Shown: positions 1 through 64,000 of the stretch, piece after piece
Layout: every line of letters starts with the position of its first letter
Position numbering within the stretch: the stretch's first letter is position 1
Assembly (NCBI GenBank): GCA_965200775.1
Contig: OZ241383.1
Location: forward strand, 1,141,008-1,205,007
DNA from: Acidimicrobiales bacterium
GTDB lineage: Bacteria; Actinomycetota; Acidimicrobiia; Acidimicrobiales; Bin134
DNA length: 64,000 nucleotides
Reading direction: 5' to 3'
The notes under the pieces: model-generated
Told to the model about the DNA's origin: nothing
The model's database searches: none
Seen by the model: the letters and a program-made list of their open reading frames with translations, nothing else
Made by a program: the position numbers and the translations under genes

Positions 1-50
1 GCCCCTACGGAATCAGCTCCAACCACAAAATCGGGGTTATCCTGCCGGAC

Positions 51-1310
51 GTGAGCGACCGACCTGCCCCCATCCGCATCGAGGACCTCGCCAATCCCGT
101 GCTGCCCCCCGAGATTGCCGAGATGATGGAACAGTTGGCCCCGATGGCCGAGCAGATCGAGATGAGCCCCGAAGCGGTGCTGGCCGCTGCCACTTCCCAA
201 ACCGGCCTCAGCGACTTCGGCGACAACCACTTCCGGGAGCCTCTGGAGGTTCTGTGCCATTCCCTGACCGACGAGGCCGAACTCTCCCCGATGGGCAGGG
301 TCAGCACCTTCAGCCAGTTGAGCACCTTTGCCGCCAACCGACTACGGGTGGAGCAGTACATCAAGGACCACCCCGACACCCTCGACGTACCCATCGACCG
401 GCCCATCGTGATCGCCGGCCTCCCCCGCACCGGCACCACCCATCTCCACAACCTCATCTCCGCCGATCCCGCTCTGCGCTCCCTCCCCTGGTGGGAGGCC
501 ATGGAGCCGGTTCCCCCTCCCGGCGAGGAGGGCACCACCGAGGGCCGTATCCAGCGGGCCAAGGACGGGCTGGTCATGCTCAACACCGCCCTACCCCACT
601 ACGCCCGAATGCACGAGATGACCTGGGACCACGTCCACGAGGAGATCCACCTACTAGGCATCGACTTCTCCACCATGCTGTTCGACTGCATGGCCGTGAT
701 GCCGACGTGGAGGGCCTACTACAAGGAGCACGACCAGACCCGCCACTACCAGTACCTCAAGCGCATCCTCCAGGTGCTCACCCACCAGCGGCCGCCCCGG
801 GAACGATGGGTGCTCAAATCCCCTCAGCACCTCGAACAGATCGCCCCGCTGATGAACGTGTTCGGCGACGCCACCGTGGTGTTCACCCACCGAGACCCGG
901 TGTCGATCACCGCCTCGTTCGCCACCATGATCTGCTACTCGGCTCGCAGCAGCGCCCCCCACCCGGTGGACACCCATACCATCGGCCAGTGGTGGGCCCA
1001 GCTCATCGAGGACATGCTTCGGTCCTGCACCGACGACCGTGATCTGGTGCCCCCCGAGCAGTCCATCGACGTCCTGTTCCACGAGTTCATGGCCGACGAC
1101 GTGGCCATGGTGGAACGCATCTACCACCTGGCCGGCCAACCGTTCACCGCCTCGGTCAACGACGCCATGGACGAGTACATGGCCGGCCATCCCCGGGGAC
1201 GCCATGGCCGGGTGATCTACAACCTGGCCGACTTTGCCATCGACCCGACCGAACGCCGACGGGCGCTCGCTTTCTACACCGACCGGTTCGCCGTCGAACT
1301 AGAGCACTAG
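51..1310 (+). CDS. Sulfotransferase family protein
   Basis: 419-aa ORF with GTG start. PAPS-binding P-loop-like motif GLPRTGTTHLHNLIS and a later VFTHRDPVSITAS segment, typical of the sulfotransferase fold. Confidence 0.75.
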   Translation: MSDRPAPIRIEDLANPVLPPEIAEMMEQLAPMAEQIEMSPEAVLAAATSQTGLSDFGDNHFREPLEVLCHSLTDEAELSPMGRVSTFSQLSTFAANRLRVEQYIKDHPDTLDVPIDRPIVIAGLPRTGTTHLHNLISADPALRSLPWWEAMEPVPPPGEEGTTEGRIQRAKDGLVMLNTALPHYARMHEMTWDHVHEEIHLLGIDFSTMLFDCMAVMPTWRAYYKEHDQTRHYQYLKRILQVLTHQRPPRERWVLKSPQHLEQIAPLMNVFGDATVVFTHRDPVSITASFATMICYSARSSAPHPVDTHTIGQWWAQLIEDMLRSCTDDRDLVPPEQSIDVLFHEFMADDVAMVERIYHLAGQPFTASVNDAMDEYMAGHPRGRHGRVIYNLADFAIDPTERRRALAFYTDRFAVELEH

Positions 1311-1326
1311 CGTTCCGGCCTCGCCG

Positions 1327-1377
1327 GCCGGGGCGACAACTCCAGGCCTCACCAGCCGGGGCGACAACTCCAGGCCT
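1327..1377. repeat. Intergenic tandem duplication, 28-nt period x about 1.8 (core gccggggcgacaactccaggcct occurs twice)
   Basis: The identical 23-nt core is read directly at 1327-1349 and 1355-1377, between convergent genes. Confidence 0.9.
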
Positions 1378-1409
1378 TGACCGGCCCGCTTGAGGGTTAC
1401 CGGCCTGAG

Positions 1410-2084
1410 CTACGAGTCGATGTCGTCGATGAGCATTCGGTTGGCTCGCACGAATATGCCCTCGGCGGTTGCAGTCACCGTGCCGTCGTGGAGCATCTCA
1501 CCGGACACGTAGAGCTTGCGGCCCTCGCTCCCGGACGGCCAGGCCCGCATCTCGATCTCCCTCAACAGCGGGGTGGGCCGCTGGTAAACCACCTTCAGCG
1601 TGCCGGTGTAGCCGCCCGTTCCGTTCACCACGTTGACCACGCCGAGCAGCTCGTCGAAAACCTCGGCGATGATCCCCCCGTGGACTAGCCCCGGCGGGCC
1701 GGCATACACCGGAGGCAGGTTCATCCTTCCGTGGACCTGATCTCCCTCGGTCCAGAACTCCACCGGAGGTGAAACAGGGTTCAATCGGCCGATGATCGGG
1801 CTGTAGGGGAAGAACGCCATCGGGTCGCGGGATTCGAAACCGGTTGACAGCTCCCCCATCACCCCTTGTTGGCGAAGGCCCTCAACCTGGTCCGCTTCTA
1901 CCAGGGCCGCGGTCTGCTCGAGCAGTTCGGTGGCCTCGGAGATGGCCGGGCCGGTCACAGCGGTCACCCGCACTGCGTTCAGCACACGCCGGGCGGCCTC
2001 GGTAAGGGCCAACCGGTCGGCTCCCGCCCCGTAGTCGGGACCGGGAGCGGCGCTGGGGGCGTCCCAGAGGGGTTTCTCGCTCAA
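1410..2084 (-). CDS. Hotdog-fold thioesterase (PaaI/4HBT-like)
   Basis: 224-aa ORF. Contains the segment LVHGGIIAEVFDELLG, typical of PaaI-type thioesterases. Confidence 0.65.
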   Translation of the reverse strand: MSEKPLWDAPSAAPGPDYGAGADRLALTEAARRVLNAVRVTAVTGPAISEATELLEQTAALVEADQVEGLRQQGVMGELSTGFESRDPMAFFPYSPIIGRLNPVSPPVEFWTEGDQVHGRMNLPPVYAGPPGLVHGGIIAEVFDELLGVVNVVNGTGGYTGTLKVVYQRPTPLLREIEMRAWPSGSEGRKLYVSGEMLHDGTVTATAEGIFVRANRMLIDDIDS

Positions 2085-2134
2085 GCCTGGTTCGGTTCGT
2101 GAATGCTGGTGGAAGCCGCCGACTCGTACTCGGT

Positions 2135-2932
2135 CTAGCCCGGTTCGTACCCGTATTCCACCACGAAATCGGTGCCGGGAAGTCCCGGAGTGACCAGGCC
2201 GGCTCGCCAGCCACCGTCCACGTTCAACTCGGCGCCGGTCACATACGACGCCTCGTCGCTGGCCAGGAACAGAGCTGCATAGGCGATCTCGATGGGCTCG
2301 CCGATTCGGGGGATGGCCTGGAAGACGTAGGGCTCCTTCTCCGCCCGTGGATCGTTAGTGGGGTTACCCATCGGGGTGTTCACCCCGCCTGGGTGGATGG
2401 AGTTGACCCGGATGTCGAACCGGCCCCATTCGATGGCTGCGGTCTTGGTCATTCCCCGGATGGCCCACTTCGACGCCGAGTAGCTGATGAGGCCGTTCTT
2501 GGACTGCATGCCGTCAATGGAGCTGATGTTCACGATCGAGCCCCCGCCGGTCATCTTCATCGGCTCCAGCACCGCCTTCATGCCCAGGAACGTGCCCACC
2601 TGGTTGACGTTGATGACCTTCATGTAGTCGTCGAGGGTGGTGTCCTCGATGGCGGCGGGCATGAGAATCGCCGCGTTGTTGACAAGAGCCTTCAGCGGCC
2701 CCATACCTGAGGCCACATCCACCGCCGCAGCCCAGTCATCTTCGCTGGACACATCGAGGTGTACGTATCGGGCCCCGTCGCCGATGCTTGCCGCAACCTG
2801 CTCGCCCTCATGGTCGAGAACGTCGCCCAGCACCACCTTGGCGCCCTCGGAGGCGAACAGCCGGGCCTCGGCTTCCCCCTGGCCCCGGGCTGCCCCGGTG
2901 ACTACCGCTACCTTGCCGTCCAGCCGTCCCAT
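2135..2932 (-). CDS. SDR family oxidoreductase
   Basis: The track ORF is 2135..2986. The preferred ATG at 2932 is preceded by GAAGGAGG (reverse complement of 2938-2949). Motifs: GKVAVVTGAARGQG Rossmann motif and YSASK catalytic motif. Confidence 0.9.
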   Translation of the reverse strand: MGRLDGKVAVVTGAARGQGEAEARLFASEGAKVVLGDVLDHEGEQVAASIGDGARYVHLDVSSEDDWAAAVDVASGMGPLKALVNNAAILMPAAIEDTTLDDYMKVINVNQVGTFLGMKAVLEPMKMTGGGSIVNISSIDGMQSKNGLISYSASKWAIRGMTKTAAIEWGRFDIRVNSIHPGGVNTPMGNPTNDPRAEKEPYVFQAIPRIGEPIEIAYAALFLASDEASYVTGAELNVDGGWRAGLVTPGLPGTDFVVEYGYEPG

Positions 2933-2995
2933 CGTTAGGTGCCTCCTTCGGGTCGGGCCTGTAACTGCCCGAAACCCTACCGACACGGATGACGA

Positions 2996-3895
2996 TTAGG
3001 CGAGGTCGTGCCGAAACAACCGAGGGTCATACGAGGCCCCGCAACGATCCAGGGCCGCCTTCCAAGCCGGGCTGTTCTTCATCACCCGCCGCAACGCCAG
3101 CGTCAACCCGAGGCAGCCTGTTCGTGTACCGGGCCGCGGGGTCAGCCCCAGCACCTCGTTCAGCTCCGGAGGAATGGTGGCCACAGCGCCGTTCATCAGC
3201 ACCCGGTAGCCGATCCGCTGCGCTGGTGGCATGGGGAATCGCCGGAGAAAGCCGACCGCGGCCCGCATACCCGGGCTGGGTTCTAGGTCGGGATGCGAGG
3301 TGATCCACGCTCGCAGGTCGGCCGCGGTGTCCGGCAGGGGCGACGCGCCCAGCATGGCCCCGATCCTCGACTGCTCGACCACGAACCGGTCGGCTTCGGC
3401 CTCCGAGAGGCGGCCTCCGTACCGCCGGTAGGCCTCCAGGAACGAATCGGTGAGCGTGTTGTGAACCCACGCCGAGTACTCGGCGGTGGACGCGCTGTAG
3501 GGCCGCCCCCGGTGCGAGGTCCCGCTGACTCCCTGGTGAGCGGTGTTGACCATCTCGACCGCCTCGTGGACTTCGGGCATCGCCCCGAAGGTTGCCGATG
3601 TCACGAAGAACGAGGTGCGGCTCAGCCGGCCCAGCGGATCGTCCCGGTAGCGGCTGTGGTCGTCCACGCCGGCCACCACCTCGGGATGAGCGGCCTGCAC
3701 GAACAGGGCTCGGATGCCGCCCACAAACACGCTCACATCGCCGATCACCCTCCAGCTCACCGAATCGGGGCCGCACAACCCAGGGTCGCCGGGGTAATCC
3801 CGGGTGTTGACCATCGGCCTCTCGGCGTGGGCGAACAAGCCGCTCACCGCGTCCACCACCTTGGCCCGAGCCGAATCGAACATCGCCCCCATCAT
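2996..3895 (-). CDS. DUF2236 / MpaB-type oxygenase family protein
   Basis: 299-aa ORF. Pattern PDSVSWRV...FVQAAHPEV...RDDPLGRL, recalled as DUF2236. Confidence 0.65.
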   Translation of the reverse strand: MMGAMFDSARAKVVDAVSGLFAHAERPMVNTRDYPGDPGLCGPDSVSWRVIGDVSVFVGGIRALFVQAAHPEVVAGVDDHSRYRDDPLGRLSRTSFFVTSATFGAMPEVHEAVEMVNTAHQGVSGTSHRGRPYSASTAEYSAWVHNTLTDSFLEAYRRYGGRLSEAEADRFVVEQSRIGAMLGASPLPDTAADLRAWITSHPDLEPSPGMRAAVGFLRRFPMPPAQRIGYRVLMNGAVATIPPELNEVLGLTPRPGTRTGCLGLTLALRRVMKNSPAWKAALDRCGASYDPRLFRHDLA

Positions 3896-3915
3896 CCCAC
3901 CACCGGATCAACCAG

Positions 3916-3966
3916 CGTCAGCCATAACCAGGCGCCGGCCATAACCACCCGTCAGCCATAACCAGG
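3916..3966. repeat. Tandem repeat, 17 nt x 3 (cgtcagccataaccagg / cgccggccataaccacc / cgtcagccataaccagg)
   Basis: Read directly in the divergent intergenic region between the 2996..3895(-) and 3983..4846(+) genes. Confidence 0.9.
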
Positions 3967-3982
3967 TCGGCCTCAGTCGCTA

Positions 3983-4846
3983 TTGTCGCCCACCATGGAA
4001 ACGCTTGCCCAGCCCGACCCGTTCATCACCGGAATCGACTTCGGTGAAGGTCCCCGGTGGCACGACGGCCGCCTCTGGTACTCGGACTTCTACCAGTATG
4101 CAGTGAAAGCGGCCTCCCTGGACAAAACGGTGGAGGTGATCGTCGAGGTCCCTGGCCAGCCCTCGGGGTTGGGCTGGATGCCCAACGGCGATCTTCTGGT
4201 GGTGTCGATGGTGGACCGCCGTGTGTTGCGCTACGACGGGAACCAGCTCACCGAACACGCCGACCTCTCCGGGCTGGCCACCTCCCTCTGCAACGACATG
4301 ACCGTGGATGCCGAGGGTCGGGCCTACGTGGGCAATTTTGGCTTCGACCTACACGCCGGAGAGGACGTGACCCCGGCCACCTTGGCCCTGGTCCAACCCG
4401 ATGGGACGGTGGAAGCAGCCGCCGAGGACCTCATGTTCCCCAATGGCGCTGTCATCACCCCCGACGGCGGCACGTTCATCGTGGGCGAGAGCTTCTCCGG
4501 CCACTTCACCGCCTTCGACATCGGCCCCGAGGGGCGGCTCGAGAACCGCAGGGTGTGGGCGGCAATGCCGGGCACCATCCCCGACGGGTGCTGCTGCGAC
4601 GCCGAAGGGGGCATCTGGTACGCCGACGCCATCGGCCGAGCCGCGTTGCGGGTGCTCGAGAGCGGCGAGATAACCCACCGAGTGGAAACGGAGCAGCACT
4701 GCTTCGCCGTCATGCTGGGGGGCGACGACCGCCGCACGCTGTTCCTGGTCACCGCACCGGGATCACACCCCGACGAGGTGCAAGGACAAGGCCAGGGCCG
4801 CATCGAAACCGTCCGGGTCGAAGTCCCCGGTGCCGGACTGCCCTGA
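3983..4846 (+). CDS. SMP-30/gluconolactonase/LRE family protein
   Basis: 287-aa ORF. N-terminal signature GEGPRWHDGRLWYSDF. An alternative ATG lies at 3995. Confidence 0.8.
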   Translation: MSPTMETLAQPDPFITGIDFGEGPRWHDGRLWYSDFYQYAVKAASLDKTVEVIVEVPGQPSGLGWMPNGDLLVVSMVDRRVLRYDGNQLTEHADLSGLATSLCNDMTVDAEGRAYVGNFGFDLHAGEDVTPATLALVQPDGTVEAAAEDLMFPNGAVITPDGGTFIVGESFSGHFTAFDIGPEGRLENRRVWAAMPGTIPDGCCCDAEGGIWYADAIGRAALRVLESGEITHRVETEQHCFAVMLGGDDRRTLFLVTAPGSHPDEVQGQGQGRIETVRVEVPGAGLP

Positions 4847-4902
4847 GCCGCAGCCCTGACAATGCAGCACCCAAACAAACAACACGACAAGGAGGAGCAA
4901 TC

Positions 4903-5649
4903 ATGAGGTTTACCGGGAAGGTGGCCCTGGTAACAGGTGCCGGATCGGGCATCGGCCAGGCCACATCGGTTCGGCTGGTAGCAGAAGGAGCCACGGTGGT
5001 GGGAAGCGACATCAGCGAGGCCGGATTGGAGGAGACGGCAGGTATGGTCGAGGACGGTGGCCGGTTCCACCCGGTCATCTCCGATGTGAGGTCCCGGGAG
5101 GCCTGCCATGAGCTGGTGAGCTCGACGGTGGCCGACCACGGCCGCCTGGACGTGTTGTGCAACATCGCCGGAATCGCCCGAGGCCATCGAGTGGGCGACG
5201 TGGATCAGGAAACTTGGGACCAGATCATAAGGATCAACGTCGAGGGGGTGTTCTGGATGTCTCAGGCCGCGCTCCCCCACCTGGAGTCCTCGGACGGCTG
5301 CATCGTGAACATGGCATCCAACGCAGGTCAGATCGGCCAGGCGTACACCGTGCCCTATTGCACCAGCAAGGGTGCGGTGATCTTGATGACAAAAGCCATG
5401 GCCATGGAGACAATCAAAACAAATGTGCGGATCAACGCCGTCGCCCCGGGCGGTGTTGAGACCAACCTGGCCGCCGAGTTCGGCTTTCCCGAAGACCCCG
5501 ACATGGAATTGATGGTGCGATACATGGGCTTTCGGGGGATGGCCCAAGCCGAAGACATAGCTTCCGCGGTGGCCTATCTGGCCTCCGACGAAGCCCACCG
5601 CATCCACGGCAGCGTGATGAGCATCGATGCCGGGCTGACCGCGGGATGA
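4903..5649 (+). CDS. SDR family oxidoreductase
   Basis: ATG at 4903 preceded by GGAGGA (4891-4896). Motifs TGAGSGIG and YCTSK. The track entry 4057..5649 is a 5' extension through an open frame. Confidence 0.9.
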   Translation: MRFTGKVALVTGAGSGIGQATSVRLVAEGATVVGSDISEAGLEETAGMVEDGGRFHPVISDVRSREACHELVSSTVADHGRLDVLCNIAGIARGHRVGDVDQETWDQIIRINVEGVFWMSQAALPHLESSDGCIVNMASNAGQIGQAYTVPYCTSKGAVILMTKAMAMETIKTNVRINAVAPGGVETNLAAEFGFPEDPDMELMVRYMGFRGMAQAEDIASAVAYLASDEAHRIHGSVMSIDAGLTAG

Positions 5650-5672
5650 CCCCCAGCCCCGCCATCGAGTCC

Positions 5673-5714
5673 GACACCGGAGACACTGGGAGGGACACCG
5701 GAGACACTGGGAGG
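5673..5714. repeat. Perfect tandem duplication, 21 nt x 2 (gacaccggagacactgggagg)
   Basis: Read directly. The second copy contributes the GGGAGGAG ribosome-binding site of the next SDR gene. Confidence 0.95.
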
Positions 5715-5725
5715 AGCGAGCCGGT

Positions 5726-6505
5726 ATGAGCTGGGAACCTGCCGGGAAGAGGGTGCTCGTCACCGGGGCGTCGTCGGGCATCGGCGCGGCCTTGGCGGTG
5801 GAGCTGGGCCGGGGTGGCGCGTTCGTGGGACTGGCTGCTCGCCGGACCGACCGCCTAGAACAGGTTCTGGCCGAGGTTCGCGAGGCTGGGGGCGACGGCT
5901 GCTGGTGGGAGCTGGACCTCACCGATCTCGACGGGGTGGCTGCCTTCGCCGAGCGGGCATGGGCAGACATGGGGCCGATCGACGTGGTGGTGAACAACGC
6001 TGGAGCCCCCCGCCGCCGGTCGGTCAAGGTGCTGACCCCCGAGGAGCTGGACGAAACCATGGCGGTGAACTTCACCGGCCCAGCCCGGCTCACCCTGGCC
6101 CTGCTCCCCCACCTGCTGGAACGGGGGTCGGGCCACATCGTGAACCTGTCGTCGATGGGAACCCAGTCGATGACCCTGGGAACCGGGGCCTACGGAGCGG
6201 CCAAGTCGGCGTTCAACATGTTCACCGAGGCCCTGTATCTGGACCTGGCCGGAACCGGGGTGCAGGCCCACCTGTTCATCCCCGGCTCCACGGCTACCGA
6301 GTTCTCCACGCCCAAACCGGGCAACGACCCCCCGTTCCCACAACCACCCGATGCGTTCATGGACCCGGTGGACGTGGCCCGAGCCATCGTCGCCAAGCTG
6401 GGCACCACCGATTTCGAGGGATTTGCCGCTCCCGCTCTCCAAAAGGTGGCAGAAGCCAAACGAGCCGACACCAACGGCTTCCTGGCTCAGATGCTCAGGC
6501 GCTAA
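5726..6505 (+). CDS. SDR family oxidoreductase
   Basis: 259-aa ORF. Motifs VTGASSGIG and YGAAK. Confidence 0.85.
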   Translation: MSWEPAGKRVLVTGASSGIGAALAVELGRGGAFVGLAARRTDRLEQVLAEVREAGGDGCWWELDLTDLDGVAAFAERAWADMGPIDVVVNNAGAPRRRSVKVLTPEELDETMAVNFTGPARLTLALLPHLLERGSGHIVNLSSMGTQSMTLGTGAYGAAKSAFNMFTEALYLDLAGTGVQAHLFIPGSTATEFSTPKPGNDPPFPQPPDAFMDPVDVARAIVAKLGTTDFEGFAAPALQKVAEAKRADTNGFLAQMLRR

Positions 6506-6598
6506 TCCATACCCGACACAGAAGGTTTCCTGGCTCAGATGCTCAGGCGCTAATCCATACTCGACACAAAAGGTTTCCTGGCTCAGATGCTCAGGCGG
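6467..6598. repeat. 48-nt tandem repeat x 2.75 that duplicates the last 13 codons and stop codon of the SDR gene
   Basis: Copies at 6467-6514, 6515-6562 and 6563-6598. Each full copy carries ttcctggctcagatgctcaggcgctaa (FLAQMLRR*). Confidence 0.95.
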
Positions 6599-6612
6599 TT
6601 ACCAAACAAGCG

Positions 6613-7971
6613 TTAGTCGATTAGGGAGAAGGTGCGGTCGGGGAACAGGTCCACCACCGGCTTCCAGAGGAACTCCAGCCGCCAGGCTCGCCGGGCCAGG
6701 TATCGGACGGTTTCGGCCTCTCGGTCGGCACCCCACTCCCTTATGGCCTTGTCCAGGTCCATGAGCCCCTCGTCAAGGGAGTCGGCCCGCTTGCCGGTGA
6801 GAGCGGCGATCTCGTCCAGCTCGATGGCGACTACAGCAGGGCCGAGCTGGGCTTGACGGTCGAGGCACTCCACCAGCCGGGCGGCGTGGTCCAGCCGGTG
6901 GTGGGGGTACTCGTCGGTCACAGCGGGTAGCACCTCGTCGCGCAGGTTGTTCACCACTACCCCAGCTATAGAGGCGGACATCGAATCGTCGGGCAGCTCG
7001 GGACGCTCCAGCTCCACCCCGATGGCGTCGGCGATGGTTTCGCAGGTGGCCCGTTCGCATATGTAGCGGTACCCTCGATTCATGCCGTTGGGCATCCGGT
7101 CGTCGCACATCTCGGTGATCCGGGCAAGCGAGACGATGGACCGTACAAACTGCTGAACCCGGTAGTAGCGAACCGAGTCCAACAGCACGGGAATGCCCGA
7201 CACCTCCTCATAGCGACGGAACACTGGGCCCAGCCCTGCGTCGGGGGTCGAGGGGCAGAAGAACTCCCGAGCGCACATGTTGCCCAGGTCCTCCATGGGG
7301 TCGCCGAAATGGGCCCATTCCCAGTCCACAACGGCGCTCACCCGGCTGTCGGCGAACATGAAGTTGGCCGGCCCGGTGTCGCCCTGCAGCAGGCACACTC
7401 TCTCGAGCCGTTTGGGAACGTGGTTCCTGATCCACTGGAGGGAGAAGGTGTACAGGGGGTCGGTCACCATACCGTCGAGGAAGGCTTCGACGAACTCCAC
7501 CTCCCCCAGGGCGCACTCGGACGAAGTAGTGGGGATGGGCATGTGGTCCAGTCCGAGAGAAGCCGGTTCCAGTGAGTGGAGAAGGGCGAGCTGCTCCACG
7601 AAATCGTCGAGCACGGCAGCCTGTTCATCGGGTTCGGCGTTGTCCAGATCGGCCCGGCCCGGCATCCGCTGGTGCAAGGCGGCCTGAAGGTTCTCGTTCC
7701 ACCCCAGAATCGACGGTACTCGCATCCCGGCTTCCACCAGCGCTGTTTGCACCTTGGCCTCGCTCTTCACCGAATGCGTGCCGCTGCCGTCTCCGGCGCG
7801 GTCGAGGCGCAGGAAGTACTCGGCCACCGACCCGTCGGGCCGGGTCACATCCACCACCCACGCTTCCCGGCGGGCGATGTGGCGTTCCAACCGGGTGATC
7901 CGCCCGCCCCCTTCCTCGGCGATCCACTCGGTCATCCCTTCGGGGAGGTCGTGTTCAAACTCGTCAGCCAT
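6613..7971 (-). CDS. Phosphotransferase (APH/choline kinase-like) family protein
   Basis: 452-aa ORF. Kinase-like motifs LLQGDTGPANFMF and VVDWEWAHFGDPMEDL. Confidence 0.75.
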   Translation of the reverse strand: MADEFEHDLPEGMTEWIAEEGGGRITRLERHIARREAWVVDVTRPDGSVAEYFLRLDRAGDGSGTHSVKSEAKVQTALVEAGMRVPSILGWNENLQAALHQRMPGRADLDNAEPDEQAAVLDDFVEQLALLHSLEPASLGLDHMPIPTTSSECALGEVEFVEAFLDGMVTDPLYTFSLQWIRNHVPKRLERVCLLQGDTGPANFMFADSRVSAVVDWEWAHFGDPMEDLGNMCAREFFCPSTPDAGLGPVFRRYEEVSGIPVLLDSVRYYRVQQFVRSIVSLARITEMCDDRMPNGMNRGYRYICERATCETIADAIGVELERPELPDDSMSASIAGVVVNNLRDEVLPAVTDEYPHHRLDHAARLVECLDRQAQLGPAVVAIELDEIAALTGKRADSLDEGLMDLDKAIREWGADREAETVRYLARRAWRLEFLWKPVVDLFPDRTFSLID

Positions 7972-8028
7972 CTTGATGGCTTACCACGCCGGAGCGCCCA
8001 CCACCGTGGCCGACCTACAGTGGGGGCT

Positions 8029-8349
8029 ATGAGCAGGGAACGGATCCTGGGTGATGTGGCCACCGAGCTGCTGATGGAAAACGATCGGGTGCGCATCTGG
8101 GAGATGCGCCTCGACCCCGGCCAGCGGTCGGACCTACACCGCCACAACCACGACTATGTGCTGGTGCAGGTGTCCGGCGACAAGATCACCGGAGAGTTCG
8201 AGGCCGACACCGCCGGGGAGTACTCCGGCACCGTGGAGGGCGAGGTGGTTCCCGGCCAGGCCATGTTCATCACCAAGGGCGGAGTCGAGACCGCGGTGAA
8301 CACCGGCCAGCAGCCCTATTTCGAGATTCTTATCGAGCTGAAGGACTGA
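8029..8349 (+). CDS. Cupin domain protein
   Basis: ATG at 8029 within track ORF 7576..8349. Cupin metal motif PGQRSDLHRHNHDYVLVQVSG. Confidence 0.6.
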   Translation: MSRERILGDVATELLMENDRVRIWEMRLDPGQRSDLHRHNHDYVLVQVSGDKITGEFEADTAGEYSGTVEGEVVPGQAMFITKGGVETAVNTGQQPYFEILIELKD

Positions 8350-8402
8350 AGTAGCCAGGCCCAGCCTGGTTTCCCTACCGGGCTGTAAGGCAGAACTGCG
8401 AG

Positions 8403-8951
8403 CTAGTTCTGGCCGGTCAACGCGGCCAACACCCGTGGTGCCATGACCTCGGCCAGCTCCAGGCATTCCTCTTTGGTCCAGATGGCGGTTGGGGTCCAGG
8501 GATAGTCGGCGGCCAGAAACTCGTAGTCGGGGCATCCGCTCACACGGGCGATTGCCTGGGCTGAACCCCTCATCTCCTCATGGACGATGGCCACACTTGG
8601 CACTCCGGCCCACTCCAACTCGACTGCGTCCCGCAAACTGCGGGCACTGCAGCTGCCTCAACCCCCGAAGCCGGTTATGGCCACCGTCGCTTCCTCGGTC
8701 AGCCGGCTCCAGTCCCCCGGATCGGGCGGGATCGACACCGACCCTTTCACCACCTTCAGCGGGGCTTGCAGGTCGCTCAGCTTGGACAGCTCGTCGTAGA
8801 GGGCATCGAGGAAGATCTCCCCCTCTCCGAGCCCGTTGGCCACCAAGCCGACCACCGCGCCTTCCAAGCTGGCCGGCCGGGGAGAGAAAACATGATCGTC
8901 GGTGCGATCGAACGGGCCGGAAGTGGGATCGAGGCCGATAAGCTGTGTCAT
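8403..8951 (-). CDS. UGSC-motif selenoprotein (in-frame UGA at 8658-8660 read as Sec, codon 98 of 182)
   Basis: Track ORFs 8658..8951 and 8403..8636 are in the same frame, separated only by TGA plus 7 codons. Read-through gives ...VAITGFGG-U-GSCSARSLRDAVE.... A stem-loop lies 3' of the UGA. GAGG lies 5 nt before the ATG at 8951. Confidence 0.75.
8624..8652 (-). promoter_or_regulatory. SECIS-like stem-loop downstream of UGA
   Basis: mRNA CUGC-AGUG-CCCGC-AGUUU-GCGGG-AC-GCAG. A 5-bp apical stem plus a 4-bp lower stem, starting 5 nt after the UGA. G/U-containing apical loop. Confidence 0.55.
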
Positions 8952-9029
8952 GGCCTCAGGCTAGCCGCTCGGCGCAGCGGGTGTGAGGGCAGCGGTCCGC
9001 CGAGCACCGGGTACCGGATGGAACCGCAG

Positions 9030-10007
9030 TCAGAAGGGCTCGGTGATGGCCAGGGCCAAATGGGGCAGCAGCAGCCAGCTCGCCCCCATCCCCGCCCCGC
9101 CCGCGGCCACGATCAGGATGCCCTCCGGTTTGCCGATCCGGGCCATACGGTCGGTTGCGCTGGTGGCCGGGGCGTTGAGCCGGGGCCACATGTATTGCTG
9201 GATGTCCTGCTTCGACCATCCCTCCTCGATGAAGTACCGGTGATGTTCGTGACCGATCACGACCACCACGTTCCCGTCCTCGCCCAGCCAGGAGTCACCG
9301 GCGATGCCGTTGGCCCGGATGTTCGACACCAGGGTGTTGCACAACGCCTCGGATGTCCGGCTGGTGAAGTCCGTGGCCTCAACCATCTTCATCAGCGAGT
9401 GGACGGTGACCGCGCTCTGCTCGGGGGCGAAACCCCGCTGCACGTGTAGCGGCACCCAATCGGAGGCTTCCTCGTTCTCGCCGAAGCAGAAGGCGTAACG
9501 AGCCGGGGTGGAAAAGCTTGCCCGGTCGAGGAAGCCGGGAATGCCGCGACACACGTTGCGAATCACCAGGCGCAATGCCCTGCCGATGGTGGCGTTGGCC
9601 CGGAAGCCAGGACCGAAGCAGCCCGCTCCCGACGCCACCTCAAGCTCACCCCGGATGGGGCCGTTGATGATCGCCACCTGCGCCGCGCCCGAAAGCGTGC
9701 CGGTGGTGGAATGGCAGTTGCCCTTGGGGTGTAGGTGAGCTCGCACCGCGGCCACCACCACCGGGAAGTACTCGGGCCGGCATCCTGCCATCACCGCGTT
9801 GGCAGCGGCCTGCTCGGCGGTACAGATCACCTCCCGGGTAGGCACCGTGCCCAACACCTCATCACCGGCCAAGCCGGCAAAGGCCAGGAACTCGGCCACC
9901 TTCTCCGGGGTGGGAGGCATCACGGGCAACCCGTCGGTCCACCCCTTCTCGTGGTAGTCCTCGACGAGCGCCTCGTAGGAGTCGTAGCTGTGCTGGGCCG
10001 CGGTCAT
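9030..10007 (-). CDS. Conserved hypothetical protein (GWTDGLPVMPPT / CHSTTGT motifs), partner of the UGSC gene
   Basis: 325-aa ORF with native codon bias. It starts 9 nt downstream of the Lrp gene and ends 78 nt upstream of the UGSC gene. I recognise no characterised family. Confidence 0.7.
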   Translation of the reverse strand: MTAAQHSYDSYEALVEDYHEKGWTDGLPVMPPTPEKVAEFLAFAGLAGDEVLGTVPTREVICTAEQAAANAVMAGCRPEYFPVVVAAVRAHLHPKGNCHSTTGTLSGAAQVAIINGPIRGELEVASGAGCFGPGFRANATIGRALRLVIRNVCRGIPGFLDRASFSTPARYAFCFGENEEASDWVPLHVQRGFAPEQSAVTVHSLMKMVEATDFTSRTSEALCNTLVSNIRANGIAGDSWLGEDGNVVVVIGHEHHRYFIEEGWSKQDIQQYMWPRLNAPATSATDRMARIGKPEGILIVAAGGAGMGASWLLLPHLALAITEPF

Positions 10008-10016
10008 GCCCCGACG

Positions 10017-10481
10017 TTAGAGGTAATGGCGGGTGGTCTCCCATACCGAACGGATGGCGAAGCTCGACCGTAACCGGCCCACACCGGTGAACCGCGACAG
10101 ATACTGGTTGTGGATCCGCTCGAAGTCGCGTTGATCGGCCACGGCAAGGTGCAAGAGGTAGTCGGCGTCGCCCGCCATCAGGTGGCACGACATGACCTCG
10201 GGGCATTCCACCACCTCCTTCTCGAACTGGCGCAGCGAGGTCTCGCTCTGGCTCACCAGCGAGATCTCCACGAACACGTCGAGAGAGCGGTCAATGGCCT
10301 GGGGATCGACGATCATCACGTAGCCGGCGATCACCCCGTCGTCCTCCAGCTTGCGGACCCGGCGGTAGCAAGCCGATGGGGATAGGTTCACCCGGTCGGC
10401 CAGTTCGGCGTTGGACAGCCGGGCGTCGGCCTGAAGCTCGTTGAGGATGGACCGGTCGATGGGATCAAGCGTTACCGACAT
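10017..10481 (-). CDS. Lrp/AsnC family transcriptional regulator
   Basis: 154 aa. N-terminal HTH (RSILNELQADARLSNAELADRVNLSPSACYRRVRKLE) plus an AsnC-type effector domain. Confidence 0.9.
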   Translation of the reverse strand: MSVTLDPIDRSILNELQADARLSNAELADRVNLSPSACYRRVRKLEDDGVIAGYVMIVDPQAIDRSLDVFVEISLVSQSETSLRQFEKEVVECPEVMSCHLMAGDADYLLHLAVADQRDFERIHNQYLSRFTGVGRLRSSFAIRSVWETTRHYL

Positions 10482-10654
10482 GCACGAGTAAGTTTATCCG
10501 ATACTCGGCAATATACCGAATAATCTACTCGTTATCTGCGAAATCCAAGCCGTATTTTCAAAGCGATTTCATCGGATTGCGAATAAACTACCTCCACCAA
10601 GCCAAGGGACAACAATGGGGCCGGCTACCCCCGGGTTGAGGCGGAGGCAAACAA
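10482..10654. promoter_or_regulatory. Divergent Lrp / ald control region
   Basis: The only markedly AT-rich intergenic stretch in the core region. It repeats ccgata/ccgaat/gcgaaat/gcgaata half-site-like words. Divergent promoters are inferred but not mapped. Confidence 0.4.
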
Positions 10655-11788
10655 ATGCGCATCGGAGTTCCCAAGGAGATCAAGAACGAGGAGCGCCGGG
10701 TGGCACTCACCCCCGGCGGCGCGGCCGACCTGGTGGGCCGAGGCCACCATGTGCTGGTCGAGCGAGGGGCCGGCGACGGTGCCGGGTTCACCGACGAGGA
10801 GTACATCGCCCACGGGGCCAACCTGGCCGACTCCGCCGAGGAGGTGTTCGACGGTGCCGAAATGATCGTCAAGGTCAAAGAACCTCAGGCCCGGGAGCGA
10901 GCCCAGCTCAGGGAAGGTCAGGTGCTGTTCGCCTACCTGCACCTGGCTGCCGACACCATCCTCACCGAGGAGTTGCTCGATCAGGGGGTAACCGCCATCG
11001 CTTTCGAATCCGTGGTTGGCCCCCGAGGCGGCCTGCCTCTGCTGGCCCCCATGTCGCAGGTGGCCGGTCGCATGTCCATCCAGGCCGGAGCACACTGCCT
11101 GGAGTCTTCTGCAGGTGGCCGGGGCGTGCTTCTCGGCGGTGTTCCCGGCGTGGCCCCCGCCGGCGTGGTGATCCTCGGTGGCGGAGTGGTGGGACGCAAC
11201 GCCGCTCAGATGGCCATAGGCCTCGGTGCCGACGTGACCGTTATCGACCGCGACGTGGCGGTGCTGGAGGATCTGAGCGCCCGGTTCGGCTCGGCCCTCC
11301 ACACCCTGCACTCCAGCGGTGGTGCCCTGGAATCAGCCGTCCTCGGCGCCGACCTGGTGGTGGGAGCCGTCCTCGTTAGGGGGGCCCGAGCCCCGCATCT
11401 GGTCTCCACCGAGATGGTCAAGATGATGCGCCCCCGGTCGGCCATCGTGGACGTGGCCATCGACCAGGGAGGGTGCATCGAAACCTCCCACCCCACCACC
11501 CACGCCGACCCCACCTTCCTGGCATACGACGTGGTCCACTACTGCGTGGCCAACATGCCTGGCGCCGTGCCCCGCACATCCACGTTTGCCCTGGAAAACG
11601 CCACACTCCCCTACACGGCCATGCTGGCCGACCTCGGTCCCACCGAAGCCATGCGAGTTGACGCCGGGCTGCGGGCCGGCCTGTCGGTCTGCCAGGGGCA
11701 GGTCACCGAAGCGGCAGTGGCCGAGTCGCTCGGCCTCAGCCACTCCTCCCCGGAGGAAGTACTGGGTTTGGCCCGCCACGCCGCCTGA
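10655..11788 (+). CDS. ald: L-alanine dehydrogenase
   Basis: 377 aa. N-terminus MRIGVPKEIKNEERRVALTP and NAD motif ILGGGVVG. Divergent from the Lrp/AsnC gene, as in aldR-ald pairs. Confidence 0.9.
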   Translation: MRIGVPKEIKNEERRVALTPGGAADLVGRGHHVLVERGAGDGAGFTDEEYIAHGANLADSAEEVFDGAEMIVKVKEPQARERAQLREGQVLFAYLHLAADTILTEELLDQGVTAIAFESVVGPRGGLPLLAPMSQVAGRMSIQAGAHCLESSAGGRGVLLGGVPGVAPAGVVILGGGVVGRNAAQMAIGLGADVTVIDRDVAVLEDLSARFGSALHTLHSSGGALESAVLGADLVVGAVLVRGARAPHLVSTEMVKMMRPRSAIVDVAIDQGGCIETSHPTTHADPTFLAYDVVHYCVANMPGAVPRTSTFALENATLPYTAMLADLGPTEAMRVDAGLRAGLSVCQGQVTEAAVAESLGLSHSSPEEVLGLARHAA

Positions 11789-11797
11789 TCGCGCGTC

Positions 11798-13321
11798 TCA
11801 ACCCTTCAACATCTCAGCCATGCGCTCGGCCATGGCGATCACGTTTAGGTTGGTGTTGGCTCGAGGCGTCTCCGGCATGATCGAGGCGTCGCACACCCGC
11901 AGCCCCTCTGTCCCCCACACCTGGCCATAGGGACCGACCACCACAGCAAGGTCGGAGGCCGGACCCATGGCGCACGTACCGGCCCCGTGGAAGAAGGCCA
12001 CATGGTTGGCGAACACATGAGCCATCAGGTCGTCGCGGGTCAACCGGTCGGGCAGGAACACCGGGCCCTTGGCCACCCTCTGGTAAGGCGCCGACGAGAG
12101 CAGTTCCAACCCCAGCTCGAACCCCTCCACCAGCCGCTCCAGGTCGCCGTGGTGAGCCAGGAACGGGTAGGTGATGGCCGGCGGCTCGGCCTGGTCGGCG
12201 GACACCGGTCGCACCGACCCCCGGCTCTCCACCTGTTGCAGGGCCACCGAGAAAGCGAAGACTCTCTCACGGCCTCCGGCCTGGGCCTGCCGCCGAGGGT
12301 TGGTAGACAAGTCGATGACCCCAACCGGGAACAACTGGAGGTCGTTGGCCGGGCCCGACGAGCTGGTGAACCGCAGGATGGTCTGAATGGTTGCATCGCC
12401 CGCGGCGACCATACCCGGTCGGGGCTTGGCATACAGGTAGATCGACGGGTGGTCCGAGAAGTTGGCCCCCACTCCGGGTCGGTCCACCACGGTTTCGATT
12501 CCCATCCCCGCCAGTTCCGAGGCAGGGCCGACTCCGGAGCGCCACAGCAGGAGGGGCGACTGGATTACCCCGGCGGTCACGATCACCTCCCCTGCGGCGA
12601 TCTCCTCCCTCCGACCGTCGCAGTCCGCCTCCACCCCCACTGCCCGGTTGCCGCTCCAGCGCACGGCTCGCACTGTGGATCGGCCTCGGATCGACAGGTT
12701 GGGGCGCGCCCTTACCTCGGTGTTCAGGTAGGCGTCTGCAGCCGACACCCGTTGGCGGCCTACCCGGTTACGAGGTAAGGGTCCGGCTCCGGCGGAGTTG
12801 GGGGCGTTGTGGTCGGCCACGAAGTGGTGTCCCAACCCCTCGCACGCCTCGTAGAACACCGCTTGCACCGGATGCAGCTCGGACTGCGGGGTGCGGGCGA
12901 TGGGGAGCGGGCCCTTGCGTCCGTGCCAGCGTTCTTCGCCTTCGGGGTCGGACTCCAACCGCCGGAAGCTGTCGAGCACTGCGTCCCAGCGCCATTCGGG
13001 GAACCCCCAGGAGTCAAAATCGCCGGGCATTGCTCTGATGGCGATCCCGCCGTTGACCGCCGAGCTTCCTCCCATCACCCGCCCTCTGGGGTAGGGCTGC
13101 GATCGGCCGCCGGGTAGTCGCACTTCGTCACCCCAGTCGTGGTCGGGGAACGACGACACCGTTATGTCGGCCAATTCGTGGGGTGGCTCGGGTCCGTAAT
13201 CGGGACCGGCTTCCAGCAGCAGGACTCGGCGAGCTGGATCCTCCGACAGGCGAGCAGCCAACACCGAACCAGCCGAACCTCCCCCCACGATGACCGTGTC
13301 GGGCAACCCATTGGTGCTCAC
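11798..13321 (-). CDS. GMC family oxidoreductase
   Basis: 507 aa. FAD motif VIVGGGSAGSVLAARLSEDP..RVLLLEAGP and C-terminal GTCAMG...LRVCDASIMP. Confidence 0.9.
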   Translation of the reverse strand: MSTNGLPDTVIVGGGSAGSVLAARLSEDPARRVLLLEAGPDYGPEPPHELADITVSSFPDHDWGDEVRLPGGRSQPYPRGRVMGGSSAVNGGIAIRAMPGDFDSWGFPEWRWDAVLDSFRRLESDPEGEERWHGRKGPLPIARTPQSELHPVQAVFYEACEGLGHHFVADHNAPNSAGAGPLPRNRVGRQRVSAADAYLNTEVRARPNLSIRGRSTVRAVRWSGNRAVGVEADCDGRREEIAAGEVIVTAGVIQSPLLLWRSGVGPASELAGMGIETVVDRPGVGANFSDHPSIYLYAKPRPGMVAAGDATIQTILRFTSSSGPANDLQLFPVGVIDLSTNPRRQAQAGGRERVFAFSVALQQVESRGSVRPVSADQAEPPAITYPFLAHHGDLERLVEGFELGLELLSSAPYQRVAKGPVFLPDRLTRDDLMAHVFANHVAFFHGAGTCAMGPASDLAVVVGPYGQVWGTEGLRVCDASIMPETPRANTNLNVIAMAERMAEMLKG

Positions 13322-13394
13322 CGCGCCACTCCCCCGCCAACAACCGTGTCCGGTGACTCACCAACGCGCACCGCGTCATTATTAGCGTAGGGCC

Positions 13395-14270
13395 ATGGGT
13401 AGTTCATGCACGGGAAGGGTGGCACTGGTCACCGGGGCCAGTCGGGGTATCGGCGAGGGGGTGGCCCTGCGCCTGGCCGCCGAGGGAGCAGCGGTGGCAG
13501 CAGTGGCCCGCACCCGTGCCGAAGGCGACCACCGCCTTCCCGGCTCGCTCGACCGGTTGGTGGACTCCATCCAACACGGAGGGGGCCAGGCGGTGGGGAT
13601 CACCGCCGATCTGTCCGATCCCGCCACCGACCGGGCGGCCATCGTGGCCGAGGCCGAATCGGCGCTGGGCGGCCGGGTGGACATCCTGGTCAACAATGCG
13701 GCCCGGGCCTTCTACCAGCCGTTCTCCGATTTGACCGAGAAGCGGTGGCGGGTGGCCTACGAGCTCAACGTGTGGGCCCCGTGGGATCTGGCCCGCCTTG
13801 TGCTGCCCGGAATGCGCGAACTCGGCCGCGGGGCCATAGTGAACGTCTCATCCAGCGTGGCCGAACCACCGGCGCTGCCCCCCAACCGAGCCAGCGGTCC
13901 AGCCATGGCCGGGTGCCTGTACGGATCGACAAAGGCGGCTCTCAACCGTTGGACGGTCGGGCTGGCCGCCGAGACCTGGGACGACGGGATCACCGTCAAC
14001 GCCGTGTCCCCCGAAGCAGCGGTGATGACCCCGGGAGCGGGCGACTATGTGAACATCCCCCCGGAGAGCCTCGAACCCATGGAAACCATGTGCGAGTCCA
14101 TCCTGGCCCTGTGTACAGCCGAGCCCCGAAACCTCACCGGGAGAATCACCTACTCCCTGTCGCTCCTCTGCGAGCTGAACCGGTCCGTGTACACCCTCGA
14201 CGGAACCGGTCTGGTTCCCGACTGGCAACCCGCAGAGATAGACCCATCACGCCTGCGGGCCGACCGGTAG
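13395..14270 (+). CDS. SDR family oxidoreductase
   Basis: 291 aa. Motifs VTGASRGIGEG and YGSTKAAL. Confidence 0.85.
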   Translation: MGSSCTGRVALVTGASRGIGEGVALRLAAEGAAVAAVARTRAEGDHRLPGSLDRLVDSIQHGGGQAVGITADLSDPATDRAAIVAEAESALGGRVDILVNNAARAFYQPFSDLTEKRWRVAYELNVWAPWDLARLVLPGMRELGRGAIVNVSSSVAEPPALPPNRASGPAMAGCLYGSTKAALNRWTVGLAAETWDDGITVNAVSPEAAVMTPGAGDYVNIPPESLEPMETMCESILALCTAEPRNLTGRITYSLSLLCELNRSVYTLDGTGLVPDWQPAEIDPSRLRADR

Positions 14271-14290
14271 AGCGCAGCCGAAAACCCCCT

Positions 14291-15058
14291 CTATTGGGCG
14301 GCCTTGTTCGACTCCCGCTCGCCCCGCATGAACGCCTCCCTGGCCTTGTCCCCTTCCCCCATAAGGTTCAGCTCGTAGGTGAACCCCTGCTCGAAGCGGT
14401 AGCTGCGGTGAACGTCCACCGGGTCGATGCCGTTGATCGACCACTTGGCCTTGCGGATCACCCCCGGCGACTTGGCGGCGATCACCCCGGCCACCCGCCG
14501 GGCCTCGTCCATCAGCTCATCGGCGGGAACCACGCTGAGCACCGTCCCCCACCGGTGCAGGTCCTCGGCCGACACCGGCTCGCAGCTGTACATCATCCAC
14601 CGCATCACCTTCTCGGGCACCAGCCGGGCGGTGTGGGTGGCAGCACCGAGCGCACCGTTGTCTACCTCGGGCATGGAGAACTTGACCCCCTCCGCCGCCA
14701 CCACCAGGTCGCAGTTCCCGGCCAGCCCGATGCCCAGCCCCAAACAGAAGTCCTGCACAGCAGCGATCACCGGCACCGCACAGTCGTACACCGCGCCGAA
14801 CGCCTCGTAGCAGGCGTCACCGGTGCCCAGCACTCCGTCGAACCCCTCCATGGCCTGCATTTCCTTGATGTCCACACCGGCGTTGAACCCCCGTCCCACT
14901 GCGGTCAGGATGGCGGCCCGCACCCCCGAGTCGTGCTTGAAACCTCGGAACACCTCGGCCAGGCGGTAGGTATCGGCAATGTTCAGTGCGTTCACCGGCG
15001 GGTTGTCCATGGTGACGGTCGCAATGCCCTGTTCGTCGGTTTCAATGTGGATGGCCAT
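14291..15058 (-). CDS. Enoyl-CoA hydratase/isomerase family protein
   Basis: 255 aa. Crotonase-fold pattern GRGFNAGVDIKEM ... AAVQDFCLGLGIGLAGNCDLVVAAE. Confidence 0.85.
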   Translation of the reverse strand: MAIHIETDEQGIATVTMDNPPVNALNIADTYRLAEVFRGFKHDSGVRAAILTAVGRGFNAGVDIKEMQAMEGFDGVLGTGDACYEAFGAVYDCAVPVIAAVQDFCLGLGIGLAGNCDLVVAAEGVKFSMPEVDNGALGAATHTARLVPEKVMRWMMYSCEPVSAEDLHRWGTVLSVVPADELMDEARRVAGVIAAKSPGVIRKAKWSINGIDPVDVHRSYRFEQGFTYELNLMGEGDKAREAFMRGERESNKAAQ

Positions 15059-15182
15059 CCCACGCTCCTTTGCAGTTCTGGGCGTTCAGCGTAGGCCCGC
15101 CGAGCAATCGCCACTAGGTTCTGGGCCATGGCGGGACCTGTGAACGATAATTTCGACCCCATCACCTGAAAGCGAGTCTGCC

Positions 15183-16265
15183 TTGCGCATCGGCTATCTG
15201 ATCGACACTAACCACGGGACCTACGACCAACCGCTACCCGATCCGGCCAACGCCGCCGACGCCCTCGACGCCATGATCGAGGAGGGGATCCTGGCCGAAA
15301 AATCCGGGTTTCACTCCATCCAGGTTCCCGACCGGCACGGACGCACCGAGTCCTACTTCGGCTCGCCGCTGAACCTGCTCATGATTTTGGCCAGGGAAAC
15401 CAGCCGGGTGGCCATCGGCTCCTACTGCCTGGTCAACACCCTGTATCACCCCATGGATGTGGCCGAGCAGTGCGCCATCATCGACAACATCTCCCGGGGG
15501 CGGCTGTACATGACCTGGGGCCGGGGCTTCCACGCCGGCTACTGGGGCCAGTTCGGGGTTCCACCCGAGCGGATGCTGGGCCGTTACCTCGAGAACGTGG
15601 CCATCATCGACAAGGCGCTGCAATCAAAGGGAGAGAGGTTCACCTGGGAAGGCGACTTCTACCGGGTGGAAGACGGCCTGCTGTCGCCCAACTCCTACCA
15701 GCAGCCCCGGTTCCCGTTCTGGGGCGGCGGGCAGCTCCCCGCGGCCATCGAGAGGTGCGGGGTGTACGCCGAGTCGTGGACCTGTGACGACTTCCCCATC
15801 CTCAAGGAGGTGTGGGACCGCCAGGCCGGGGCCTACCGAGCCAAGGCCCTCGAGCACGGCAAGGAGCCGTTCATTGTCTTGATGCGCAAGGCGTGGGTGG
15901 CAGACAGCTTCGAGCAAGCGGCCGAGCAGTACGGCACCCACTACGTGCCCGAGATGCGCTTCTACTGCGAGCAGGGGATCCTGGCCCATCACCCCGAGTT
16001 CGACTCTCCTGAGAAGATCACCACCGAATCGGCCCGGGAGCACATCGTGGTCGGCTCCCCCGAGCAGTGCCGGGAGCGCCTGGAGCAGTACCACGAGGAG
16101 CTGGGGGTGCAGTACTTCACCGTTCAGTTCCGCATGGTGACCGGCCCGTCGTTCGAGGCCACCAGGGAGCAGATCCAGCGCTTCGGCGAGGAGGTGGTGC
16201 AGCCCCTCCACCGCAAGTATCCCCCGCCCGACCATCCGGCTATTCCCGAAGCCTGCCGATGGTGA
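15183..16265 (+). CDS. LLM class flavin-dependent oxidoreductase
   Basis: 360 aa with TTG start. Luciferase-like pattern (SGFHSIQVPDRHG, GRLYMTWGRGFH). Confidence 0.8.
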   Translation: MRIGYLIDTNHGTYDQPLPDPANAADALDAMIEEGILAEKSGFHSIQVPDRHGRTESYFGSPLNLLMILARETSRVAIGSYCLVNTLYHPMDVAEQCAIIDNISRGRLYMTWGRGFHAGYWGQFGVPPERMLGRYLENVAIIDKALQSKGERFTWEGDFYRVEDGLLSPNSYQQPRFPFWGGGQLPAAIERCGVYAESWTCDDFPILKEVWDRQAGAYRAKALEHGKEPFIVLMRKAWVADSFEQAAEQYGTHYVPEMRFYCEQGILAHHPEFDSPEKITTESAREHIVVGSPEQCRERLEQYHEELGVQYFTVQFRMVTGPSFEATREQIQRFGEEVVQPLHRKYPPPDHPAIPEACRW

Positions 16266-16269
16266 GCCG

Positions 16270-16728
16270 ATGACCTCCACGATGCCCACCCCCAGAGTCG
16301 AGGAGCTGGAAGCCCTGGTGGGTTGGCAGTTCCCCGGCGGCACCTACACGGTTGATCCGTGGCGGGTGTGGCTCACCAACGACGTGATCGGTGCCCCGCA
16401 GCGCACCGACGGCGTGGCTCATCCCATGTTCTGCTACTACGCGGCCATGGCCGGGATGGGCCTCAGCATCGACGAACTGTTCACGCTGTGTTCGGCCTCG
16501 GCCGACGACGGTCCGATGTTCGGAGAGTCCGACATGCAACAGCTTCAACCCCTCGAAATCGGGGCCACCTACACGGTGCGGGGCGAGATCACCAGCGCAG
16601 TGCGCAAGCAGGGGGCTCGCACCGGAACTTTCGACATCGTGGGTTTCCGTCTCGAGGTGGTGGCCCCCGACGGCTCGGTGTCCGGCGTGGTGTCCAACTC
16701 GTTCATCTACCCCCGGAGGTCGGCGTGA
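16270..16728 (+). CDS. MaoC-like hotdog protein, N-terminal-type subunit
   Basis: 152 aa. GTGA overlap with the next hotdog gene. A paired small-subunit arrangement as in HadA/HadB or ChsH1/ChsH2. Confidence 0.6.
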   Translation: MTSTMPTPRVEELEALVGWQFPGGTYTVDPWRVWLTNDVIGAPQRTDGVAHPMFCYYAAMAGMGLSIDELFTLCSASADDGPMFGESDMQQLQPLEIGATYTVRGEITSAVRKQGARTGTFDIVGFRLEVVAPDGSVSGVVSNSFIYPRRSA

Positions 16729-17138
16729 CCACTCCCCCTCGCCCCGTGGTGGGCGATGAACTCCCCCGGCTCACCATCGAGTCGGTGGACGCCGAGAAGA
16801 TGAAGACCATGGCCGCTCTGCTGGGCGACCCCAACCCCATCCACTGGGACGTGGACACCGTGCGGGAGCTGGGCATGGGCGACGAGCCGGTGAACCAGGG
16901 CCCCAACAACATGGGCTACGTGCTGAACATGCTTGGCCGGTGGGCCGGGGGAACCGAGCACATCGGGCAGATTCGGGTGCGGTTCCTCGACAACGTGTTC
17001 GCTCACGACCGCCTGGAAGCGGGCGGAACGGTCACCGCCGTGAGCGACGACGGCACCGTGGAGTGCGACGTGTGGTTGGCCCGCGACGGCACCCACCCGG
17101 TGCTGGCCGGGACCGCCACGGTAAACCTGCCCGCCTGA
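16725..17138 (+). CDS. MaoC family dehydratase
   Basis: GTG at 16725 preceded by GGAGG (16715-16719). Hydratase motif GDPNPIHWD. Confidence 0.75.
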   Translation: MTTPPRPVVGDELPRLTIESVDAEKMKTMAALLGDPNPIHWDVDTVRELGMGDEPVNQGPNNMGYVLNMLGRWAGGTEHIGQIRVRFLDNVFAHDRLEAGGTVTAVSDDGTVECDVWLARDGTHPVLAGTATVNLPA

Positions 17139-17143
17139 CACAC

Positions 17144-18742
17144 ATGGCCCCGACAAGGGAGCTAACCGAGCTTCGCCTCCCCCCGGAACTCCACCGGTGG
17201 CGCGGCGAGGTGCGCGACTTTCTCGCGTCCGAGATGGCTCCCGATCGGGTGGCCGGCCACATCGACCCCTCCGATCTCACCGGGCTCGACCGGACCTTTG
17301 AGCGGCACCACCAGCAGGCCGCCGCTAGCCGGGGCATGACGGCCATATCCCTGCCGGTTTCCGACGGGGGCGGCGGACGTTCCCGGGCCTGGAAGCACGT
17401 TTACGACATGGAAGCCGCGTACCACGGGGGGCCTTCGATCGACACCGGGGTGACGCTTTGCGGGTTCGCACTCTCCCGGTTCGGCACCCCGGACCAGAAA
17501 CAGCGGTGGCTGGACCCCATGGTGGCCGGTGAAATGCTCGGGGCCATCGCCTACAGCGAGGCCGGGGCGGGCAACAACCTGGCCGCCATCGCCACCACAG
17601 CGACGCAGACCTCAGGGGGCTGGGAGCTGAACGGCACCAAGTCGCACGTGACCGGCGCTCACAAGGCCGACATGGCCGTTGTGCTCGCGGTGACCGATCC
17701 CGGAGGACACTCCCGGTCGTCGATGACTATGTTCCTGGTCCCCATGGACTCTCAGGGTGTAGAGGTTCGCCGCCGCCGCACCCTCAACCGTTGGACCCTC
17801 GGCGAGATCAACTTTCGCAAGGTGTTGCTGGGCTCAGACGATGTGCTCGGCGAGGTGGGTAAAGGCTGGTCGCAGGTCATGGCCGCGGTGGCCGCCGAAA
17901 GGGGCTCTCTGGCTCACTACGGGTGGGCCGAGCGATGGTTGGAACGGATACCTCCCGGGGTTGCGCCCCTGGAGCGTGCCCGCCTTCACGTTGCCACCGC
18001 CCGGGTCCGGCCCTTCAGCTTGCGGCTGATCGACCTCGAGTTGGCCTCAGCGCCGGTGGGCTACGAGGCGTCGATGACCAAGGTGGCTTCCACGGAGCTG
18101 CTGCAGGAGATTGCCCGAACCGCTCGCTCATCGGCCGGGCTCGCCAAGACGGGTTGGAACCCGATGCTCGATCCCGGCCCGGCCTATGCCTACGACGCAC
18201 TGGAGGCCATCCACCCAACCATCTCCGTGGGCGCCAACGAAACCCATCGCGACATGATCGCCGCTGCCCTGTTGGACCAAGACCGGAGCCCAGCCTCACC
18301 CCAAGCCAGAGCAGCCGATGTCAATACCCGCGCCGTGGTGGCCGCGTGTGCCGACATGGCCGCCGATGCCCGCCAGATTGTGGACATAACCGCCCGGAAC
18401 GCCCTGCAACGCCCGCTCTACGGGCGAACCGTGGGTGATTTCCAGGCCGCTCGGCACCGATTCGTGGACATGGCCATGACCGCCGAATCCATCGAGCTTC
18501 TGTCTCTGGAGGCAGCCGCCGCTCCCCCAGGCCGCCGGCGCGACTACCTGGACTCGGCGGCCAAGGTGGTGGCCAACGAGGGTCTGCTCGACGTGGTTGC
18601 CGGAGCCCATCAGCTCCACGGAGCCGACGGCTACTACCACGACCACCCACTGGCCCCCTTCACCCACCGGGCCTGGGAATCCCAGGCCCGGGCGGGCACC
18701 ACTGCCGAGCACTTGGACGCGCTGGCCGAGCTGACCGCTTAG
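17144..18742 (+). CDS. Acyl-CoA dehydrogenase family protein
   Basis: ATG at 17144 (532 aa). ACAD-like segments AIAYSEAGAGNNLAAI and GWELNGTKSHVTGA, plus an extra C-terminal helical ACAD-like domain. Confidence 0.75.
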   Translation: MAPTRELTELRLPPELHRWRGEVRDFLASEMAPDRVAGHIDPSDLTGLDRTFERHHQQAAASRGMTAISLPVSDGGGGRSRAWKHVYDMEAAYHGGPSIDTGVTLCGFALSRFGTPDQKQRWLDPMVAGEMLGAIAYSEAGAGNNLAAIATTATQTSGGWELNGTKSHVTGAHKADMAVVLAVTDPGGHSRSSMTMFLVPMDSQGVEVRRRRTLNRWTLGEINFRKVLLGSDDVLGEVGKGWSQVMAAVAAERGSLAHYGWAERWLERIPPGVAPLERARLHVATARVRPFSLRLIDLELASAPVGYEASMTKVASTELLQEIARTARSSAGLAKTGWNPMLDPGPAYAYDALEAIHPTISVGANETHRDMIAAALLDQDRSPASPQARAADVNTRAVVAACADMAADARQIVDITARNALQRPLYGRTVGDFQAARHRFVDMAMTAESIELLSLEAAAAPPGRRRDYLDSAAKVVANEGLLDVVAGAHQLHGADGYYHDHPLAPFTHRAWESQARAGTTAEHLDALAELTA

Positions 18743-18763
18743 ACCTGCGCGTTGTGGCCGGGG

Positions 18764-21472
18764 TTAGCTGGTGAGGCTGAAGGTGAACCCCCCGCTGGCG
18801 GAGTTGCCGTCGCCGTCGGTGGCGGTGATGGAGATCGTCACGTCCTGGGGTATGGCACTCCCCGCGGTGAGGGTCAGAACGCTGCCGTTCCACTCGCCGG
18901 TCACCTTGTTTCGCGCAATGCTGTTCAGGTCGCCCGTCCGAGACTGGCCCGTGCGTTGGTTCATCGTCGTCACCTTTGCTGAGTAGCTCAGGTTGTCGCC
19001 GCTGAAGTGGTCGCCCATGTCGATGGTCACCGTGGTGCCTTCGGCAATGTTGGCATCGGTGATGGGGTTCGTCAGCGAAGGTGTGTCGGGTACCGCGGGC
19101 GTCGCCTGGACGGTTTGCGACCACTGGCCCGGCCCGGCGACGTTCCGGGCCCGCACGCGGAAGCCGTACTCCCCGCCGTTAATCAGACCGCCGACGGTGG
19201 TCGAGGTCCCGGTAATCCCGGTGACCAGATTCCACTCATAGCCCTCAACGGTGACCTCAACGTCGTAAGTGACGGCGTTGCTGCCGGCTGCCCCCGCTTG
19301 ACCGCCGCCAAACGACGGATTCGTCCAGCTCAGCGCCACCTGTGTGTTGCCCGCCGTCGGAGCGCCGACCACGTGAATGTTTCCCGGTGGGCAAGGTATC
19401 TGATAGACGTTGCAAGATCCTGTTCCGGGGACGGAATACGACATGGGGGACCAGCCGGTCGCAACTCCGTCACGCACCGCCCGCACCCGGAACTTGTAGC
19501 TCATACCGTTCGTCAGCCCGGTGACGAGCACATAAGAGGCCGTCAAGCCGGTCACCGCCGGCTCAGAGTTCCAGGGGTCGTCCCAGAGCGAGTAGTCGAG
19601 ATCATACGTGATACCGCATCCGCTCGCGAAGCCGGACCCCCAGTAAACCCCCATCTGGGAGTTGTAGCGTTCCAGGATTGGCTGCCGCGGGGGGACAAGC
19701 TCCGTTCCATTAGGCATTCCCAATGTGCCCTCCACGTCGGGCAAGACCACAACATTGCCATTGGCGAGCGTGAATCTCACATGGACGTTGTGGACTTTGC
19801 AGTTGTGCAGGCCGGTAAGCGTGATGCTGTTGCCGGTCATCGGAACATCTTTGTGACTTCCGAACGCCGATGCCCGGACCTGTTTCAGGGTGAAGGGCAA
19901 GTCATCGGGTAACGCGACCGTCAACTGCTTGTCACCCGGTGTGATGACCAGATCCGAGGGCCCCGGCGCCGACGGCTCTATCTCCTCGAGGCGCACAGAG
20001 ACCGAATCACCATCCTCGAGCGTCAGGTCGTCTTTTGACCGACAGATATCGCCTCCACCGGCCTGTCGCCAGCCGCCGTGATAGATCCAAGTCCCGACGG
20101 TCAGTCTCACCTGCGCCATGTCCGTAACCCCAACCTGGGGAACGCTGCGGAAGCAGATGTCGTCACCATAGGTCAGTAGTTCGGTGATCGTGTAGTCGGT
20201 TCCGTCCAAGCTGAACGTGTTGTCACCCAGCTCGCCGAACTGCCGGTTGCCGTGCCGCGAGTAGCCGGCGAGGCCCCCCACCACTCCCACGGTCATCGTG
20301 GTCTCGAGCAGCTGGACCCCCGGCTCCACCAGCGGCAGGGTGACCGTCTGCGCCAGCCAGGCGTCGTTGCCGGTGGTGTTCTCGGCCCGGACCCGGACGT
20401 CGTAGGTCTTGCCGTTGGTCAGACCAGTGATCGTGCGCTTCGTACCCGTCGTATGGGGGACGTCCGTCCAGGACGTACTTCCCGTCTCGCGGTACTCGAC
20501 GTCGTAGTCGGTGACCGCGCTGCCGCGGTCGTTCCCGAGCTGCACCCAGTTCGCCCGGATAGTCGTGATGCCTGCGGACAGGGTCAACTGCCGCGGCGCG
20601 GTTGGCGCCTGCGACTCGCCCGGCCTTGCCTCGATCACCTCCGACCAGCTGCCGAGGCCGCTGTCGTTACTCGCCCGGACCCGCACCTGGCGCGTCGTGG
20701 CGTTGGCCAGCCCGTCAATGCTGTGCGACGTCGGCACATTGGGAACCCACCAAATGGGCGGATACGGCTGTCCCGGGACGGGGGGATCGGGGAGATCGGA
20801 GAGATTATCGGGATTGATCGTGATGGTCGTCCAGCCCGAGCTCCCCTTTACACGATGCTGTAGACGGTACGAATTGATGTGGTCGGGGTCGTCGGGGTCG
20901 TGGTCGCCGCTGTGCGCCGGCTTCGTCCACTGCGCCTCAATCTTCCCGCTGCGCGTCGACAGCGACAGCACCGGCGGGTTCGGCGTTCCGTCGTAGGGTG
21001 GCGGCGTTGCGATCACCATGTTCGACCAGGCGCCTTCGCCGGCCGAGTTCTCCGCGCGCACTTGGAACTCGTAGAGCGCGTGGCTGACCATCGCAGTGGA
21101 GATCGTGTAGCTCGTGGCCGTGCCGTTGAGGCCAACCTCGGTCCAGTCGTCGGTTTCCCATCGCCGATGCCGCAGCCAGTAACCCGTGATGTCCGCTCCG
21201 TTGTTGGCAGGCACGCTCCACGACGCGACGAGGTCCAAATCGTCCGCCGTCATCACCAAGGAAGGCGCGTCCGGCGGCGAAACGTTCGCCTGCGTGGCCA
21301 GCATGAAGTTCGCTGCTGAGCCCGAACCCTGCGTAACGGCTGTTTTCTCCAGCACAGGAGCGGCGTTCGTCAAGGACGCCACGAGGACCATGGCCATCGC
21401 CGTCAACCCCAGCGCCGCGCCCATCTGCCTGAACCGTGAAGTTCCCCAACCGTGACTGCCGGTGCGACTCAT
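18764..21472 (-). CDS. Secreted multi-domain protein with repeated fibronectin type III domains and a C-terminal Ig/cadherin-like domain
   Basis: 902 aa. N-terminal signal-like segment AALGLTAMAMVLVASLTNA. There are at least 5 FN3-like units (W..P..NG..ITGY...R....W.........Y.(L/V)TGLTNG..Y.(F/V)RVRA.N..G.G.WS). Confidence 0.75.
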   Translation of the reverse strand: MSRTGSHGWGTSRFRQMGAALGLTAMAMVLVASLTNAAPVLEKTAVTQGSGSAANFMLATQANVSPPDAPSLVMTADDLDLVASWSVPANNGADITGYWLRHRRWETDDWTEVGLNGTATSYTISTAMVSHALYEFQVRAENSAGEGAWSNMVIATPPPYDGTPNPPVLSLSTRSGKIEAQWTKPAHSGDHDPDDPDHINSYRLQHRVKGSSGWTTITINPDNLSDLPDPPVPGQPYPPIWWVPNVPTSHSIDGLANATTRQVRVRASNDSGLGSWSEVIEARPGESQAPTAPRQLTLSAGITTIRANWVQLGNDRGSAVTDYDVEYRETGSTSWTDVPHTTGTKRTITGLTNGKTYDVRVRAENTTGNDAWLAQTVTLPLVEPGVQLLETTMTVGVVGGLAGYSRHGNRQFGELGDNTFSLDGTDYTITELLTYGDDICFRSVPQVGVTDMAQVRLTVGTWIYHGGWRQAGGGDICRSKDDLTLEDGDSVSVRLEEIEPSAPGPSDLVITPGDKQLTVALPDDLPFTLKQVRASAFGSHKDVPMTGNSITLTGLHNCKVHNVHVRFTLANGNVVVLPDVEGTLGMPNGTELVPPRQPILERYNSQMGVYWGSGFASGCGITYDLDYSLWDDPWNSEPAVTGLTASYVLVTGLTNGMSYKFRVRAVRDGVATGWSPMSYSVPGTGSCNVYQIPCPPGNIHVVGAPTAGNTQVALSWTNPSFGGGQAGAAGSNAVTYDVEVTVEGYEWNLVTGITGTSTTVGGLINGGEYGFRVRARNVAGPGQWSQTVQATPAVPDTPSLTNPITDANIAEGTTVTIDMGDHFSGDNLSYSAKVTTMNQRTGQSRTGDLNSIARNKVTGEWNGSVLTLTAGSAIPQDVTISITATDGDGNSASGGFTFSLTS

Positions 21473-21548
21473 GGCGTGACTCTCCTTCGTTCCTGAAGCC
21501 CGGACGGCCCCCGGTCGAGATTACGGGGGGGGCAACACAAGCCATTCG

Positions 21549-21588
21549 CCCACTACCTGGGCAGATGCCCCACTACCTGGGCAAAGGC
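21549..21588. repeat. Tandem duplication, 20 nt x 2 (cccactacctgggca[g/a]a[t/g]gc)
   Basis: Read directly between the TauD-like stop and the FN3 gene start. Confidence 0.9.
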
Positions 21589-21606
21589 CCGCGGTCCAGC
21601 TTCGTA

Positions 21607-22422
21607 TCAGGTGTCGGCTCCGGGGTCGGCGACGGTGATGCGGTGGAGGAGCCGCTTGGCCCCGCCGGCGTCGCCGATTACGGCGTGCTGGGTGGAACGG
21701 TTGTCCCAGATCACGAGGTCGCCGTGGCGCCACCGGTGCCGATAGGTGTTCTCGTATCGCCCGATCACCCCGTACAGGAACTCAAGGAACGGCCGGCTCT
21801 CCTCCGGGGTCCATCCGTCGATCCTGGTCACGTAGTTGTCGTTCACGAAGAGCGCTTCTGCCCCTGTCTCGGGGTGAACCCTCACCAGGGGGTGCGTGGC
21901 GACCACCGCCTCGTGGTCCAGGCCGGCGTCGGCGGCCAGCGCGGTGCCCTCATGGACAGCCGACAGGGTTCGGACAACCGACTGGAGCCCCGGTGACAGC
22001 GACTCGAACGCTCGCACAGCGCTGGCGAACATGGTGTCGCCCCCAACCTCGGGCAGGGTGCGGGCCAGCAGCAGGGTGTATGCGTGGGGGTGGCGCATGT
22101 GGGTGGAGTCGGAATGCCAGGTTTGGGTGATGGGGTTGGGGTCGTAGATCCTCATGATCCCCGGATACCCCTCAATGGAAGGCACGTAGGGATGGATGGA
22201 GATATCCCCCCAACGGGCGGCAAAACCGAGCTGATCCTCGGGGGTCATGGCGGCCTGGCCTCGAATACAGATGATGCCGTGGTGGTGCAGAGCGTCGCGC
22301 ACCGCAGCAAAGTCCGTTTCGCTTACTTCCCGGGTCAGGTCGAGCCCGAGCACTTCCGCCCCAAGCGCCCCGGCCAGCCGCTTGATCTCCACCGGGGGCG
22401 GGCCCGGATCAGCCTCGCTCAT
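21607..22422 (-). CDS. TauD/TfdA family Fe(II)/2-oxoglutarate dioxygenase
   Basis: 271 aa. Motifs WHSDSTH and IWDNRSTQH. Confidence 0.85.
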   Translation of the reverse strand: MSEADPGPPPVEIKRLAGALGAEVLGLDLTREVSETDFAAVRDALHHHGIICIRGQAAMTPEDQLGFAARWGDISIHPYVPSIEGYPGIMRIYDPNPITQTWHSDSTHMRHPHAYTLLLARTLPEVGGDTMFASAVRAFESLSPGLQSVVRTLSAVHEGTALAADAGLDHEAVVATHPLVRVHPETGAEALFVNDNYVTRIDGWTPEESRPFLEFLYGVIGRYENTYRHRWRHGDLVIWDNRSTQHAVIGDAGGAKRLLHRITVADPGADT

Positions 22423-23795
22423 CGCTCCCCACCGTACCCAGCGATGGCCGCGGCGATCCCAGCCACCGGCTCACCCGGCCTTTCGGCAACGCCCCGCAGT
22501 GCCTCAAGCCGGTCATCCGATGATGGGCCCACAAGGGCAGCAAACTTGGCGGCCATCTCGTCTTGGCTCAAGGGGTCGTGCATCGAGCCCTTATGGCCGT
22601 GAACCACTTGCTCCAGCACCGTGCCGTCGGCCAGGAATATCCGGACCCTGCCTCCCAATTTGTGAGCGTAGGTGGCGTCGAACTCCTCTGCCGCTCTCAC
22701 CGAGACCACTTTTTCCTGAAGCTCAGCCAGTGGCGGAGCTGCGATTGCATCGGGCCGGTAGGTGGCCGGGTCGCCGGGGTCGGCCAATATGGCAGCGGCG
22801 ATGTTGAACTCGGCCGAGTACTGGGCGGCCATGACCGACACCGTGCCGTCCATGCTGTTCTGGGCTGCCACCTTGGTCGGGCCCTCGGCTTCGATCCGGG
22901 CGATGGCCGCCCCGGTGAGGTGGTGCTCCTCCCGCAGTCGGGCCGCGGCCTGGATGAGAGGGTGGATGTCGCTGCACGCCGCGTAGGGCTTAACCGTGAT
23001 CTCGTCGATCATCCACCGCAGGCCCAGAGACTCGGTGAGAAGCCCCACTTCGGGTTCGGGCCCAAAGACATTGCTGAACCCGTACCGGCCCGCCAACCCG
23101 TCGGCAGCCCCCTCGAACCCTCGAGCCGCCAGCGACGCGGCCAGCAAACCGGCCTCGGCAGCTCGCCCGGCGTGGATCCGCTTGGCCATCCCTCCCGACG
23201 AGGCGAACTCCATCGTCCCCGAGGCCAGCGACACCGCAATCCCGAAAGCGTGGTTCAAGGTCGGACCGTCGAAACCGAGCAGGTGCCCGGCGGCAGCCGC
23301 CGACCCGAACACTCCCGACATCGAGGTCGGGTGGAAGCCGGCCAGCATGTGGGCCGCCGGCCCAACCGCGAGCCCGGCCCGGCCCATGGCCTCGTAGCCC
23401 ATGACGATGGCCTCCAACAGGTCGAGGTTTGAGGCCCTTTCCTGTTCGGCCACGGCCAGAGCGGCCGGCACCACCACCGCTCCGGGATGGCTTATGGCCT
23501 CCTCGTGTACGTCGTCGAGTTCAAATGCATGCGCCGACGAGCCGTTGGCGAATGCGGCCATGGCCGGGGTCGTCTTCTCGCCGGTTCCCCCCACGGTGGC
23601 CGGTCCGTCCCCTCCGGTGGTGAGGGCGTGGGCGATGGCGGCCTGCGACCATGGTTGGTTGGCACCGAAGATCATGCAGCCCGCGGTGTCCACCAGGGCG
23701 TCGGCCGCCCGGTGCAGGAGCCGGCTGTCGATGTGGCCCCGCTGGTCGGCCAGGAAGCCGGCCAACCTGCCCGAAGACGAGCCATCTTGAACCAT
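22419..23795 (-). CDS. MmgE/PrpD family protein
   Basis: ATG at 23795 overlaps the stop of the upstream Rieske gene by 1 nt (TGATG). 458 aa. Segment ALVDTAGCMIFGANQPW. The track ORF is extended to 23975. Confidence 0.85.
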   Translation of the reverse strand: MVQDGSSSGRLAGFLADQRGHIDSRLLHRAADALVDTAGCMIFGANQPWSQAAIAHALTTGGDGPATVGGTGEKTTPAMAAFANGSSAHAFELDDVHEEAISHPGAVVVPAALAVAEQERASNLDLLEAIVMGYEAMGRAGLAVGPAAHMLAGFHPTSMSGVFGSAAAAGHLLGFDGPTLNHAFGIAVSLASGTMEFASSGGMAKRIHAGRAAEAGLLAASLAARGFEGAADGLAGRYGFSNVFGPEPEVGLLTESLGLRWMIDEITVKPYAACSDIHPLIQAAARLREEHHLTGAAIARIEAEGPTKVAAQNSMDGTVSVMAAQYSAEFNIAAAILADPGDPATYRPDAIAAPPLAELQEKVVSVRAAEEFDATYAHKLGGRVRIFLADGTVLEQVVHGHKGSMHDPLSQDEMAAKFAALVGPSSDDRLEALRGVAERPGEPVAGIAAAIAGYGGER

Positions 23796-24868
23796 CAGCC
23801 GCGGTTCAGCCCATCGATCAACAACCCTTGGAGGTGGGGCACGGCGTTCTCGGTGTGGACATCGGCGGTCCCGCTGGGGTTCACGATGAGGGGTCCGGGC
23901 CGGTAACCCCGGCTCGCCATGCCCCGTTGCACTGATTCCATGAGGCCGAAATCCTCGGGCACCGTGGTGTTCCAATCAAGCTCTATCACCTCCTGCTGCC
24001 GAGCGGTGGGCTCGTGGCTGTCGAGCCACCACTCCCGTATGAGCAGGGTCTGGTCGGGGGCCAGCGGCACCCAACGGAACGTGTTGAGCACCCGCTCGGG
24101 GTAGCACTGAATGGACGAAACCGGCCAGGTGAAATAAGCCCCGTAGTGGTTGGCCTCCACCTCACCTGTGTGTCCCGTGCGCTCGGGGGGAGGGCCGTTG
24201 GCGGCGTGGTGGATTGTGAAGCCCCGTGGGGTGATGCGGTAGCTGCCCGGCGCAACCGTCTGTGAGGTGAACGACTTGTGAATGTTCGGGCAGTGGTAGC
24301 ACTCGTTGTAGTTCTCCACCGCCACCTTCCAGTTGGCTCCAATCAGGCGGGTGTACCGCTGGGCCAGGACCTGCCTGCCGGCATCGGGGGCCAGGGCCAG
24401 CAGTCCGGCCTCCACACCTGGGACGGTCTCCTCCAGCGATGGGGCATCAAGGTCGAGGTTCACGAACAGGAACCCGGCCATGGTGTCCACCCGCACTGGG
24501 GGGATGCACAGCTCGCCCACACTTTCGCCCCGGGCCTGGAGGAGCCGCCCGCCAAGGTCGTAGGTCCAGACGTGATAGGGGCAGGTCAGGCCGGACACGG
24601 TGGCCGACTCGACAGCAACGAGCTCGTGGCCCCGGTGTTGGCACACGTTGTAGAAGCCCCGCACCTGCGTGCCGTCGTTGGCCACGATCACGCTTTGGTC
24701 CCCCACCTGTGCGGTGATCAACTGGCCGGCCGATGCCACCTGGGTTTGGTGTCCCACCAGTAGCCAGGTGCGAGCGAAGACGTGCTCCATTTCGGCGGCG
24801 AAGATCTCCGGATCGAGGTAGTAGCGGGGGTCGATTCCCGTGGGATGACCGTTGCCGTTGGTGTTCAT
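23795..24868 (-). CDS. Rieske-type aromatic-ring/quaternary-amine oxygenase alpha subunit
   Basis: 357 aa. Rieske motif CQHRGHELV...CPYHVWTY and catalytic-domain segment NYNECYHCPNIH. GGAGGTGGAG lies upstream of the ATG. Confidence 0.85.
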   Translation of the reverse strand: MNTNGNGHPTGIDPRYYLDPEIFAAEMEHVFARTWLLVGHQTQVASAGQLITAQVGDQSVIVANDGTQVRGFYNVCQHRGHELVAVESATVSGLTCPYHVWTYDLGGRLLQARGESVGELCIPPVRVDTMAGFLFVNLDLDAPSLEETVPGVEAGLLALAPDAGRQVLAQRYTRLIGANWKVAVENYNECYHCPNIHKSFTSQTVAPGSYRITPRGFTIHHAANGPPPERTGHTGEVEANHYGAYFTWPVSSIQCYPERVLNTFRWVPLAPDQTLLIREWWLDSHEPTARQQEVIELDWNTTVPEDFGLMESVQRGMASRGYRPGPLIVNPSGTADVHTENAVPHLQGLLIDGLNRG

Positions 24869-24916
24869 ATCTCCACCTCCTGACTGGTTTTTCGTTTCGA
24901 CTTATGTTTCGTTCCA

Positions 24917-24950
24917 ACTCGTTTCTCAGCCCGACTCATTTCTCAGTTCA
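24917..24950. repeat. Imperfect tandem duplication, 17 nt x 2 (actcgtttctcagcccg / actcatttctcagttca)
   Basis: Read directly. The second copy overlaps the aminotransferase stop codon (24943-24945). Confidence 0.8.
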
Positions 24951-26055
24951 AATCGGCCAGCGCGTCAACCAGGCGGTCCATGCGCTCGACGAAGTTCACG
25001 TCGCAGCGCAGGAACCGGTCGTCGAGGCCTCGCCACGACTGGGCGCCGTCCTTCACGATCACACCCCGCTCCAGCAGGCCGTTGAACACCGTGGTGGAGT
25101 TGGTGTCGGGGTCAAGGATCTCCACCAGGAAGAAGTTGGAGCGGCTGCCCGACACCATCCGGAACCGGTCAAGTTCCCCGAACCGCTCCTCCACGTAGCG
25201 GCGAGCCTCCACGATGGTGTCCACCGTGCGGTTGACGTGCTCGTGGTCGTCCAGGGCGGCTACACCGCCGGCGATCTGGAGCCCGCCCATGTTCCAGGTT
25301 GGTTTCACCGCCAGCAGGGCTTCGATGATGGAGCGAGCCCCCACCCCGAACCCGACCCGCAACCCGGCCAGACCGAACGCCTTGGAGAAGGTGCGAAGCA
25401 CCACGAGGTGCTCGTACTCCCGAGCCAGGTGGATGTAGCCCGGCGTGCCCGAGTAGTGGACATAGGCCTCGTCCAGCACCACCAGAGCGTGGGGGGCGGC
25501 CTCGACGATCCGGCAGACGTCCGACTCCTCCAGCCAGGTACCCGACGGGCTGTGGGGGTTGGTGATGAACACGATGGCGGTGTCGTGTTCGATGGCCTCG
25601 ATGTAGCCGTCCACGTTGAGCGCCATTGACGGGCGGTCGGTGGCCTCGTGGGCCATCACAGGGACACGCCCCTCGGCCTCGGCAAACAGGTGGTAGATGG
25701 GAAAGCACGGTCCGGGCATCTGGACCTTGCCGCCCGGCTCGCTGAACGCCCGGATCACAAGCGAAATAATCTCGGTCTCCCCCGCGCCGCACACCACCTG
25801 GTCGGGCTCGTAGCCGTAGGTGTCGGCGATCTTCTCCGCCAGGGGCTGAGCCGTCCAAGAAGGGTAGAGATGCAAGCGGTCGAGGCTTTCGGCCACCGCC
25901 GCCTTGGCCAGGGGCGATGCACCGTGGGGGTTCTCGGCCGACCCCAGTTTGGCGATTTCGGAGGGCGCGATCCCGTAGCGATCGGCCACGTAGTCGGAGG
26001 GCAAACCGGGTACGTAGTACTCCAGAGTCTTCAGACCAGGATGGGCAAGAAGCAT
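24943..26055 (-). CDS. Class I/II PLP-dependent aminotransferase (HisC-like)
   Basis: ATG at 26055. PLP-lysine region LRTFSKAFGLAGLRVGF. 370 aa. Confidence 0.8.
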   Translation of the reverse strand: MLLAHPGLKTLEYYVPGLPSDYVADRYGIAPSEIAKLGSAENPHGASPLAKAAVAESLDRLHLYPSWTAQPLAEKIADTYGYEPDQVVCGAGETEIISLVIRAFSEPGGKVQMPGPCFPIYHLFAEAEGRVPVMAHEATDRPSMALNVDGYIEAIEHDTAIVFITNPHSPSGTWLEESDVCRIVEAAPHALVVLDEAYVHYSGTPGYIHLAREYEHLVVLRTFSKAFGLAGLRVGFGVGARSIIEALLAVKPTWNMGGLQIAGGVAALDDHEHVNRTVDTIVEARRYVEERFGELDRFRMVSGSRSNFFLVEILDPDTNSTTVFNGLLERGVIVKDGAQSWRGLDDRFLRCDVNFVERMDRLVDALADLN

Positions 26056-26129
26056 GTCGCTCCTTTGGGGCCGAAGAAGAGTTTCGGAAACTCTACAACC
26101 TATCAACGGGAACTCTAGGATTTCGGGCG

Positions 26130-28580
26130 ATGGCGATCCCCGAATCAGCCCGTGTGGTCATCGTCGGCGGGGGCATTTGCGGGGCGAGCATTCTCTACCA
26201 TCTGGCCCGGGAAGGCTGGACCGACACGCTGCTGGTGGAGAAAGCCGAGCTGACATCGGGGTCCACCTGGCACGCCGCCGGTCAGATCACCCATTCGGTG
26301 TCGAGCTACACCCTGGCCAAGTTCCGCCAGTACGGGTGCGAGCTGTACGCCTCGCTGGAGGCCGAGAGCGGAGTGGCCACGTCGTGGCACCGCAGCGGCA
26401 GCTTTCGGATGGCATACCTGCCCATCGAGGTGGACTGGATGAGGGGCCAGCTTGGGGTGGCCGACTACGTGGGCAACGCCATGGAGTGGGTCGACCCCGA
26501 TTTCGTGGCCGAACGGCACCCCTTTTTCGTAACCGATGAGCTGATCGGGGCCATCTGGACGCCCGACGACGGCCATGTGGACCCCACCGGGGCGGTCAAC
26601 GCCATGATCGCCGTGGCTCGCCGTCACGGGGCCAAGGTGAGCCGACGCAACCGGGTGGCGGGCATCAACCGCCGGCCCGAGGGGGCCTTCGATGTGGTAA
26701 CCGAGCATGGCACGGTCAGAGCCGAACACGTGGTTAACGCAGCAGGGTGTTACGCCCACCGGGTGGCCGAGATGGTGGGCCTCTCGGTGCCGATGGCCAA
26801 CACCCTGCACAGCTATCTCATCACCGACGTGGTTCCCGAGTTCGCCGGGTTGGACCGGGAGCTACCGGTGGTTCGCGACGACTACTTCTCCGGTTACGTG
26901 CGTCAGGAGCAGCAGTCGGGGCTGATCGGCATCTACGAGCAGCAAGGCGCCGAGGCGGCGTGGCCCGACGGCCCGGGCTGGGACCACGAGAACCCCCTCT
27001 TCCCCGCCGACTACGACCGGATCGGGCTCTGGCTGGCCCGAGCGTTCGAGAGAGTGCCGATCCTTGAACCCTGCGGTATCCGCAAGGTCATCCGGGGGGC
27101 GATCACCCACACCCCCGACGGCGAGCCGCTGCTCGGACCGTCGGGCGTACCCAACTTCTGGATGATGGCCGGGGTTCAAGTAGGGCTCGCCGACGGTCCC
27201 GGTCTGGGCCGGGAGCTGGCCCGTTGGATGGTTCACGGGGAGACCGAGGTGAGCGTGCGGGCCTACGACGCCCGACGATTCGGCTTCGTCCCCGCCGACG
27301 ACGCCATGCGCTACGGGGCCATCAAGGGCACCGAGGACTACGAGTTCCGCCACCAGACCCCGATTCCCGGCCTGGAACGCCCCCGGCTCCGCCCCTACCG
27401 CGACACCCCGCTCCATGAGCGCCTTTCCGCCAACGGGGCGGTGTTCACCCAGATTTACGGGTGGGAGCGGCCCAAGTGGTATCCCACAGTGGCGGGTCTC
27501 CCCCAAGAGGATGTGGTGGCGTTTCGCCACACCGACTGGTTCCCGGCGGTGGCCGAGGAATGCCGGGCGGTAAGGGAGCGGGTTGGCATCCTCGACAGCA
27601 CGGCCTTCGCCAAGTTCGACCTGGAGGGGCCCGACGCTACCGAGGTGCTCGATCGGCTCACTACCAACACGCTGCCCGCCACCGGTCGGATCAGCCTCAG
27701 CTACCTGCTCACCCCCACCGGGCGCATCGAGGGCGAGGCCACCATCACCCGGCTAGCCGACGACCACTTCTACCTGGTGTCCGCTACCGTCGGCGAGCAG
27801 AAGGACCACGAGTACTTCGCCACCCACTGGCCGGCCGGGGCCCGGGCCGAGCTGCAAATCAGGTCCACCGACTTCGGGGTTCTGGCCGTGGCCGGTCCCC
27901 AGGCACGGCGCCTGCTTGAGCGGTGTACCGGCGCCGATCTGAGCAACGAGGCCTTCCGGTGGCTCAGCGCCCAGTCCATAACAGTGGCAGGGGTGGAGGT
28001 GCGGGCCCTGCGAGTGGGGTTCGTGGGCGAGCTGGGCTGGGAGCTCCATGCGCCCACCGAGCATCTCGGCACTCTCTACGACGCCCTGTGGGATGCAGGC
28101 CGTGATCTGGGGGTTGCCAATGTGGGCAACCATGCCCTCGATTCGCTGCGCATGGAGAAGCGATACATGATCAGCCGCGACCTCACCCACGACGTGGGCC
28201 CCGACGAGGCCGGGCTCCACCGTTTCGTGAAAGCAGACAAGGGCCATTTCGTGGGTCGCGACGCTTTGCTGGCCCGACGGGCCCGGGCCGAATCCGGCGA
28301 GCATCCGTACAGGTGGCAGCTCGCCTACCTGGCCATCGACACCGACGACGCCGATGTCCACAGCAGCGACGGCGTCTATGCCGGCGGCAAACCGGTGGGC
28401 CTGATCACCACCGGTGCCTACGGCCACCATGTGCAGCAGGGCCTCGGGTTCGCGTATCTGGCCCCCGAGCACAGCGCCGCGGGCACCGAGTTGGAGGTGC
28501 GGGTGGTGGGTGAGCTGCGCCCGGCCCGGGTGCTCGACGAACCCATATACGATCCGCCCAGCGCTCGCCTTCGCATGTAA
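26130..28580 (+). CDS. FAD-dependent oxidoreductase fused to a GcvT-type folate-binding domain (dimethylglycine/sarcosine dehydrogenase-like)
   Basis: ATG at 26130 (816 aa). Dinucleotide motif VVIVGGGICGAS. The C-terminal aminomethyltransferase-like half contains GELGWELH. Confidence 0.85.
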   Translation: MAIPESARVVIVGGGICGASILYHLAREGWTDTLLVEKAELTSGSTWHAAGQITHSVSSYTLAKFRQYGCELYASLEAESGVATSWHRSGSFRMAYLPIEVDWMRGQLGVADYVGNAMEWVDPDFVAERHPFFVTDELIGAIWTPDDGHVDPTGAVNAMIAVARRHGAKVSRRNRVAGINRRPEGAFDVVTEHGTVRAEHVVNAAGCYAHRVAEMVGLSVPMANTLHSYLITDVVPEFAGLDRELPVVRDDYFSGYVRQEQQSGLIGIYEQQGAEAAWPDGPGWDHENPLFPADYDRIGLWLARAFERVPILEPCGIRKVIRGAITHTPDGEPLLGPSGVPNFWMMAGVQVGLADGPGLGRELARWMVHGETEVSVRAYDARRFGFVPADDAMRYGAIKGTEDYEFRHQTPIPGLERPRLRPYRDTPLHERLSANGAVFTQIYGWERPKWYPTVAGLPQEDVVAFRHTDWFPAVAEECRAVRERVGILDSTAFAKFDLEGPDATEVLDRLTTNTLPATGRISLSYLLTPTGRIEGEATITRLADDHFYLVSATVGEQKDHEYFATHWPAGARAELQIRSTDFGVLAVAGPQARRLLERCTGADLSNEAFRWLSAQSITVAGVEVRALRVGFVGELGWELHAPTEHLGTLYDALWDAGRDLGVANVGNHALDSLRMEKRYMISRDLTHDVGPDEAGLHRFVKADKGHFVGRDALLARRARAESGEHPYRWQLAYLAIDTDDADVHSSDGVYAGGKPVGLITTGAYGHHVQQGLGFAYLAPEHSAAGTELEVRVVGELRPARVLDEPIYDPPSARLRM

Positions 28581-28598
28581 CCCCGACCAGGAGGAACG

Positions 28599-29393
28599 GT
28601 GCTACCCCAAAAGATCGAGTATCGGCGCTACCAGGCCTATGCCGGGTTCGTCACCACCCCTCGCTATTTCGACGACAGCCCCCAGCAGTTCCTCCAGGTC
28701 GCCCCGCCCGATACCGGTGTGCTGCAAAGGGTGCTGCACATCCCGGGCTACGAGTGGGGACTCGACGAACGAGCCCGCAACTTCGAGCTGCTGGAGGAAG
28801 CCGCGGAGTGCCTGGCCCTGTCGCACTGTGAGGTGGTCGGGCAGGTTGGCACCAACTGGGTGCATTGCCAGGGCACCACCGGCCCCGACGACATCACCGA
28901 GTTCTGCGATCGGCTATCGGAAGCCATCGGGGTGCGGTTCCTCATGGCCGGCCAATGCCTGGTGGATGGGCTTCGGGCTCTGGGAGCCACCACCATCACC
29001 GTGGCCAACGGCTACTTCCGGCCCGACTGGTCGGCGGGCATCAACCGGTACCTGGAGGCCGCAGGGTTCGAGATTCTTTGGGCCGGCGATCTGATCGACC
29101 AGGGGTTGTTGGCCGATCACTCCCGGAAGCTGTCCATCGAGGAGGCCAGCCTGTGGGACTACCCCGACTACCTGATGATCTCCGCCGCGTTGGAGGCCCA
29201 CAAGCAGGCCCCCACTGCCGACGCAATCGTCCAAACCGGGGCCGGATTTCGGATGCTTCAGGTGGTGGGTGAGATCGAGAACATCACGCGCATTCCGGTG
29301 GTGGCCTCCGATTTCGCCCTGTACTGGGCCATGCTCAGGGAGCTGGGCCTGCAGCCCCAACCCGGTTACGGATTCCTCCTCTCGCAGTTGTGA
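28599..29393 (+). CDS. Asp/Glu racemase-superfamily protein (maleate isomerase / arylmalonate decarboxylase-like)
   Basis: 264 aa. The layout resembles that family (central GQVGTNW and VVASDFALYWAMLRELG). The assignment is tentative. Confidence 0.5.
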   Translation: MLPQKIEYRRYQAYAGFVTTPRYFDDSPQQFLQVAPPDTGVLQRVLHIPGYEWGLDERARNFELLEEAAECLALSHCEVVGQVGTNWVHCQGTTGPDDITEFCDRLSEAIGVRFLMAGQCLVDGLRALGATTITVANGYFRPDWSAGINRYLEAAGFEILWAGDLIDQGLLADHSRKLSIEEASLWDYPDYLMISAALEAHKQAPTADAIVQTGAGFRMLQVVGEIENITRIPVVASDFALYWAMLRELGLQPQPGYGFLLSQL

Positions 29394-29418
29394 TGGAGAA
29401 GATGTGATGGAGAAGATC
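29391..29418. repeat. Tandem duplication, 14 nt x 2 (tgatggagaagat[g/c])
   Basis: Read directly. It duplicates the stop/start junction. The first copy gives a 4-codon ATG..TGA mini-ORF, and the second gives the real start at 29407. Confidence 0.9.
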
Positions 29419-30147
29419 ATCGCTCTTTGGGCCGTGCCCCGGTCCACCTCCACGGCGTTCGAGTGGATGATGCGGGTGCGAGGCGACATGACGTGCTTCC
29501 ACGAGCCGTTCGGCGAGGTTTGGTATCAGGGCGAGTCGCCCGACTGGCCTCGTCTCGGGCCCGACAGCGTCCGCACCCCTGGCCTTACCTACCAGTCGGC
29601 GTGGGCCACGGTGCGGGCGGCTACCGCTCGGGGGCCGGTGTTCATCAAGGACTTCCCCCACTATCTCGACGCCCTGTGGAGCGACGAGTTCTTCGACTGC
29701 TTCACCCATAGCTTCCTTATCCGCGATCCGGCCAAGACCCTCACCTCGATGTACAAGCACTGGCCAGATTTCCTCTTGGAGGAGACCGGTTTCGTCGAAC
29801 AGCGAGGCCTGTTCGACTACCTGACGGCCAGAGTCGGCAAGCCTCCCCCTGTCATAGACAGTGACGACCTGCTGGAGGACCCCGCCGCGGTGGTGGAGGC
29901 GTGGTGCGACGCCGTGGGCATCGACTTCCTGCCGGAGGCTCTGCGCTGGGAGCCGGGGGCCCGTGACGAGGTGAGCTGGTGGGACGGCGGGTCGTTCCAC
30001 TCCAACCTCCGCAACTCCTGCGGTCTCGAACCCCAGCCCCGGACGGATGTCGACATCGCCTCTGCCCCATGTCGGGTTCGGGAAACCTACGACATCGTCC
30101 GCCCCCACTACGACCATCTGCATCAACACCGGATTCGGGTGTCGTGA
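29407..30147 (+). CDS. Sulfotransferase-like P-loop protein
   Basis: ATG at 29407 (246 aa). N-terminal WAVPRSTSTAF motif. The function is not established. Confidence 0.5.
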   Translation: MEKIIALWAVPRSTSTAFEWMMRVRGDMTCFHEPFGEVWYQGESPDWPRLGPDSVRTPGLTYQSAWATVRAATARGPVFIKDFPHYLDALWSDEFFDCFTHSFLIRDPAKTLTSMYKHWPDFLLEETGFVEQRGLFDYLTARVGKPPPVIDSDDLLEDPAAVVEAWCDAVGIDFLPEALRWEPGARDEVSWWDGGSFHSNLRNSCGLEPQPRTDVDIASAPCRVRETYDIVRPHYDHLHQHRIRVS

Positions 30148-30171
30148 GGGCGCCGAACTGATGGCTCTCTG

Positions 30172-31380
30172 ATGGCTCCGACGCCGAGCGTGGCCGAGAT
30201 TGTGGCCCGCGACCTGTGCATTGGCTGCGGACTGTGCGAGGCCGTCACCGGTGGCCGGGTGCCGATGGCCATGACCCCCGCCGGGTCGCTGCGGCCTGCC
30301 ACCGTCGATGGGTTCACTACACAGGAGGAGCAGGCCATCGTCCACGCCTGCCCCGGTGTGGTAGCCGAGGCCCGCTCCGACCCCGACCTGCCCATCGACC
30401 CCATTTGGGGCCACCACGGCACCATGCAATACGCCTGGGCCGGCGACCCGGAGGTACGGTTCACCGCAGCCACCGGCGGGGTGCTCACCGCTCTGGGCCA
30501 GTTCCTGGTGGCGTCGGGGCAGGCGGCGTTTGTTCTCCAGGTGGGAGCCGACCCCGATCAGCCGATGAGGAGCCGGTGGGTAATGAGCCGAACCCCTGAG
30601 GAGGTACTGGCCAACGCCGGGTCGAGATACGGACCCACCGCGCCGCTGGCCGGGCTCAACGCGGCGCTCGACCGGGATGAACCGTTCGCCATCATCGCCA
30701 AACCCTGCGATCTGGGGGCGGTGCATCTGAGGGCGGCACACGACCCACGGATCGACCGGCTTGTGACCGCCCGCTTGACCATGGTGTGTGGCGGCCAGTC
30801 CCGCCTCTCCAAGTCGCAACGGCTGCTGGAACGGTTCGGCCTCGCCGAGCGGGAGGTAGCGCTGTTCCGGTACCGGGGCCACGGCAACCCCGGACCGACC
30901 CGAGTCGAGACCCGCGACGGCAGGGAGTTCGAGGTTTCCTACCTGGAGATGTGGGAGGACGAGGGCACCTGGGATGTGGAAACCCGGTGCAAGCTCTGCC
31001 CGGACGCCCTGGGTGAGGCGTCCGATGTGGCGGTGGCCGACGTGTGGCCGGGAGGAGCGCCGACCGGGGACGACGAGGGCTTCAGCGGGATCATCGTGCG
31101 AAGCAGCCGCGGGGAGGCTCTCGTCGCCCAGGCTGCTGCCGAGGGCCGTGTCGCGCTCGGGGACGCCATCAATCCCCGGGAGCTGGACGACATGCAACCC
31201 CATCAAGTCCGCCGGAAGGTTGCCCTGTCGGCCCGGTATCTGGGCATGGCCGACGCCGGGGCCCGGCCCATTGCAGCCCATGGGCTCCGAGTCGAGGAGC
31301 TGGGTAAACGTCTTTCGCCGTCCGAAGCCGCCGCCCAACGTTCCGGCACCGCTACCCGACTGGGCATCGGGCGGCCATGA
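30172..31380 (+). CDS. Coenzyme F420 hydrogenase/dehydrogenase beta-subunit (FrhB/FdhB) family Fe-S flavoprotein
   Basis: 402 aa. N-terminal ferredoxin-type CIGCGLCEAV and a C-terminal cysteine pair CKLCPDALGE. Confidence 0.65.
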   Translation: MAPTPSVAEIVARDLCIGCGLCEAVTGGRVPMAMTPAGSLRPATVDGFTTQEEQAIVHACPGVVAEARSDPDLPIDPIWGHHGTMQYAWAGDPEVRFTAATGGVLTALGQFLVASGQAAFVLQVGADPDQPMRSRWVMSRTPEEVLANAGSRYGPTAPLAGLNAALDRDEPFAIIAKPCDLGAVHLRAAHDPRIDRLVTARLTMVCGGQSRLSKSQRLLERFGLAEREVALFRYRGHGNPGPTRVETRDGREFEVSYLEMWEDEGTWDVETRCKLCPDALGEASDVAVADVWPGGAPTGDDEGFSGIIVRSSRGEALVAQAAAEGRVALGDAINPRELDDMQPHQVRRKVALSARYLGMADAGARPIAAHGLRVEELGKRLSPSEAAAQRSGTATRLGIGRP

Positions 31381-32492
31381 TTGCGGCCGTGGGCAACCCC
31401 GAACTGCCTCCAACGATGCGGGCTGCGGTGCTGGTGGGCAACGGCGGACCCGAGATGCTGGAGCTGAGGGACGATGTCCCCGTCCCCTCCCCCACTGCAG
31501 ACGAGGTTTTGATCGAGGTGGCGGCGTGCGGCGTCAACAACACAGACATCAACACCCGGATCGGCTGGTACAGCCGGTCGGTGACAGGGGCCACCTCGGG
31601 AACCGGCCACAGCGAGGCCCGTGCCGACGACTCCACATGGGGTCGCGGCGGGTTGCGGTTTCCCCGCATCCAGGGTGCCGACGTGAGCGGGCAGGTGGTG
31701 GCCGCCGGAGGGCCGTCGGGCGAGTCGCTGGTGGGCCGTCGGGTTCTGGTCGATCCGTGGATCCGTGACGCCGCCCAGACCGAGGCCCGTGAACTGGCCG
31801 GTTACCTGGGCAGCGAGCACGACGGCGGCTTCGCCCAGTACTGCGCTGTGCCGACTCGCAATGTTTACGCCGTGGACACAAACCTGAGCGATGTGGAGTT
31901 GGCCGGTTTCGCCTGTTCCTGGTCCACCGCCGAGCACATGCTCCAGCGGGTGCAACTCGGAGAGGGTCAATCCGTAGCCGTGACTGGGGCGTCCGGAGGG
32001 GTGGGAACCGCCCTGATTCAGCTTGCCAAGCGCCGAGGCGCGACGGTGGTGGCCATCGCCGGGCGGAGCAAGTTGGCGGGAGTATCCGAGCTCGGTGCCG
32101 ATTTCGTGGTAGCCCGCGACCTCGACGAAGTACCAGCTGCCGCGGTGGAGGCCAACGGGGGGCCGTTCGACGTGGTAGCCGACGTGGTGGGGGGTGCCGA
32201 CTTCCCCGGCTGGCTGGAGGCCCTGCGCCGGGGCGGTCGCTACGTCACCTCCGGGGCTATTGCCGGCCCGATGGCCGAGCTTGATCTGCGCACCCTCTAC
32301 CTGAACGACTTGGAGCTGTTCGGCGCCACAGTCTTCCCGCCCCAGGTGTTCGCCGACCTCGTCGGCTACATCGAGCGAGGCGAGGTCCACCCTGTCATTG
32401 CCAACACCTACCTGCTCGAGAACATCCATGCCGCCCAGGCCGCTTTCGAACGCAAGGACCACCTCGGCGCGCTGGTAATCACCCTCCAGTAG
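31377..32492 (+). CDS. Zinc-binding MDR alcohol dehydrogenase / quinone oxidoreductase family protein
   Basis: 371 aa. ATGA overlap with the upstream gene. Motifs EVAACGVNNTDIN and VTGASGGVGTALIQLAK. Confidence 0.85.
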   Translation: MIAAVGNPELPPTMRAAVLVGNGGPEMLELRDDVPVPSPTADEVLIEVAACGVNNTDINTRIGWYSRSVTGATSGTGHSEARADDSTWGRGGLRFPRIQGADVSGQVVAAGGPSGESLVGRRVLVDPWIRDAAQTEARELAGYLGSEHDGGFAQYCAVPTRNVYAVDTNLSDVELAGFACSWSTAEHMLQRVQLGEGQSVAVTGASGGVGTALIQLAKRRGATVVAIAGRSKLAGVSELGADFVVARDLDEVPAAAVEANGGPFDVVADVVGGADFPGWLEALRRGGRYVTSGAIAGPMAELDLRTLYLNDLELFGATVFPPQVFADLVGYIERGEVHPVIANTYLLENIHAAQAAFERKDHLGALVITLQ

Positions 32493-32595
32493 GCCAGACC
32501 CACCCCGCCCTGTTCGCTGAGCGGTCCGCGGCCGTACCCCCGGCTGTCTCCCTTCGAGGGGTTGGACCAAATCAGCGCGCTGCCGATGTCTTTTT

Positions 32596-33940
32596 GGTAG
32601 CTGGTTAACCTGGTTGTTCCGGTTATTGCAGTGAATATCCAAAGTTCTAGGTATTGTCTAGTGTTTGTCTGGAATTGCCAGTTTTTTCGGTTGATATTGT
32701 TACTGGGGTCGGTAGACTACATGGCATGGATTTAGGGCTCCTCACCAGGGACAACACCGAACCTCAGGCCACCGAGAGGTTTGGCGCTGCGCCGGCGGAT
32801 GATGGGTTGGGCGGGCTGGTTGATGTTGATCCGATGGAGTTGGATTCAGCAGAGGTAGCCAAGCTGATCTTGCAAGTCGACTCGACGCGTCGAAAGCTCG
32901 ACGGTTTGCTCACCGTGTTGTTGGGCCGGTTCGGTGACCTCGAAGGCGAAGACGCCGTTGTGGAGTTGTGCCGGCAGTTTGGTGTGGGTCGTCACAAAGC
33001 CCGCCGTCAAGCCAAAACCGCGTCAATCCTCAAAGACCTGCCCTACACGCTGGAGGCTTCAAAGGACGGGTGGATCACCATCGACCACGCCCAAGTAGTC
33101 GGCTAATCCCACCAAAGAGCCCCAATGGACGAAGACCAAGAACTTGAGCTCATCGGTTTGGCGATCACCGAGGACCTAGACCAGTTCAAAAAAACCGTCG
33201 CCCGCCTCGAAGAACAACGAGCCACAGCCGAAGGTCTCAGCCGCCACGAACAACAACGCCGGCGTCGCCGCGCATCAGTGCTCGACAGCGACAACGACAT
33301 GATCATCCTGCACGCGGAGCTGGACCGTGTCGCCGGGGAGCGAGTCAAAACCACCCTCAACGACTTGGACGATCGCATGTTCCGAGAAGACACCAAAACC
33401 AGAAACGACCGCACCCACCACCAACGCACCGCCGACGCCCTCGTAACGTTGATCACCCAAAAACCCGCCAAACCCGCCCAGACCGAAAAGTCTGAACCTC
33501 CCAGCAACGAGCCCGTAGCGCAGGCGACCACGCTGATCGTCACCGCCCACTACAACACCATCACCAACCGACCCCAACACGCAGGACTGATCGACGGCAC
33601 CCCCATCGACACCAACACCCTGCAGCGCATCGCCAGTGACGCAGCAGCGCTACCCACCATCTTCGACAACGACGACCAACCCCTCTACCTCAGCACCAAA
33701 CAACGATCAACCACCCAAGCCCAAAAACTCGCCTTATACGCCCAAGACAAACACTGCACCGGATGCGGACACAAAGCCACCACCTGCCACACCCACCACA
33801 ACCAATAGTGAGAACACAGCGAACCCACCGACATCACAAACCCCGCACTCCTCTGCCCCACCTGCCACAACAAAACCCACAAACACAACCACACCACCAC
33901 ACGGCACCCCAACAGCACCTACCAACTCAACCCGCCGTAG
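32596..33940. repeat. DUF222/HNH (REP13E12-like) repeat element, copy 1 (uninterrupted)
   Basis: Near-identical to 60051-60577 plus 63202-64000 (offsets 27,455 and 30,087 bp). The left boundary is accurate to about +/-1 nt. The right extent of identity is visible only to 33913 because the window ends. Confidence 0.9.
32654..33940 (+). pseudogene. DUF222 / HNH endonuclease family gene with three in-frame stops (TAA 33104, TAG 33806, TGA 33809)
   Basis: Track ORFs 32654..33106 and 33125..33808, plus the tail to 33940, share one frame. The tail reads ..CHTHHNQ**EHSEPTDITNPALLCPTCHNKTH, a broken HNH motif. The likely native start is ATG 32726 (MDLGLL). Confidence 0.8.
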
Positions 33941-33946
33941 AAGCCG

Positions 33947-35053
33947 TCAGAACATGACAACGCCGCGGGCGTCGCGGCCGCCGTCCATTTTCTCGACCGC
34001 GCCGTTGATCTCCTCAAGAGCAAAGTGATGAGTGATGAGCTTGTCAATGCTCAGCTTGCCCATTTGGTACATCTCGACCAAAAGGGGGATGTCAGCCGTG
34101 GGCCGAGAAGTCCCATAGACGCAGCCCATCAGAGTCTTCTCAGTCATGCAGAACTCCAACCCGGGAAGCTCGACCACCGAGCCGACGGGCTGAACGCCGA
34201 TGGCCACCACGGTCCCATCCGGGCAGAGGCAGTCCCAGGCCAAGCGCACCGTGTCCGGGATACCAACCACTTCAAAGGCGTAGTCCGCCCCCTGACCACC
34301 GGTGAGGTCGCGCACATGTGCCACCGTCGACTCGGGACTTTCGTTCTTCAACCCATGGGTAGCCCCGAAACTCTCCGCCATGACCAGCTTTTCGTCGTGA
34401 AGATCAACGCCAATGATGGTGCTCGCACCGGCCAACGCGGCGGCCTGAACCACGTTGAGTCCCACTCCGCCGCAACCGAGGACCACCACCGATGACCCCG
34501 GCTGGACTTGGGCCCGATTGAACACGGCTGAAGTGCCGGTGAGGACCCCACAACCAGTCATGGCCGCTATCTCAAAGGGCACATCGTCGGGAATCGGAAT
34601 GATGCGTCTCTCATTGCAGACCAGCTCCTCGGCCAGGGTGCCGATACCCGAGAACTGATAGAGGCCGCGCCCATCGGCGTCGGCCATCCGGGGCCCGCCA
34701 TCGGGCGCATCGGTCCCGCTGAACGAGAGGTGCTGGTTCGAGGAGCAGAGATTGGGCCGACCCTTCAGGCAGTTCCGGCAAACCCCGCAATGGATCAGAG
34801 CTGACATCACCACGTGATCGCCCACTGCACAGGTAGACACCTCGTTCCCCACCTCCTCGACCATTCCGGCACCCTCATGGCCCAAGATCATGGGGAGGGG
34901 GAATGGCAGTTCCCCGGTCTGCACCGCAACGTCTGAGTGACATAGCCCGCTGGCCTTTACCTTTACCCGAACGTCGTGCGGCCCTACCGGACCTACATCG
35001 GCCTCAACCACCTCAATGGGCCGGCCTGCTTCGTACACCACTGCGGCTCTCAT
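33947..35053 (-). CDS. Zn-dependent alcohol dehydrogenase
   Basis: ATG at 35053 preceded by AGGGAGG. Motifs GHEGAGMVEEVG, structural-Zn CGVCRNCLKGRPNLC, and NAD motif GCGGVG. The track ORF is over-extended to 35959. Confidence 0.85.
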   Translation of the reverse strand: MRAAVVYEAGRPIEVVEADVGPVGPHDVRVKVKASGLCHSDVAVQTGELPFPLPMILGHEGAGMVEEVGNEVSTCAVGDHVVMSALIHCGVCRNCLKGRPNLCSSNQHLSFSGTDAPDGGPRMADADGRGLYQFSGIGTLAEELVCNERRIIPIPDDVPFEIAAMTGCGVLTGTSAVFNRAQVQPGSSVVVLGCGGVGLNVVQAAALAGASTIIGVDLHDEKLVMAESFGATHGLKNESPESTVAHVRDLTGGQGADYAFEVVGIPDTVRLAWDCLCPDGTVVAIGVQPVGSVVELPGLEFCMTEKTLMGCVYGTSRPTADIPLLVEMYQMGKLSIDKLITHHFALEEINGAVEKMDGGRDARGVVMF

Positions 35054-35122
35054 GTCGCCCTCCCTTATGGCTTGTTCAATGGTTAGCATCTTGCTACTTG
35101 TGAGCCGTCCAATGTCGGGATC

Positions 35123-36280
35123 GTGACCTTCGCTGCCGGGATAACCCTGGCCGACCTCGAAGCCGACCCCGACCCGATCCTGGCACGGCTTCGGGCTGAG
35201 GAGCCGGTGGCGTGGGTTCCGGCCATGGAGATGTGGCTGGTGACCCGCTGGGATGACGTGCTTCACATGGAGGAGCATCCCGAGCTGTTCACCGCGGCCA
35301 CCGAGCCGTCGTTCCTGGCTCGGACGCTGGGGCCGAACATGCTCACCTGCGATCCTCCCGAACACACCCGCCTCCAGGAGATCATGCAACCGCCGTTCCA
35401 GTCGGGTGGGCGCAGCGGGACCTTCGCCGCCGACGAGCTGAGTCCCCTGGCCGACCGCTTGCTCGACGCCGTTGACCCCGCCGGATTCGACATCATGGCC
35501 GAATATGCCCAGCCGCTGGCCTCCAGCTCCCTGGCCACGGTGCTGGGGCTCGACGGATACGGCATCGACCGGGTGTGGTCGTGGTGCGAGGGGCTTTGCA
35601 CCGACCTGGCAAACTTCGAGAACGACCCCGAACTGGCCGCCATCGGCCGGCAAGCCAAGACCGACCTCGGCGCCGCCCTGGCCGAACGGATTGCCTCGGC
35701 CGGTGACGACCACTCGGCCATCTCGTGGTTCGTTCGCAACGGCGCCAGCACCGAGGAAATCATCAACAACGTCCGGCTGATGATCTCGGGCGGGATCAAC
35801 GAGCCCCGTGACGGCATCGGACTGGTGGCCTGGGTGCTGCTGACCCGTCCCGACTTGCGCTCCCAGATAGACGACAACCTGTCGAGGTTGCGCCGCCTCA
35901 TCGAGGAGGTATTTCGGGTGTTCAGCCCGGTAGGGACCATTACCCGCCAGGCCACCCAAGACCTTGAGCTGGGCGGCGCGTCAATCGGTGCCGGGGATCT
36001 GGTGAGCGGTGTGCTGCGGTCGATCAACCTGGATGAATCCCGGTGGACCAACCCCACTGCCATCGACCTCGACCGCCGGGAAGGGGCTCACGGTGCTTTC
36101 GCTCTCGGCACCCACCGGTGCCTGGGCGAGTGGCTCGGCCGCCAAACGGTGCGTGTGGGCATCGAACGGCTGTTCGACCGCTTCCCCGGCCTCGCTCTCG
36201 ACACCGGTCACACGGTGGACATCCACGGTTTCGAGTTCCGCGGGCCCCGTTCGGTGCTCGTCCACGCCAACAAAACCTGA
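35123..36280 (+). CDS. Cytochrome P450
   Basis: 385 aa with GTG start. Heme-thiolate loop FALGTHRCLG and ExxR motif (EEVFR). Confidence 0.9.
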   Translation: MTFAAGITLADLEADPDPILARLRAEEPVAWVPAMEMWLVTRWDDVLHMEEHPELFTAATEPSFLARTLGPNMLTCDPPEHTRLQEIMQPPFQSGGRSGTFAADELSPLADRLLDAVDPAGFDIMAEYAQPLASSSLATVLGLDGYGIDRVWSWCEGLCTDLANFENDPELAAIGRQAKTDLGAALAERIASAGDDHSAISWFVRNGASTEEIINNVRLMISGGINEPRDGIGLVAWVLLTRPDLRSQIDDNLSRLRRLIEEVFRVFSPVGTITRQATQDLELGGASIGAGDLVSGVLRSINLDESRWTNPTAIDLDRREGAHGAFALGTHRCLGEWLGRQTVRVGIERLFDRFPGLALDTGHTVDIHGFEFRGPRSVLVHANKT

Positions 36281-36337
36281 GACTCTCAATCTCGGGTTCC
36301 GCGGCCCCCGTTCGGTGCTCGCTCATACCAACACCTG
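36233..36337. repeat. Diverged duplication of the P450 3' end, including the stop codon
   Basis: 36233-36280 encodes EFRGPRSVLVHANKT*. 36294-36337 would encode GFRGPRSVLAHTNT* in another frame. A 13-nt spacer separates them. Confidence 0.85.
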
Positions 36338-36370
36338 ATTCTGCCGCCAGCGCGCCGGTACGATCCGGGC

Positions 36371-36808
36371 ATGGTCGACATTGAATCAGCGTGGGACCGC
36401 TATCCCGGATACCAAGTCGAACTGGTGCCGTGGGCAGGACGGGGCGTGGCCTGCTACCGGGGCGAGGTGGTTGCCGAGAGCGACGCCTGCCTGATCGTGA
36501 AGGAGTCCGACCACCAAGACCAGCTCTACTTCCCCACCGGCGACATCGTCTGGCCTCATTTTGCCGCCTCCGACCTCCACACCGTTTGCCCGTTCAAGGG
36601 CGAGGCCTCGTACTGGTCGCTCACCGTCGGTAGCCGCACCGAGGCCAACGTAGCCTGGGCCTACCCCGACCCTTTCCCCGAGGTAGAAGGGCTGGCCGGC
36701 CACGCCGCCTTCTACCTCGACCGGGTTGACGTCGAGCTGATCGAGGACCTCCCCGATGGCGACGCAGTCCACCACCGATTCCCGGCGTGGGGCACCGCTG
36801 CCATGTGA
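36371..36808 (+). CDS. DUF427 domain protein
   Basis: 145 aa. Pattern ...DQLYFP..D......L.....T.CPFKGEASYWSL...AWAYPDP..E...L..H.AFY. Confidence 0.75.
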   Translation: MVDIESAWDRYPGYQVELVPWAGRGVACYRGEVVAESDACLIVKESDHQDQLYFPTGDIVWPHFAASDLHTVCPFKGEASYWSLTVGSRTEANVAWAYPDPFPEVEGLAGHAAFYLDRVDVELIEDLPDGDAVHHRFPAWGTAAM

Positions 36809-36854
36809 GCTGTCCCCGGGAGGTACAGCCCTCGGGATTTCAGGAACCAGCCCA

Positions 36855-38045
36855 CTACGCTCGGGGCAGTAGCTTCTCCTTGTCCACGAACGGCAGCTGG
36901 TCCACCTGGGCCTCGTGGGCCGTCCCGTCGTGGTCGTGCAGGAAGACCGTCTGATCGAGCCAGTCGCGCCCATCCAATGGCCGGTCGAAACGCACGTAGC
37001 CGACCCCCCGCTCCAGGGTGGGCGACCAAACTCCGATGGTCATGTGCCCCACCGGGCGACCCTCGAAGGAAACGCTCATGTCGGCTTCCGGCACCTCGGT
37101 AGCGCACACCAGGCCAAACAGAAGTTGGCGTCGGTCGGCCGATTCCAAAGCGTCCCGCCCGATGAAATCCCCCTTGTTGAAGTTCACGAAGTGCCCGAGC
37201 CCAGCCCCGAACGGGGTCAAATCCGGCTCGATGTCGCTGCCGTTGTCCAGGATTCCCGCCTCGACCCGCCTCATCCCCATCGATGTAGACGAGCTGAAAC
37301 CCAGGCCGAACGGCTCGCCGCTGGCCAGAAGGTGCGTCCACAGCGCGTCGTGGTCGGTGGGTTCGGGGCCGCTGTTGCAGTACACCTCGATGCCCACCTC
37401 ACCGGTCCAACCTGTACGGGACACCCACAGGGTCTGGCCGCCCAGGTCGAAGAACCCTGCCCGGAAGTACTTGAAGTCGGCGGGCAGGCCGCCGCCGATG
37501 GCCGCGTCCAGCACGTCGAGCGACTTGGGGCCTTGAATCTGCAGCACCCGCGAGTTGGGGTCGCGCACCTCGGCGTCGAGTCCGACGGCGTTGGCCGCAA
37601 GCCAGCTGGTGAACTCGCCGTTGGCCTTCACGTACCAGTACCGGTCCTGCTCCAGGCGCATGACCACCCCGTCCATCAGCACCGTGCCGTCCTCCCGGCA
37701 AGCCAAGCCGTAGCGGGCCCTGCCAATCCCCAACGTCTCGGCACTGCACACCAGCACCCGCTCCAGCACCCTCACCGCATCGGGGCCCACAATCTCCAGC
37801 GGCATCTCCGGCACGTCGTACAACTGCACCCCATGGCGCAGCTTCCAGTACTGGGGGATCGGATCATCATCCGCCGAGTTCTTGAGCGGGTACAGGCGGT
37901 CGCAGTACATGCCGTAGATGGTCTGGTCGGTGGCGTACCAGTGAGCGAAGGGCGACTGGTTGGAGCGATACGAGGTGAGCCGGACGGTGTCAAACGACTC
38001 CATGTAGTAGTGCCTGCCCTCGGCACCAGATGGAGATTCGTTCAT
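36855..38045 (-). CDS. Aminomethyltransferase (GcvT) family protein, possibly a tetrahydrofolate-dependent demethylase
   Basis: The start is taken as ATG 38045, 11 nt after the upstream stop; ATG 38003 is an alternative. GcvT-like segments LQIQGPKS, SRTGWTGEVGIEVY and RVEAGIL. The track ORF is over-extended to 38615. Confidence 0.75.
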   Translation of the reverse strand: MNESPSGAEGRHYYMESFDTVRLTSYRSNQSPFAHWYATDQTIYGMYCDRLYPLKNSADDDPIPQYWKLRHGVQLYDVPEMPLEIVGPDAVRVLERVLVCSAETLGIGRARYGLACREDGTVLMDGVVMRLEQDRYWYVKANGEFTSWLAANAVGLDAEVRDPNSRVLQIQGPKSLDVLDAAIGGGLPADFKYFRAGFFDLGGQTLWVSRTGWTGEVGIEVYCNSGPEPTDHDALWTHLLASGEPFGLGFSSSTSMGMRRVEAGILDNGSDIEPDLTPFGAGLGHFVNFNKGDFIGRDALESADRRQLLFGLVCATEVPEADMSVSFEGRPVGHMTIGVWSPTLERGVGYVRFDRPLDGRDWLDQTVFLHDHDGTAHEAQVDQLPFVDKEKLLPRA

Positions 38046-38056
38046 TTCGGGCTGGT

Positions 38057-39346
38057 TCAGTCCGGCCATTCGATGTTGTAGTCGTCGAACCAGAACCGGG
38101 CCTCGCGGATGGCGTCCGGGTCGGTGCGCAGGGTGAGGTTCTGGTTGAGCTGCTCGGGGGTGGGCCCGATCTGCTCGGCGATTGTGGACAGCCCGTCCAC
38201 GTCGAGGCCGTAGCAGCACACAGCGTTGAGCCCGAGAAGCAGGCGGGTCTCCTCCACAGGGATCTCCTGGAAATCGGTCTCCAACCGCTCGACGGTGTTG
38301 GGCCAGCTCCCCTCGGGATGGGGATAGTCGGTGCCCCACATCAGGGCGTCGAGGCCGTTCATGTAGCGGCGACGCAGCTCGACCTTGCTCATGGTGGAAG
38401 CACCGATGAACACGTTTGTGCCGATGTACTCCGACGGCAGCCGCTGGATGAGGCCCTTGGTGCGGGAACTCATCTTCTTCACCTTCCAGTTGCGCCCCCC
38501 GAACATGGCGTCGGCCTTGAACAAGAGGTCGCCCAGCCACCAAGAGCCGCACTCCACCGGCACATACCGCAAGCCGGGGTGGCGGTCGAACGCTCCCGAG
38601 AACAGGAGCTGCCACAGCGGGCGGTGGGTCCAGAACGCCACCTCAAGCATGTACTGGGCCATGTTCTCGTTGTACGACGGGGCGTCGGCCTCACCCGAGT
38701 GGGTGTGGACCACCAGCCCGGCCTCGGCGCACGCCGCCCACACCGGGTCGTAGCTCTGGTGACCGTAGGACGGGTGTTCGTGCCACCGGGTGGGGATCAT
38801 GATGCCCCTGATTCCCGGCTTGCCGGCCAGCGACTCGATTTCCCGCACCGACTCCTCCACGCCGTGGGTGATTGGCACCAGGGCCACTCCGGCCCGGCGC
38901 GGCGGGTTGGTGGCGCAGAATTCCTCCAGCCACCGGTTGTGGGCCCGGGCCCCGGCCCAGGCAAGACGGGAGTCGGTGATCTGCCCAGCCGACAGACCGG
39001 CCCCAAACGGTGGCGCTTCCATACCGGTTACCGCGTCGCCGTCGGCAAAGATGATCTCGCCGGCCACCCCGTCGGCGTCGAGGGTCTTGTCGCGGATGTC
39101 GGGGTCGTAGGCCCCCTTCAACCCGATCTCGTTCTCCCTCTCCCACTGCTCGACGTACTCGCCGTTCAGCTCCTCGACCATGGCCCGGTGCTCGTGGCGG
39201 GTCACCAGCCACTGGTCGAACTCGGGGTGGAGCGCCGACTCCAGATACTCCCGGTAGTCCTCAACGAACAACCCGGCGTGGGTGTCGGATGAGACGATCA
39301 CGTACGGTGCGTTGCTCTGATCGATGCCTGTGGTCGGGCTGGGCAT
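38057..39346 (-). CDS. Amidohydrolase family protein (Amidohydro_2 / ACMSD-LigW-like), paralogue 1
   Basis: ATG at 39346 preceded by GGAAGGGGG. Metal-binding start IVSSDTHAG and C-terminal WGTDYPHPEG. Confidence 0.8.
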   Translation of the reverse strand: MPSPTTGIDQSNAPYVIVSSDTHAGLFVEDYREYLESALHPEFDQWLVTRHEHRAMVEELNGEYVEQWERENEIGLKGAYDPDIRDKTLDADGVAGEIIFADGDAVTGMEAPPFGAGLSAGQITDSRLAWAGARAHNRWLEEFCATNPPRRAGVALVPITHGVEESVREIESLAGKPGIRGIMIPTRWHEHPSYGHQSYDPVWAACAEAGLVVHTHSGEADAPSYNENMAQYMLEVAFWTHRPLWQLLFSGAFDRHPGLRYVPVECGSWWLGDLLFKADAMFGGRNWKVKKMSSRTKGLIQRLPSEYIGTNVFIGASTMSKVELRRRYMNGLDALMWGTDYPHPEGSWPNTVERLETDFQEIPVEETRLLLGLNAVCCYGLDVDGLSTIAEQIGPTPEQLNQNLTLRTDPDAIREARFWFDDYNIEWPD

Positions 39347-39566
39347 TGGTCGGCCCCCTTCCAGTCTCCGATGCCCCCCGGCAATCACAACGCCGGGAGC
39401 GCTCTGGGGCAATGTTACGGTCTTGCGAGCGGAGCGCAACACCTGCGGCTCCACAACCCACACGGGGCCGTATGAAACTCGTAGGAAATGACCGTGCCAC
39501 ACTGGGAACAACGCCCTGACAGCGCTTGAGATCGTCGCCATTCTCGGGGCTTCGGCTGCCGGTGCG

Positions 39567-40232
39567 ATGGTGCAGGGATCGTTGGGTTTGGGGCTGGCTC
39601 TGGTGGCCGCCCCCGCGCTGGTGGCCATCGACCCCGGCTTCGCTCCAGGGCCGCTCATCGTGGTTGGCCAGATTGTGGGCCTTCGCCACTTCATCGTCGA
39701 GCGCGAGCACACCGACCGCGGTGCGGTGCGCCATTGCCTGATCGGCCTTCCCTTCGGCCTGGCCGGCGGCCTCGTGGTTCTCACAGCCATCAGCGACCGG
39801 ACGCTTGGGCTCCTAATCGGAGGGGTGACAGCCTTTACCGCCGTTTCGCTGCTGTCCGGTCTTCAGGTTCGCCGCTCGGCCCCCACCGAGGTTGCCACCG
39901 GTGTGGCCGCCGCGTTCACCAGCATCACCGCTGGGCTGCCCGGTCCGCCCCTGGTTCTGTCGTTCAGCGACATGAAGCCCTCAACGTTGCGGGGCACCGT
40001 GGCCTCGTTCGTCCTGTTGGTGGCGGTTTCGGGCATCATCGGGCTAATCGCCACCGGGGAGTACGGCCGCCACGAGGTGGAGCTCACCGGCTTGCTAATC
40101 CCCGGCATCCTGGTCGGGCTGGTCGTTTCCCGCTTTGTCCGCCCCCACCTCGACAACTCCTGGTTCCGCCCGGTGGTGTTGCTGGTAGCCCTGGCCGGCG
40201 GGGTGGCGCTCATCCTCCGCCAGCTGACGTGA
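39567..40232 (+). CDS. TauE/SafE (TSUP) family membrane permease
   Basis: 221 aa of glycine-rich TM segments. The family-like N-terminal helix (LTALEIVAILGASAAGA) lies upstream in frame with no ATG/GTG/TTG, so the start is uncertain. CTG at about 39516 is possible. Confidence 0.7.
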   Translation: MVQGSLGLGLALVAAPALVAIDPGFAPGPLIVVGQIVGLRHFIVEREHTDRGAVRHCLIGLPFGLAGGLVVLTAISDRTLGLLIGGVTAFTAVSLLSGLQVRRSAPTEVATGVAAAFTSITAGLPGPPLVLSFSDMKPSTLRGTVASFVLLVAVSGIIGLIATGEYGRHEVELTGLLIPGILVGLVVSRFVRPHLDNSWFRPVVLLVALAGGVALILRQLT

Positions 40233-40347
40233 AGCTCCCGTTGGCTCAAAGCTCCCGCTGACCCAAAACTCCCGTTGACCCAAAGCTCCTGTTGGCTCAA
40301 TACTCCTGTTGACCGGAAGCTCCTGTTGACTTGACGTTCCTGCCCTA
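40232..40347. repeat. 17-nt tandem repeat x about 6.8 (aagctcccgttggctca and variants)
   Basis: Units at 40232, 40249, 40266, 40283, 40300, 40317 and 40334. The array exactly fills the gap between the convergent stops of the TSUP and amidohydrolase genes. Confidence 0.9.
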
Positions 40348-41598
40348 CGACCAAGTGCCGGCGGTGCGGAACGCAAAGTAGCCGTAGCCCTTGCGTTCGG
40401 GGCCGTCCAGAGCGGGGACGGACTCCAACGGGGTGGTGATTTCCTCCATGGTGGGCCCGATCTCGTCGGCAATCGAACCCAGCTTGGCCTCGTCAAGGCC
40501 GTAAACCCGGGCAGCGTTGGCGCCGACAATGGCCCGCACCTTGTCGTGAGGCTTTCCGGCCATGGCGTGGCGCAGCGAGAGATGGGTCATCGGCGTCTCG
40601 TCGGGGTCGTCGGAGTAGCGCCAAGTGCCCTCGGGGTGTGGGTAGTCCCGGCCCCAGAAGATGTTGGTCCACCACCAGTCCTGCACCGCCGCCTCGACCT
40701 CGAACGGGGCGGCGAAACTGGCCCCGACGAACACGTTGGCCCTGAAGTACTCGCTGGGCGCCCTGGACAGATCCCCGTTGGTGAGCGGCAGCGGCGCCTG
40801 CACCGCCGAGTCGAGGTCAGCGAGGGTGGAGGGGATCCAAACTCCGGGCTGTTCTGTCATGGCCAGCTTCAGATTCGGGAACCGGTCGAACACGCCCCCC
40901 AAGATCATGCGTACCATCCCCCGGCGGTTGTAGGCGCCGCCCGCCTCGATCAGCAGAAGCGGCGTACCGTTGACCTCCCTCACCGGAGGGTCGGTGGCCG
41001 CCCCGGCGTGGGTGGCCAACACCAACCCGGTTTCCTCCACAACGGCCCAGAACCGGTCCCAGGAAGGATCGTTGTACTGGGTCCAAAGCGGGCGGGCGCA
41101 TGGAAAGTTCACACCCCGCAACCCAACATCGGCGGCCCATTGAACCTCTTCGATGGCAGCGTCGATGTCCCACAGAGGGATATGAGCGAGCCCGATCAGG
41201 CGTTCAGGCGCCGCCGAGCAGAAATCCGCCAGCCACCTGTTGTAGATCCGGAACCCAGCCGCGGCCAGTTCGGGATTGTCGAACTGGGGCCAACCCTGGT
41301 CATCGAACGGGATGGGCTGGCCGTTGAAGCTGTTGTGGAATATCACCTCGGCAGCGATGCCGTCCCTGTCCATGTCGGCCAGGCGAGCCCCAGCGTCGTC
41401 GTGTCCCGAGGTCCGCAGGTACAGCGCCCGGCCGGAACGGGCTCCGGCACGCAACTCCTCAACCTCCGGGCTGGCGGCATACTCGTCGAAGGCGTCGAGA
41501 TGCGCCTGCGGGCAGTACGAGCGCAGCGCTTCCAGGCTCGGCCCCACATGAGAGTCGCCCGACACAAGCAACACCCGCTCTTCTCCGTTGGTTTTCAT
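40345..41598 (-). CDS. Amidohydrolase family protein (Amidohydro_2), paralogue 2
   Basis: 417 aa. Motifs LVSGDSHVG and WGRDYPHPEG. Confidence 0.8.
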   Translation of the reverse strand: MKTNGEERVLLVSGDSHVGPSLEALRSYCPQAHLDAFDEYAASPEVEELRAGARSGRALYLRTSGHDDAGARLADMDRDGIAAEVIFHNSFNGQPIPFDDQGWPQFDNPELAAAGFRIYNRWLADFCSAAPERLIGLAHIPLWDIDAAIEEVQWAADVGLRGVNFPCARPLWTQYNDPSWDRFWAVVEETGLVLATHAGAATDPPVREVNGTPLLLIEAGGAYNRRGMVRMILGGVFDRFPNLKLAMTEQPGVWIPSTLADLDSAVQAPLPLTNGDLSRAPSEYFRANVFVGASFAAPFEVEAAVQDWWWTNIFWGRDYPHPEGTWRYSDDPDETPMTHLSLRHAMAGKPHDKVRAIVGANAARVYGLDEAKLGSIADEIGPTMEEITTPLESVPALDGPERKGYGYFAFRTAGTWS

Positions 41599-41660
41599 CT
41601 CCGGGACGCCTCCTTATGGACTTCGTGTGACATTCGTGCCGGCTGTGCCGGCAAGAGTTG

Positions 41661-42011
41661 CTAGACCGAGCGGATTACCGTGCCGGGTTCGATCCCTGAA
41701 TCGGACCCGATGCCCTCAAGCTGAAGGGCGGTGTACACATGGAACTCATCGTCGTTTTGCACCGTGTGGTCGATGGAAAGGCACAGGGTGGTTACCTTTT
41801 CGTCACCGGCTTCCACAACCAGGGCGTCACCCACCCCAACCTGGCCGCAAACAACCCTGCCGATCACAAAGAAAGCCTCGGCCGACATCGCCTCGGTTCG
41901 GACAACCTCGAACTCCAGCCGCTCACGACTGCGACGCCACCGACGGAAGAAGGTCCGCCAGTTTCGAGGCTGGTCGTCCCACTCCCCCTCAACGATCTCC
42001 GGCGTTCCCAT
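41661..42011 (-). CDS. Hypothetical protein with an EF-Tu domain-2-like beta-barrel signature
   Basis: 116 aa. Segment GRVVCGQVGVGDALVV...LSIDH......F.V..A..L.L.G......IEPGTVI. No clear ribosome-binding site. Confidence 0.4.
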   Translation of the reverse strand: MGTPEIVEGEWDDQPRNWRTFFRRWRRSRERLEFEVVRTEAMSAEAFFVIGRVVCGQVGVGDALVVEAGDEKVTTLCLSIDHTVQNDDEFHVYTALQLEGIGSDSGIEPGTVIRSV

Positions 42012-42153
42012 GACGGCAACCTAGCGCACCCGACCGGTGCTCAATGTGATGAACAGCGCCGTGAACTGGCATCCTTGGGGGGACTGCGCCTCCCGAGGAG
42101 CTCCCCGGGAAGGCAAAGCTTTCCCAACAACTCGGCTATCACTGGAGTGACCG

Positions 42154-43359
42154 ATGAACGACCGCTACACCATCATCTCAGCCGACTGCCATGCCGGCGC
42201 CAACCACGAGACCTACCGGGGATTCTTGGAATCGAAGTATCACGACCAGTTCGACGCGTGGCGGGGTAAGTACCGCAACCCGTTCCGCGACCTCCAGGAC
42301 GGCGGGCGGGTCCGCAACTGGGACAACGAGCGGCGGCTGGGCGACCTGTACGCCGACGGGCAGGTGGCAGAGGTGGTGTTCCCCAACACCGTGCCCCCGT
42401 TCTTCCCGAGCTTCATCCTATTCGCCCGTCCGCCCCGGGCCGACCAGCTCGAGCTGCGGCTGGCCGGGATCCGGGCGCACAACCGCTGGCTGGCCGACTG
42501 GTGCGCCCAGTACCCCGAGCAGCGGGCCGGCATCGGGCAGACGTTCCTGAACGACATAGACGAGGCCATCGCCGACGTGGAATTCATTGCTGCCAACAAC
42601 CTGCGTGGCGGGGTGCTCATCTCCGCCATCCCGCCCGACTGCGACGATCTGGCCCCCCTCTACGATCCGGTTTACGACCCGTTCTGGGCGGCGTGTCAGG
42701 ACCTCGGGGTTATCGTCAACAGCCACGGCGGTACCGGTGCGCCCAACTACGGCAAATACTCGGTGTCCGACCTGCTGTTCATCCACGAGGTGAGCTTCTA
42801 CTCTCATCGGCCCTTCTACCAGCTAATGCTGTCGGGGGTGTTCGAGCGGTTCCCCGAGCTCAAGTTCGTGATGACAGAGCAGGGGTGCGCTTGGCTGGTG
42901 GGGGCTCTGGCCCACATGGACGAGACCCTGGCCAAGATTCGTGACACCGGTCGGATGGGCGAGCTGCGCTACGACGACAATCACATCCTGCCCAGGAGCG
43001 CCACCGAGTACTTCCAGCAGAACTGCTGGGTAGGCATCAGTCAGCCCGGCCACGACGACGCCGCGGCTCGTGAGGTGCTGGGGGTCCACAAGGTGATGTG
43101 GGGTTCGGACTATCCCCACAACGAGGGCACCGGTCCTTTCACTCGCGAGCACCTGCGCCAGGTTTTCTGCGACACCGACCCCGTTGAACTCCAGCAGATC
43201 CTGGCCGGCAGCGCCGCCGATCTGTACGGCTTCGACCTCGATGCCTTGGCTCCCCTGGCTGCCCAGCACGGCCCGACCCATGCCGAAATCGCGGCCCCTC
43301 TGGAGGAGTTGCCCGACGAGCCCAACGAGGCCCTGCTGAAGAACGCCATCGCGGCCTAA
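42154..43359 (+). CDS. Amidohydrolase family protein (Amidohydro_2), paralogue 3
   Basis: 401 aa. Motifs IISADCHAG and WGSDYPHNEG. Confidence 0.8.
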   Translation: MNDRYTIISADCHAGANHETYRGFLESKYHDQFDAWRGKYRNPFRDLQDGGRVRNWDNERRLGDLYADGQVAEVVFPNTVPPFFPSFILFARPPRADQLELRLAGIRAHNRWLADWCAQYPEQRAGIGQTFLNDIDEAIADVEFIAANNLRGGVLISAIPPDCDDLAPLYDPVYDPFWAACQDLGVIVNSHGGTGAPNYGKYSVSDLLFIHEVSFYSHRPFYQLMLSGVFERFPELKFVMTEQGCAWLVGALAHMDETLAKIRDTGRMGELRYDDNHILPRSATEYFQQNCWVGISQPGHDDAAAREVLGVHKVMWGSDYPHNEGTGPFTREHLRQVFCDTDPVELQQILAGSAADLYGFDLDALAPLAAQHGPTHAEIAAPLEELPDEPNEALLKNAIAA

Positions 43360-43488
43360 TCCGACCCGGCGGGGCCTGCCTTGCTCCCCGTCAGATAACA
43401 GCGCTGGTGCTGCATTTCTGCGCCGACATCGCCTAGCCCATGAGAGCTAGCCCCGCCACGGTTTGAGGCAGCGAATTAGGCTGGCCCG

Positions 43489-44649
43489 ATGATCGTCGAT
43501 GTGGACACCCACTGGGAGATCACCGGGGCTTCAGCGGGTCTGGACCCCCTGAAGCCGTGGATTGATCAGATCCCCGACAACCGCACCCATCTCGCCAACG
43601 CCATCGCCGGCGACCTGCTCCACGTGCTGCCCGCCGAGCGCCGACCCGGACCTGCCGAACTCCTGCCCAAGCTGTTCGCCAAGGCCAAGAAATCCGGCGG
43701 ACCGGTAGTTCTTCACCCCCGCCACGACTCCACCTCGGCCGAGCGGGTGGCGTGGATGGACTCGGTCGGCATACACCACTGTCTCGTGAACCCCGGCGGC
43801 TACTGGCAGAAGCTCGACTACCTGAACCCCGCCGACCGGCCCGTCGCCGCCCAGCGGTGCAACGACTTTCTGATGGAACAGCTCTACGAACACCGCCACC
43901 GGCTCCACGCCGTGGCCACCATCGACTTCTCCGATCTCGATGCCGCCGTTCGCGAGCTTGAGAAATGCCGGGCGCGAGGGGCCCGAGCCTTCTTCCTCTA
44001 CACCTGCCGGGGCATACCGGCGGGCGGTGCCCCTGGCCACCCCGACTGGGACCGGGTTTGGGATGCTGCCGTCGACTTGGGCATGTTGGCGGTGATCCAC
44101 GTGGGCAACACCGAGTCGGACTTCTCCGGTTGGGCCGACATCGGCTGGGACCTCCCCGGCGGGGCCGGCGTCGGCGGGCTAATCCGCCTCGCCAACACCC
44201 AAAGGCTTCACGCTGCCCAGAACCTCATCGCCAGCCTGCTGTTCGGGGGCGTATTCCACCGCCACCCGAACCTCACCGTGCTCGTGGAGGAGATGCGAGC
44301 CGGATGGCTGCCCTGGTACGTGGCGACCCTGTCCCGCCAGTGCCTCTCCTCGCCGTCGCTGGGCGACTGGCCGTGGCCAGTGACCGGGGAGGAGATGCTG
44401 CACCGCAACCTGAGGCTCACTCCCCTACCCGGTTTCGGCGACACCGACGCCCTGGCAGTGCTGGCCGAGCTGCCCGACATGGTGGTGTTCTCCTCTGACT
44501 ACCCCCACCAGGAGGGAAACGCCGACCCCATCGAGTTGTACCGTCCCGCTCTCGACCGGCTCGACGATGACGTAAGGACCGCCTTCATGGGGGCCAACAT
44601 GGCCGACTGCTTCGCCCGCCTCGGCGATCCCCTCCCAGAAGGGTCCTGA
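43489..44649 (+). CDS. Amidohydrolase family protein (Amidohydro_2), paralogue 4
   Basis: 386 aa. Motifs IVDVDTHWE and FSSDYPHQEG. Confidence 0.75.
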   Translation: MIVDVDTHWEITGASAGLDPLKPWIDQIPDNRTHLANAIAGDLLHVLPAERRPGPAELLPKLFAKAKKSGGPVVLHPRHDSTSAERVAWMDSVGIHHCLVNPGGYWQKLDYLNPADRPVAAQRCNDFLMEQLYEHRHRLHAVATIDFSDLDAAVRELEKCRARGARAFFLYTCRGIPAGGAPGHPDWDRVWDAAVDLGMLAVIHVGNTESDFSGWADIGWDLPGGAGVGGLIRLANTQRLHAAQNLIASLLFGGVFHRHPNLTVLVEEMRAGWLPWYVATLSRQCLSSPSLGDWPWPVTGEEMLHRNLRLTPLPGFGDTDALAVLAELPDMVVFSSDYPHQEGNADPIELYRPALDRLDDDVRTAFMGANMADCFARLGDPLPEGS

Positions 44650-44721
44650 CCCCTCCCCGAAGTGGCCTGAATCGAGCCCTTCACGGCCAAACCCGGCAGG
44701 AAATAGGCGCCAGAGCCGGGG

Positions 44722-45876
44722 TCAGCGTCCGGCAGGCACCATGTAGAAGATGATTCCGCCGGGGGCGTCCTGAGCCTTGAGGGCATCCCGAGCGGCAAGC
44801 AGGGTCTTGCCGGCTTCGGTGTTCTCGAAGAACCACGACTCGGCTTGGCGGGCACCGGCTGTAGGACTGTCGGCCAGCTCCAGGGCGGCTTCCTGGTAGT
44901 AGGCCCGGATGTCGTGGGACACGGCCAGGGTGTCGAGCCGGGGGCCGTAGACGTCTTTCCAGTGCTCTCCGGCTATGACCCGCTCGAACTCGGCCAGCGC
45001 GCCGGGCACCTCATCGGCCTTGATCGACCGACCTACCTCGGTGGCACTCCGCCGAGCAACCGCACGGTCGTAAGCGGCCCGCAGACCCTGCGCCTCGTCC
45101 ACCGACGGGGACAAGTTGGGGTCGTAACGGGGCGGCAGGGTGCAAGACAGCGGGGTCTCGTCGGATTCGACAACATCGGGAAAATCCTCCAGCACCGGGC
45201 CCGAGGGGGCATCCAGCAAGTCGAACGCTGCACGCAGAACCCTCTGCTGGAACTCAGCGTCGCCAGGGACGCCCAGAGGCCGGCCCAAGGGGAACTCGCA
45301 GTACAGAGAGCGGGGAAGGTTCATCCTCTCGGCCACCGACCGCATAGCGGCCAGCACCACCGTGGCAATCCCCGCGGCTTCGAGAACATGAGCAAGCACA
45401 CCCACGGTGCGCGTACACAGCGGTCAAACCGGGGTCAGGATGGCCACGTCAACACCGTCGGCCCGTAGCTCGGCAGCGGCCGCCGGGCCGGTGTCCAGCC
45501 GCAGCTCCGAGACGGTGTCGGGCTGATTCCCGGCGAAGGACACATGGCGTGGAGCCACCGCCCCGATCACCCCGTCGGCGGCAAGCTCCTCCAAACGGTC
45601 TATGGGATACACCGAGTTGATGTCGAGGAGGAACGCGGAGCGGTCGAAGTTGGAACTCCAATGGCCCAGGATCAACTCTCTGTCGGCCCGGTCGATCACC
45701 CGGTAACCCGTGTCGGCCCTGTCGAACATCTCCTGGTCGGCTCGGTGCAACGCGGCGCTGGTCACGATGGCCACCGTGGCCTCGGCCAGCGGCGGGGGCG
45801 ACGCCAACGAAGGAGGATCGAACTCGGGCACCGTCTGACCGTCCCCGAACTGCCGCATCATCTGATCACTGGACAT
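44722..45876 (-). CDS. GrdB-family-like selenoprotein (in-frame UGA at 45424-45426 read as Sec, codon 151 of 384; U-P-L-C motif)
   Basis: Track ORFs 45424..45876 and 44722..45405 are in the same frame, separated by TGA plus 6 codons. Read-through gives ..GVDVAILTPV-U-PLCTRTVGVLAHVLEAAGIATVVL... The N-terminal half resembles the glycine/sarcosine/betaine reductase B (PF07355-like) layout, from memory. A stem-loop lies 3' of the UGA. Confidence 0.65.
45396..45412 (-). promoter_or_regulatory. SECIS-like stem-loop downstream of UGA
   Basis: mRNA GCGCAC-CGUGG-GUGUGC. A 6-bp stem (one G-U pair) and a 5-nt loop, starting 11 nt after the UGA. Confidence 0.45.
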
Positions 45877-45879
45877 ACT

Positions 45880-47361
45880 TCACTCTCCCACAGGCCGGCT
45901 CATGGCGTGACGCCGGACGGAGGCGTAACGGGTCCTGATCCGATCGCCATCGGCCCCGGGCGGTGGTTCGATGGCCCGGCCCCGACCCAGCGGCCAGTCG
46001 GCCATAACCTCGGCGGGGTTACACCCGATGGCCACGGCGGCTGCCTGCACCGCGGCTCCGGTGGCCACCAGTTCTTCGTCCTCGGGCACCAGCACCAGAT
46101 CGCCGTGCAGCACCGCGGCCCGCTCCCGGTAGGCCCGCGACCGGGCCCCGCCGCCGATGAGGTGCAGCTTGCCATCCGCGCTCACCCCGGCGGCCTTCAG
46201 GGCATCCAGCCCGTCGAACAGGCCGCACAACACCCCGTCGTGAGCAGCCAGGGCCAGATCCTCGCCGGTGGTGTCGTTGCGTAGCCCTGCCATCAGCCCG
46301 GTGGCGTCGGGCAGGTTGGGCGTGCGCTCCCCGTCAAAATACGGCACCAGCACCGGCGTGTTCGGACCATCCTCGGCGGCCATGGCCATCTCGGCCAGCC
46401 CGGAAGCGTCCACCCCCAGCCATCGGGCCACCGTGTCGGTGACCCGGGTGGCATTGAGGGTGCAGACCAAAGGCAGGTACCGGCCCGAGGCGTCGGCGAA
46501 ACCGGCCACCGCGCCCGAAGGGTCGTGGGTGGGGGTGTCGGAAACGCCATAGGCGGTGCCGGACGTGCCCAGTGAGATCACCGTGTCGCCAGGCCTCAAA
46601 CCAAGACCCAAGGCGGCGCCCATGTTGTCCCCCGTGCCGGGCCCCACCACCACCCCGTCGGACAGCCCGAGCGCTGCGGCTGCATGTCCGGTGATCTCCC
46701 CGGCAGCCTCATCGGCCATGAGAACCCGAGGAAGGCGACCCTCCCAGCTCTCGGCATCGCCTACCGCCACGGCCAGCAGATGGGAGGCTGTCTCGTTGGC
46801 CGTGGCGTCGAACCATCCCGTCCCGGAGGCGTCACCCCGGTCGGTCACGTGAGCCCCGGTCAGCCGCCAGGTAATCCAGTCGTGGGGCAGCATGATCCGG
46901 GCGATGTGGTCGCTCAGCTCGGGCTCGTGCTCCAGCACCCAGGCCAGCTTGGCGATGGTGAACGACGCCAACGGCACCGACCCGCACCTCCGGGCCCAAC
47001 CCTCTGCACCAAGGGCCGCCACCAGCGCGCCGGCCTGCGGAGCCGACGTGGTGTCGTTCCACAGCTTGGCCGGGCGGAGAACCTCGCCCCCCTCCCCCAC
47101 CAGCACCAGCCCGTGCTGCTGGCCGGCCACGCTCACCGCCACCACCTCGGCCCGATCAGCCTCATCGAACTGGGCGAAGCACTCGATCAGGGCATCCCAC
47201 CACGTCTGGGGGTCCTGCTCGCTCACCGGCGGATCCCAGGTGCTGTGCGCATGAGGAGCACTAGCCCGGCCAATCAGCCGACCGGAGTGGCACTCCCGCA
47301 GTTCGACTTTGGTGGACTGGGTTGAGGAATCCACCCCGGCCACCAGCGGGCCCGACGCCAT
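45880..47361 (-). CDS. xylB: Xylulokinase (FGGY family)
   Basis: ATG at 47361 overlaps the xylA stop. N-terminus VAGVDSSTQSTKV. Sits immediately downstream of xylA. Confidence 0.85.
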   Translation of the reverse strand: MASGPLVAGVDSSTQSTKVELRECHSGRLIGRASAPHAHSTWDPPVSEQDPQTWWDALIECFAQFDEADRAEVVAVSVAGQQHGLVLVGEGGEVLRPAKLWNDTTSAPQAGALVAALGAEGWARRCGSVPLASFTIAKLAWVLEHEPELSDHIARIMLPHDWITWRLTGAHVTDRGDASGTGWFDATANETASHLLAVAVGDAESWEGRLPRVLMADEAAGEITGHAAAALGLSDGVVVGPGTGDNMGAALGLGLRPGDTVISLGTSGTAYGVSDTPTHDPSGAVAGFADASGRYLPLVCTLNATRVTDTVARWLGVDASGLAEMAMAAEDGPNTPVLVPYFDGERTPNLPDATGLMAGLRNDTTGEDLALAAHDGVLCGLFDGLDALKAAGVSADGKLHLIGGGARSRAYRERAAVLHGDLVLVPEDEELVATGAAVQAAAVAIGCNPAEVMADWPLGRGRAIEPPPGADGDRIRTRYASVRRHAMSRPVGE

Positions 47362-48704
47362 CAGCCCGGCGTGGACCAGATGATGCGGTTGACCTCGTTT
47401 TCGAGGCGTTCCTGGCGTCCCGACACCGGCTGGGGATCGAGCCTGGCGGCCACCGCCCGGTCGGCCAACCCGGCCAAATCCACGTTGCCTCCCAGGATGT
47501 CGGTCCCCAATCCCCCATCCCAACCGGCATAGCGATCGGCCCGGGCCTGTTCGATGGCTCCGTCGGCCGCCATGGCCTCGGCCACCAGAAGGGAGCGGGC
47601 CATGGTGTCGATTCCCCCTATGTGGCCCCAGAACAGGTCGTCACGGGCCATGCTCTGGCGGCGGAGCTTGGTGTCGAAGTTGAACCCGCCGGTGGTGAAC
47701 CCCCCGCCCCGGAGAATCTCGTAGAGGGCGGGCGACAGCTCGTCCACCGAGTTGGGGAACTGGTCGGTGTCCCATCCGTTCTGGGGATCGCCCCGGTTGG
47801 CGTCCACGCTGCCGAAGATGCCGTTGTCCACGGCGTAGGCCACCTCGTGGTGGAAGGAATGGCCCGACAAGGTGGCGTGGTTCACCTCGATGTTCACCTT
47901 GAACTCGTCGATGAGGCCGTAGCGGTCGAGGAAGCCGTGGACCGAGGCGCAGTCGTAGTCGTACTGGTGCTTGGTCGGCTCCTGGGGCTTGGGTTCGATG
48001 AGCAGGGTGCCGGTGAATCCGATCTTGTATTTGTGCTCGGCCACCAGGGTGAGGAACCGGGCGAGCTGGTCGGCTTCCTGGCGTAGCCGGGTGTTGAGCA
48101 GGGTCTCGTAGCCTTCCCGCCCTCCCCACAGCACGTAGTTGGCCCCCTCCAGCCGGTTGGTGGCCTCAAGCATGTGGTGGACCTGGGCCGCGGCGTGGGC
48201 GAACACCTCCGGGTCGGGGTTGGTGGCCGCGCCCGCTGCGTAGCGGGGATGGGAGAACAGGTTGGCGGTGCCCCACAGCAGCCGAACGCCGGAGGCTTCC
48301 ATCTTGGCCGCGGCCCGCTCGACCATGGCGTCGAGGTTGGCCCGGCTCTCGGCCAGGCTGTCGCCCTCGGGAGCCATGTCCACGTCGTGAAAGCAGTAGA
48401 ACGGGGTACCCAGCTTCTCGAAGAACTCGAAGGCGGCGTCCTGCTTGGCTCGGGCAGCGGCCATCGGCTCCTGGTCGGCGGCGAGCCAGGGGCGGTCGAA
48501 CGTGCCGTGCCCGAAGATGTCGCTGCCCGGCCAGTTGAAGCTGTGCCAGTAGCACACTGCTACCCGGAGGTGGTCCTCCATGCGCCGCCCCATCACGAGC
48601 CGGTCGGGGTCGTACACCCGGTAGGCCAAACGGTCGGGGTCAAAATGCGCGTCGCGGCCGGCGAAGGCCACTGGCTCGTGTACCGAATCGAAGAAATCGG
48701 CCAT
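47361..48704 (-). CDS. xylA: Xylose isomerase
   Basis: ATG at 48704 preceded by AGGAGGA (447 aa). Conserved segments [34 protein letters not shown] and [13 protein letters not shown]. Confidence 0.9.
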
Positions 48705-48880
48705 GGCATCCTCCTGGCCCTGGATCAACAGATCGGTCTTTGAGTCTAAGGAACCCATGGCCCAGGTACCCGATTGCCCGAGATGTCTTGGATATTTCCC
48801 CGGAGTCCCTTCCCGCCGGCCCCGATTGGCCCTACGCTGGGCGGGTAACCATTGGTTCCACCGAACAAGAGGACGAGTCG

Positions 48881-50578
48881 ATGCCTTTTCCCACCGATCT
48901 GGAGATCGCCCGGGGAGCGAACCTCCGCCCGCTGACAGAAATCGCCGAAACCGCCGGTATCCCCACCGAGCTGTTGGAGCCCTACGGAACCGGTGCGGCC
49001 AAGATCAGCCTTGACGCCGTTGACGCCATGACCGACCGGCCCCGCGCCCGGTATGTGGTGGTCACCGCCATCACCCCGACCCCGCTCGGCGAGGGCAAGA
49101 CCACCACCACCGTGGGGTTGGGCCAGGGGTTCGGGCACATCGGTAAACAGGCCACCATCGCCATCCGCCAGCCCTCCCTCGGGCCAACCTTCGGCATCAA
49201 GGGCGGCGCGGCCGGCGGCGGCTACAGCCAGGTGGTGCCCATGGAGCTGTTCAACCTGCACCTCACCGGCGACATGCATGCGGTGTCGGCGGCCCACAAC
49301 ATGTGCTCGGCCATGCTCGACGCCCACATCTTCCACGGCAACGAGCTGGGCCTCGACCTGCACAACATCACCTGGCGCCGGGTGGTGGACATCAACGACC
49401 GGGCCCTGCGCAACATCGTCCTCGGCCTGGGCGGGCGGCTCGACGGGGTGCCCCGGGAGAGCGGTTTCGACATCACCGCAGCCTCCGAGGTGATGGCCAC
49501 CCTGGCCCTGGCCACCTCCCTGTCCGACCTGCGGGCTCGCCTGGGCCGAATAGTGGTGGGCTACACCAAGGCCGGAACCCCGGTCACCGCCGAGGATCTC
49601 AAGGTGGCCGGCGCCATGGCCGTGCTGTTGAAGGACGCCCTCAAGCCCAACCTGATGCAGACCCTGGAGGGCGGTCCCGCGCTGGTCCACACAGGTCCCT
49701 TCGGCAACATCGCCACCGGTAACTCATCGATCGTGGCCGACCAAATCGGCATCCGGGCCGGCGATTTCCTGGTGACCGAGGCGGGGTTCGGCGCCGACCT
49801 GGGCGCGGAACGGTTCTTCAACATCAAGTGCCGCTACTCGGGTTTCGCGCCCGACGCTGCCGTGATGGTGGCCACGGTGCGGGGGCTGAAGGCCCACTCC
49901 GGCAACCACCGGATCGTGGCCGGCAGGCCCCTGCCCGAGGCGCTTCTGGCCGAGAACCCCGACGAGGTTCATGCCGGGGGCGACAACCTCCGCAAACACC
50001 TGTCCAATATGAAGGCTCACGGGGTTTCCCCGGTGGTAGCGGTGAACGCCTTCCCCGAGGACCACGACGCCGACCTGGCCGCCATCTCCGAGATCGCCGA
50101 GGAGTACGGGGCCCGGTGCGCCATCACCACCCACTTCGCCGACGGCGGTGCCGGAGCGGCCGAGCTGGCCGAGGCTGTGGCCGAAGCTGCCGAGGAGGAA
50201 AGCTCGTTCAAGGTGCTCTACGAGGACGAAATGCCGCTGCGCGACAAGATCAACACTGTGGCCACCACCGTGTACGGGGCCGACGACGTGGAGTACTCGG
50301 CCACCGCCAACCGGCAGTTGGACACCTACGAGGCAGCCGGTTTCAGCCACCTCCCGGTGTGCATCGCCAAAACCCACCTGTCCATCTCATCCAACCCGGC
50401 CCTCAAGGGCGCTCCCACCGGGTGGACCCTGCCGGTGCGGGAGGTTCGGGCCTCGGTGGGCGCTGGTTTCGTCTACCCTATCTGCGGCGACATGCGTACA
50501 ATGCCGGGTCTTGGCCGCGTACCGGCTGCCATGGGAATCGACATCGACGAGAACGGGGAAATCGTCGGATTGAGCTGA
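48881..50578 (+). CDS. fhs: Formate--tetrahydrofolate ligase
   Basis: ATG at 48881 (565 aa). Segments [20 protein letters not shown] and IAKTHLSIS. Confidence 0.95.
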
Positions 50579-50647
50579 CCACATCCACTGCCCAACCGGG
50601 CAGGAAGGATCGGCGCATCTCCAGGGTGCCCTGGAAAAGGGGGAAAT

Positions 50648-52591
50648 ATGGCCAGGCGGGAAAGACTCACGGTGCCCATGGTCCGAGACCGGGGTGAACT
50701 GCGGGAAGCAACCTGGGATGAGGCCCTGGGCCGAGCCGCGGCCGGATTCAACCAGGTGCTGAGCGAGAACGGCCCCGGCGCTTTCGGCATGTTCAGTTGT
50801 TCCAAGGCCACCAACGAGATGAACTACATCGCCCAGAAGTTCATCCGCACCGTGGTCGGGTCGAACAACATCGACTCCTGCAACCGAACTTGACACGCTC
50901 CCTCGGTCGTCGGTCTGACGACAGTTTTCGGAGTCGGAGGGGGCACCAGCTCCTACCGGGAGGTGGAGGAAACCGAGGTGATCCTGCTGTGGGGATCCAA
51001 CGCCCGGGAAGCCCACCCCATCTTCTTCCACCACCTGCTCAAGGGGCTCGACAACGGGGCCACCATGTACTGCATCGACCCCCGGCACACCTCGTCGGCC
51101 CGCTTCGCCGACGTGTGGGTTGGCATCAACGTGGGCACCGACATCGCCCTGGCCAAAGGCATGGGCCGGGAGATCATCCGGGCCGGGCTGGCCGACCACG
51201 ACTTCATCACCCACTCCACCCAGGGCTACGAGGCATACGCCGCTTCGGCGGAGCCGTTCACCCCCGAGCGGGTGGCCGAGATCTGCGGAATCCCCGCCGG
51301 GGTGGTGGTGGAGATGGCCCACGCCTACGCCACCGCCGACAAGGCCCAGATCCTGTGGACCCTCGGTATCACCGAGCACCACACCGCCGTGGACAACGTG
51401 TTGTCGCTGTGCAACCTGGCTCTGCTCACCGGCCACGTGGGGCGGTGGGGTTCGGGGCTGGTCCCGCTGCGGGGCCAGAACAACGTGCAGGGGGGCGGCG
51501 ACATGGGGGCCATCCCAAACCGGCTCCCCGGCTTCGCCAACGTGGACGATCCCACGCTCCGGGCCCGCTTCGAGGCCTCCTACGGCCGGGCGCTCAACCC
51601 CGTTCCAGGCCTGCATCTGACCCTCATGTTCGAGGCCATGGAGCGCGGTGATTTGCGGGCGCTCTACGTGGTGGGCGAGAACCCCGCCGACTCCGAGGCC
51701 GACGTGGCCCACGCCCGTTCGCTGCTCGAAGGCCTCGACATCCTGGTGGTGCAGGACATCCTGATGACCCGCACAGCGGAGATGGCCGATGTGGTGCTGC
51801 CCGCCTCGGTGGCGTGGGCCGAGAGCGAGGGAACCGTCACCTCCAGCGAGCGACGGGTGCAACGGGTGAGACCGGCGGTGACCCCACCCGGCCAGGCCCG
51901 CCACGACATCGACATCCTCTGCGACATGGCCGAGGCCATGGGCGCTGAACTCGGCCCCCGCGACCCCCAGGCGGCGTGGGACGAGCTCCGGAGCCTCTCC
52001 CCGTGGCACCGGGGCATGACCTGGGAACGCCTCGAAGCCGATGGCGGGTTGCAGTGGCCCTGCCCCGACCAGGACCATCCCGGATCCCCCTTCCTCCACG
52101 ACTGGCTGTGGGCCGACGACCTGAACGGCCACGATCCGGCACCCTTCTCTGTGGTGGACCACCGGGGCCCCACCGAGGAGCTGAGCGACGATTACCCCTT
52201 GCGCCTCACCACCGGGCGATCCCTCGACTCCTACAACACCGGTGTGCAAAGCGGGCAGTACGACTCGCCGCTGCGGTTCGCCGGCCTGGAGCTGAACGCT
52301 CACGACGCCACATCGCTCGACATCGCCGACGGCGACCGGGTGCGGGTTAGCTCCCCTCGAGGTTCGGTGGAGATGAACGCCCGGGTGGCGTCGAGCCTGC
52401 CGCCAGGGTTGGCCTTCACCACCATGCACCACCCGGAACTGATCGACGTGAACCTGCTCACCAACCCCGACTGGGACCCAAAGTCGGGCACCGCCGAGTT
52501 CAAGGCGGCCGCGGTCCGGGTGGAACGGGTTGCCGCCTCCTCCCAGGCCGCCGTCTCTCAAGCTGCCGCAGCGGGAACCTCTGTTGGCTGA
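50648..52591 (+). CDS. fdhA: Formate dehydrogenase, molybdopterin catalytic part (Sec at TGA 50891-50893); lacks the Fe-S N-terminal region
   Basis: Track ORFs 50648..50893 and 50963..52591 are in the same frame. Read-through gives NIDSCNRT-U-HAPSVVGL, the canonical FDH Sec/Cys site. An fdhF-type SECIS follows. RBS-like AAGGGGGAAAT lies before the ATG. Confidence 0.85.
50906..50922 (+). promoter_or_regulatory. SECIS element (fdhF-type apical hairpin)
   Basis: GUCGUC-GGUCU-GACGAC, starting 12 nt after the UGA. The context UGACACGCUCCCUCGGUCGUCGGUCUGACGAC parallels the E. coli fdhF SECIS UGACACGGCCCAUCGGUUGCAGGUCUGCACC (recalled from memory). Confidence 0.75.
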
Positions 52592-54335
52592 TCTCCGTTT
52601 CGGGGCCGACCGGCCGACGCCCGCCGAACAAGCCGCCATCGACTCCGTGGTCCCCCCTTCCAAGGCGGCCACCGTTACCGAAACCGAGCGGGTGGTTCGC
52701 GCCGGCAGCACCCGCCGCCGGAGCCTTCGCCATCACCTTCTGCCCATGCTGCACTCCCTCCAGCACGAGATCGGCTGGATCAGCCCCGGCGGGCTGAACG
52801 GCGCCGCCGAGCGTCTGGGGGTCCCCCCGGCCGATGCCTACGGGGTGGCCACCTTCTACGAGCTGTTCCGCACCACCGACCCCGGCCACCGCGACGACGT
52901 GGTCCATGTGTGTGTGGACCCGGCCTGCGCTGTGGCCGGCAGCGCCGAGCTGAGGACGTCGCTGGAAGCGAGCGGTGCCAAAGTCCACGATAGCCCTTGC
53001 CTTGGTCAGTGCGAGCGAGCCCCGGCCCGGTTCATCCAGGGAGTGGGACGACCCGACCGGGTTCCCGCCGACGACACCGAAGACCCGACCCTGCCCCAAG
53101 CCGGCGATCCCGGCCTGCGGGTGTTGCGCCGGGTGGGGGTGGCCGATCCCACCGACCTGGGGGCCTACCGGGAACACGGCGGCTACCTGGCCCTGGCCGC
53201 CGCGGTGGAGATGGGCTCCCAAGCGGTGATCGCCGCGGTGAGCGACGCCGGGCTGTCGGGCCGGGGTGGGGCCGCTTTTCCCACCGGGGTGAAGTGGCGG
53301 GCCGTGGCCGACGCGCCGGGACCCGACAAGCACGTGGTGGCCAACTGTGACGAGTCGGAACCGGGCACCTTCAAGGACCGCATCATCTGCGAGCACGACC
53401 CGTTCTCGGTGGTGGAGTCGATGACGGTGGCCGGGTTGGCTACCGGTGCCACCCGTGGCTGGATCTACATCCGGGGCGAGTATCCCCGGGCGGCCGCCCG
53501 GCTGGAGAACGCCATCACCCAAGCCCGGTCAGCCGGTTTTCTGGGCGACGATGTGGCGGGCAGCGGCCACAGCTTCGATATCGAGTTGCGTCGGGGCGCG
53601 GGCGCCTACATCTGCGGCGAGGAGACCGCCCTGTTCAACTCCATCGAGGGTTTCAGGGGGGAGCCCCGCAACAAGCCCCCCTTTCCCACCACCCACGGCC
53701 TGTTCAACCAGCCCACCGCCATCAACAACCCCGAGACCCTTGTCAACGTGTTGGACATCGTCACCGGCGGTCCCGACGCCTACCGCTCGGTGGGCACCGA
53801 CCGCTCCCCCGGCACCCGGCTGTTCTGCCTGTCGGGCCGGGTGGCTGTGCCCGGCCTTTACGAGGTGCCCTTCGGGACCACCCTGGGCGACCTCATCGCT
53901 CTTGCAGGCGGGCCGACCGGCAACTTGTCCGCGGTGCTCCTCGGCGGGGCAGCCGGTATGTTCGTCGGCCCTGACACTCTCGAGATGCCCCTCACCCTGG
54001 AGGACACCCGTGAAGCCGAGGTTACCCTGGGTTCGGGTGTGGTCACGGTGTTCGACCACACCTGCGACATGGAAGCGGTGGTGGTGCGCATCGCCGAGTT
54101 CTTCCGGGACGAGTCGTGCGGCCAGTGCGTTCCCTGCCGGGTTGGAACCCAGCGCCAGCACGAGGTGCTGGTGGAGCTGCGCCGGTCGGTCGGGCCGCTG
54201 TCGCAGCCCCGGGCCGAACTCATCGAGGACATGGCCCGGGCCATGACCGATGCCTCCATCTGCGGCCTGGGCCACACAGCGGCCTCCGCGGTTCGCTCCG
54301 CGCTGGCCCTGGGTCTGATAGGAAACAGCCCATGA
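52584..54335 (+). CDS. NuoE-like / NuoF-like fusion (NAD(H)-binding diaphorase module of formate dehydrogenase, FdsG-FdsB-like)
   Basis: NuoE part: HHLLPMLHSLQHEIGWIS...GVATFYELF. NuoF part: GLSGRGGAAFPTGVKW, NCDESEPGTFKDR, ICGEETALFNSIEG and ESCGQCVPCRVGT. The start is uncertain (TTG 52530 or TTG 52584); both overlap the fdhA 3' end. Confidence 0.85.
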   Translation: MADLRFGADRPTPAEQAAIDSVVPPSKAATVTETERVVRAGSTRRRSLRHHLLPMLHSLQHEIGWISPGGLNGAAERLGVPPADAYGVATFYELFRTTDPGHRDDVVHVCVDPACAVAGSAELRTSLEASGAKVHDSPCLGQCERAPARFIQGVGRPDRVPADDTEDPTLPQAGDPGLRVLRRVGVADPTDLGAYREHGGYLALAAAVEMGSQAVIAAVSDAGLSGRGGAAFPTGVKWRAVADAPGPDKHVVANCDESEPGTFKDRIICEHDPFSVVESMTVAGLATGATRGWIYIRGEYPRAAARLENAITQARSAGFLGDDVAGSGHSFDIELRRGAGAYICGEETALFNSIEGFRGEPRNKPPFPTTHGLFNQPTAINNPETLVNVLDIVTGGPDAYRSVGTDRSPGTRLFCLSGRVAVPGLYEVPFGTTLGDLIALAGGPTGNLSAVLLGGAAGMFVGPDTLEMPLTLEDTREAEVTLGSGVVTVFDHTCDMEAVVVRIAEFFRDESCGQCVPCRVGTQRQHEVLVELRRSVGPLSQPRAELIEDMARAMTDASICGLGHTAASAVRSALALGLIGNSP

Positions 54336-55171
54336 GCGGCCCGCTCACCGAGACGGCGGTTGTCGTCCGGGTGGATGGCAACGAGGTTGCCGTGCCCGAG
54401 GGATCGACCATCCTCGACGCCTGCAACGAGGCCGGTGTGGAGACCCCCACCATCTGCTATGGCGACACGCTCACACCGGTGAACGTCTGCCGGGTGTGCG
54501 TGGTGGAACTCGACGGCAGCCGGGCCTTGGTCCCCTCCTGCTCCCGCCCGGTGGAGGAAGGCATGGTGGTTCACACCGACAGCGAGCGGGTCCGCCACAG
54601 CCGCCGGATGGTGCTGGAGTTTCTGGCCACCGGGGTGGACCTGACCCAGGCTGACGATCTCGGTCGGTGGTCCGAGCAGTACGGAGCCGACCCCGACCGC
54701 TACACCCCCGACGCCGAGAAGATGAACGAGCCGGTGCGGGTGCAGGACAACCTCTACATCCGGGACTACGGCAAGTGCGTGCTGTGCTACCGCTGTGTGG
54801 AGGCCTGCGGCGACGACGCCCAGCACACCTACGCCATCTCGGTGGCGGGGCGGGGTTTCGGGGCTCGCATCTCCACCGAGTTCGACGTGGCCCTGCCCGA
54901 CTCAGCCTGCGTGTACTGCGGGAACTGCGTGGCGGTGTGCCCCACAAATGCCCTCCAGTTCAAGACCGAGTACGACCTGCGCGAGGCTGACGACTGGCGA
55001 CCCGACGACCAGTCGGTAACCCAGACGGTGTGCTCCTACTGCGGGGTGGGCTGCAACCTGGAGTTGCACGTGCAGGACAACCGCATCGTCAAATGCACCT
55101 CCCCCGACGACCACGACGTAACCCGGGGCAACCTCTGCATCAAGGGCCGCTTCGGCTGGACCTACGTGTAA
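54332..55171 (+). CDS. Formate dehydrogenase alpha, N-terminal Fe-S part (NuoG-like 2Fe-2S and 4Fe-4S domains plus the MopB 4Fe-4S motif)
   Basis: ATGA overlap with the upstream gene (279 aa). Motifs CYGDTLTPVNVCRVCVVE, CVLCYRCVEAC, CVYCGNCVAVCP and CSYCGVGCNLELHV. It ends ..NLCIKGRFGWTYV*, exactly where the 50648 ORF (RERLTVPMVRDRGELREATWDEAL) would continue a full-length subunit. Confidence 0.85.
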   Translation: MSGPLTETAVVVRVDGNEVAVPEGSTILDACNEAGVETPTICYGDTLTPVNVCRVCVVELDGSRALVPSCSRPVEEGMVVHTDSERVRHSRRMVLEFLATGVDLTQADDLGRWSEQYGADPDRYTPDAEKMNEPVRVQDNLYIRDYGKCVLCYRCVEACGDDAQHTYAISVAGRGFGARISTEFDVALPDSACVYCGNCVAVCPTNALQFKTEYDLREADDWRPDDQSVTQTVCSYCGVGCNLELHVQDNRIVKCTSPDDHDVTRGNLCIKGRFGWTYV

Positions 55172-55191
55172 GGGTGGCGCGGCCGCGCTCC

Positions 55192-56196
55192 CTAACCCTC
55201 GTCCTCGTCCTCTAGGTCTGGGTCCTCAAGATCAGGGTCCCAGAGCTCTTCGTCTAGCTCATCCACAAGCGGCCCAATGGTCTGCAAGAGCTGAGCGCAC
55301 TGATCGGCCATCCATTTGTGCATCTCGGGGTGGCTCTTGTTGTCCCTGACGGTGCCAAGTCCATTCACTTTGATCCGACAGCCGAGCTTGCCCTCCATCT
55401 CGTCCCAGACCAGAGAATTCGCAAGTGTCTTGGGTAGTCGGTGTGAGCTTTGGCGCAAAGCTCGGAAAATCCGGTCGTTCACCGCACTGTCCGTCGTCCC
55501 AATGTATATCTCACTGAAAATGCCGCCGCGGGAGAAGCCAGCAACCAATTTCACGCTCTTTCTCACTGTCTTGAGTTCCAAATAATGGCGGTAAGGCGCA
55601 TTGCGTCTTCTTGTGAGATTGGGGTGCTGGGCATGAACCACCTCAAGGAAGCCAGTCCAAAATCTCATGTACGAGGTCTCTCTCTCCGTGCGATCGCTCG
55701 CCCGCGTGACAGACCGAACCTGTGCCTTCCAGTTGCTCGGGCTCGACACCACCCGAAAGATGGGCGCCACTTTGGAGTTGCCGATGCGGCCAACTCGCAC
55801 CTCAACGCCGAAGAAGCGCGTGTCGCCGTCCGAAACGTCGTTTAGGAACTCCAGCGCCTGATGGTGTTCATCACGGAAGGATGGAGAGACCCAGACAATG
55901 GTTCTGGCATCGGTTCCAGCGGCGTACGTCAGCAGTTGGCTGAGATGGCGGTGGTCGGTCTCCTCAAGCTGGTTCTCGACGATCAGCGGACGCTGATTCG
56001 TCTCATCGGTGCCGAACAAGTCGACCGCATAGCGCCCGACTGCATGCTCCCGGCCGTGGAGCGCCAGATCGATCCCAAGCAGGTCGCCCAAGTACTCCTC
56101 GTTCTCGAGCAACCATGGCGTGAAGTCCCCGGCCTCGTTCGACCACACCTCCCGAGGGTCGAGGTATTCAAGCCGTCCAAGCGGCTCCTCCGCCAT
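55192..56196 (-). CDS. DUF4268-type protein with an N-terminal PD-(D/E)xK-like nuclease module
   Basis: ATG at 56196 preceded by GGAGG (334 aa). Motif VENQLEETDHRHLSQLLTYAAG. Acidic C-terminal tail. Lower G+C than the core. Confidence 0.6.
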   Translation of the reverse strand: MAEEPLGRLEYLDPREVWSNEAGDFTPWLLENEEYLGDLLGIDLALHGREHAVGRYAVDLFGTDETNQRPLIVENQLEETDHRHLSQLLTYAAGTDARTIVWVSPSFRDEHHQALEFLNDVSDGDTRFFGVEVRVGRIGNSKVAPIFRVVSSPSNWKAQVRSVTRASDRTERETSYMRFWTGFLEVVHAQHPNLTRRRNAPYRHYLELKTVRKSVKLVAGFSRGGIFSEIYIGTTDSAVNDRIFRALRQSSHRLPKTLANSLVWDEMEGKLGCRIKVNGLGTVRDNKSHPEMHKWMADQCAQLLQTIGPLVDELDEELWDPDLEDPDLEDEDEG

Positions 56197-56291
56197 ACCT
56201 CCAGGGTACCGGCACTGGCATCCGCTCCCAAACGTGGCAAACCGCGACCGCAGCGAGGAGCCAGTAGTGGGTCGTCGCGTCGCTGGGTGGG

Positions 56292-56798
56292 TCAAGGGAT
56301 GACGATGTGGGCGATGTCCTCAATCAGGTCGCCACCGCTGGTGAAGAGGCGGTGCTCGCTGTCGGCCACCTCGACGCGCACCGAGTGGTGGCCGGGCTCA
56401 TGCATCTCCACGACACCCTCGGTATCGTACAGTCGACCCTGTTTCTCGCCGTTTACGTAGATGTGGAAGTGTCCCTGCACCTTCCCCAGCTCCGTGGTGG
56501 CGGCGGTAACGGCAGCGGTGAGGCGGTTCCAAGGCCTGGCCGCACAGCGAGGAACGCAAACCACGCCCCAAACCGCCCCGAGCACTAGCCCACGACCAAT
56601 CCACCACGCGCCGACCCTCGAACCGCCGAGCGCGAGCCCACTACCTACCCACCAGGCGCCGACCCAGGGACTCCCCCGACGAAGGCGCTTGTGGCCAACG
56701 CCCGGGTGCCGCGCGAGGCGTCCGACCGCGTTGTCCCCCCGTGCGACCGTCCGTCCGGTGACCTCGCACGCAGCCCCTGCATCGCCACCCGATCGCAT
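56292..56798 (-). CDS. Hypothetical membrane-anchored protein with a small His-rich C-terminal domain
   Basis: 168-aa ORF with ATG start. Duplicated GAWW(V/I)G.GL.LG hydrophobic segment, then GHFHIYVNGEKQ...HEPGHHSVRVEV. The true start is uncertain. Confidence 0.35.
   Translation of the reverse strand: MRSGGDAGAACEVTGRTVARGDNAVGRLARHPGVGHKRLRRGSPWVGAWWVGSGLALGGSRVGAWWIGRGLVLGAVWGVVCVPRCAARPWNRLTAAVTAATTELGKVQGHFHIYVNGEKQGRLYDTEGVVEMHEPGHHSVRVEVADSEHRLFTSGGDLIEDIAHIVIP
56580..56675. repeat. Imperfect in-frame 48-nt tandem duplication inside the hypothetical gene
   Basis: 56580-56627 versus 56628-56675, aligned by eye. It encodes the duplicated GAWWxGxGLxLG segment. Confidence 0.75.
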
Positions 56799-56843
56799 GG
56801 CTGATGATCATTTCGATCTAATCTGAGGTATCTTGCTGATCGC

Positions 56844-57667
<824 letters not shown>

Positions 57668-57669
57668 CA

Positions 57670-58295
57670 ATGGAGCGGGACGAGGCGACAGCTCGGCTCA
57701 AGGAGCTGATTGGATGCGACCTGGTTGAGGTTGCCCGTAAGCACCAGGTCGTCATCGAGCGTGACGGCAAGATCAACAAGGGATGGAAGGGCCACACTCT
57801 TGAACGACACCTCGGCCTTCCACTCAACTCCTGCCAAGCTCCCAACTTTGGCTCTTGGGAGCTCAAGCAGATCTCGCTCAAGAGACTCAAGAATGGACTC
57901 CTAGCAATAAAGGAGACAATGGCCGTAACCATGATCGATCCCCAAAACGTCTTGATCACCGACTTCGACGACAGTCATCTCTTGCGCAAACTGAGCAGAG
58001 GTCTGCTAGTTGCGGTAATCGCGACAGCACTGCAGAAGCCGGGAAGCTTGTCCACTCGGTGTCACCCATCGACGTTCCCGAGGGTTCTGAGGTCTACAAG
58101 ATCATCAGAGACGACTACGAACTGGTCCGCATGCAAATTCGCCGAAGTGGATTCGAGTCGCTAACCGGGCGCATGGGGACCTACATCCAGCCGCGAACGA
58201 AGGGTGCAGGGCACGGAAGCACCTCACGCGCCTTCTATGCCCGGAAGGAGTTCCTCGGACGGTTCGTCAGGCTAGGTGACGTCGAGTGGCGATGA
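57670..58295 (+). pseudogene. Type II restriction endonuclease, MutH/Sau3AI - MvaI/BcnI-like, frameshifted near 58000-58030
   Basis: ATG 2 nt after the methyltransferase stop. The N-terminal part (track 57670..58164) has GKINKGWKGHTLERHLGLPLNS.Q.P.F..WELK. The C-terminal part (track 57855..58295) has GTYIQPRTKGAGHGSTSRAFYARKEF. The two overlapping frames imply a -1 shift. Confidence 0.6.
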
Positions 58296-59123
58296 AGGCT
58301 GCTGGTGCTGCCAGAGGGTGCTGATGGGCAGGGCCCAGAGGCGGTCGGCTAGGGGGAGGGTGGCTAGGCCGGTGTGGAGGACTATGCCGGCGAGGAAATG
58401 GTCGCCGGTGTGGTCTCGAAGCCAGGCCAGGTGGCGGGCGTCGTCGAAAGAGGGTGCTGCGGTGGCTTTGATCTCGAAGGCGATCAGGCGCTGGGCGTTG
58501 AGCTCGGCGACCACGTCGAACTCGTGGCGGCCGTGGTGCTAGCGGAGGTGGTAGAGGCGGCAGCGGTGTTCGCTGGCGCTCGCCTGTGCCCTCAGCTGAG
58601 CGACGACAAAGGTCTCGAGCAGCCGCCCTAGGAGGTTGCCGTCGCGCATGGCGGTGTCGGCGGTGCTGCTGGTCACCGAGGCCAACAGCGAAGAGTCGAC
58701 GAGGAACCGCTTAGGCGTGAGGGACAAACGCTTGAGCAGGTTCGATGTCCAGGCGGGCAGCTCGTCGACGATGTGCAGCCGGCCCAGCAGCTCCAGATAG
58801 CGCAGCATGGTGCGACGGTTGATGCCAGCAGCCTCAGCGAGGGTAGCGTCGTCGGTCACCCCGGCTGAGTTCAGCGCGTACGCCTCGGAGAAGCGCCCGA
58901 GCCTGACGTCGTCGTAGTTGCCGCCCGCGGTCTCGGAGCCGCGTGTGACGATCTCGTTGACGTAGGTCTCCAGCCACAGGCGCCGGGCCGGTTCGAGCAA
59001 CCGTTCGATGCACGACGCCACAGTGACCGACTGCACAGATTTGACAGCTCTGAGTACCACAATTTGACACCTACGAGTACCGACCTCCGACGCCCCTCCC
59101 CGCCTCTGCCGGGGAAATGTCAC
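58272..59123 (-). pseudogene. DUF4143-type AAA ATPase remnant (5'-truncated, in-frame TAG at 58539-58541)
   Basis: Track ORFs 58539..59123 and 58272..58514 share a frame (..RLYHLR*HHGRHEFDVVAELN..). Only the C-terminal half of the family layout is present (..RRLWLETYVNEIV...INRRTMLRYLELL...PAWTSNLLKRL). Confidence 0.65.
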
Positions 59124-59128
59124 ACCCG
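59108..59128. repeat. Left copy of an inverted repeat of about 20 bp (ccggggaaatgtcacacccgg)
   Basis: The reverse complement of 59997-60018 (ccgagggaaagtgtcacacccc) matches, with two 1-nt indels. Confidence 0.7.
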
Positions 59129-59301
59129 GTGCTTAGCGTCAAACAGCGGCCAGTGGGCTTAGGGATGTCGCAGGTGGGTTGAACACCCCGTGGGAACTCG
59201 CGATTTGCGTTGCATGGATAGTCCCACAGGGTTATCCTGGCTTGAATCCTCCCCGCCTGGCCTGCTAGCAGGGCATGGCGGGGGTTTATCGTTTCAGGCC
59301 C

Positions 59302-59934
59302 ATGTCCAAAACGCGAGTCGTCGTCTTCATCGACTACCAGAACGTCTACCACTCTGCGAGGGAGCTGTTCGGAGGGCCAGGGAGGGCCCATCCGTCCATC
59401 GGGAATGTGGACCCGTTGAAATACGGGCAGATGCTTTGCGACCTTGGCAAGGCAAAAGACCCCAACCGGGCCCTCCAGAGCGTACGCGTATACAGGGGTA
59501 GGCCGGTCCGCGGTGAAGGGCACGAGAAGGTTTGCTGAGCATTCGACCGTCAGGTCGCCAGATGGCGGAGAACCTCAGGCGTGGAACTGTTCACTCGACC
59601 ACTGAGGTACTACCCAGCCATAAGCGATACCGGGCAGCGCTACAGACGTGGTGAAGAGAAAGGCGTGGACGTGATGATGGCGTTGGACATCGTCGTCGAA
59701 GCGATCAAGGATGCATACGATGTCGCGATCGTGGCCACCGCTGATAGCGACTTACTTCCAGCAGTGGAACACCCCCTTGCTGCCAAGAAGCGCGTTGAAA
59801 CTGCTACATGGTGGGCTCGCAAATCACCCCGCGGCCAACTGAGAGTCCCGAGCCGCAAGATCTGGAACCACAACCTCGACAAGAGCAAATTCGACATTGT
59901 GCGAGACGACACCGATTACCTTGCTCTCCCCTGA
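59302..59934 (+). pseudogene. NYN (LabA/PIN-like) domain protein with an in-frame TGA at 59536-59538
   Basis: MSKTRVVVFIDYQNVY... continues in the same frame after the TGA (..EKVC*AFDRQVARW..RPLRYY..EKGVDVMMALD..ATADSDLLPAV). The track splits it into 59275..59538 and 59581..59934. Confidence 0.65.
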
Positions 59935-59996
59935 CCCAAGGCTCCTCACGACACCTCGGGTCTCAGGCCCAGGACCGATTTCGGCAAACCACTAGA

Positions 59997-60018
59997 GGGG
60001 GTGTGACACTTTCCCTCG
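59997..60018. repeat. Right copy of the inverted repeat flanking the NYN gene
   Basis: See 59108-59128. Confidence 0.7.
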
Positions 60019-60050
60019 GCCAACAGCTGAGCGCCAGAGTTCACTCCTTC

Positions 60051-60577
60051 GGTAGTTGGTTAACCTGGTTGTTCCGGTTATTGCAGTGAATATCCAAAGT
60101 TCTAGGTATTGTCTAGTGTTTGTCTGGAATTGCCAGTTTTTTCGGTTGATATTGTTACTGGGGTCGGTAGACTACATGGCATGGATTTAGGGCTCCTCAC
60201 CAGGGACAACACCAATACTCAGGCCACCGAGAGGTTTGGCGCTGCGCCGGCGGATGATGGGTTGGGCGGGCTGGTTGATGTTGATCCGATGGAGTTGGAT
60301 TCAGCAGAGGTAGCCAAGCTGATCTTGCAAGTCGACTCGACGCGTCGAAAGCTCGACGGTTTGCTCACCGTGTTGTTGGGCCGGTTCGGTGACCTCGAAG
60401 GCGAAGACGCCGTTGTGGAGTTGTGCCGGCAGTTTGGGGTGGGCCGTCACAAAGCCCGCCGTCAAGCCAAAACCGCGTCAATCCTCAAAGACCTGCCCTA
60501 CACGCTGGAGGCTTCAAAGGACGGGTGGATCACCATCGACCACGCCCAAGTAGTCGGCTAATCCCACCAAAGAGCCC
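60051..60577. repeat. DUF222/HNH repeat element, copy 2, left arm
   Basis: Matches 32596-33122 with a handful of substitutions (for example gaacct versus aatact). It ends at the transposon target site. Confidence 0.9.
60109..60561 (+). pseudogene. DUF222/HNH gene copy 2, 5' part (same TAA stop as copy 1)
   Basis: The 150-aa ORF is identical to copy 1 except EP versus NT at residues 36-37. Confidence 0.8.
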
Positions 60578-60603
60578 GGGGCTTATATCGGATGGTGCCC
60601 AAG
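60578..60603. repeat. Terminal inverted repeat, left (ggggcttatatcggatggtgcccaag)
   Basis: Exact reverse complement of 63176-63201. Confidence 0.95.
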
Positions 60604-60608
60604 CACTC

Positions 60609-60731
60609 TCACTCACGGGTTCGCAGCACGGCATCCGCCAGCTCCTCGGGGGTGCAGTCAAAACGAAACACCTCATCAGGATCGTAAAGGTGCTCCAGCT
60701 CCGGCGGTATGGGATCTTCTTCTGGTGTCAT
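60609..60731 (-). CDS. Small acidic ORF (40 aa) inside the transposon
   Basis: ATG at 60731 preceded by GAAGGAGA. Sequence MTPEEDPIPPELEHLYDPDEVFRFDCTPEELADAVLRTRE. Below the ORF-track length cut-off. No recognised family. Confidence 0.35.
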   Translation of the reverse strand: MTPEEDPIPPELEHLYDPDEVFRFDCTPEELADAVLRTRE

Positions 60732-60742
60732 AGCCGTCTCCT

Positions 60743-62148
60743 TCATCGCATATGACCCAGTTTCGCATTCTGCCTACGCAGTCCTGTCAGCGTGTAGATA
60801 TTGCTTTTCAGCTTATTGCAAGGCCCGCACAACAGTATGCGGTTTGTGATGTGGTTCATGCCGCCTTCGGATCGGGGAATGTTGTGGTCCAACTCCAGAT
60901 AGCGGGGATCGTCGAACTCGCGGTCGCACCCCTGACACTTCTGGCCCTCCTGAGCAATGAGGTGGTTGTACATCTCAGCACGACTCCATTTAGGGCCTTC
61001 TGGCTCCTTCACACGTTCCTTGACGCGTAGGAACGGCGAGCCAACCTCGCCACCGTCGGTTCTAGCAGGAGGCTCAGTGGAGTATGTAACCTTTCCCAGT
61101 ATCCCAGTTATGTCCTTCAACCGATCTACTACCACATTATGAGCACCATCCCAAATGTCCGCTCCAACCCACGACCTTTCCAGCTTCTCGGCAGCCACAC
61201 AGGTCGTAGCACAACCAGCAAATGGGTCGAACACCACGCCACCCTTCAGTGTCCCCGTCTCGATGATTTGATAGTATAGGTTCAACGGCTTTTAGTGGGC
61301 CAGAGATATGGCTCTTTGGCCTTCTGTTTGGATCCCTTCTTCCGAATAGGGGTGAACTCGGTCCACCAGTCAGGTCCAGTCGTCCCCCTGTTCTCGTCAA
61401 GCCACACTTCGTTCAAATCATTCGGCACCGACTTGAGTCCTGCGAACACACCGGGATTAGTGTCCTTCAAGCGTTGATAGGTGATCTGTCCACTGGCATC
61501 AAAGTACGGCCCATACCGCTTCCTGGTTGACTGTGAGAGCGGTGCCATCGCCACTTCGCCTACGACACACGATTTGTTATCTTTCGCATACCACAGGATC
61601 AGGTCGTGGGTTCTCTTGTAGTAGTCGGTGTTCCTCCGTCCTGCCGGATCGGTGTAGCACCACACGATCTCGTTGCGGAAGTTTTTGTGCCCGAACACCG
61701 CATCCAGCGTGATCTTGAGATAGTGGCTGGCTGTGGGGTCGCAGTGCAGGAACAAATTGCCGGTGGACTTCAACAGCCGGTGCATCTCAATGATACGGAC
61801 AGCCATAAAACATATGTATGCTCCCATACTGTCCGAGTGTGCATAGCGGGCAGATTCGATGGCCTCAAGCAAATCCGGGTGGTCGTCTGCGATTTGGTCT
61901 ATCCAGTCGCTGTGGACATCATGCTCCCACGACCACCGATCTTGGAACTTTCCGCCAACCTCCAAACTATCGGGGGTGGCGTGGAAATCACGTCCCTTGT
62001 TGAACGGCGGATCGGTGGCGATCAGATCGAGCGTTTCGCTGTTCATACCGCGCATGACCGCCAGGTTGTCGTTGTGGAAAAGCGTGCGGTTCTCCCAATT
62101 CGGTTCGGCCATTATACTGCCAACTCCTCCATGCACCTTCTGGCCCAC
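60743..62148 (-). pseudogene. DNA methyltransferase (DPPF ... PTKS ... DPFAGCATT) fused to a C-terminal HNH nuclease domain, split by a 1-nt frame change at 61282-61285
   Basis: Track ORF 61282..62148 ends ..YLWPTKSR*. ORF 60743..61285 begins (L)NLYYQIIETGTLKGGVVFDPFAGCATT and ends with CQGCDREF..LELDHNIPRSEGG.NHITNRILLCGPCNKLK. The junction mRNA is AGC CGT TGA ACC. Confidence 0.75.
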
Positions 62149-63034
62149 ACCCCGTTCTCGATCAACTGCTCGTAGGTGAGCCTCTTGTGTTCCATACAGC
62201 GCACCATCCCGCCCATCTGGTCGACTGTGTCTTTCGGACGCTCGTTGTGGCGGTGCTCGAATTCTGCCACGTAGCGGTGCAGATGCTCTTCCGACATCTT
62301 GTGGTATGTCCCGTGGTATCCCCTCTTGAGCATGGCCCAGAAACTTTCCATCCCGTTGGTGTGGGCCATCTCGTCAACATACTGGCCCGTGGAGTGGCTC
62401 ACCGAGCGATGGCCGTAGCCCATGCGCGACAAGGGCAGGTAGCCCCTAGCCTCGTCCGTGAACACTGACGACCCCTTGTAGCGTGGTCGGCCACCATACC
62501 CGTCAATGTTCCTGCAGTGATGTCGGGCACCACGCGTGCAGCCACCCGCCCAGTCTCACGGTCCCTCACACCTGCCACAATAGCCTTCCCGACCGGACCG
62601 CCGGCGGCTGTCATCCTCTTATCGGCGTGCTTGTTGCGCTCCAAGCCGCCCACGTAGGTCTCGTCGGCCTCTAGCGTCGAGCTCATCAACGGATCCCCGC
62701 CCGCCATTGCCTCGCGTAGCCTGTGCAAGAGGAACCACGCGGCCTTCTGGCCGATACCCAGATCTCGGTGCAACTTCATAGACGACACCCCCTTCAGGCT
62801 GGTGGACACGATGTAGATCGCCAGCGCCCACGTCTGGTAGCCCAGGTTGGAGCACTCCATCACCGTCCCAGTCCGCACGCTGAACCGCCCGCGGCAGTCG
62901 CGGCACCGGAACGGCATCGTCCTATGCTTCGCACCTGATAGCACGTCCACGCTCCCACACTTGGGGCAGACCACCTTGTCAGGCCAGCGGCGCTTCACAA
63001 GCCACTTGTGGGCCTTCTCACCGGTCGGGAGCAT
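62112..63034 (-). pseudogene. IS1595-family transposase with a frameshift at a G4 run (about 62472-62479)
   Basis: N-terminal zinc-ribbon CPKCGS...CRDCRGRF and the start of the DDE domain (track 62399..63034). The rest (..VFTDEARGY..GYGHRSVSHS..HTNGMESFWAMLKRG..) lies in the -1 frame (track 62112..62465). Confidence 0.8.
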
Positions 63035-63175
63035 CCTAACGCCTGCACCAAGGTCATCCCGTCACGGTCTGCTCGGCCCGGCGCTTTCTTCTTCACTCTG
63101 TCCATTCCGACACACTACGGACAGCGAGTGACAGTTTATCTGTTTCGCCTAGTCAGACACAGTTTTCAATGTCAT

Positions 63176-63201
63176 CTTGGGCACCATCCGATATAAGCCC
63201 C
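63176..63201. repeat. Terminal inverted repeat, right (cttgggcaccatccgatataagcccc)
   Basis: Exact reverse complement of 60578-60603. Confidence 0.95.
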
Positions 63202-64000
63202 AAGAGCCCCAATGGACGAAGACCAAGAACTTGAGCTCATCGGTTTGGCGATCACCGAGGACCTAGACCAGTTCAAAAAAACCGTCGCCCGCCTCGAAGA
63301 ACAACGAGCCACAGCCGAAGGTCTCAGCCGCCACGAACAACAACGCCGGCGTCGCCGCGCATCAGTGCTCGACAGCGACAACGACATGATCATCCTGCAC
63401 GCGGAGCTGGACCGTGTCGCCGGGGAGCGAGTCAAAACCACCCTCAACGACTTGGACGATCGCATGTTCCGAGAAGACACCAAAACCAGAAACGACCGCA
63501 CCCACCACCAACGCACCGCCGACGCCCTCGTAACGTTGATCACCCAAAAACCCGCCAAACCCGCCCAGACCGAAAAGTCTGAACCTCCCAGCAACGAGCC
63601 CGTAGCGCAGGCGACCACGCTGATCGTCACCGCCCACTACAACACCATCACCAACCGACCCCAACACGCAGGACTGATCGACGGCACCCCCATCGACACC
63701 AACACCCTGCAGCGCATCGCCAGTGACGCAGCAGCGCTACCCACCATCTTCGACAACGACGACCAACCCCTCTACCTCAGCACCAAACAACGATCAACCA
63801 CCCAAGCCCAAAAACTCGCCTTATACGCCCAAGACAAACACTGCACCGGATGCGGACACAAAGCCACCACCTGCCACACCCACCACAACCAATAGTGAGA
63901 ACACAGCGAACCCACCGACATCACAAACCCCGCACTCCTCTGCCCCACCTGCCACAACAAAACCCACAAACACAACCACACCACCACACGGCACCCCAAC
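63202..64000. repeat. DUF222/HNH repeat element, copy 2, right arm (runs off the window)
   Basis: The encoded 227-aa ORF and the antisense ORFs are identical to those of copy 1 (33115-33913). Confidence 0.9.
63212..64000 (+). pseudogene. DUF222/HNH gene copy 2, 3' part (same TAG-TGA stops at 63893-63898)
   Basis: Identical translation to 33125..33808. The HNH tail continues to the window edge. Confidence 0.8.

What the first reader, a model, noticed from the sequence alone, without database searches (positions are those of the whole stretch)
32596..33940. Abrupt switch from GT-rich to AC-rich strand composition inside the DUF222 element, with stops explicable by G>A changes
Hand counts on the plus strand are:
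- 32641-32700: T27 G15 A11 C7
- 32821-32880: G19 T16 A15 C10
- 33421-33480: C29 A17 G9 T5
- 33841-33900: C33 A20 T4 G3

The switch is near 32995, inside one gene, so donor codon usage cannot explain it. All three stops lie in the G-poor half and can be derived from TGG by G>A alone. The HNH core reads HHNQ**EHSEPTD where the family has HH..W..GG.TD, and AGC GAA is GGC GGA after G>A.

The pattern matches C-deamination of the top strand on the left and of the bottom strand on the right. That geometry is expected for ssDNA exposed by bidirectional resection from a break, or for a strand-specific deaminase. Extensive deaminase-like hypermutation of a bacterial repeat would be unusual.
Basis: partly seen in the sequence, partly recalled or inferred. 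Interest (0 to 1): 0.7.

Follow-up and report, generated by a model that had tools for sequence, protein, structure and literature searches.

The report
One-strand-mutated, decayed DUF222–HNH repeat
A dead copy of a multi-copy DNA-damage-type nuclease repeat (DUF222–HNH, "13E12" family) has lost most G and T from the coding strand of its 3' two-thirds. The loss built up stepwise in the repeat lineage and stops at the repeat's ends, so it is not the scar of one local DNA break; intact relatives show a mild version of the same 5'-to-3' trend.

Summary
The composition switch is real. Keto skew goes from +0.35/+0.25 to −0.31 at about 32992 and reaches −0.62 at the element end; flanks are about −0.1.

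The element (32593–33940) is a DUF222–HNH pseudogene. It is present twice in the window and at a third locus in the same sample, so the bias predates these insertions.

Against seven intact homologues, the right part shows G>A 54 versus A>G 10 and T>C 21 versus C>T 3. G>C, A>C and C>A are also raised, and 86% of new bases are A or C. There is no dinucleotide context.

The left coding part shows no C>T excess. Its GT-richness, the T-rich leader and the position of the step are shared with intact homologues.

The first stop is GAA>TAA (G>T), not TGG>TAA.

Paralogues form a graded series of 0, 1, 6 and 10 G>A-type replacements.

Twelve of 12 intact family genes show a milder synonymous-site G/T-to-A/C decline.

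Best reading: recurrent, element-bound, strand-specific damage or error on the bottom strand of the 3' part. It is probably tied to copying or gene conversion of the repeat. A single break with bidirectional resection does not fit.

The parts
32593..33940 (+). Copy 1 of the repeated unit: a decayed DUF222-HNH (13E12-type) element of about 1.35 kb.
   Evidence: Homology with copy 2 and with L006 begins at about 32586-32596 and ends at about 33940, with different flanks. Pfam DUF222 matches at E=2e-18; HNH is no longer detectable. Homologues carry PF02720 plus PF01844.
32593..32725 (+). T-rich leader (T 40%, GC 42%, keto +0.35). It contains a degenerate RecA-NDp-like promoter, TTGTTACTGGGGTCGGTAGACT, at about 32698-32719, just upstream of the ATG.
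   Evidence: Intact L016/L017 have an equally T-rich leader (keto +0.28 to +0.30). The intact motif TGTCRNTG-N6-9-TANNNT is found in L005, L007-L010 and L022.
32726..32995 (+). 5' part of the pseudogene. It is GT-rich (keto +0.13 to +0.25) and is not hypermutated relative to homologues.
   Evidence: C>T 8 versus T>C 7 for 32726-33130. The protein is nearly identical to the intact P0001 here.
32992..32992 (.). Cumulative keto-skew maximum, which marks the switch point.
   Evidence: Intact L005, L007 and L017 peak at the homologous codon +-2 when all codon positions are used.
32996..33940 (+). AC-rich, strand-specifically hypermutated 3' domain. Keto skew falls from -0.3 to -0.62, and the G>A fraction per ancestral G rises from 0.11 to 0.30-0.35.
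   Evidence: Cochran-Armitage z=4.0, p=6e-5.
33104..33106 (+). In-frame TAA, derived from GAA (Glu) by G>T.
33806..33811 (+). TAG TGA replacing the conserved WW of the HNH core. The following GG has become SE.
33938..33940 (+). Terminal TAG at the right end of the repeated unit. Intact relatives read on for about 20 codons into flank-specific sequence.
60048..60577 (+). Copy 2, left part. It shows 6 differences from copy 1 in about 525 nt.
63207..64000 (+). Copy 2, right part. It is identical to copy 1 over 794 nt, including TAG TGA, and is cut by the window end.
60578..63198 (-). IS1595-like insertion that splits copy 2. It has 26-nt inverted repeats and an 8-bp target duplication (aagagccc), a frameshifted transposase, and an N6/N4 methylase with an HNH passenger.

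Best explanation
The locus is a dead copy of a multi-copy DUF222-HNH (13E12-type) repeat.

In this organism's lineage of the repeat, the 3' ~950 nt have been under a sustained, strand-specific substitution pressure. It removes G and T from the coding strand: mainly G>A, then G>C, T>C, C>A and A>C. Seen from the bottom strand these are C>T, C>G, A>G, G>T and T>G.

Shown:
- The bias accumulated stepwise in the element lineage.
- It travels with the element.
- It is bounded by the element ends.
- It continued in different copies after they separated.
- The GT-rich 5' part, the T-rich leader and the exact position of the step are largely inherited family features. A mild synonymous-site version of the 5'->3' gradient exists in all 12 intact family members tested.

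Inferred mechanism: when copies of the element are made or recombine, the bottom strand of the 3' part (and, more weakly, the top strand of the 5' end) is repeatedly single-stranded or newly synthesised. Candidate processes are gene conversion or homing-type break repair primed inward from the flanks. The family's DNA-damage-type promoter suggests this happens during the damage response, when error-prone synthesis is expected. Deamination, oxidation or misincorporation then becomes fixed on one strand only.

The mutated, nuclease-dead copies then spread further. An intact paralogue such as P0001 may supply the nuclease in trans.
For: - Element-bound and predating insertion: copy 2 in the window is identical over 794 nt of the right part. 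L006, from the same sample as L018 (which is this very locus), is ~95% identical by BLAST (94.7%) and shares TAG TGA, with different flanks. Skew jumps from -0.08 to +0.35 at the left end and from -0.62 to -0.03 at the right end.
- Direction: G>A 54:10, T>C 21:3, G>C 26:9. G>T is 1 and T>G is 0. Of all new bases, 86% are A or C.
- Against P0001: G>A 22, A>G 1, C>T 1.
- Gradient: it rises towards the 3' end.
- Stepwise history: G>A-type replacements in residues 126-284 number P0001 0, P0002/P0123 1, P0121 4 shared plus 2 of its own, window 10. After the split, the window has 7-9 and L006 has 4-5 further G>A, with only 1 C>T on the right.
- Lineage-specific: paralogue pairs in other genomes are strand-symmetric.
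- Family-wide mild gradient at synonymous sites: 12/12 genes, MWU p=7e-5. Stratified by amino acid it is again 12/12, against controls at 0.008+-0.115, p=1.5e-4.
- Gene conversion among copies: P0001 is closer to the window than L006 in the left part and much further in the right. The window copies differ 6/525 on the left versus 0/794 on the right.
- Literature: REP13E12 loci are top gene-conversion hotspots in M. tuberculosis (PMC13061034). 13E12 genes are DNA-damage induced and carry RecA_NDp or LexA sites (PMC3381160). The motif is conserved upstream of homologues here.
Against: - No DNA of the intact paralogue P0001 or of three further copies could be obtained, so synonymous changes in the last steps are unpolarised.
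- The two window copies show no new change in 794 nt, so any per-copying dose is small and many rounds would be needed.
- Divergence between L006 and the window is the same on the left and the right (about 3.5-3.8%). The recent signal is therefore a spectrum bias, not a rate increase.
- The mobility mechanism of DUF222-HNH elements is unknown. No terminal inverted repeats or target duplications were identified.
- Which strand is damaged (bottom C/A, or top G/T) cannot be told from sequence.
- Other lineages of the family show no recent asymmetry, so something host- or lineage-specific must be added.
- The shared deletion in P0002/P0121 that the window lacks shows a reticulate history, which weakens any simple 'nested' reading.
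Confidence: 0.45

Rival explanations
1. An ssDNA-specific cytosine deaminase (an APOBEC-like, SsdA or BaDTF-type toxin, or a defence enzyme) edited a single-stranded intermediate of the element.
For: G>A is the largest class and is extremely one-sided in the last evolutionary steps: 22:1 against P0001, and 54 versus 3 C>T. The bias is confined to a mobile repeat, as with APOBEC-edited retroelements.
Against: - There is no dinucleotide preference. The G>A fraction is 0.22 for GA, 0.34 for GC, 0.28 for GG and 0.21 for GT.
- T>C, G>C, A>C and C>A are also directional.
- Accumulation is graded across paralogues rather than one burst.
- No CDA-fold zinc motif occurs in any frame of the 64-kb window. 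This is weak evidence, since the window is only about 2% of a roughly 3 Mb genome, if the 3.14-Mb contig of P0001 is its source (inferred).
Confidence: 0.15
2. In situ transcription-associated mutagenesis. Sense transcription from the damage-inducible promoter exposes the top strand at the 5' end. An antisense transcript entering or starting at the 3' end exposes the bottom strand. The result would be convergent transcription with each effect fading inward.
For: - It explains the bipolar sign, the maxima at the ends, the sharp element boundaries if both promoters are internal, the presence in intact genes, and continued accumulation in dead copies.
- A conserved strong promoter motif sits at the 5' end.
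- In copy 1 and in L006 the downstream gene is transcribed towards the element.
Against: - No antisense promoter motif was found at the 3' end.
- The downstream gene orientation is not consistent across homologues.
- The ADH gene that would feed read-through is itself unskewed.
- Known transcriptional asymmetries are a few-fold, not above 20-fold (established knowledge).
- The promoter of the window copies is degenerate.
Confidence: 0.12
3. One double-strand break near 32995 at this locus, followed by bidirectional 5'->3' resection and deamination of the exposed tails.
For: The polarity is right: the top strand is hit on the left and the bottom strand on the right. The four newest C>T changes lie at 32935-32989 and the newest G>A changes start at 32998.
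Against: - The same mutated sequence occurs at two other loci.
- The skew stops at the element ends, even in the non-coding left flank.
- The skew is weakest at the centre and strongest at the ends.
- The left coding half has no C>T excess.
- Intact homologues place the step at the same codon.
- One of the four C>T changes is private to copy 1, so more than one event is needed.
Confidence: 0.03
4. There was no special mutagenesis. The composition is inherited or selected (a family trait plus amino-acid content), or the right part was imported by recombination from an unsampled AC-rich relative.
For: Intact homologues show the same sign change and the same step position. The copies have a mosaic history.
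Against: - The magnitude is 2-3 times that of any homologue.
- Substitutions polarised against both the outgroups and the in-genome intact paralogue are overwhelmingly G>A/T>C and destroy conserved catalytic residues.
- Import from another lineage only moves the question elsewhere.
Confidence: 0.08

Closest known systems
13E12 / REP13E12 repeat family (DUF222 + HNH) of Actinomycetota
   Same: - Same domain family (PF02720, with PF01844 in intact paralogues).
- Unit of about 1.3-1.4 kb in several copies per genome.
- RecA-NDp-like damage promoter directly upstream.
- Frequent gene conversion between copies.
(PMC3381160; PMC13061034)
   Different: No strand-asymmetric hypermutation or 5'->3' synonymous-site gradient was found described for this family in the held literature. 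The copies here are nuclease-dead yet multiplied.
Strand-coordinated mutation clusters (kataegis) at resected breaks or break-induced replication in yeast and cancers (own knowledge: Roberts et al. 2012; Sakofsky et al. 2014)
   Same: Long runs of changes hit one strand. The polarity can switch from C-type to G-type along a tract. The cause is long-lived ssDNA made during break repair.
   Different: Those clusters are single events, made by APOBEC with a TC context or by alkylation. They are densest near the break and are not bounded by a repeat. Here the pattern is cumulative, context-free, multi-class, bounded by the element and strongest at its ends.
Vertebrate mitochondrial strand asymmetry: H-strand single-strandedness gradients (own knowledge: Reyes 1998; Faith & Pollock 2003)
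   Same: One strand becomes A+C-rich and very G-poor through C>T and A>G on the partner strand. The gradient is set by time spent single-stranded. The pressure is sustained rather than a burst.
   Different: That is a property of a whole replicon's replication mode. Here it applies to 1 kb of a chromosomal repeat, and transversions are biased as well.
G>A hypermutated retroelements and retroviruses (APOBEC3 editing or dNTP-pool-biased reverse transcription; own knowledge)
   Same: Dead, G>A-rich copies of a mobile element are fixed in a genome. A gradient runs along the element. Biased-pool reverse transcription gives G>A plus U>C.
   Different: No reverse transcriptase or RNA intermediate is known for DUF222-HNH elements, and there is no editing context.
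Fungal repeat-induced point mutation (RIP)
   Same: Transition mutations are confined to repeated DNA and generate stops.
   Different: RIP hits each copy independently and both strands overall, and it prefers CpA. Here the copies share the changes, one strand is hit, and there is no context.

Membership tests
DUF222-HNH (13E12 repeat) family | DUF222 domain (PF02720) | tested here: met
   E=2e-18 over residues 78-341 of the conceptual translation. Homologues are 54-84% identical with PF02720.
DUF222-HNH (13E12 repeat) family | C-terminal HNH nuclease domain (PF01844) with the HH..WW..GG.TD..N..CH..H core | tested here: not met
   There is no PF01844 hit at E<=0.001. The core reads HHNQ**EHSEPTD. 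It is met in the paralogue P0001. The window copies are therefore decayed members by descent.
DUF222-HNH (13E12 repeat) family | Dispersed multi-copy unit with defined ends | tested here: met
   Two copies in the window, plus L006 and the proteins P0001, P0002, P0122 and P0123 from one 3.14-Mb contig. The same 3' end is seen in the paralogues L016/L017.
DUF222-HNH (13E12 repeat) family | DNA-damage-type promoter (RecA-NDp / LexA) upstream | tested here: inconclusive
   The motif is present in L005, L007-L010 and L022. In the window copies it is altered by two C>T changes and no longer matches. Regulation itself was not tested.
Enzymatic cytosine-deaminase hypermutation (APOBEC/AID/DddA/SsdA-like) | Changes essentially restricted to C>T / G>A | tested here: not met
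   T>C 21:3, G>C 26:9, A>C 17 and C>A 20 are also directional.
Enzymatic cytosine-deaminase hypermutation (APOBEC/AID/DddA/SsdA-like) | Preferred neighbouring base (TC, CC, WRC, etc.) | tested here: not met
   The G>A fraction is 0.21-0.34 for all four 3' neighbours.
Enzymatic cytosine-deaminase hypermutation (APOBEC/AID/DddA/SsdA-like) | Strand-coordinated runs | tested here: met
   On the right, G>A is 54/191 versus C>T 3/221, p=7e-17.
Enzymatic cytosine-deaminase hypermutation (APOBEC/AID/DddA/SsdA-like) | A DNA deaminase encoded in or delivered to the cell | not testable with these tools
   No CDA zinc motif occurs in the 64-kb window. The rest of the genome could not be fetched.
Break with bidirectional resection (switching C-/G-coordinated cluster) | Polarity switch with top-strand C changes on the left and bottom-strand C changes on the right | tested here: inconclusive
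   This holds for the 13 most recent polarised changes. It does not hold for the bulk of the left half.
Break with bidirectional resection (switching C-/G-coordinated cluster) | Density highest at the break, fading outward and running into the flanks | tested here: not met
   The skew is weakest near 32995, strongest at 32593-32725 and 33746-33940, and absent in the flanks.
Repeat-induced point mutation (RIP-like) | Independent mutation of each repeat copy, with a CpA preference | tested here: not met
   Copies share the changes, with 0 differences in 794 nt. No context is seen.

The most novel reading that the evidence does not exclude
DUF222-HNH (13E12) repeats may carry a built-in, polar strand asymmetry: G/T-rich at the 5' end and A/C-rich towards the 3' end at synonymous sites. 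The proposed cause is that every round of copying or gene conversion is primed inward from the flanks and leaves one strand single-stranded or error-prone. The skew would then be a readable footprint of an unknown mobility or recombination mechanism. In this Acidimicrobiia genome it would have run away, producing nuclease-dead, G-depleted copies that still spread.
Probability: 0.3. Interest if true: 0.75.

Novelty: new variant of a known kind. Interest (0 to 1): 0.55.

Why it matters
13E12/DUF222-HNH repeats are widespread in Actinomycetota, including M. tuberculosis. They are induced by DNA damage and are gene-conversion hotspots, yet how they are copied is unknown.

A strand asymmetry that is bounded by the element, polar along it, and present mildly in all 12 intact members tested points to a directional single-strand or nascent-strand step in their life cycle. 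That gives a concrete, testable handle: which strand is involved, from which end, and under which repair deficiency.

It would also be a rare bacterial example of a chromosomal repeat degraded by one-strand hypermutation. This resembles edited retroelements or break-associated mutation clusters in eukaryotes.

If instead it reflects a host-specific deaminase or repair defect, the element would be a neutral reporter of that activity.

Tried and rejected
- **Source genome DNA.** I could not fetch the DNA of the intact paralogue P0001 or of the other copies (P0002, P0122, P0123), nor the 227-aa window ORF. The exact-product look-ups found nothing.
- **Collection scans.** The single genome-contig scan returned only 25-40% relatives. 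The viral-contig scan returned nothing. The metagenome scan gave four useful homologues.
- **Dinucleotide context of G>A and T>C.** No preference was found.
- **Deaminase in the window.** A regex for the H/C-[AVS]-E...PC..C zinc motif in six frames found nothing.
- **Antisense promoter or RecA-NDp motif at the 3' end.** None was found.
- **Inverted repeats.** None of 40 nt or more was found within the element, either between the GT-rich and AC-rich halves or at its ends.
- **Known RNA families and tRNAs.** None occurs in the window.
- **Amino-acid composition as the cause of the family gradient.** Rejected: the gradient persists within each of the eight four-fold codon families.
- **General 5'->3' trend in any gene.** Rejected: 25-34 control ORFs of the window centre on zero.
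- **Sequencing artefact.** Rejected: an independent assembly of the same locus (L018) is 99.96% identical, and the reading frame is kept without indels.
- **Literature.** I found nothing on strand-biased hypermutation of bacterial repeats, RIP-like processes in prokaryotes, or a DUF222 mobility mechanism.
Full report
**1.

| Segment | Keto skew (G+T−A−C)/N |
|---|---|
| Left flank | −0.08 |
| 32593–32725 | +0.35 |
| 32876–32995 | +0.25 |
| 32996–33145 | −0.31 |
| 33746–33940 | −0.62 |
| Next 150 nt of flank | −0.03 |

The cumulative maximum is at 32992. In 300-nt windows the right part lies 4–7 robust SD from the window median. The only other such outlier in 64 kb is 63300–64000.

**2. What the thing is**

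The frame 32726–33940 is collinear with DUF222–HNH proteins. Homologues are 54–60% identical, carry PF02720 plus PF01844, and come mostly from Acidimicrobiia.

The window translation still matches DUF222 (E=2e-18). It no longer matches HNH.

In-frame stops are TAA at 33104, TAG TGA at 33806–33811, and TAG at 33938.

The second outlier is a second copy of the same unit.
- Its left part is 60048–60577 and its right part is 63207–64000, cut by the window end.
- It is split by a 2.6-kb IS1595-like insertion with 26-nt inverted repeats and an 8-bp target duplication.

A third copy, L006, was recovered from an ENA assembly.
- It is ~95% identical (94.7% by BLAST) over the whole unit, has unrelated flanks, and carries the same TAG TGA.
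- The same sample yields L018, which is this very locus at 99.96% identity. L006 is therefore most likely another paralogue of the same organism (inference).

One 3.14-Mb contig encodes an intact 422-aa paralogue, P0001, at 84% identity. It also encodes three truncated ones: P0002, P0122 and P0123.

The repeated unit runs from about 32590 to 33940. Paralogues in another genome (L016/L017) end at the homologous 3' position and also include a leader of about 110 nt.

**3. Polarising the substitutions**

I obtained DNA for seven intact homologues: L004, L005, L007, L008, L009, L016 and L017. I threaded codons onto a protein alignment.

I used sites where at least 4 of 5 outgroups agree. The counts for the right two-thirds (33131–33940) are below.

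| Class | Count | Reverse class | Count |
|---|---|---|---|
| G>A | 54 | A>G | 10 |
| T>C | 21 | C>T | 3 |
| G>C | 26 | C>G | 9 |
| A>C | 17 | T>G | 0 |
| C>A | 20 | G>T | 1 |

- 86% of all new bases are A or C.
- G>A per ancestral G against C>T per ancestral C gives p=7e-17.
- The G>A fraction per ancestral G rises along the gene: 0.09, 0.11, 0.19, 0.30, 0.35, 0.33. The trend gives z=4.0.

The left coding part (32726–33130) has C>T 8 and T>C 7, so there is no excess there.

Against the intact paralogue P0001, using codon parsimony on replacements only, the region right of 33000 has 22 unambiguous G>A. It has 1 A>G, 1 C>T and 5 T>C.
- WW>TAG TGA and GG>SE are G>A changes.
- The first stop is GAA>TAA. 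It is E in every homologue and GAA in L006.

G>A shows no neighbour preference.

**4. It is not a single local event**

- The mutated sequence is shared by three loci, so most changes predate these insertions.
- The skew stops at the element ends, including the non-coding left flank.
- Paralogues form a graded series over residues 126–284. G>A-type replacements number 0 in P0001, 1 in P0002/P0123, 4 shared plus 2 private in P0121, and 10 in the window copies.
- After the window lineage and L006 separated, the window gained 7–9 further G>A and L006 gained 4–5, all right of 32995. There is a single C>T on that side.
- The window lineage's new C>T changes lie at 32935, 32961, 32980 and 32989, the last only in copy 1. 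Fisher p=0.007.
- The process is therefore recurrent, and in the newest changes its polarity does flip near 32995.
- The history is reticulate. P0001 is nearer to the window than L006 on the left and far more distant on the right.
- P0002 and P0121 share a 1-nt deletion that the window lacks.
- The two window copies differ at 6/525 positions on the left and 0/794 on the right, p=0.004.
- This fits the report that REP13E12 loci are among the strongest gene-conversion hotspots in M. tuberculosis (PMC13061034).

**5. How much is inherited**

- Intact homologues show the same sign change, more weakly.
- Twelve intact genes were tested: Acidimicrobiia, three distant relatives, and plasmid-borne genes of Tsukamurella, Microbacterium and Mycobacterium.
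- At four-fold sites, the first-minus-last-third keto difference is positive in 12/12. The mean is 0.36, against 0.05±0.20 in 34 control ORFs of the window, p=7e-5.
- Stratified by amino acid it is again 12/12. All eight codon families decline, and controls are 0.008±0.115, p=1.5e-4.
- The step at 32992 coincides with the cumulative maximum of intact L005, L007 and L017 when all codon positions are used. It does not coincide at third positions.
- The abruptness is therefore largely written in the conserved protein sequence: G/V/L/F-rich followed by K/A/Q/T-rich.
- A T-rich leader also exists in intact L016/L017.
- Recent polarised changes between paralogues in other genomes are strand-symmetric, for example G>A 19 versus C>T 22. 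The extreme asymmetry is thus specific to this lineage.

**6. Context**

A motif TGTCRNTG-N6-9-TANNNT lies about 6 nt upstream of the start codon in L005, L007–L010 and the Mycobacterium plasmid gene L022.
- It matches the RecA-NDp promoter through which PafBC drives the mycobacterial DNA-damage response (PMC6789036).
- That promoter is reported for 13E12 genes (PMC3381160).
- In the window copies it carries two C>T changes and no longer matches.

The neighbours of copy 1 are two zinc-type alcohol dehydrogenases of normal composition. No deaminase-type zinc motif, Rfam family or tRNA occurs in the window.

**7. Mechanism**

Shown: a cumulative, element-bound, strand-specific pressure on the 3' ~950 nt. 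G>A leads, every class points towards A/C on the top strand, and there is no context.

Seen from the bottom strand, the enriched classes are C>T, A>G, G>T, C>G and T>G. These are what deamination and oxidation of single-stranded DNA would give. They are also what G/T misincorporation into a nascent strand would give (inference from established chemistry).

Three features fit synthesis or exposure that starts at the element ends and proceeds inward.
- The signal is maximal at the outer ends.
- It is bounded by the ends.
- The strand affected at each end is the one whose 5' end lies there.

Processes of that kind include two-ended gap repair or homing, converging forks of replicative transposition, and conversion tracts. 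A central break with outward resection does not fit.

The damage-type promoter and the family's conversion activity make copying during the damage response plausible (inference).

Weak points:
- The per-copy dose must be small, since the two window copies show 0 changes in 794 nt.
- The recent left and right divergence rates are equal.
- The mobility mechanism is unknown.
- An additional lineage- or host-specific factor is required.

Rivals are an ssDNA deaminase, convergent transcription, a single local break, and pure inheritance or import. They are weighed in the rival-explanations section of this report.

**8. Verdict**

- The right half is genuinely hypermutated on one strand.
- The left half and the switch position are mostly family traits.
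- One stop was misassigned.
- The event is a lineage property of a multi-copy repeat rather than a scar at this locus.
- I found no description of such a pattern for bacterial repeats or for this family.

Noticed in passing
window 60578-63198: An IS1595-like element is inserted in copy 2 of the repeat. It has perfect 26-nt inverted repeats (ggggcttatatcggatggtgcccaag) and an 8-bp target duplication, aagagccc. Its transposase is split into two ORFs. It also carries a split N6/N4 DNA methylase whose C-terminal piece is fused to an HNH domain.
   Followed up: partly
L005:1390-1410, L007/L008/L009/L010:1474-1494, L022:714-735; window 32698-32719 (degenerate): A RecA-NDp/PafBC-like promoter motif (TGTCRNTG-N6-9-TANNNT) lies about 6 nt upstream of the start codon of DUF222-HNH genes, in both Acidimicrobiia and a Mycobacterium plasmid. 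This implies leaderless, damage-inducible expression across the phylum (PMC3381160, PMC6789036).
   Followed up: partly
12 loci: L001, L002, L004, L005, L007, L009, L011, L016, L019-L022: All intact DUF222-HNH genes tested show a decline from G/T-ending to C/A-ending codons from the first to the last third. It holds within every four-fold codon family and is not seen in control genes.
   Followed up: yes
L016:~2790-3050: The last ~26 nt of the element (ACAAACTCAAACCCCCGGCCACGGGG) recur about 60 nt downstream of its end, followed by a second ~45-nt direct repeat. This may be a remnant of a target or of an earlier copy.
   Followed up: no
window 59275-59934: The NYN-domain gene upstream of copy 2 is split into two ORFs. 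A paralogue of it elsewhere in the genome is interrupted by another copy of the repeat, shown by the read-through product P0123.
   Followed up: no
window 6465-6608: Three tandem copies of a 48-nt unit, 77-100% identical.
   Followed up: no
window 36231-36333: A 42-nt direct repeat (86% identity, spacing 61 nt) sits at the 3' end of the P450-like ORF. It duplicates the FRGPRSVL..H..N.. C-terminus.
   Followed up: no
window 32759-32810 and homologous positions in paralogues: The N-terminal ~30 residues are hypervariable among the paralogues (TNSHVTKQHDVAP / TEPQTAEQLGAAS / TEPQATERFGAAP). In copy 2 a 3-change cluster at 32759-32762 looks like a short conversion tract.
   Followed up: partly

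Follow-up and report, generated by a model that had tools for sequence, protein, structure and literature searches.

A split and permuted alpha subunit in a predicted selenocysteine formate dehydrogenase of Acidimicrobiia

Related enzymes and the layout of the locus

FdsABG(D), the NAD+-dependent molybdenum formate dehydrogenase (FDH) of Rhodobacter capsulatus and Cupriavidus necator (PDB 6TGA/6TG9, 6VW7, 9WXB), is encoded in the order fdsG-B-A-C-D and has Cys386 of its alpha subunit FdsA as the active-site residue. FdsA consists of a HoxU-like module of ~250 aa followed by an FdhF-like module of ~700 aa, and the on-path set of the R. capsulatus enzyme comprises A1, A2, A3, A5 and B6 (PMC7171172). 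The tungsten FDH of Methylobacterium extorquens AM1, Fdh1AB (PDB 7E5Z, 7VW6), combines an alpha subunit of one polypeptide (Fdh1A, ~990 aa, active-site Cys) with a beta subunit that is a NuoE-NuoF fusion. HoxU of NAD+-reducing [NiFe] hydrogenases (NCBIfam NF005745) is a free-standing Fe-S subunit resembling the N-terminus of NuoG, and is paired with a NuoE/F-type diaphorase.

The locus described here belongs to a sponge-associated actinobacterium, and was analysed within a window of 64,000 nucleotides. It contains the same cofactor-binding elements as FdsABG, including a NuoE/NuoF-type diaphorase, but the alpha subunit is encoded as two polypeptides in permuted order. On the + strand, fhs, a formate--tetrahydrofolate ligase gene (48881..50578; Pfam FTHFS, E 1e-250), is followed by the catalytic Mo/W-pterin piece of the alpha subunit (50648..52591, 647 codons with selenocysteine counted; PF00384, PF01568, TIGR01591), a NuoE-NuoF fusion forming the diaphorase module (52584..54335; Pfam 2Fe-2S_thioredx, Complex1_51K, SLBB and NADH_4Fe-4S) and the Fe-S piece of the alpha subunit (54332..55171, 279 aa; Pfam Fer2_4, Fer4_7 and Molybdop_Fe4S4). 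The coordinates and sequences given for both pieces in the original prediction, with NuoE-NuoF between them, match the window DNA, and its order of C-terminal piece first and N-terminal piece last is confirmed.

The three FDH genes lie close together, with an overlap at each of the two junctions. The fusion gene could begin as early as 52530, the start first proposed for it, but TTG 52584 is most likely the true start; this start and the stop of the preceding catalytic gene overlap by 8 nt, as they do in two relatives (L007 and L010), and the fusion's own stop overlaps in turn with the ATG at which the Fe-S piece starts. The fhs gene ends 69 nt upstream of the catalytic piece and is possibly its partner, perhaps co-transcribed with it. 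In contrast to FdsABG, no fdsC or fdsD, and likewise no fdhD-like gene, adjoins the operon. The fusion has NCBIfam matches to NuoF and NuoE, and its domains correspond to a [2Fe-2S] cluster, an FMN/NAD(H) site and a [4Fe-4S] cluster. NuoE and NuoF are separate in FdsABG; among solved chains, only the beta subunit of M. extorquens FDH1 (7e5z_B) matches both halves of the fusion (residues 43-572 on 44-554 of the chain).

The window derives from a metagenome-assembled chromosome, with the exact Fe-S piece on a contig of 3,144,089 bp, and a misjoin in the long-read assembly could in principle have generated the permuted order. Thirteen independent Logan short-read contigs from nine sequencing runs align collinearly to the window at 99.6-100% identity; they tile positions 44648-53630 and 53597-60080, spanning fhs, the catalytic piece and NuoEF as well as NuoEF, the Fe-S piece and the low-GC island beyond it. 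A 565-aa gene call on an independent contig (L091) corresponds to fhs. Independent short-read assemblies thus reproduce the layout, and dozens of other assemblies carry the same order, which leaves an assembly artefact with virtually no chance of being the explanation.

Position of the break in the alpha subunit

The Fe-S piece carries a HoxU-like [2Fe-2S] domain (Fer2_4) and two ferredoxin-type [4Fe-4S] motifs, followed by the MopB Fe4S4 (FS0) segment, which covers profile positions 2-53 of the 55 in Molybdop_Fe4S4 and displays the motif CxxCxxxC...C-I-K-G. The catalytic piece starts at profile position 1 of PF00384 (1-352), continues into PF01568 and encodes the Mo/W-bis-pterin binding domains without an Fe-S cluster motif. 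The C-terminus of the former reads ...NLCIKGRFGWTYV, followed by the stop, and the N-terminus of the latter reads MARRERLTVPMVRD. Residues 9-278 of the Fe-S piece align to positions 24-302 of the solved FdsA chain, and residues 3-627 of the catalytic piece to positions 305-933. The NCBIfam Fdh-alpha model TIGR01591 is similarly divided, with positions 1-48 on the Fe-S piece and 50-672 on the catalytic piece, which by itself scores 614 bits, below the cut-off of 666. Both alignments bear out the earlier proposal that the pieces read as a contiguous FdsA/FdhF-type sequence; Fdh1A, too, matches both pieces. Between them, the pieces supply all elements of an unbroken FdsA but one, the off-pathway cluster A4 at the dimer interface (His117, Cys121, Cys124 and Cys130 in FdsA), the motif of which is missing from 81 of 82 Fe-S pieces. 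The split had been placed inside the MopB domain. This holds for the structural MopB/FdhF-like module, in which the break falls directly after the FS0 cluster-binding segment, but not in terms of Pfam, where it coincides exactly with the boundary of PF04879 and PF00384.

Among solved chains, the catalytic piece is most closely related to those of the FdhF type (417-492 bits): E. coli FdhH (1AA6), FdhF of the T. kivui HDCR (7QV7) and F420-dependent FdhA (7BKB, 9T1S). These chains bear their own FS0 (residues 1 to ~60), whereas the catalytic piece begins at the equivalent of their residues 57-64. The best 120 homologues of the Fe-S piece are all stand-alone proteins of 276-307 aa, save one of 392 aa. 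The two proteins might be regarded as a primordial state in which a HoxU-like Fe-S protein and an FdhF-like protein were never fused and nothing was split. FdsA is recognisable as the sum of two such modules (PMC7171172), and FdhF-type chains give the catalytic piece better scores (492-417 bits) than FdsA does (411 bits). In an unfused ancestor, however, the catalytic protein would have retained FS0, which all solved FdhF/FdhA chains have within their FdhF-like module; instead, positions 1-48 of TIGR01591 reside on the Fe-S piece, and the boundary corresponds to FdsA 303-305, past the FS0 segment, rather than to the module joint near residue 250. We consider such an origin improbable. Since the break lies ~50 residues inside the FdhF-like module and not at the HoxU-FdhF joint, it points to a secondary fission.

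A precedent for a MopB fold reassembled from two polypeptides is provided by formylmethanofuran dehydrogenase FwdB/FwdD (PDB 5T5I); FwdB, in which the C-terminus is replaced (PMC7171172), is a weak match. There the C-terminal pterin-capping domain (FwdD) is removed and FS0 stays on the catalytic chain, whereas the catalytic piece described here keeps PF01568 and loses the N-terminal FS0.

Selenocysteine codon and conservation among relatives

The catalytic frame is interrupted by an in-frame TGA (50891..50893, + strand; context NIDSCNRT-TGA-HAPS), which divides it into mechanical ORFs 50648..50893 and 50963..52591. The start and stop signals of both pieces had been described as clean, but the TGA in the catalytic piece was overlooked. 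In an alignment to residues 60-691 of E. coli FdhH, itself a selenoprotein, the TGA of the catalytic piece coincides with Sec140, and the U-H pair and PLRGQNNVQG are kept; the FDH signature residues—Sec, the neighbouring His and the Arg of RGQNNVQG—are thus in place, and the Sec/Cys-His and RGQNNVQG motifs are common to the FdhF-type chains. All 71 related loci have TGA at this site, and none has TGC or TGT. A SECIS-like hairpin, GUCGUC-GGUCU-GACGAC (50906..50922, + strand), starts 15 nt downstream of the T of this TGA. Across 24 diverse loci it is nearly invariant, synonymous sites included; 98% of the alignment cells are paired, and pair 18-30 shows compensatory changes from CG to GC (twice) and to UA (once). 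An Rfam search over the hairpin gave no match, and the window contains neither selA, selB, selC or selD nor, in a tRNA search, any tRNA. The catalytic piece is predicted to be a selenoprotein because its TGA aligns with Sec140 of FdhH and is followed by the conserved hairpin.

The split, permuted layout is common to at least 69 related species, all of them Acidimicrobiia. The order of catalytic piece, NuoEF and Fe-S piece is seen in ~70 of 80 GTDB species loci with enough upstream sequence, and in all four genomes that were looked up, where gene calls of 81-98 aa and 534-565 aa are followed by ones of 581-591 aa and 279-294 aa. The genes flanking the layout differ between relatives and are unrelated, with 4HBT/HNH/folD downstream in one, and OmpA/PEP carboxylase in others. 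The original prediction had raised the possibility of a contiguous alpha gene in relatives; none was found in any close relative.

In the relatives compared, the end of the Fe-S piece invariably lies 0-25 aa past KGRFGWxYV, and the start of the catalytic piece is in every case 3-30 residues ahead of RLTxPxVR. Give or take a few residues, the ends of the pieces complement each other, as they would if the halves were rejoined into one alpha polypeptide by split-intein trans-splicing after translation or by recoding during it. These short, variable tails show no conservation and leave no room for intein halves, Pfam shows FDH domains only, and the halves are permuted and separated by a gene of 1.75 kb; we give rejoining almost no credence.

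Purifying selection acts on all three genes (dN/dS of 0.15 for the catalytic piece, 0.14 for NuoEF and 0.15 for the Fe-S piece). This bears on the possibility of a recent lesion, in which an intact fdsA would have been disrupted by the inserted island or by local translocation, leaving non-functional relics. The in-frame stop could be taken as a sign of such decay, as could the position of the Fe-S piece stop, 20 nt short of a low-GC island carrying restriction-modification and mobile-type genes. The stop, however, is always TGA at the Sec position, accompanied by the conserved hairpin; dN/dS is ~0.15 for both halves; and the break point and order are identical in ~70 species genomes with differing downstream neighbours. 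The island boundary at 55172 does adjoin the Fe-S piece, as originally noted, but is irrelevant to the split because relatives without the island end the Fe-S gene at the same place. Recent decay is therefore highly improbable. Of the two options initially put forward, a functional split subunit is strongly supported by the layouts of ~70 species, the fixed boundaries, dN/dS of ~0.15, the overlapping cistrons and the invariant FS0 Cys and Lys residues. A rearrangement did take place, but long ago, and it has become fixed; it is neither a lesion of this genome nor linked to the island. Judged from these comparisons, the architecture of the alpha subunit seems to be the product of an ancient gene fission with translocation or permutation, fixed early in the lineage.

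Predicted enzyme and its role

It remains to be considered whether the two pieces act together. MopB enzymes without FS0 exist, and the operon might accordingly house two separate systems: the Fe-S piece with NuoEF as a HoxEFU-like diaphorase or electron hub for other partners, and the catalytic piece as a cluster-less MopB enzyme (DorA/TorA-like) that uses another carrier or docks only transiently, for instance in response to selenium availability. Over its first ~210 residues the Fe-S piece is similar to HoxU and to the N-terminus of HydA, although the score against the HoxU model NF005745 (138.7 bits) is below its cut-off of 333. Three loci depart from the common arrangement in ways that would suit such independence. 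In one (L071) the Fe-S piece, on a 4.5 kb contig, is found in another context; in another (L042) two additional genes separate the catalytic piece from NuoEF; and in a distant relative (L098) the order is kept while the catalytic piece has lost both Sec/Cys and PF01568. On the other hand, both pieces co-occur in nearly every locus, and fit one FdsA chain with no gap or overlap. HoxU, moreover, lacks the MopB Fe4S4 segment that the Fe-S piece bears at residues 228-279, the latter being without a His-ligated cluster. The four Cys and the Lys of this MopB-specific segment are kept in 89 of 89 Fe-S pieces, and we know of no role for it away from the pterin domain. Two separate systems are thus unlikely.

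We regard it as probable that the operon encodes a soluble, NAD(H)-linked Sec Mo/W formate dehydrogenase of the FdsABG/Fdh1AB kind, with a split and permuted alpha subunit. In such an enzyme, the FS0 [4Fe-4S] cluster and its lysine would, by analogy with contiguous FdsA, be supplied in trans to the Sec catalytic module. The three polypeptides would assemble into one complex, in which the Sec-ligated Mo/W-bis-pterin site on the catalytic piece would oxidise formate. The electrons would then cross a protein-protein interface to the FS0 cluster (A1 of FdsA) at the C-terminus of the Fe-S piece, beside the conserved lysine, and proceed via both ferredoxin-type clusters and the [2Fe-2S] cluster of that piece (equivalents of A2, A3 and A5) to the [4Fe-4S] cluster and FMN of the NuoF domain, and on to NAD+. 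The predicted on-path chain—bis-MGD, A1 (FS0), A2, A3, A5 [2Fe-2S], B6 and FMN—would be the same as that of FdsABG, and operation in the reverse direction would amount to CO2 reduction.

The fhs gene upstream, and a DAO+GCV_T gene (dimethylglycine/sarcosine-dehydrogenase-like) at 25917-28580 in the window, suggest that the enzyme likely serves to oxidise tetrahydrofolate-bound C1 units via formate to CO2, giving NADH. Our search of the literature found no published description of a split, permuted Sec formate dehydrogenase. In the enzyme proposed here, the proximal Fe-S cluster and the Sec catalytic module would sit on different proteins.

Two genes for one alpha subunit

Four successive genes on the forward strand make up the locus. 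The formate-tetrahydrofolate ligase gene fhs (48881..50578) is followed by a molybdopterin-oxidoreductase gene (50648..52591; the catalytic piece), which matches PF00384 from profile position 1 and carries a C-terminal PF01568 domain. Next come the NuoE-NuoF fusion (NuoEF), identified by its Pfam domains and extending from a probable TTG start at 52584 (the first possible start lies at 52530) to 54335, and a 279-aa Fe-S piece (54332..55171). The latter combines a [2Fe-2S] domain of plant type with two [4Fe-4S] motifs of ferredoxin type and matches Molybdop_Fe4S4 over profile positions 2-53 of 55. Both junctions overlap: the catalytic piece and NuoEF, counted from its probable TTG, share 8 nt, as they do at the related loci L007 and L010, and NuoEF ends on an ATGA in which the Fe-S piece begins. 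Such overlapping cistrons fit coupled translation of stoichiometric partners. Within the window no further same-strand gene lies downstream of the Fe-S piece. A scan of 48.5-55.4 kb for promoters and terminators found none and is uninformative for a genome of about 68% GC. Instead of the order fdsG-fdsB-fdsA with fdsC and fdsD, the window and its relatives display the catalytic piece, NuoEF and then the Fe-S piece. Re-examination of the open reading frames and domains agrees with the original prediction on the pieces, their ends and their order.

The two outer products align to complementary parts of the contiguous alpha subunit FdsA. In alignments to the solved chains 6tg9_A and 9wxb_B, residues 9-278 of the Fe-S piece correspond to FdsA 24-302, and residues 3-627 of the catalytic piece to FdsA 305-933. 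The formate dehydrogenase alpha-subunit model TIGR01591 (672 positions), by a wide margin the best NCBIfam model for the catalytic piece, is divided in the same manner, with positions 1-48 on the Fe-S piece and 50-672 on the catalytic piece. At 614.3 bits the latter stays below the cut-off of 666.25 and so falls short of a full-length single chain. The catalytic piece nevertheless carries the features that define a formate dehydrogenase by Pfam and by alignment to E. coli FdhH: PF00384 together with PF01568, a Sec/Cys-His pair and the arginine of RGQNNVQG. The segment binding the proximal [4Fe-4S] cluster next to the metal-pterin site (FS0; A1 in FdsA numbering) is present and invariant but is supplied in trans rather than on the polypeptide of the pterin domains.

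The break falls between ...CIKGRFGWTYV*, which ends the Fe-S piece, and MARRERLTVPMVRD..., which begins the catalytic piece; contiguous relatives differ by about four residues at this point, and the break coincides exactly with the Pfam border between PF04879 and PF00384. A search of a 50%-identity representative library with the Fe-S piece returned mainly fragments and frameshifted calls. The contiguous relatives it recovered are 37-44% identical, and the matches of 350-380 aa are contiguous alpha subunits ending at selenocysteine.

A permuted gene order of this kind could reflect an assembly error, an explanation contradicted by independent assemblies. Thirteen Logan short-read contigs from nine runs contain the exact 81-aa or 279-aa products and are collinear with the window across 44648-53630 and 53597-60080 at 99.6-100% identity, which excludes the artefact that would have undone the original prediction. 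The exact Fe-S piece is also present on a 3.14 Mb contig.

Selenocysteine codon of the catalytic piece

The catalytic gene had been described as having clean start and stop signals. Its extent holds, but the frame between them contains an overlooked TGA (50891-50893; NIDSCNRT-TGA-HAPS). The codon aligns with Sec140 of FdhH and is followed by the equivalent of His141; FdsA and T. kivui FdhF have cysteine at this position. The arginine of PLRGQNNVQG is likewise kept in the alignment to FdhH. All 71 related loci that contain the site have TGA, and a cysteine codon never occurs.

A SECIS-like hairpin, GUCGUC-GGUCU-GACGAC, lies at 50906-50922 on the forward strand, its first base 15 nt downstream of the T of the TGA. 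It has the form of a bacterial SECIS, a stem-loop shortly 3' of the UGA with G and U in the apical loop; the stem is of 6 bp, and the GGUCU loop is similar to the GGUC loop of the E. coli fdhF SECIS. Across 24 diverse loci the hairpin is near-invariant, synonymous positions included. In the alignment 98% of the cells are paired, and one pair shows compensatory changes, from CG to GC (twice) and from CG to UA (once). An extension of the stem by pairing of columns 8-11 with 40-43 was dropped, as columns 9 and 42 are mostly mismatched when they vary. Folding of the single sequence 3' of the TGA gives z = -0.5, no better than shuffles, and a scan of the window at Rfam gathering thresholds yields no match and hence no curated family for the putative SECIS. 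The support for the hairpin is therefore comparative.

ARAGORN finds no tRNA, including tRNA-Sec, in the window, and none of selA, selB, selD or a tRNA-Sec gene lies within its 64 kb. A second probable selenoprotein gene is located on the reverse strand at 44722..45876, with a weak match to GRDB (PF07355, selenoprotein B family, E 1.8e-6). Read through a TGA at 45424-45426, its frame joins the following open reading frame, and the codon stands in a UxxC motif (...AILTPV-TGA-PLCTRTVG...). The independent contig L091 displays the same two gene calls. This candidate is consistent with selenocysteine decoding in the genome.

Conservation and origin of the split

Acidimicrobiia, Candidatus Poriferisocius among them, supply the best 120 homologues of the Fe-S piece (74-88% identity). 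These are stand-alone proteins of 276-307 aa, with one of 392 aa; none has a PF00384 match. The same gene order is found in three examined genomes on four contigs (3.0, 5.4 and 2.0 Mb, and one of 16 kb), where the catalytic piece is called as 81-98 aa plus 534-565 aa and is followed by NuoEF (581-591 aa) and the Fe-S piece, while the flanking genes are mutually unrelated. We extended the comparison to 80 GTDB species representatives, including Ca. Poriferisocius, Ca. Aldehydirespirator and Ilumatobacteraceae. Wherever enough upstream DNA is available, the catalytic piece, NuoEF and the Fe-S piece lie on the same strand, with two exceptions. One (L071, 341..4187), on a contig of 4.5 kb, has the Fe-S piece after an 844-aa repeat-rich protein and neither NuoEF nor a catalytic piece upstream; the other (L042, 951..4630) has two 613-aa open reading frames between the catalytic piece and NuoEF. 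The recurrence of order and break in GTDB relatives with unrelated flanks bears out the split-subunit layout, one of the two readings first proposed for this locus.

The order is unchanged even in L098 (4658..8864; GCA_033854255.1, JAWOKL010000087.1), a distant relative with no more than 52% identity in the Fe-S piece. Its catalytic piece, of 518 aa, has no Sec or Cys ahead of the active-site histidine (NNVDCGAGPGHSPG) and no PF01568 domain, and the operon neighbours are genes for a multihaem cytochrome and for Rieske/cytochrome b proteins; this catalytic piece may be degenerate or repurposed. At three further loci, one of the genes is matched by tblastn as adjacent fragments in different frames (NuoEF at L021 and L089, the catalytic piece at L056), which suggests frameshifts arising from long-read errors or pseudogenes. 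L089 also has a different start of the catalytic piece.

The ends of the two pieces are similarly constrained. In relatives the Fe-S piece always terminates 0-25 residues past KGRFGWxYV, and the catalytic piece always starts a few residues ahead of RLTxPxVR, with no in-frame Fe-S motif upstream. Rejoining of the halves by a trans-splicing split intein is excluded, as the tails have neither the length nor the constancy of intein halves.

Truncation of the gene by local decay might be suspected at this site, since the Fe-S piece adjoins a low-GC (54-60%) island at 55172..64000, beginning 1 nt past its stop. Such decay is contradicted by the conserved order and break, by the retention of TGA at every related site and by purifying selection of similar strength on the three genes: Nei-Gojobori dN/dS, calculated against close relatives, comes to 0.150 for the catalytic piece, 0.143 for NuoEF and 0.150 for the Fe-S piece. 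The adjacency noted in the original prediction is real, but the island is incidental to the split, since in relatives the gene ends at the same place next to other neighbours. The island contains DUF4268, DUF4143 and NYN-domain genes and an N6/N4 methylase with a MutH/MvaI-BcnI-like endonuclease, likely a restriction-modification pair. Two strain variants, L003 and L004, have the DUF4268 gene split into shorter open reading frames, with two indels relative to the window. A DUF222 element of two open reading frames (150 and 227 aa) occurs twice in the window, at 32593..33913 and at 60048..60577 plus 63199..64000, with 98.7-99.9% identity. The second copy is broken by a 2.6 kb insert (60578-63198) encoding a DNA methylase in two open reading frames, one of them fused to an HNH nuclease domain.

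FdsA consists of two modules, one HoxU-like (about 250 aa) and one FdhF-like (about 700 aa; PMC7171172). The break lies about 50 residues within the FdhF-like module, away from the HoxU|FdhF joint, and on this ground the sequences argue for a secondary fission with translocation, fixed early in the lineage. Had the HoxU-like and FdhF-like proteins never been fused, the break would be an ancestral boundary; its position inside the FdhF-like module, leaving FS0 off the catalytic piece, argues against this.

Cofactors, proposed electron route and significance

In the cryo-EM structure of R. capsulatus formate dehydrogenase the direct chain runs from bis-MGD through A1 (the FS0 equivalent), A2, A3, the [2Fe-2S] cluster A5 and B6 to FMN, while A4 (His117, Cys121, Cys124, Cys130), at the FdsA dimer interface, and G7 are off-pathway (PMC7171172). 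The Fe-S piece retains the cysteine ligands of A5, A2, A3 and A1, all invariant in an alignment of 10 paired Fe-S and catalytic pieces. It has the HoxU-like module with A2, A3 and A5 (Fer2_4 and two CxxCxxCxxxC motifs) typical of FdsABG and Fdh1AB, and the FS0 motif CxxCxxxC...C-[IVL]-K-G is found in all 89 family members. The A4 ligands are absent: the alignment to FdsA has a gap opposite DHPLDCLTC...C, and 81 of 82 family members have no cysteine between the [2Fe-2S] and the first ferredoxin motif.

NuoEF provides the diaphorase domains 2Fe-2S_thioredx, Complex1_51K, SLBB and NADH_4Fe-4S next to the alpha subunit. It matches FdsB (6vw7_B, 6tg9_B) and the beta subunit of M. extorquens FDH1 (7e5z_B), the only match that covers both of its halves. 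Read directly from the sequence, the Cx4C...Cx3C motif of the NuoE-like domain and the SCGQCVPCR motif of the NuoF-like domain are kept, and the protein ends in the NADH_4Fe-4S (N3-cluster) domain at residues 517-592 of 601. The NuoF-like subunit of bifurcating BfuABC/HydABC enzymes is extended at its C-terminus by a 2x[4Fe-4S] ferredoxin domain. HydB and NfnB chains of bifurcating enzymes are among the top PDB matches of NuoEF through the NuoF core only (query 180-574), and an enzyme of this type was rejected, as Pfam detects no extra Fer4 domain.

We infer that the three polypeptides assemble into one FdsABG-like unit. Formate oxidation would take place at the Sec-Mo/W-bis-pterin site in the catalytic piece, and electrons would pass across an intermolecular interface to FS0, beside Lys271 of the Fe-S piece. 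In FdhH a lysine connects FS0 and the pterin; Lys271 is its counterpart. From FS0 the route would lead through the two ferredoxin-type clusters, the [2Fe-2S] cluster and the NuoF [4Fe-4S] cluster to FMN, which would finally reduce NAD+. A weaker alternative holds that the Fe-S piece and NuoEF form a free HoxEFU-like hub, which the catalytic piece joins transiently or never; full independence of the hub is hard to square with an FS0 segment, specific to MopB enzymes, that is kept on the Fe-S piece throughout the family. The FdsABG-like unit probably serves the oxidation of THF-bound C1 units via formate to CO2, a role suggested by the neighbouring fhs and by a gene of the dimethylglycine/sarcosine dehydrogenase type (DAO+GCV_T+GCV_T_C, 25917..28580). 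At L007 folD lies close to the operon. The window also contains a cluster of four Amidohydro_2 genes (38057..44649) and an FrhB/FdhB-like, F420-related gene (30172..31380).

The kind of enzyme is known; this variant is set apart by the fission after FS0, the permuted order, the universal selenocysteine, the loss of A4 and the fused NuoEF. FS0 lies within the first ~60 residues of all solved FdhF/FdhA chains, and the catalytic piece begins at the equivalent of residues 57-64. To our knowledge, every structurally characterised MopB enzyme with FS0 holds the cluster and the pterin cofactor on one chain, and the natural MopB split known to us, FwdB/FwdD, takes off the C-terminal cap domain, whereas the split described here takes off FS0. 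A full-text search of the accessible literature found no description of this split. The fission was possibly fixed by uncoupling the inefficient selenocysteine-dependent translation of the catalytic module from that of the Fe-S/diaphorase scaffold. Termination at the UGA would then perhaps yield a harmless 81-aa peptide, not a 360-aa Fe-S fragment able to poison NuoEF. The full proposal, that this is the first natural MopB enzyme to receive FS0 and its conduit lysine from a second polypeptide, with translation uncoupled by fission and reversible docking, strikes us as rather unlikely. If true, the catalytic module would dock reversibly on a HoxEFU-like hub, and formate dehydrogenase activity would be tied to assembly and selenium supply.

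Metal-dependent formate dehydrogenases are intensively studied as CO2-reducing catalysts. A bacterial class that carries FS0 on a separate protein, with all parts under selection, shows, as judged from its genes, that the FS0/pterin interface can be intermolecular. It offers a natural system for the contribution of FS0 to folding, cofactor insertion and electron exit, for whether a minimal cluster-free selenocysteine catalytic module can be made and re-docked for engineering, and for whether the cost of selenocysteine recoding shapes subunit architecture. Members of the class abound in sponge and other metagenomes, with one cluster of catalytic-piece homologues present on 130 contigs. The best 120 homologues of the catalytic piece are all 528-565 aa long, their gene calls being cut at the TGA, and the pieces, if named, bear labels as generic as '2Fe-2S iron-sulfur cluster-binding protein' or 'YjgC'. 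For these reasons the capacity of Acidimicrobiia for formate oxidation is likely under-called in metabolic reconstructions.

Follow-up and report, generated by a model that had tools for sequence, protein, structure and literature searches.

The window analysed here, a 64,000-nt stretch of an Acidimicrobiales contig, holds two copies of a DUF222 repeat, the first at 32593-33913 (+ strand) and the second, cut off by the window end, at 60048-60577 and 63210-64000. An element of 2,624 bp (60578-63201) separates the two parts of copy 2, bounded at both ends by a 26-nt terminal inverted repeat (TIR), GGGGCTTATATCGGATGGTGCCCAAG, with the TIR at the cargo end (60578-60603, + strand) 100% complementary to that at the transposase end (63176-63201, - strand). 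The 8-mer AAGAGCCC flanks the element as a target site duplication at 60570-60577 and 63202-63209, and occurs singly in copy 1 at 33115-33122, the uninterrupted target. In-silico deletion of 60578-63209 joins the two parts of copy 2 into one stretch of 1,321 bp, which aligns with 32593-33913 at 99.47% identity and with no gaps. Repeat comparison and in-silico excision show that the boundaries, the 26-bp inverted repeats, and the 8-bp duplication described in the earlier note are correct to the base, with copy 1 providing the empty site. No further copy of the 26-nt repeat is present in the 64-kb window at up to 3 mismatches, and none of 100 shuffled sequences yielded a match. The best explanation is that the IS inserted into copy 2 after the DUF222 sequence had duplicated, generating the 8-bp duplication in the process. 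Copy 2 is indeed interrupted by the element, as first described, with the refinement that both copies were broken before the insertion; the Pfam DUF222 match is a 227-aa ORF fragment, a TAA stop lies at 33104-33106 in copy 1 and 60559-60561 in copy 2, and the IS is positioned in the 18-nt gap separating two DUF222 ORF fragments.

The element carries three co-oriented, overlapping genes on the minus strand, encoding a transposase (62112-63105), a methyltransferase-HNH fusion (60743-62112), and a 40-residue protein (60609-60731), the latter two sitting between the transposase and the inverted repeat. With passenger genes inside its inverted repeats, the element counts as a transporter IS (tIS), and it is one of the IS1595 family. 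This assignment had been made dependent on homology to the DDE_Tnp_IS1595 domain, which is present in both Pfam and NCBIfam searches: PF12762 (DDE_Tnp_IS1595, ISXO2-like) scores 32.2 and 75.9 bits on two transposase fragments, and an intact sister transposase ORF reaches 172.5 bits with NF033547 (transpos_IS1595), for which the cut-off is 75. A Zn-ribbon of the IS1595 type (PF12760, 35.7 bits against a cut-off of 25.4) is found at residues 4-48 of the ORF at 62399-63034, and the 26-bp TIRs, 8-bp duplication, and passenger genes are likewise those of the family. The element ends read GGGGCTTAT..., those of its relatives GGGAATTAT, and the transposase contains HTNGMESFWAMLKR and AEFEHR. These ends and motifs resemble the ISNwi1 subgroup, a putative placement, the ISfinder consensus of that subgroup being ends of ggnnatTAT (also GGnnnTTAT) with a DDEK...ER4-type signature. 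The passenger-carrying IS1595 subgroups of ISfinder are ISNwi1+ and ISPna2+. A scan of the element for sigma-70-like promoters returned none.

Sister copies of the element, including one uninterrupted at both lesion sites described below, were found on metagenome contigs, at 97.6-99.8% identity to the window element; the earlier note had proposed such a search for further and intact copies. Seven of them (L001-L006 and L095) are 99.6-99.8% identical and all carry the same methyltransferase deletion as the window, with the transposase of four sister copies bearing this lesion intact at the site of the window's DDE lesion. The copy without either lesion, L096, is 97.6% identical. L001-L003 (99.6-99.8% identical) lie in different flanks; the copies that extend into a flank, the window copy among them, occupy at least three different contexts. 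Deletion-bearing copies in at least three contexts imply that the element kept inserting without intact cargo. In L001 and L096 the element is not flanked by an 8-bp duplication, perhaps owing to recombination among IS copies or to repeats having been bridged in metagenome assembly, and an exact search for the inverted repeat in JGI metagenome contigs gave no match.

The transposase, a pseudogene recognised by Pfam, NCBIfam, and comparison with intact sister ORFs, is divided over three minus-strand ORFs: 62995-63105, with the N-terminal 24 conserved codons and falling out of frame at ~63039/63040; 62399-63034, with the Zn-ribbon and first D; and 62112-62465, with the second D and E. Intact references are a 331-aa ORF in L001 and 307-aa ORFs in L003 and L096. 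The frameshift originally reported in this gene is real, with L001, L002, and L003 uninterrupted across the DDE domain, however it is not the only one, as a second frame break is found at the N-terminus (~63039/63040), common to the window copy and L096. The DDE lesion, at ~62470-62472, is confined to the window copy and is a complex change (AGCG to TCG) rather than a homopolymer slip; being specific to the window, it could in principle be an assembly or sequencing error.

The fusion is likewise a pseudogene, with its minus-strand N-fragment (61282-62112) holding motif IV, DPPF, and its minus-strand C-fragment (60743-61285) holding motif I, FDPFAGC, followed by the HNH signature CxxC...DH...N...CxxCN. 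Its identity as methyltransferase-HNH cargo is borne out by Pfam, with the N6_N4_Mtase domain split over the two ORFs and the second also matching HNH (40.5 bits), and by the intact 456-aa sister P0122. The lesion is the loss of one nucleotide between 61293 and 61294, the C of the CAA codon that specifies the invariant Q in PTQKP; P0122 reads WPTQKPLNLY here. This single frameshift is genuine, the gene being uninterrupted in L096/P0122. Sequencing error was considered as its cause and rejected, the identical deletion being present in both ENA and Logan assemblies, from at least seven runs. Programmed -1 frameshifting was also rejected for the two gene breaks, which lack an X XXY YYZ heptamer (GCT ACA AGG GGT and ACT AAA AGC) and through both of which sister copies read straight. 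The window copy is defunct, with its DDE triad split and its methyltransferase-HNH truncated before the AdoMet-binding motif and the nuclease. The suggestion that it is probably immobile holds for autonomous movement, however movement in trans is possible, given its perfect ends and the existence of copies with intact transposases in related populations.

Across an alignment of 40 sequences, DPPF, PTQKP, DPFxGC, and the HNH residues CxxC/DH/N/CxxCN are invariant, and the central third of the fusion is unalignable between subgroups, behaving like a putative target-recognition region. An AF2 model (pLDDT 78.9) matches the beta-class methyltransferases MboIIA, RsrI, CcrM, and BceJIV, and the best PADLOC matches are Type II and Type III methyltransferases. 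The fusion, frameshifted in the window copy, has the features of a restriction-modification (RM) protein, with methyltransferase catalytic and AdoMet motifs and a nuclease domain bearing its catalytic residues, and from these motifs is most likely a single-chain RM-like module. Between the window copy and L096, the methyltransferase-HNH has a pN/pS of 0.08, compared with 0.25 in the transposase and 0.26 in the small ORF; the low value of the fusion implies that the cargo was strongly constrained until recently. As seen in the window copy, a single truncating mutation removes the whole fused enzyme, which would make it a weak addiction module.

The 40-aa ORF named as further cargo is present at 60609-60731 (- strand; MTPEEDPIPPELEHLYDPDEVFRFDCTPEELADAVLRTRE), with AGGAG placed 6 nt ahead of the start codon. 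Read instead from the ATG at 60746, which overlaps the methyltransferase-HNH stop (ATGA), it has 45 aa, and gene callers predict one or other form (40 or 45 aa) wherever a sister copy extends this far. It has in common with small ORFs of related IS a C-terminal motif, TPE-LA-A-LR, found at 11 of 35 transposase-linked loci and at 1 of 45 loci without a transposase. No match was found in Pfam, NCBIfam, or PADLOC, and a profile search recovered only 33 unnamed short proteins, with all database relatives labelled 'hypothetical'. Carried along with the IS backbone, the small protein may act as a DNA-binding regulator.

The fusion has 574 genomic relatives. Among the best 80 of these loci, an IS1595 transposase adjoins the fusion in 35, in two layouts, and is its sole recurrent neighbour; these 80 loci hold no conserved partner beside the fusion in the form of a separate nuclease, specificity subunit or gene, or controller. 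Relatives number in the hundreds, in marine and largely sponge-associated microbes, with the three-gene layout, ends of GGGAATTAT, and 8-bp duplications recurring in MAGs of more than 10 phyla. A search of the best 80 loci and five related metagenome loci (L007-L011) for elements bounded by inverted repeats found 21, with perfect 8-bp duplications in 16. RM systems have been reported in the literature to be enriched in sponge-symbiotic Actinobacteriota.

Taken as a whole, the locus is probably an IS1595 tIS that entered an already broken copy 2 of the DUF222 repeat with an RM-like defence or addiction cargo, and of which this copy is now defunct. The Zn-ribbon/DDE transposase would bind the 26-bp inverted repeats and insert the element at an 8-bp staggered cut, with the literature on IS1595 relatives suggesting copy-out of a circular intermediate. 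The cargo genes are translationally coupled to the transposase. The fusion is predicted to combine a beta-class N6-adenine/N4-cytosine methyltransferase, a variable target-recognition region, and a C-terminal HNH nuclease, and would methylate sites in the host's DNA and cleave DNA left unmethylated, acting as cargo for defence or addiction that helps the IS to be retained rather than as transposition machinery. The methyltransferase deletion was carried by the lineage through further insertions.

An unlikely alternative, albeit the best placed of those considered, is that the methyltransferase-HNH and small ORF are accessories of transposition or element maintenance rather than cargo. For example, cleavage of unmethylated empty or donor sites by the HNH might lead to restoration of the element by repair, a form of homing or retention like that of TnpB/IscB in IS200/IS605, or transposition might be timed by methylation at the ends, in the manner of Dam with IS10 and IS50. 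The association is widespread and of long standing, being found on IS1595 backbones that are 29-72% identical to one another and in two gene orders; the genes are translationally coupled, with the transposase stop TAA overlapping the methyltransferase ATG (TAATG, 62110-62114) and the methyltransferase-HNH stop overlapping the alternative start of the small ORF (ATGA); the cargo is more constrained than the transposase; L062, a non-autonomous element of 1,546 bp that has both inverted repeats and a duplication, kept the fusion as its sole content and lost the transposase; and the HNH domain bears a weak, generic similarity to that of IscB/Cas9. However, the lineage with the truncated fusion still made copies in at least three contexts, and 45 of the best 80 of the 574 loci, more than half, hold the fusion without any nearby transposase, showing that the gene does not belong strictly to the IS. 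A test for co-divergence between transposase and cargo found none, their identities showing no co-variation (Spearman -0.25 to -0.31, Mantel p 0.97-0.99) in a sample biased towards close cargo relatives, and two loci of a single genome, L020 and L044, carry cargo 83% identical beside transposases only 36% identical. Co-evolution of the TnpB/IscB kind is therefore not seen, with no positive co-divergence and with the truncated-fusion lineage having reached new sites. The histories of cargo and transposase are uncoupled, a pattern which fits an exchangeable cassette rather than a co-evolving partner.

It is more doubtful still that the fusion is an orphan protective methyltransferase, with an HNH that is inactive or serves a purpose other than restriction, pre-methylating DNA after horizontal transfer or acting epigenetically. 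A PADLOC 'orphan methyltransferase' model does match, and the nearest matches in cultured collections are beta-class methyltransferases of phages and plasmids, at 30-35% identity over the methyltransferase part only. However, the metal-binding and catalytic residues of the HNH are invariant in 40 of 40 aligned members, which argues that the nuclease is under selection, and the full-length fusion is essentially missing from phage and plasmid collections, being absent from 72,556 plasmids and from 50,697 phage genomes, the hosts of which are mostly cultured and in which matches are restricted to the methyltransferase part at no more than 35% identity or to half of the query at 40%; IMG/VR holds one distant full-length relative (35% identity). 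This absence among mostly cultured hosts would make the family invisible to isolate-based surveys. That the insertion is no true transposition at all, being an assembly artefact or copy 1 a product of precise excision, is scarcely credible: it concerns a single window, and no duplications flank the element in L001 and L096, however beyond the element the two repeat copies match at 99.5% with no gap, a single 8-mer marks the empty site, the element appears with identical ends in independent assemblies from at least seven runs, 16 relatives share inverted repeats and an 8-bp duplication, and precise excision of DDE elements is rare.

Read as a tIS with RM-like cargo, the window copy itself matters little: it is dead, and its insertion is a clean, textbook case accompanied by the empty site. 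The significance lies with the family, a ~2.5 kb vehicle of a transposase, a methylase-nuclease in one protein, and an ORF of 40-80 aa, which appears to move RM-type functions between very distant microbes sharing one animal host. It offers natural material for asking how genes for defence or addiction are carried along by IS, and whether the persistence of the IS is in turn affected by what it carries. Its methyltransferases, with their swapped recognition regions, also form a set to which the methylation motifs of long-read MAG data could be assigned. A bolder proposal, conceivable though on present evidence improbable, is that a large IS1595 clade is durably partnered with an exchangeable cassette of two parts, a single-chain methyltransferase-HNH whose target-recognition region can be swapped and a tiny IS-linked protein, the whole forming a minimal self-mobilising RM or 'addiction' unit. 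This unit would have reached at least one archaeon, as well as bacteria of more than 10 phyla, in sponge and other marine holobionts, its nuclease promoting retention or spread of the IS by cutting unmethylated, element-free DNA. If true, this would parallel the TnpB/IscB strategy in protein-guided form.

The fusion resembles TnpB/IscB of IS200/IS605 and IS607 as a long-term nuclease companion of a transposase that also occurs in transposase-less copies. In contrast to these, no guide RNA is evident, so that specificity would be protein-encoded, and the fusion was dispensable for spread in the window lineage and does not co-diverge with the transposase. Type IIC/IIG enzymes (MmeI, BcgI, Eco57I) unite nuclease, methyltransferase, and target recognition in one polypeptide, as the fusion is predicted to do. 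The recognition region of IIG enzymes varies between otherwise conserved relatives, as does that proposed for the fusion, however they pair an N-terminal PD-(D/E)XK nuclease with a gamma-class methyltransferase, whereas the fusion pairs a beta-class methyltransferase (MboIIA, RsrI, CcrM or Mod-like) with a C-terminal HNH.

The closest parallels to the element as a whole are the tIS, defined in the literature and described there as confined to the IS1595 and IS66 families, with the IS1595 members MTnSag1 (S. agalactiae) and tISCpe8 (C. perfringens) reported to form a circular intermediate. Like these, the window element has one Zn-ribbon/DDE IS1595 transposase, TIRs of ~25 bp, an 8-bp duplication, and passenger genes within the inverted repeats; it differs in its cargo, a methyltransferase-HNH and 40-aa ORF rather than a lincosamide-resistance or mobilisation gene, and in the hosts of its type, which are uncultured marine or sponge-associated lineages. 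Full-text literature searches found no description of methyltransferase-HNH cargo on an IS1595 element. Transposon-like RM units have been described by Furuta, Abe & Kobayashi 2010 (PMC2853133) in N. gonorrhoeae (Type IIG) and X. oryzae (XorKII), the Neisseria unit having 26/26 bp inverted repeats and a decayed transposase-like gene (COG3677). These share with the window element RM genes within inverted repeats, an 8-bp duplication, and an empty site, there found in a relative, however they carry Type IIG and S genes or an R and M pair, and none a beta-class methyltransferase-HNH fusion. The kind of element is therefore already known, both as IS1595 tIS and as RM units with 26-bp repeats and 8-bp duplications, and what is modestly new is the type of cargo and its spread, the earlier units being isolated cases and the methyltransferase-HNH elements a family of hundreds.

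The element is bounded by perfectly complementary 26-mer terminal inverted repeats (GGGGCTTATATCGGATGGTGCCCAAG; 60578-60603 and 63176-63201), with the target-site duplication AAGAGCCC flanking both (60570-60577 and 63202-63209). No third copy of the 26-nt repeat occurs in the window at up to 3 mismatches, and 0 of 100 shuffles gave a match. The first copy of the DUF222 repeat holds the empty site at 33115-33122, reading caccaAAGAGCCCcaatgg with a single AAGAGCCC, and in-silico removal of 60578-63209 from the second copy yields a 1,321-bp alignment to 32593-33913 with 99.47% identity, 7 mismatches, and no gaps, this alignment covering the portion of the repeat inside the window, whose end the repeat reaches. 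Given these boundaries, the duplication, the empty site, and the gap-free alignment after excision, the earlier note's description of a precisely delimited insertion with 26-bp repeats, an 8-bp duplication, and a preserved empty site is exact. The element has a G+C content of 57.3%, compared with ~66% over most of the window.

Both copies of the DUF222 repeat (32593-33913; 60048-60577 and 63210-64000) are themselves pseudogenes, an identical TAA stop (33104-06; 60559-61) dividing each into ORFs of 150 and 227 aa, with the C-terminal HNH part truncated. The copies lie 27 kb apart and are 99.5% identical, and the repeat could be mobile or the product of a recent duplication.

All coding in the element is on the minus strand. 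The Pfam domains of the transposase (63105-62112) are divided between two ORFs. DDE_Tnp_IS1595 is cut in two, its first half sharing 62399-63034 with Zn_ribbon_IS1595 and its second (profile positions 81-153) lying in 62112-62465. The methyltransferase-HNH gene (62112-60743), whose ATG overlaps the transposase stop (TAATG), is similarly divided between 61282-62148, matching N6_N4_Mtase profile positions 2-144, and 60743-61285, matching positions 169-217 and HNH. The 40-aa ORF (60731-60609) has an AGGAG 6 nt 5' of its ATG and an alternative ATG overlapping the methyltransferase-HNH stop, and ends 5 nt from the inverted repeat. This ORF map and the Pfam domains bear out the cargo proposed previously, namely a methyltransferase-HNH fusion and a 40-aa ORF beside an IS1595-type transposase. 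Every IS1595-family feature tested was found, upholding the family assignment and the overall interpretation, and as an IS1595 element with passenger genes inside, the element is a transporter IS (tIS) under the tIS definition. As known for the family, partly through ISfinder, the transposase would bind the inverted repeats and insert the element with an 8-bp stagger, possibly via a circular copy-out intermediate.

Sister copies occur in metagenomes, with the 276-aa methyltransferase fragment found unchanged on several contigs. The whole element is present at two loci, L001 and L003, with 99.66% identity and differing flanks, and partial copies are present at five (L002, L004-L006, and L095). 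A more distant copy, L096 (97.6% identical), is uninterrupted at both lesion sites and carries the small ORF alongside genes for a 307-aa transposase and a 456-aa methyltransferase-HNH (P0122). At the methyltransferase site, the window and 7/7 of the 99.6-99.8% identical copies read ACT-AAAAGCCG, compared with ACTCAAAAGCCG in L096. This 1-nt deletion, between 61293 and 61294, abolishes the codon for the invariant Q of PTQKP and severs motif I and the HNH domain from the N-terminal part. The transposase DDE site reads GGGGTCGTCAG in the window only, compared with GGGGAGCGTCAG in L096 and AGGGAGCGTCAG in L001, a complex 1-nt loss at ~62470-62472 which leaves the first D on one side of the break and the other two DDE residues on the other. 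Programmed frameshifting at these breaks is rejected, as a slippery heptamer is present at neither. The single frameshift proposed by the earlier note for each gene is thus real when set against the sister copies, however the transposase has an additional N-terminal frame break. A G at ~63039/63040, present in L001, L002, and L003, is absent from the window and L096, placing the first 24 transposase codons out of frame. Distant relatives conserve this N-terminal stretch (tblastn matches begin at residues 1-8), and an internal ATG at 63034 may compensate.

The copies that reach flanking sequence, together with the window, represent at least three distinct contexts, and the methyltransferase deletion is common to all seven copies, from which we infer that the element lineage probably kept inserting once its cargo was lost. 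Comparing the window copy with L096 gives pN/pS values of 0.08 (methyltransferase-HNH), 0.25 (transposase), and 0.26 (small ORF); the cargo was under strong constraint until recently. When window 62616-63051 is set against L001 and L096, every difference between the window copy and L001 falls within the 731 nt nearest the transposase end, with none in the other 1,893 nt, and at six of these sites the window has the L096 state. Given this clustering and the shared states, the window copy is a mosaic of variants, suggesting gene conversion between IS copies, a pattern that uniform decay does not fit. The copies at L001:2469-5094 and L096:3159-5785 have perfect or near-perfect inverted repeats, but their flanks lack a matching 8-bp duplication, suggesting either that IS copies recombined or that the metagenome assembly is chimeric there, having crossed the repeat.

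Decayed defence-type genes occupy a low-GC (~0.59) island at 55000-60000, just upstream of the second DUF222 copy. These comprise a DUF4268 protein (55192-56295, minus strand), an N6_N4 methyltransferase truncated at profile position 144 (56844-57728), a MutH/MvaI_BcnI-like restriction-enzyme fragment (57670-58164), a DUF4143 fragment (58539-59123), and an NYN-domain ORF (59581-59934). Beside the intact sister, the next 5 kb (L096:6004-10332) encode a different second methyltransferase-HNH fusion of 507 aa, an EcoRI-type methylase, an MvaI/BcnI restriction enzyme, and a methyltransferase fragment, and an isolated IS end is found ~1 kb upstream of the sister element, at L096:2126. The L096 region is a hotspot for restriction-modification genes, with IS remnants among them.

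A related element with 68% identical cargo occurs in five contexts in two metagenomes, with transposase, fusion, and a 59-aa ORF arranged as in the window. More broadly, a scan of one genome per species located 574 fusion loci, the best 80 of which lie in MAGs of Alpha- and Gammaproteobacteria, Chloroflexota, Acidobacteriota, Bacteroidota/Rhodothermales, Gemmatimonadota, Nitrospinota, Nitrospirota, Actinomycetota, Spirochaetota, Thermodesulfobacteriota, and one Nitrososphaerales archaeon. Many of these 80 hosts are linked to sponges by their record names, which are those of sponge symbionts (Poriferisocius, Poriferihabitaceae, Poriferisodalaceae). An IS1595 transposase, the sole recurrent neighbour of the fusion among the best 80 loci, adjoins it in 35, in one layout immediately 5' of it and co-oriented, in the other 3' of it and convergent, and no separate nuclease, specificity, or controller gene recurs beside the fusion in these 80. 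Together with five related metagenome loci (L007-L011), they yield 21 inverted-repeat-bounded elements of 1,546-3,886 bp, with ends of the form GGGAATTATA, GGGACTTATG, or GGGCTTATATAC and perfect, mostly AT-rich 8-bp duplications in 16, several being same-genome copy pairs with differing duplications. The shortest, L062:340-1885 (1,546 bp; ends 25/26 matching, GGGAATTATCCCGC...; duplication CTTTGTTG), carries the methyltransferase-HNH gene without a transposase and is a non-autonomous tIS derivative retaining its cargo.

Small ORFs just 3' of the fusion share the motif [AT]TPE-LA-A-LR (DCTPEELADAVLRTRE in the window), some also with an RGRP AT-hook, and their relatives are all unnamed proteins. 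The motif is found at 11 of the 35 transposase-linked loci compared with 1 of the 45 without a transposase, and the small ORF therefore travels with the IS, not the fusion. Pairwise identities range from 29-72% for transposases and 48-83% for cargo, with no covariation between the two (Spearman -0.25 to -0.31; Mantel p 0.97-0.99) in a sample skewed to close cargo relatives. Two loci of one genome (L020 and L044, OZ245331.1) have 83% identical cargo, 36% identical transposases, and opposite layouts. The cassette has thus been exchanged among IS1595 backbones, L020 and L044 being direct evidence of such movement.

The reconstructed fusion matches >6,700 database proteins, with full-length relatives (53-71% identical) combining N6_N4_Mtase and HNH. 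When 40 sequences are aligned, both outer thirds are nearly invariant, among them the methyltransferase motifs DPPF, PTQKP, and DPFxGC in the N-terminal third and the HNH residues CxxC, DH, N, and CxxCN in the C-terminal one. The central third comprises several types that cannot be aligned with one another, and so behaves like a target-recognition domain. An AF2 model (pLDDT 78.9) matches beta-class amino-methyltransferases, namely MboIIA (TM 0.80 on target), BceJIV, RsrI, CcrM, and Type III Mod, with no solved structure in the comparison combining methyltransferase and HNH in this way. The plasmid and phage collections searched contain no full-length fusions, and IMG/VR contains one distant relative.

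Two findings make it less likely that the fusion aids transposition or retention, namely the spread of the truncated-fusion lineage and the lack of co-divergence between transposase and cargo. We favour a restriction-modification-like cargo, a self-contained enzyme that would methylate host sites and cut unmethylated DNA, because neither catalytic centre varies, the recognition region can be swapped, partner genes are lacking, the gene also occurs alone in chromosomes, and purifying selection is strong. The known enrichment of restriction-modification systems in sponge symbionts, as described in the literature, also favours this reading.

Literature searches found no paper on methyltransferase-HNH cargo of IS1595 elements; this specific cargo (a beta-class methyltransferase fused to HNH, with a small ORF) may be new, as may its repeated occurrence on many IS1595 backbones and its broad spread across phyla, and interest is moderate, at the level of the family. 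The kind of element is already known, given established IS1595-family tIS such as MTnSag1 and tISCpe8 and the units described by Furuta et al. 2010 (PMC2853133), who cite the IS1595 paper for IS-flanked restriction-modification systems and solitary methyltransferase genes. The window element is a decayed tIS copy, ordinary in kind, and like it, the restriction-modification genes of Furuta et al. lie within 26-bp inverted repeats and 8-bp duplications, with a decayed transposase in Neisseria.
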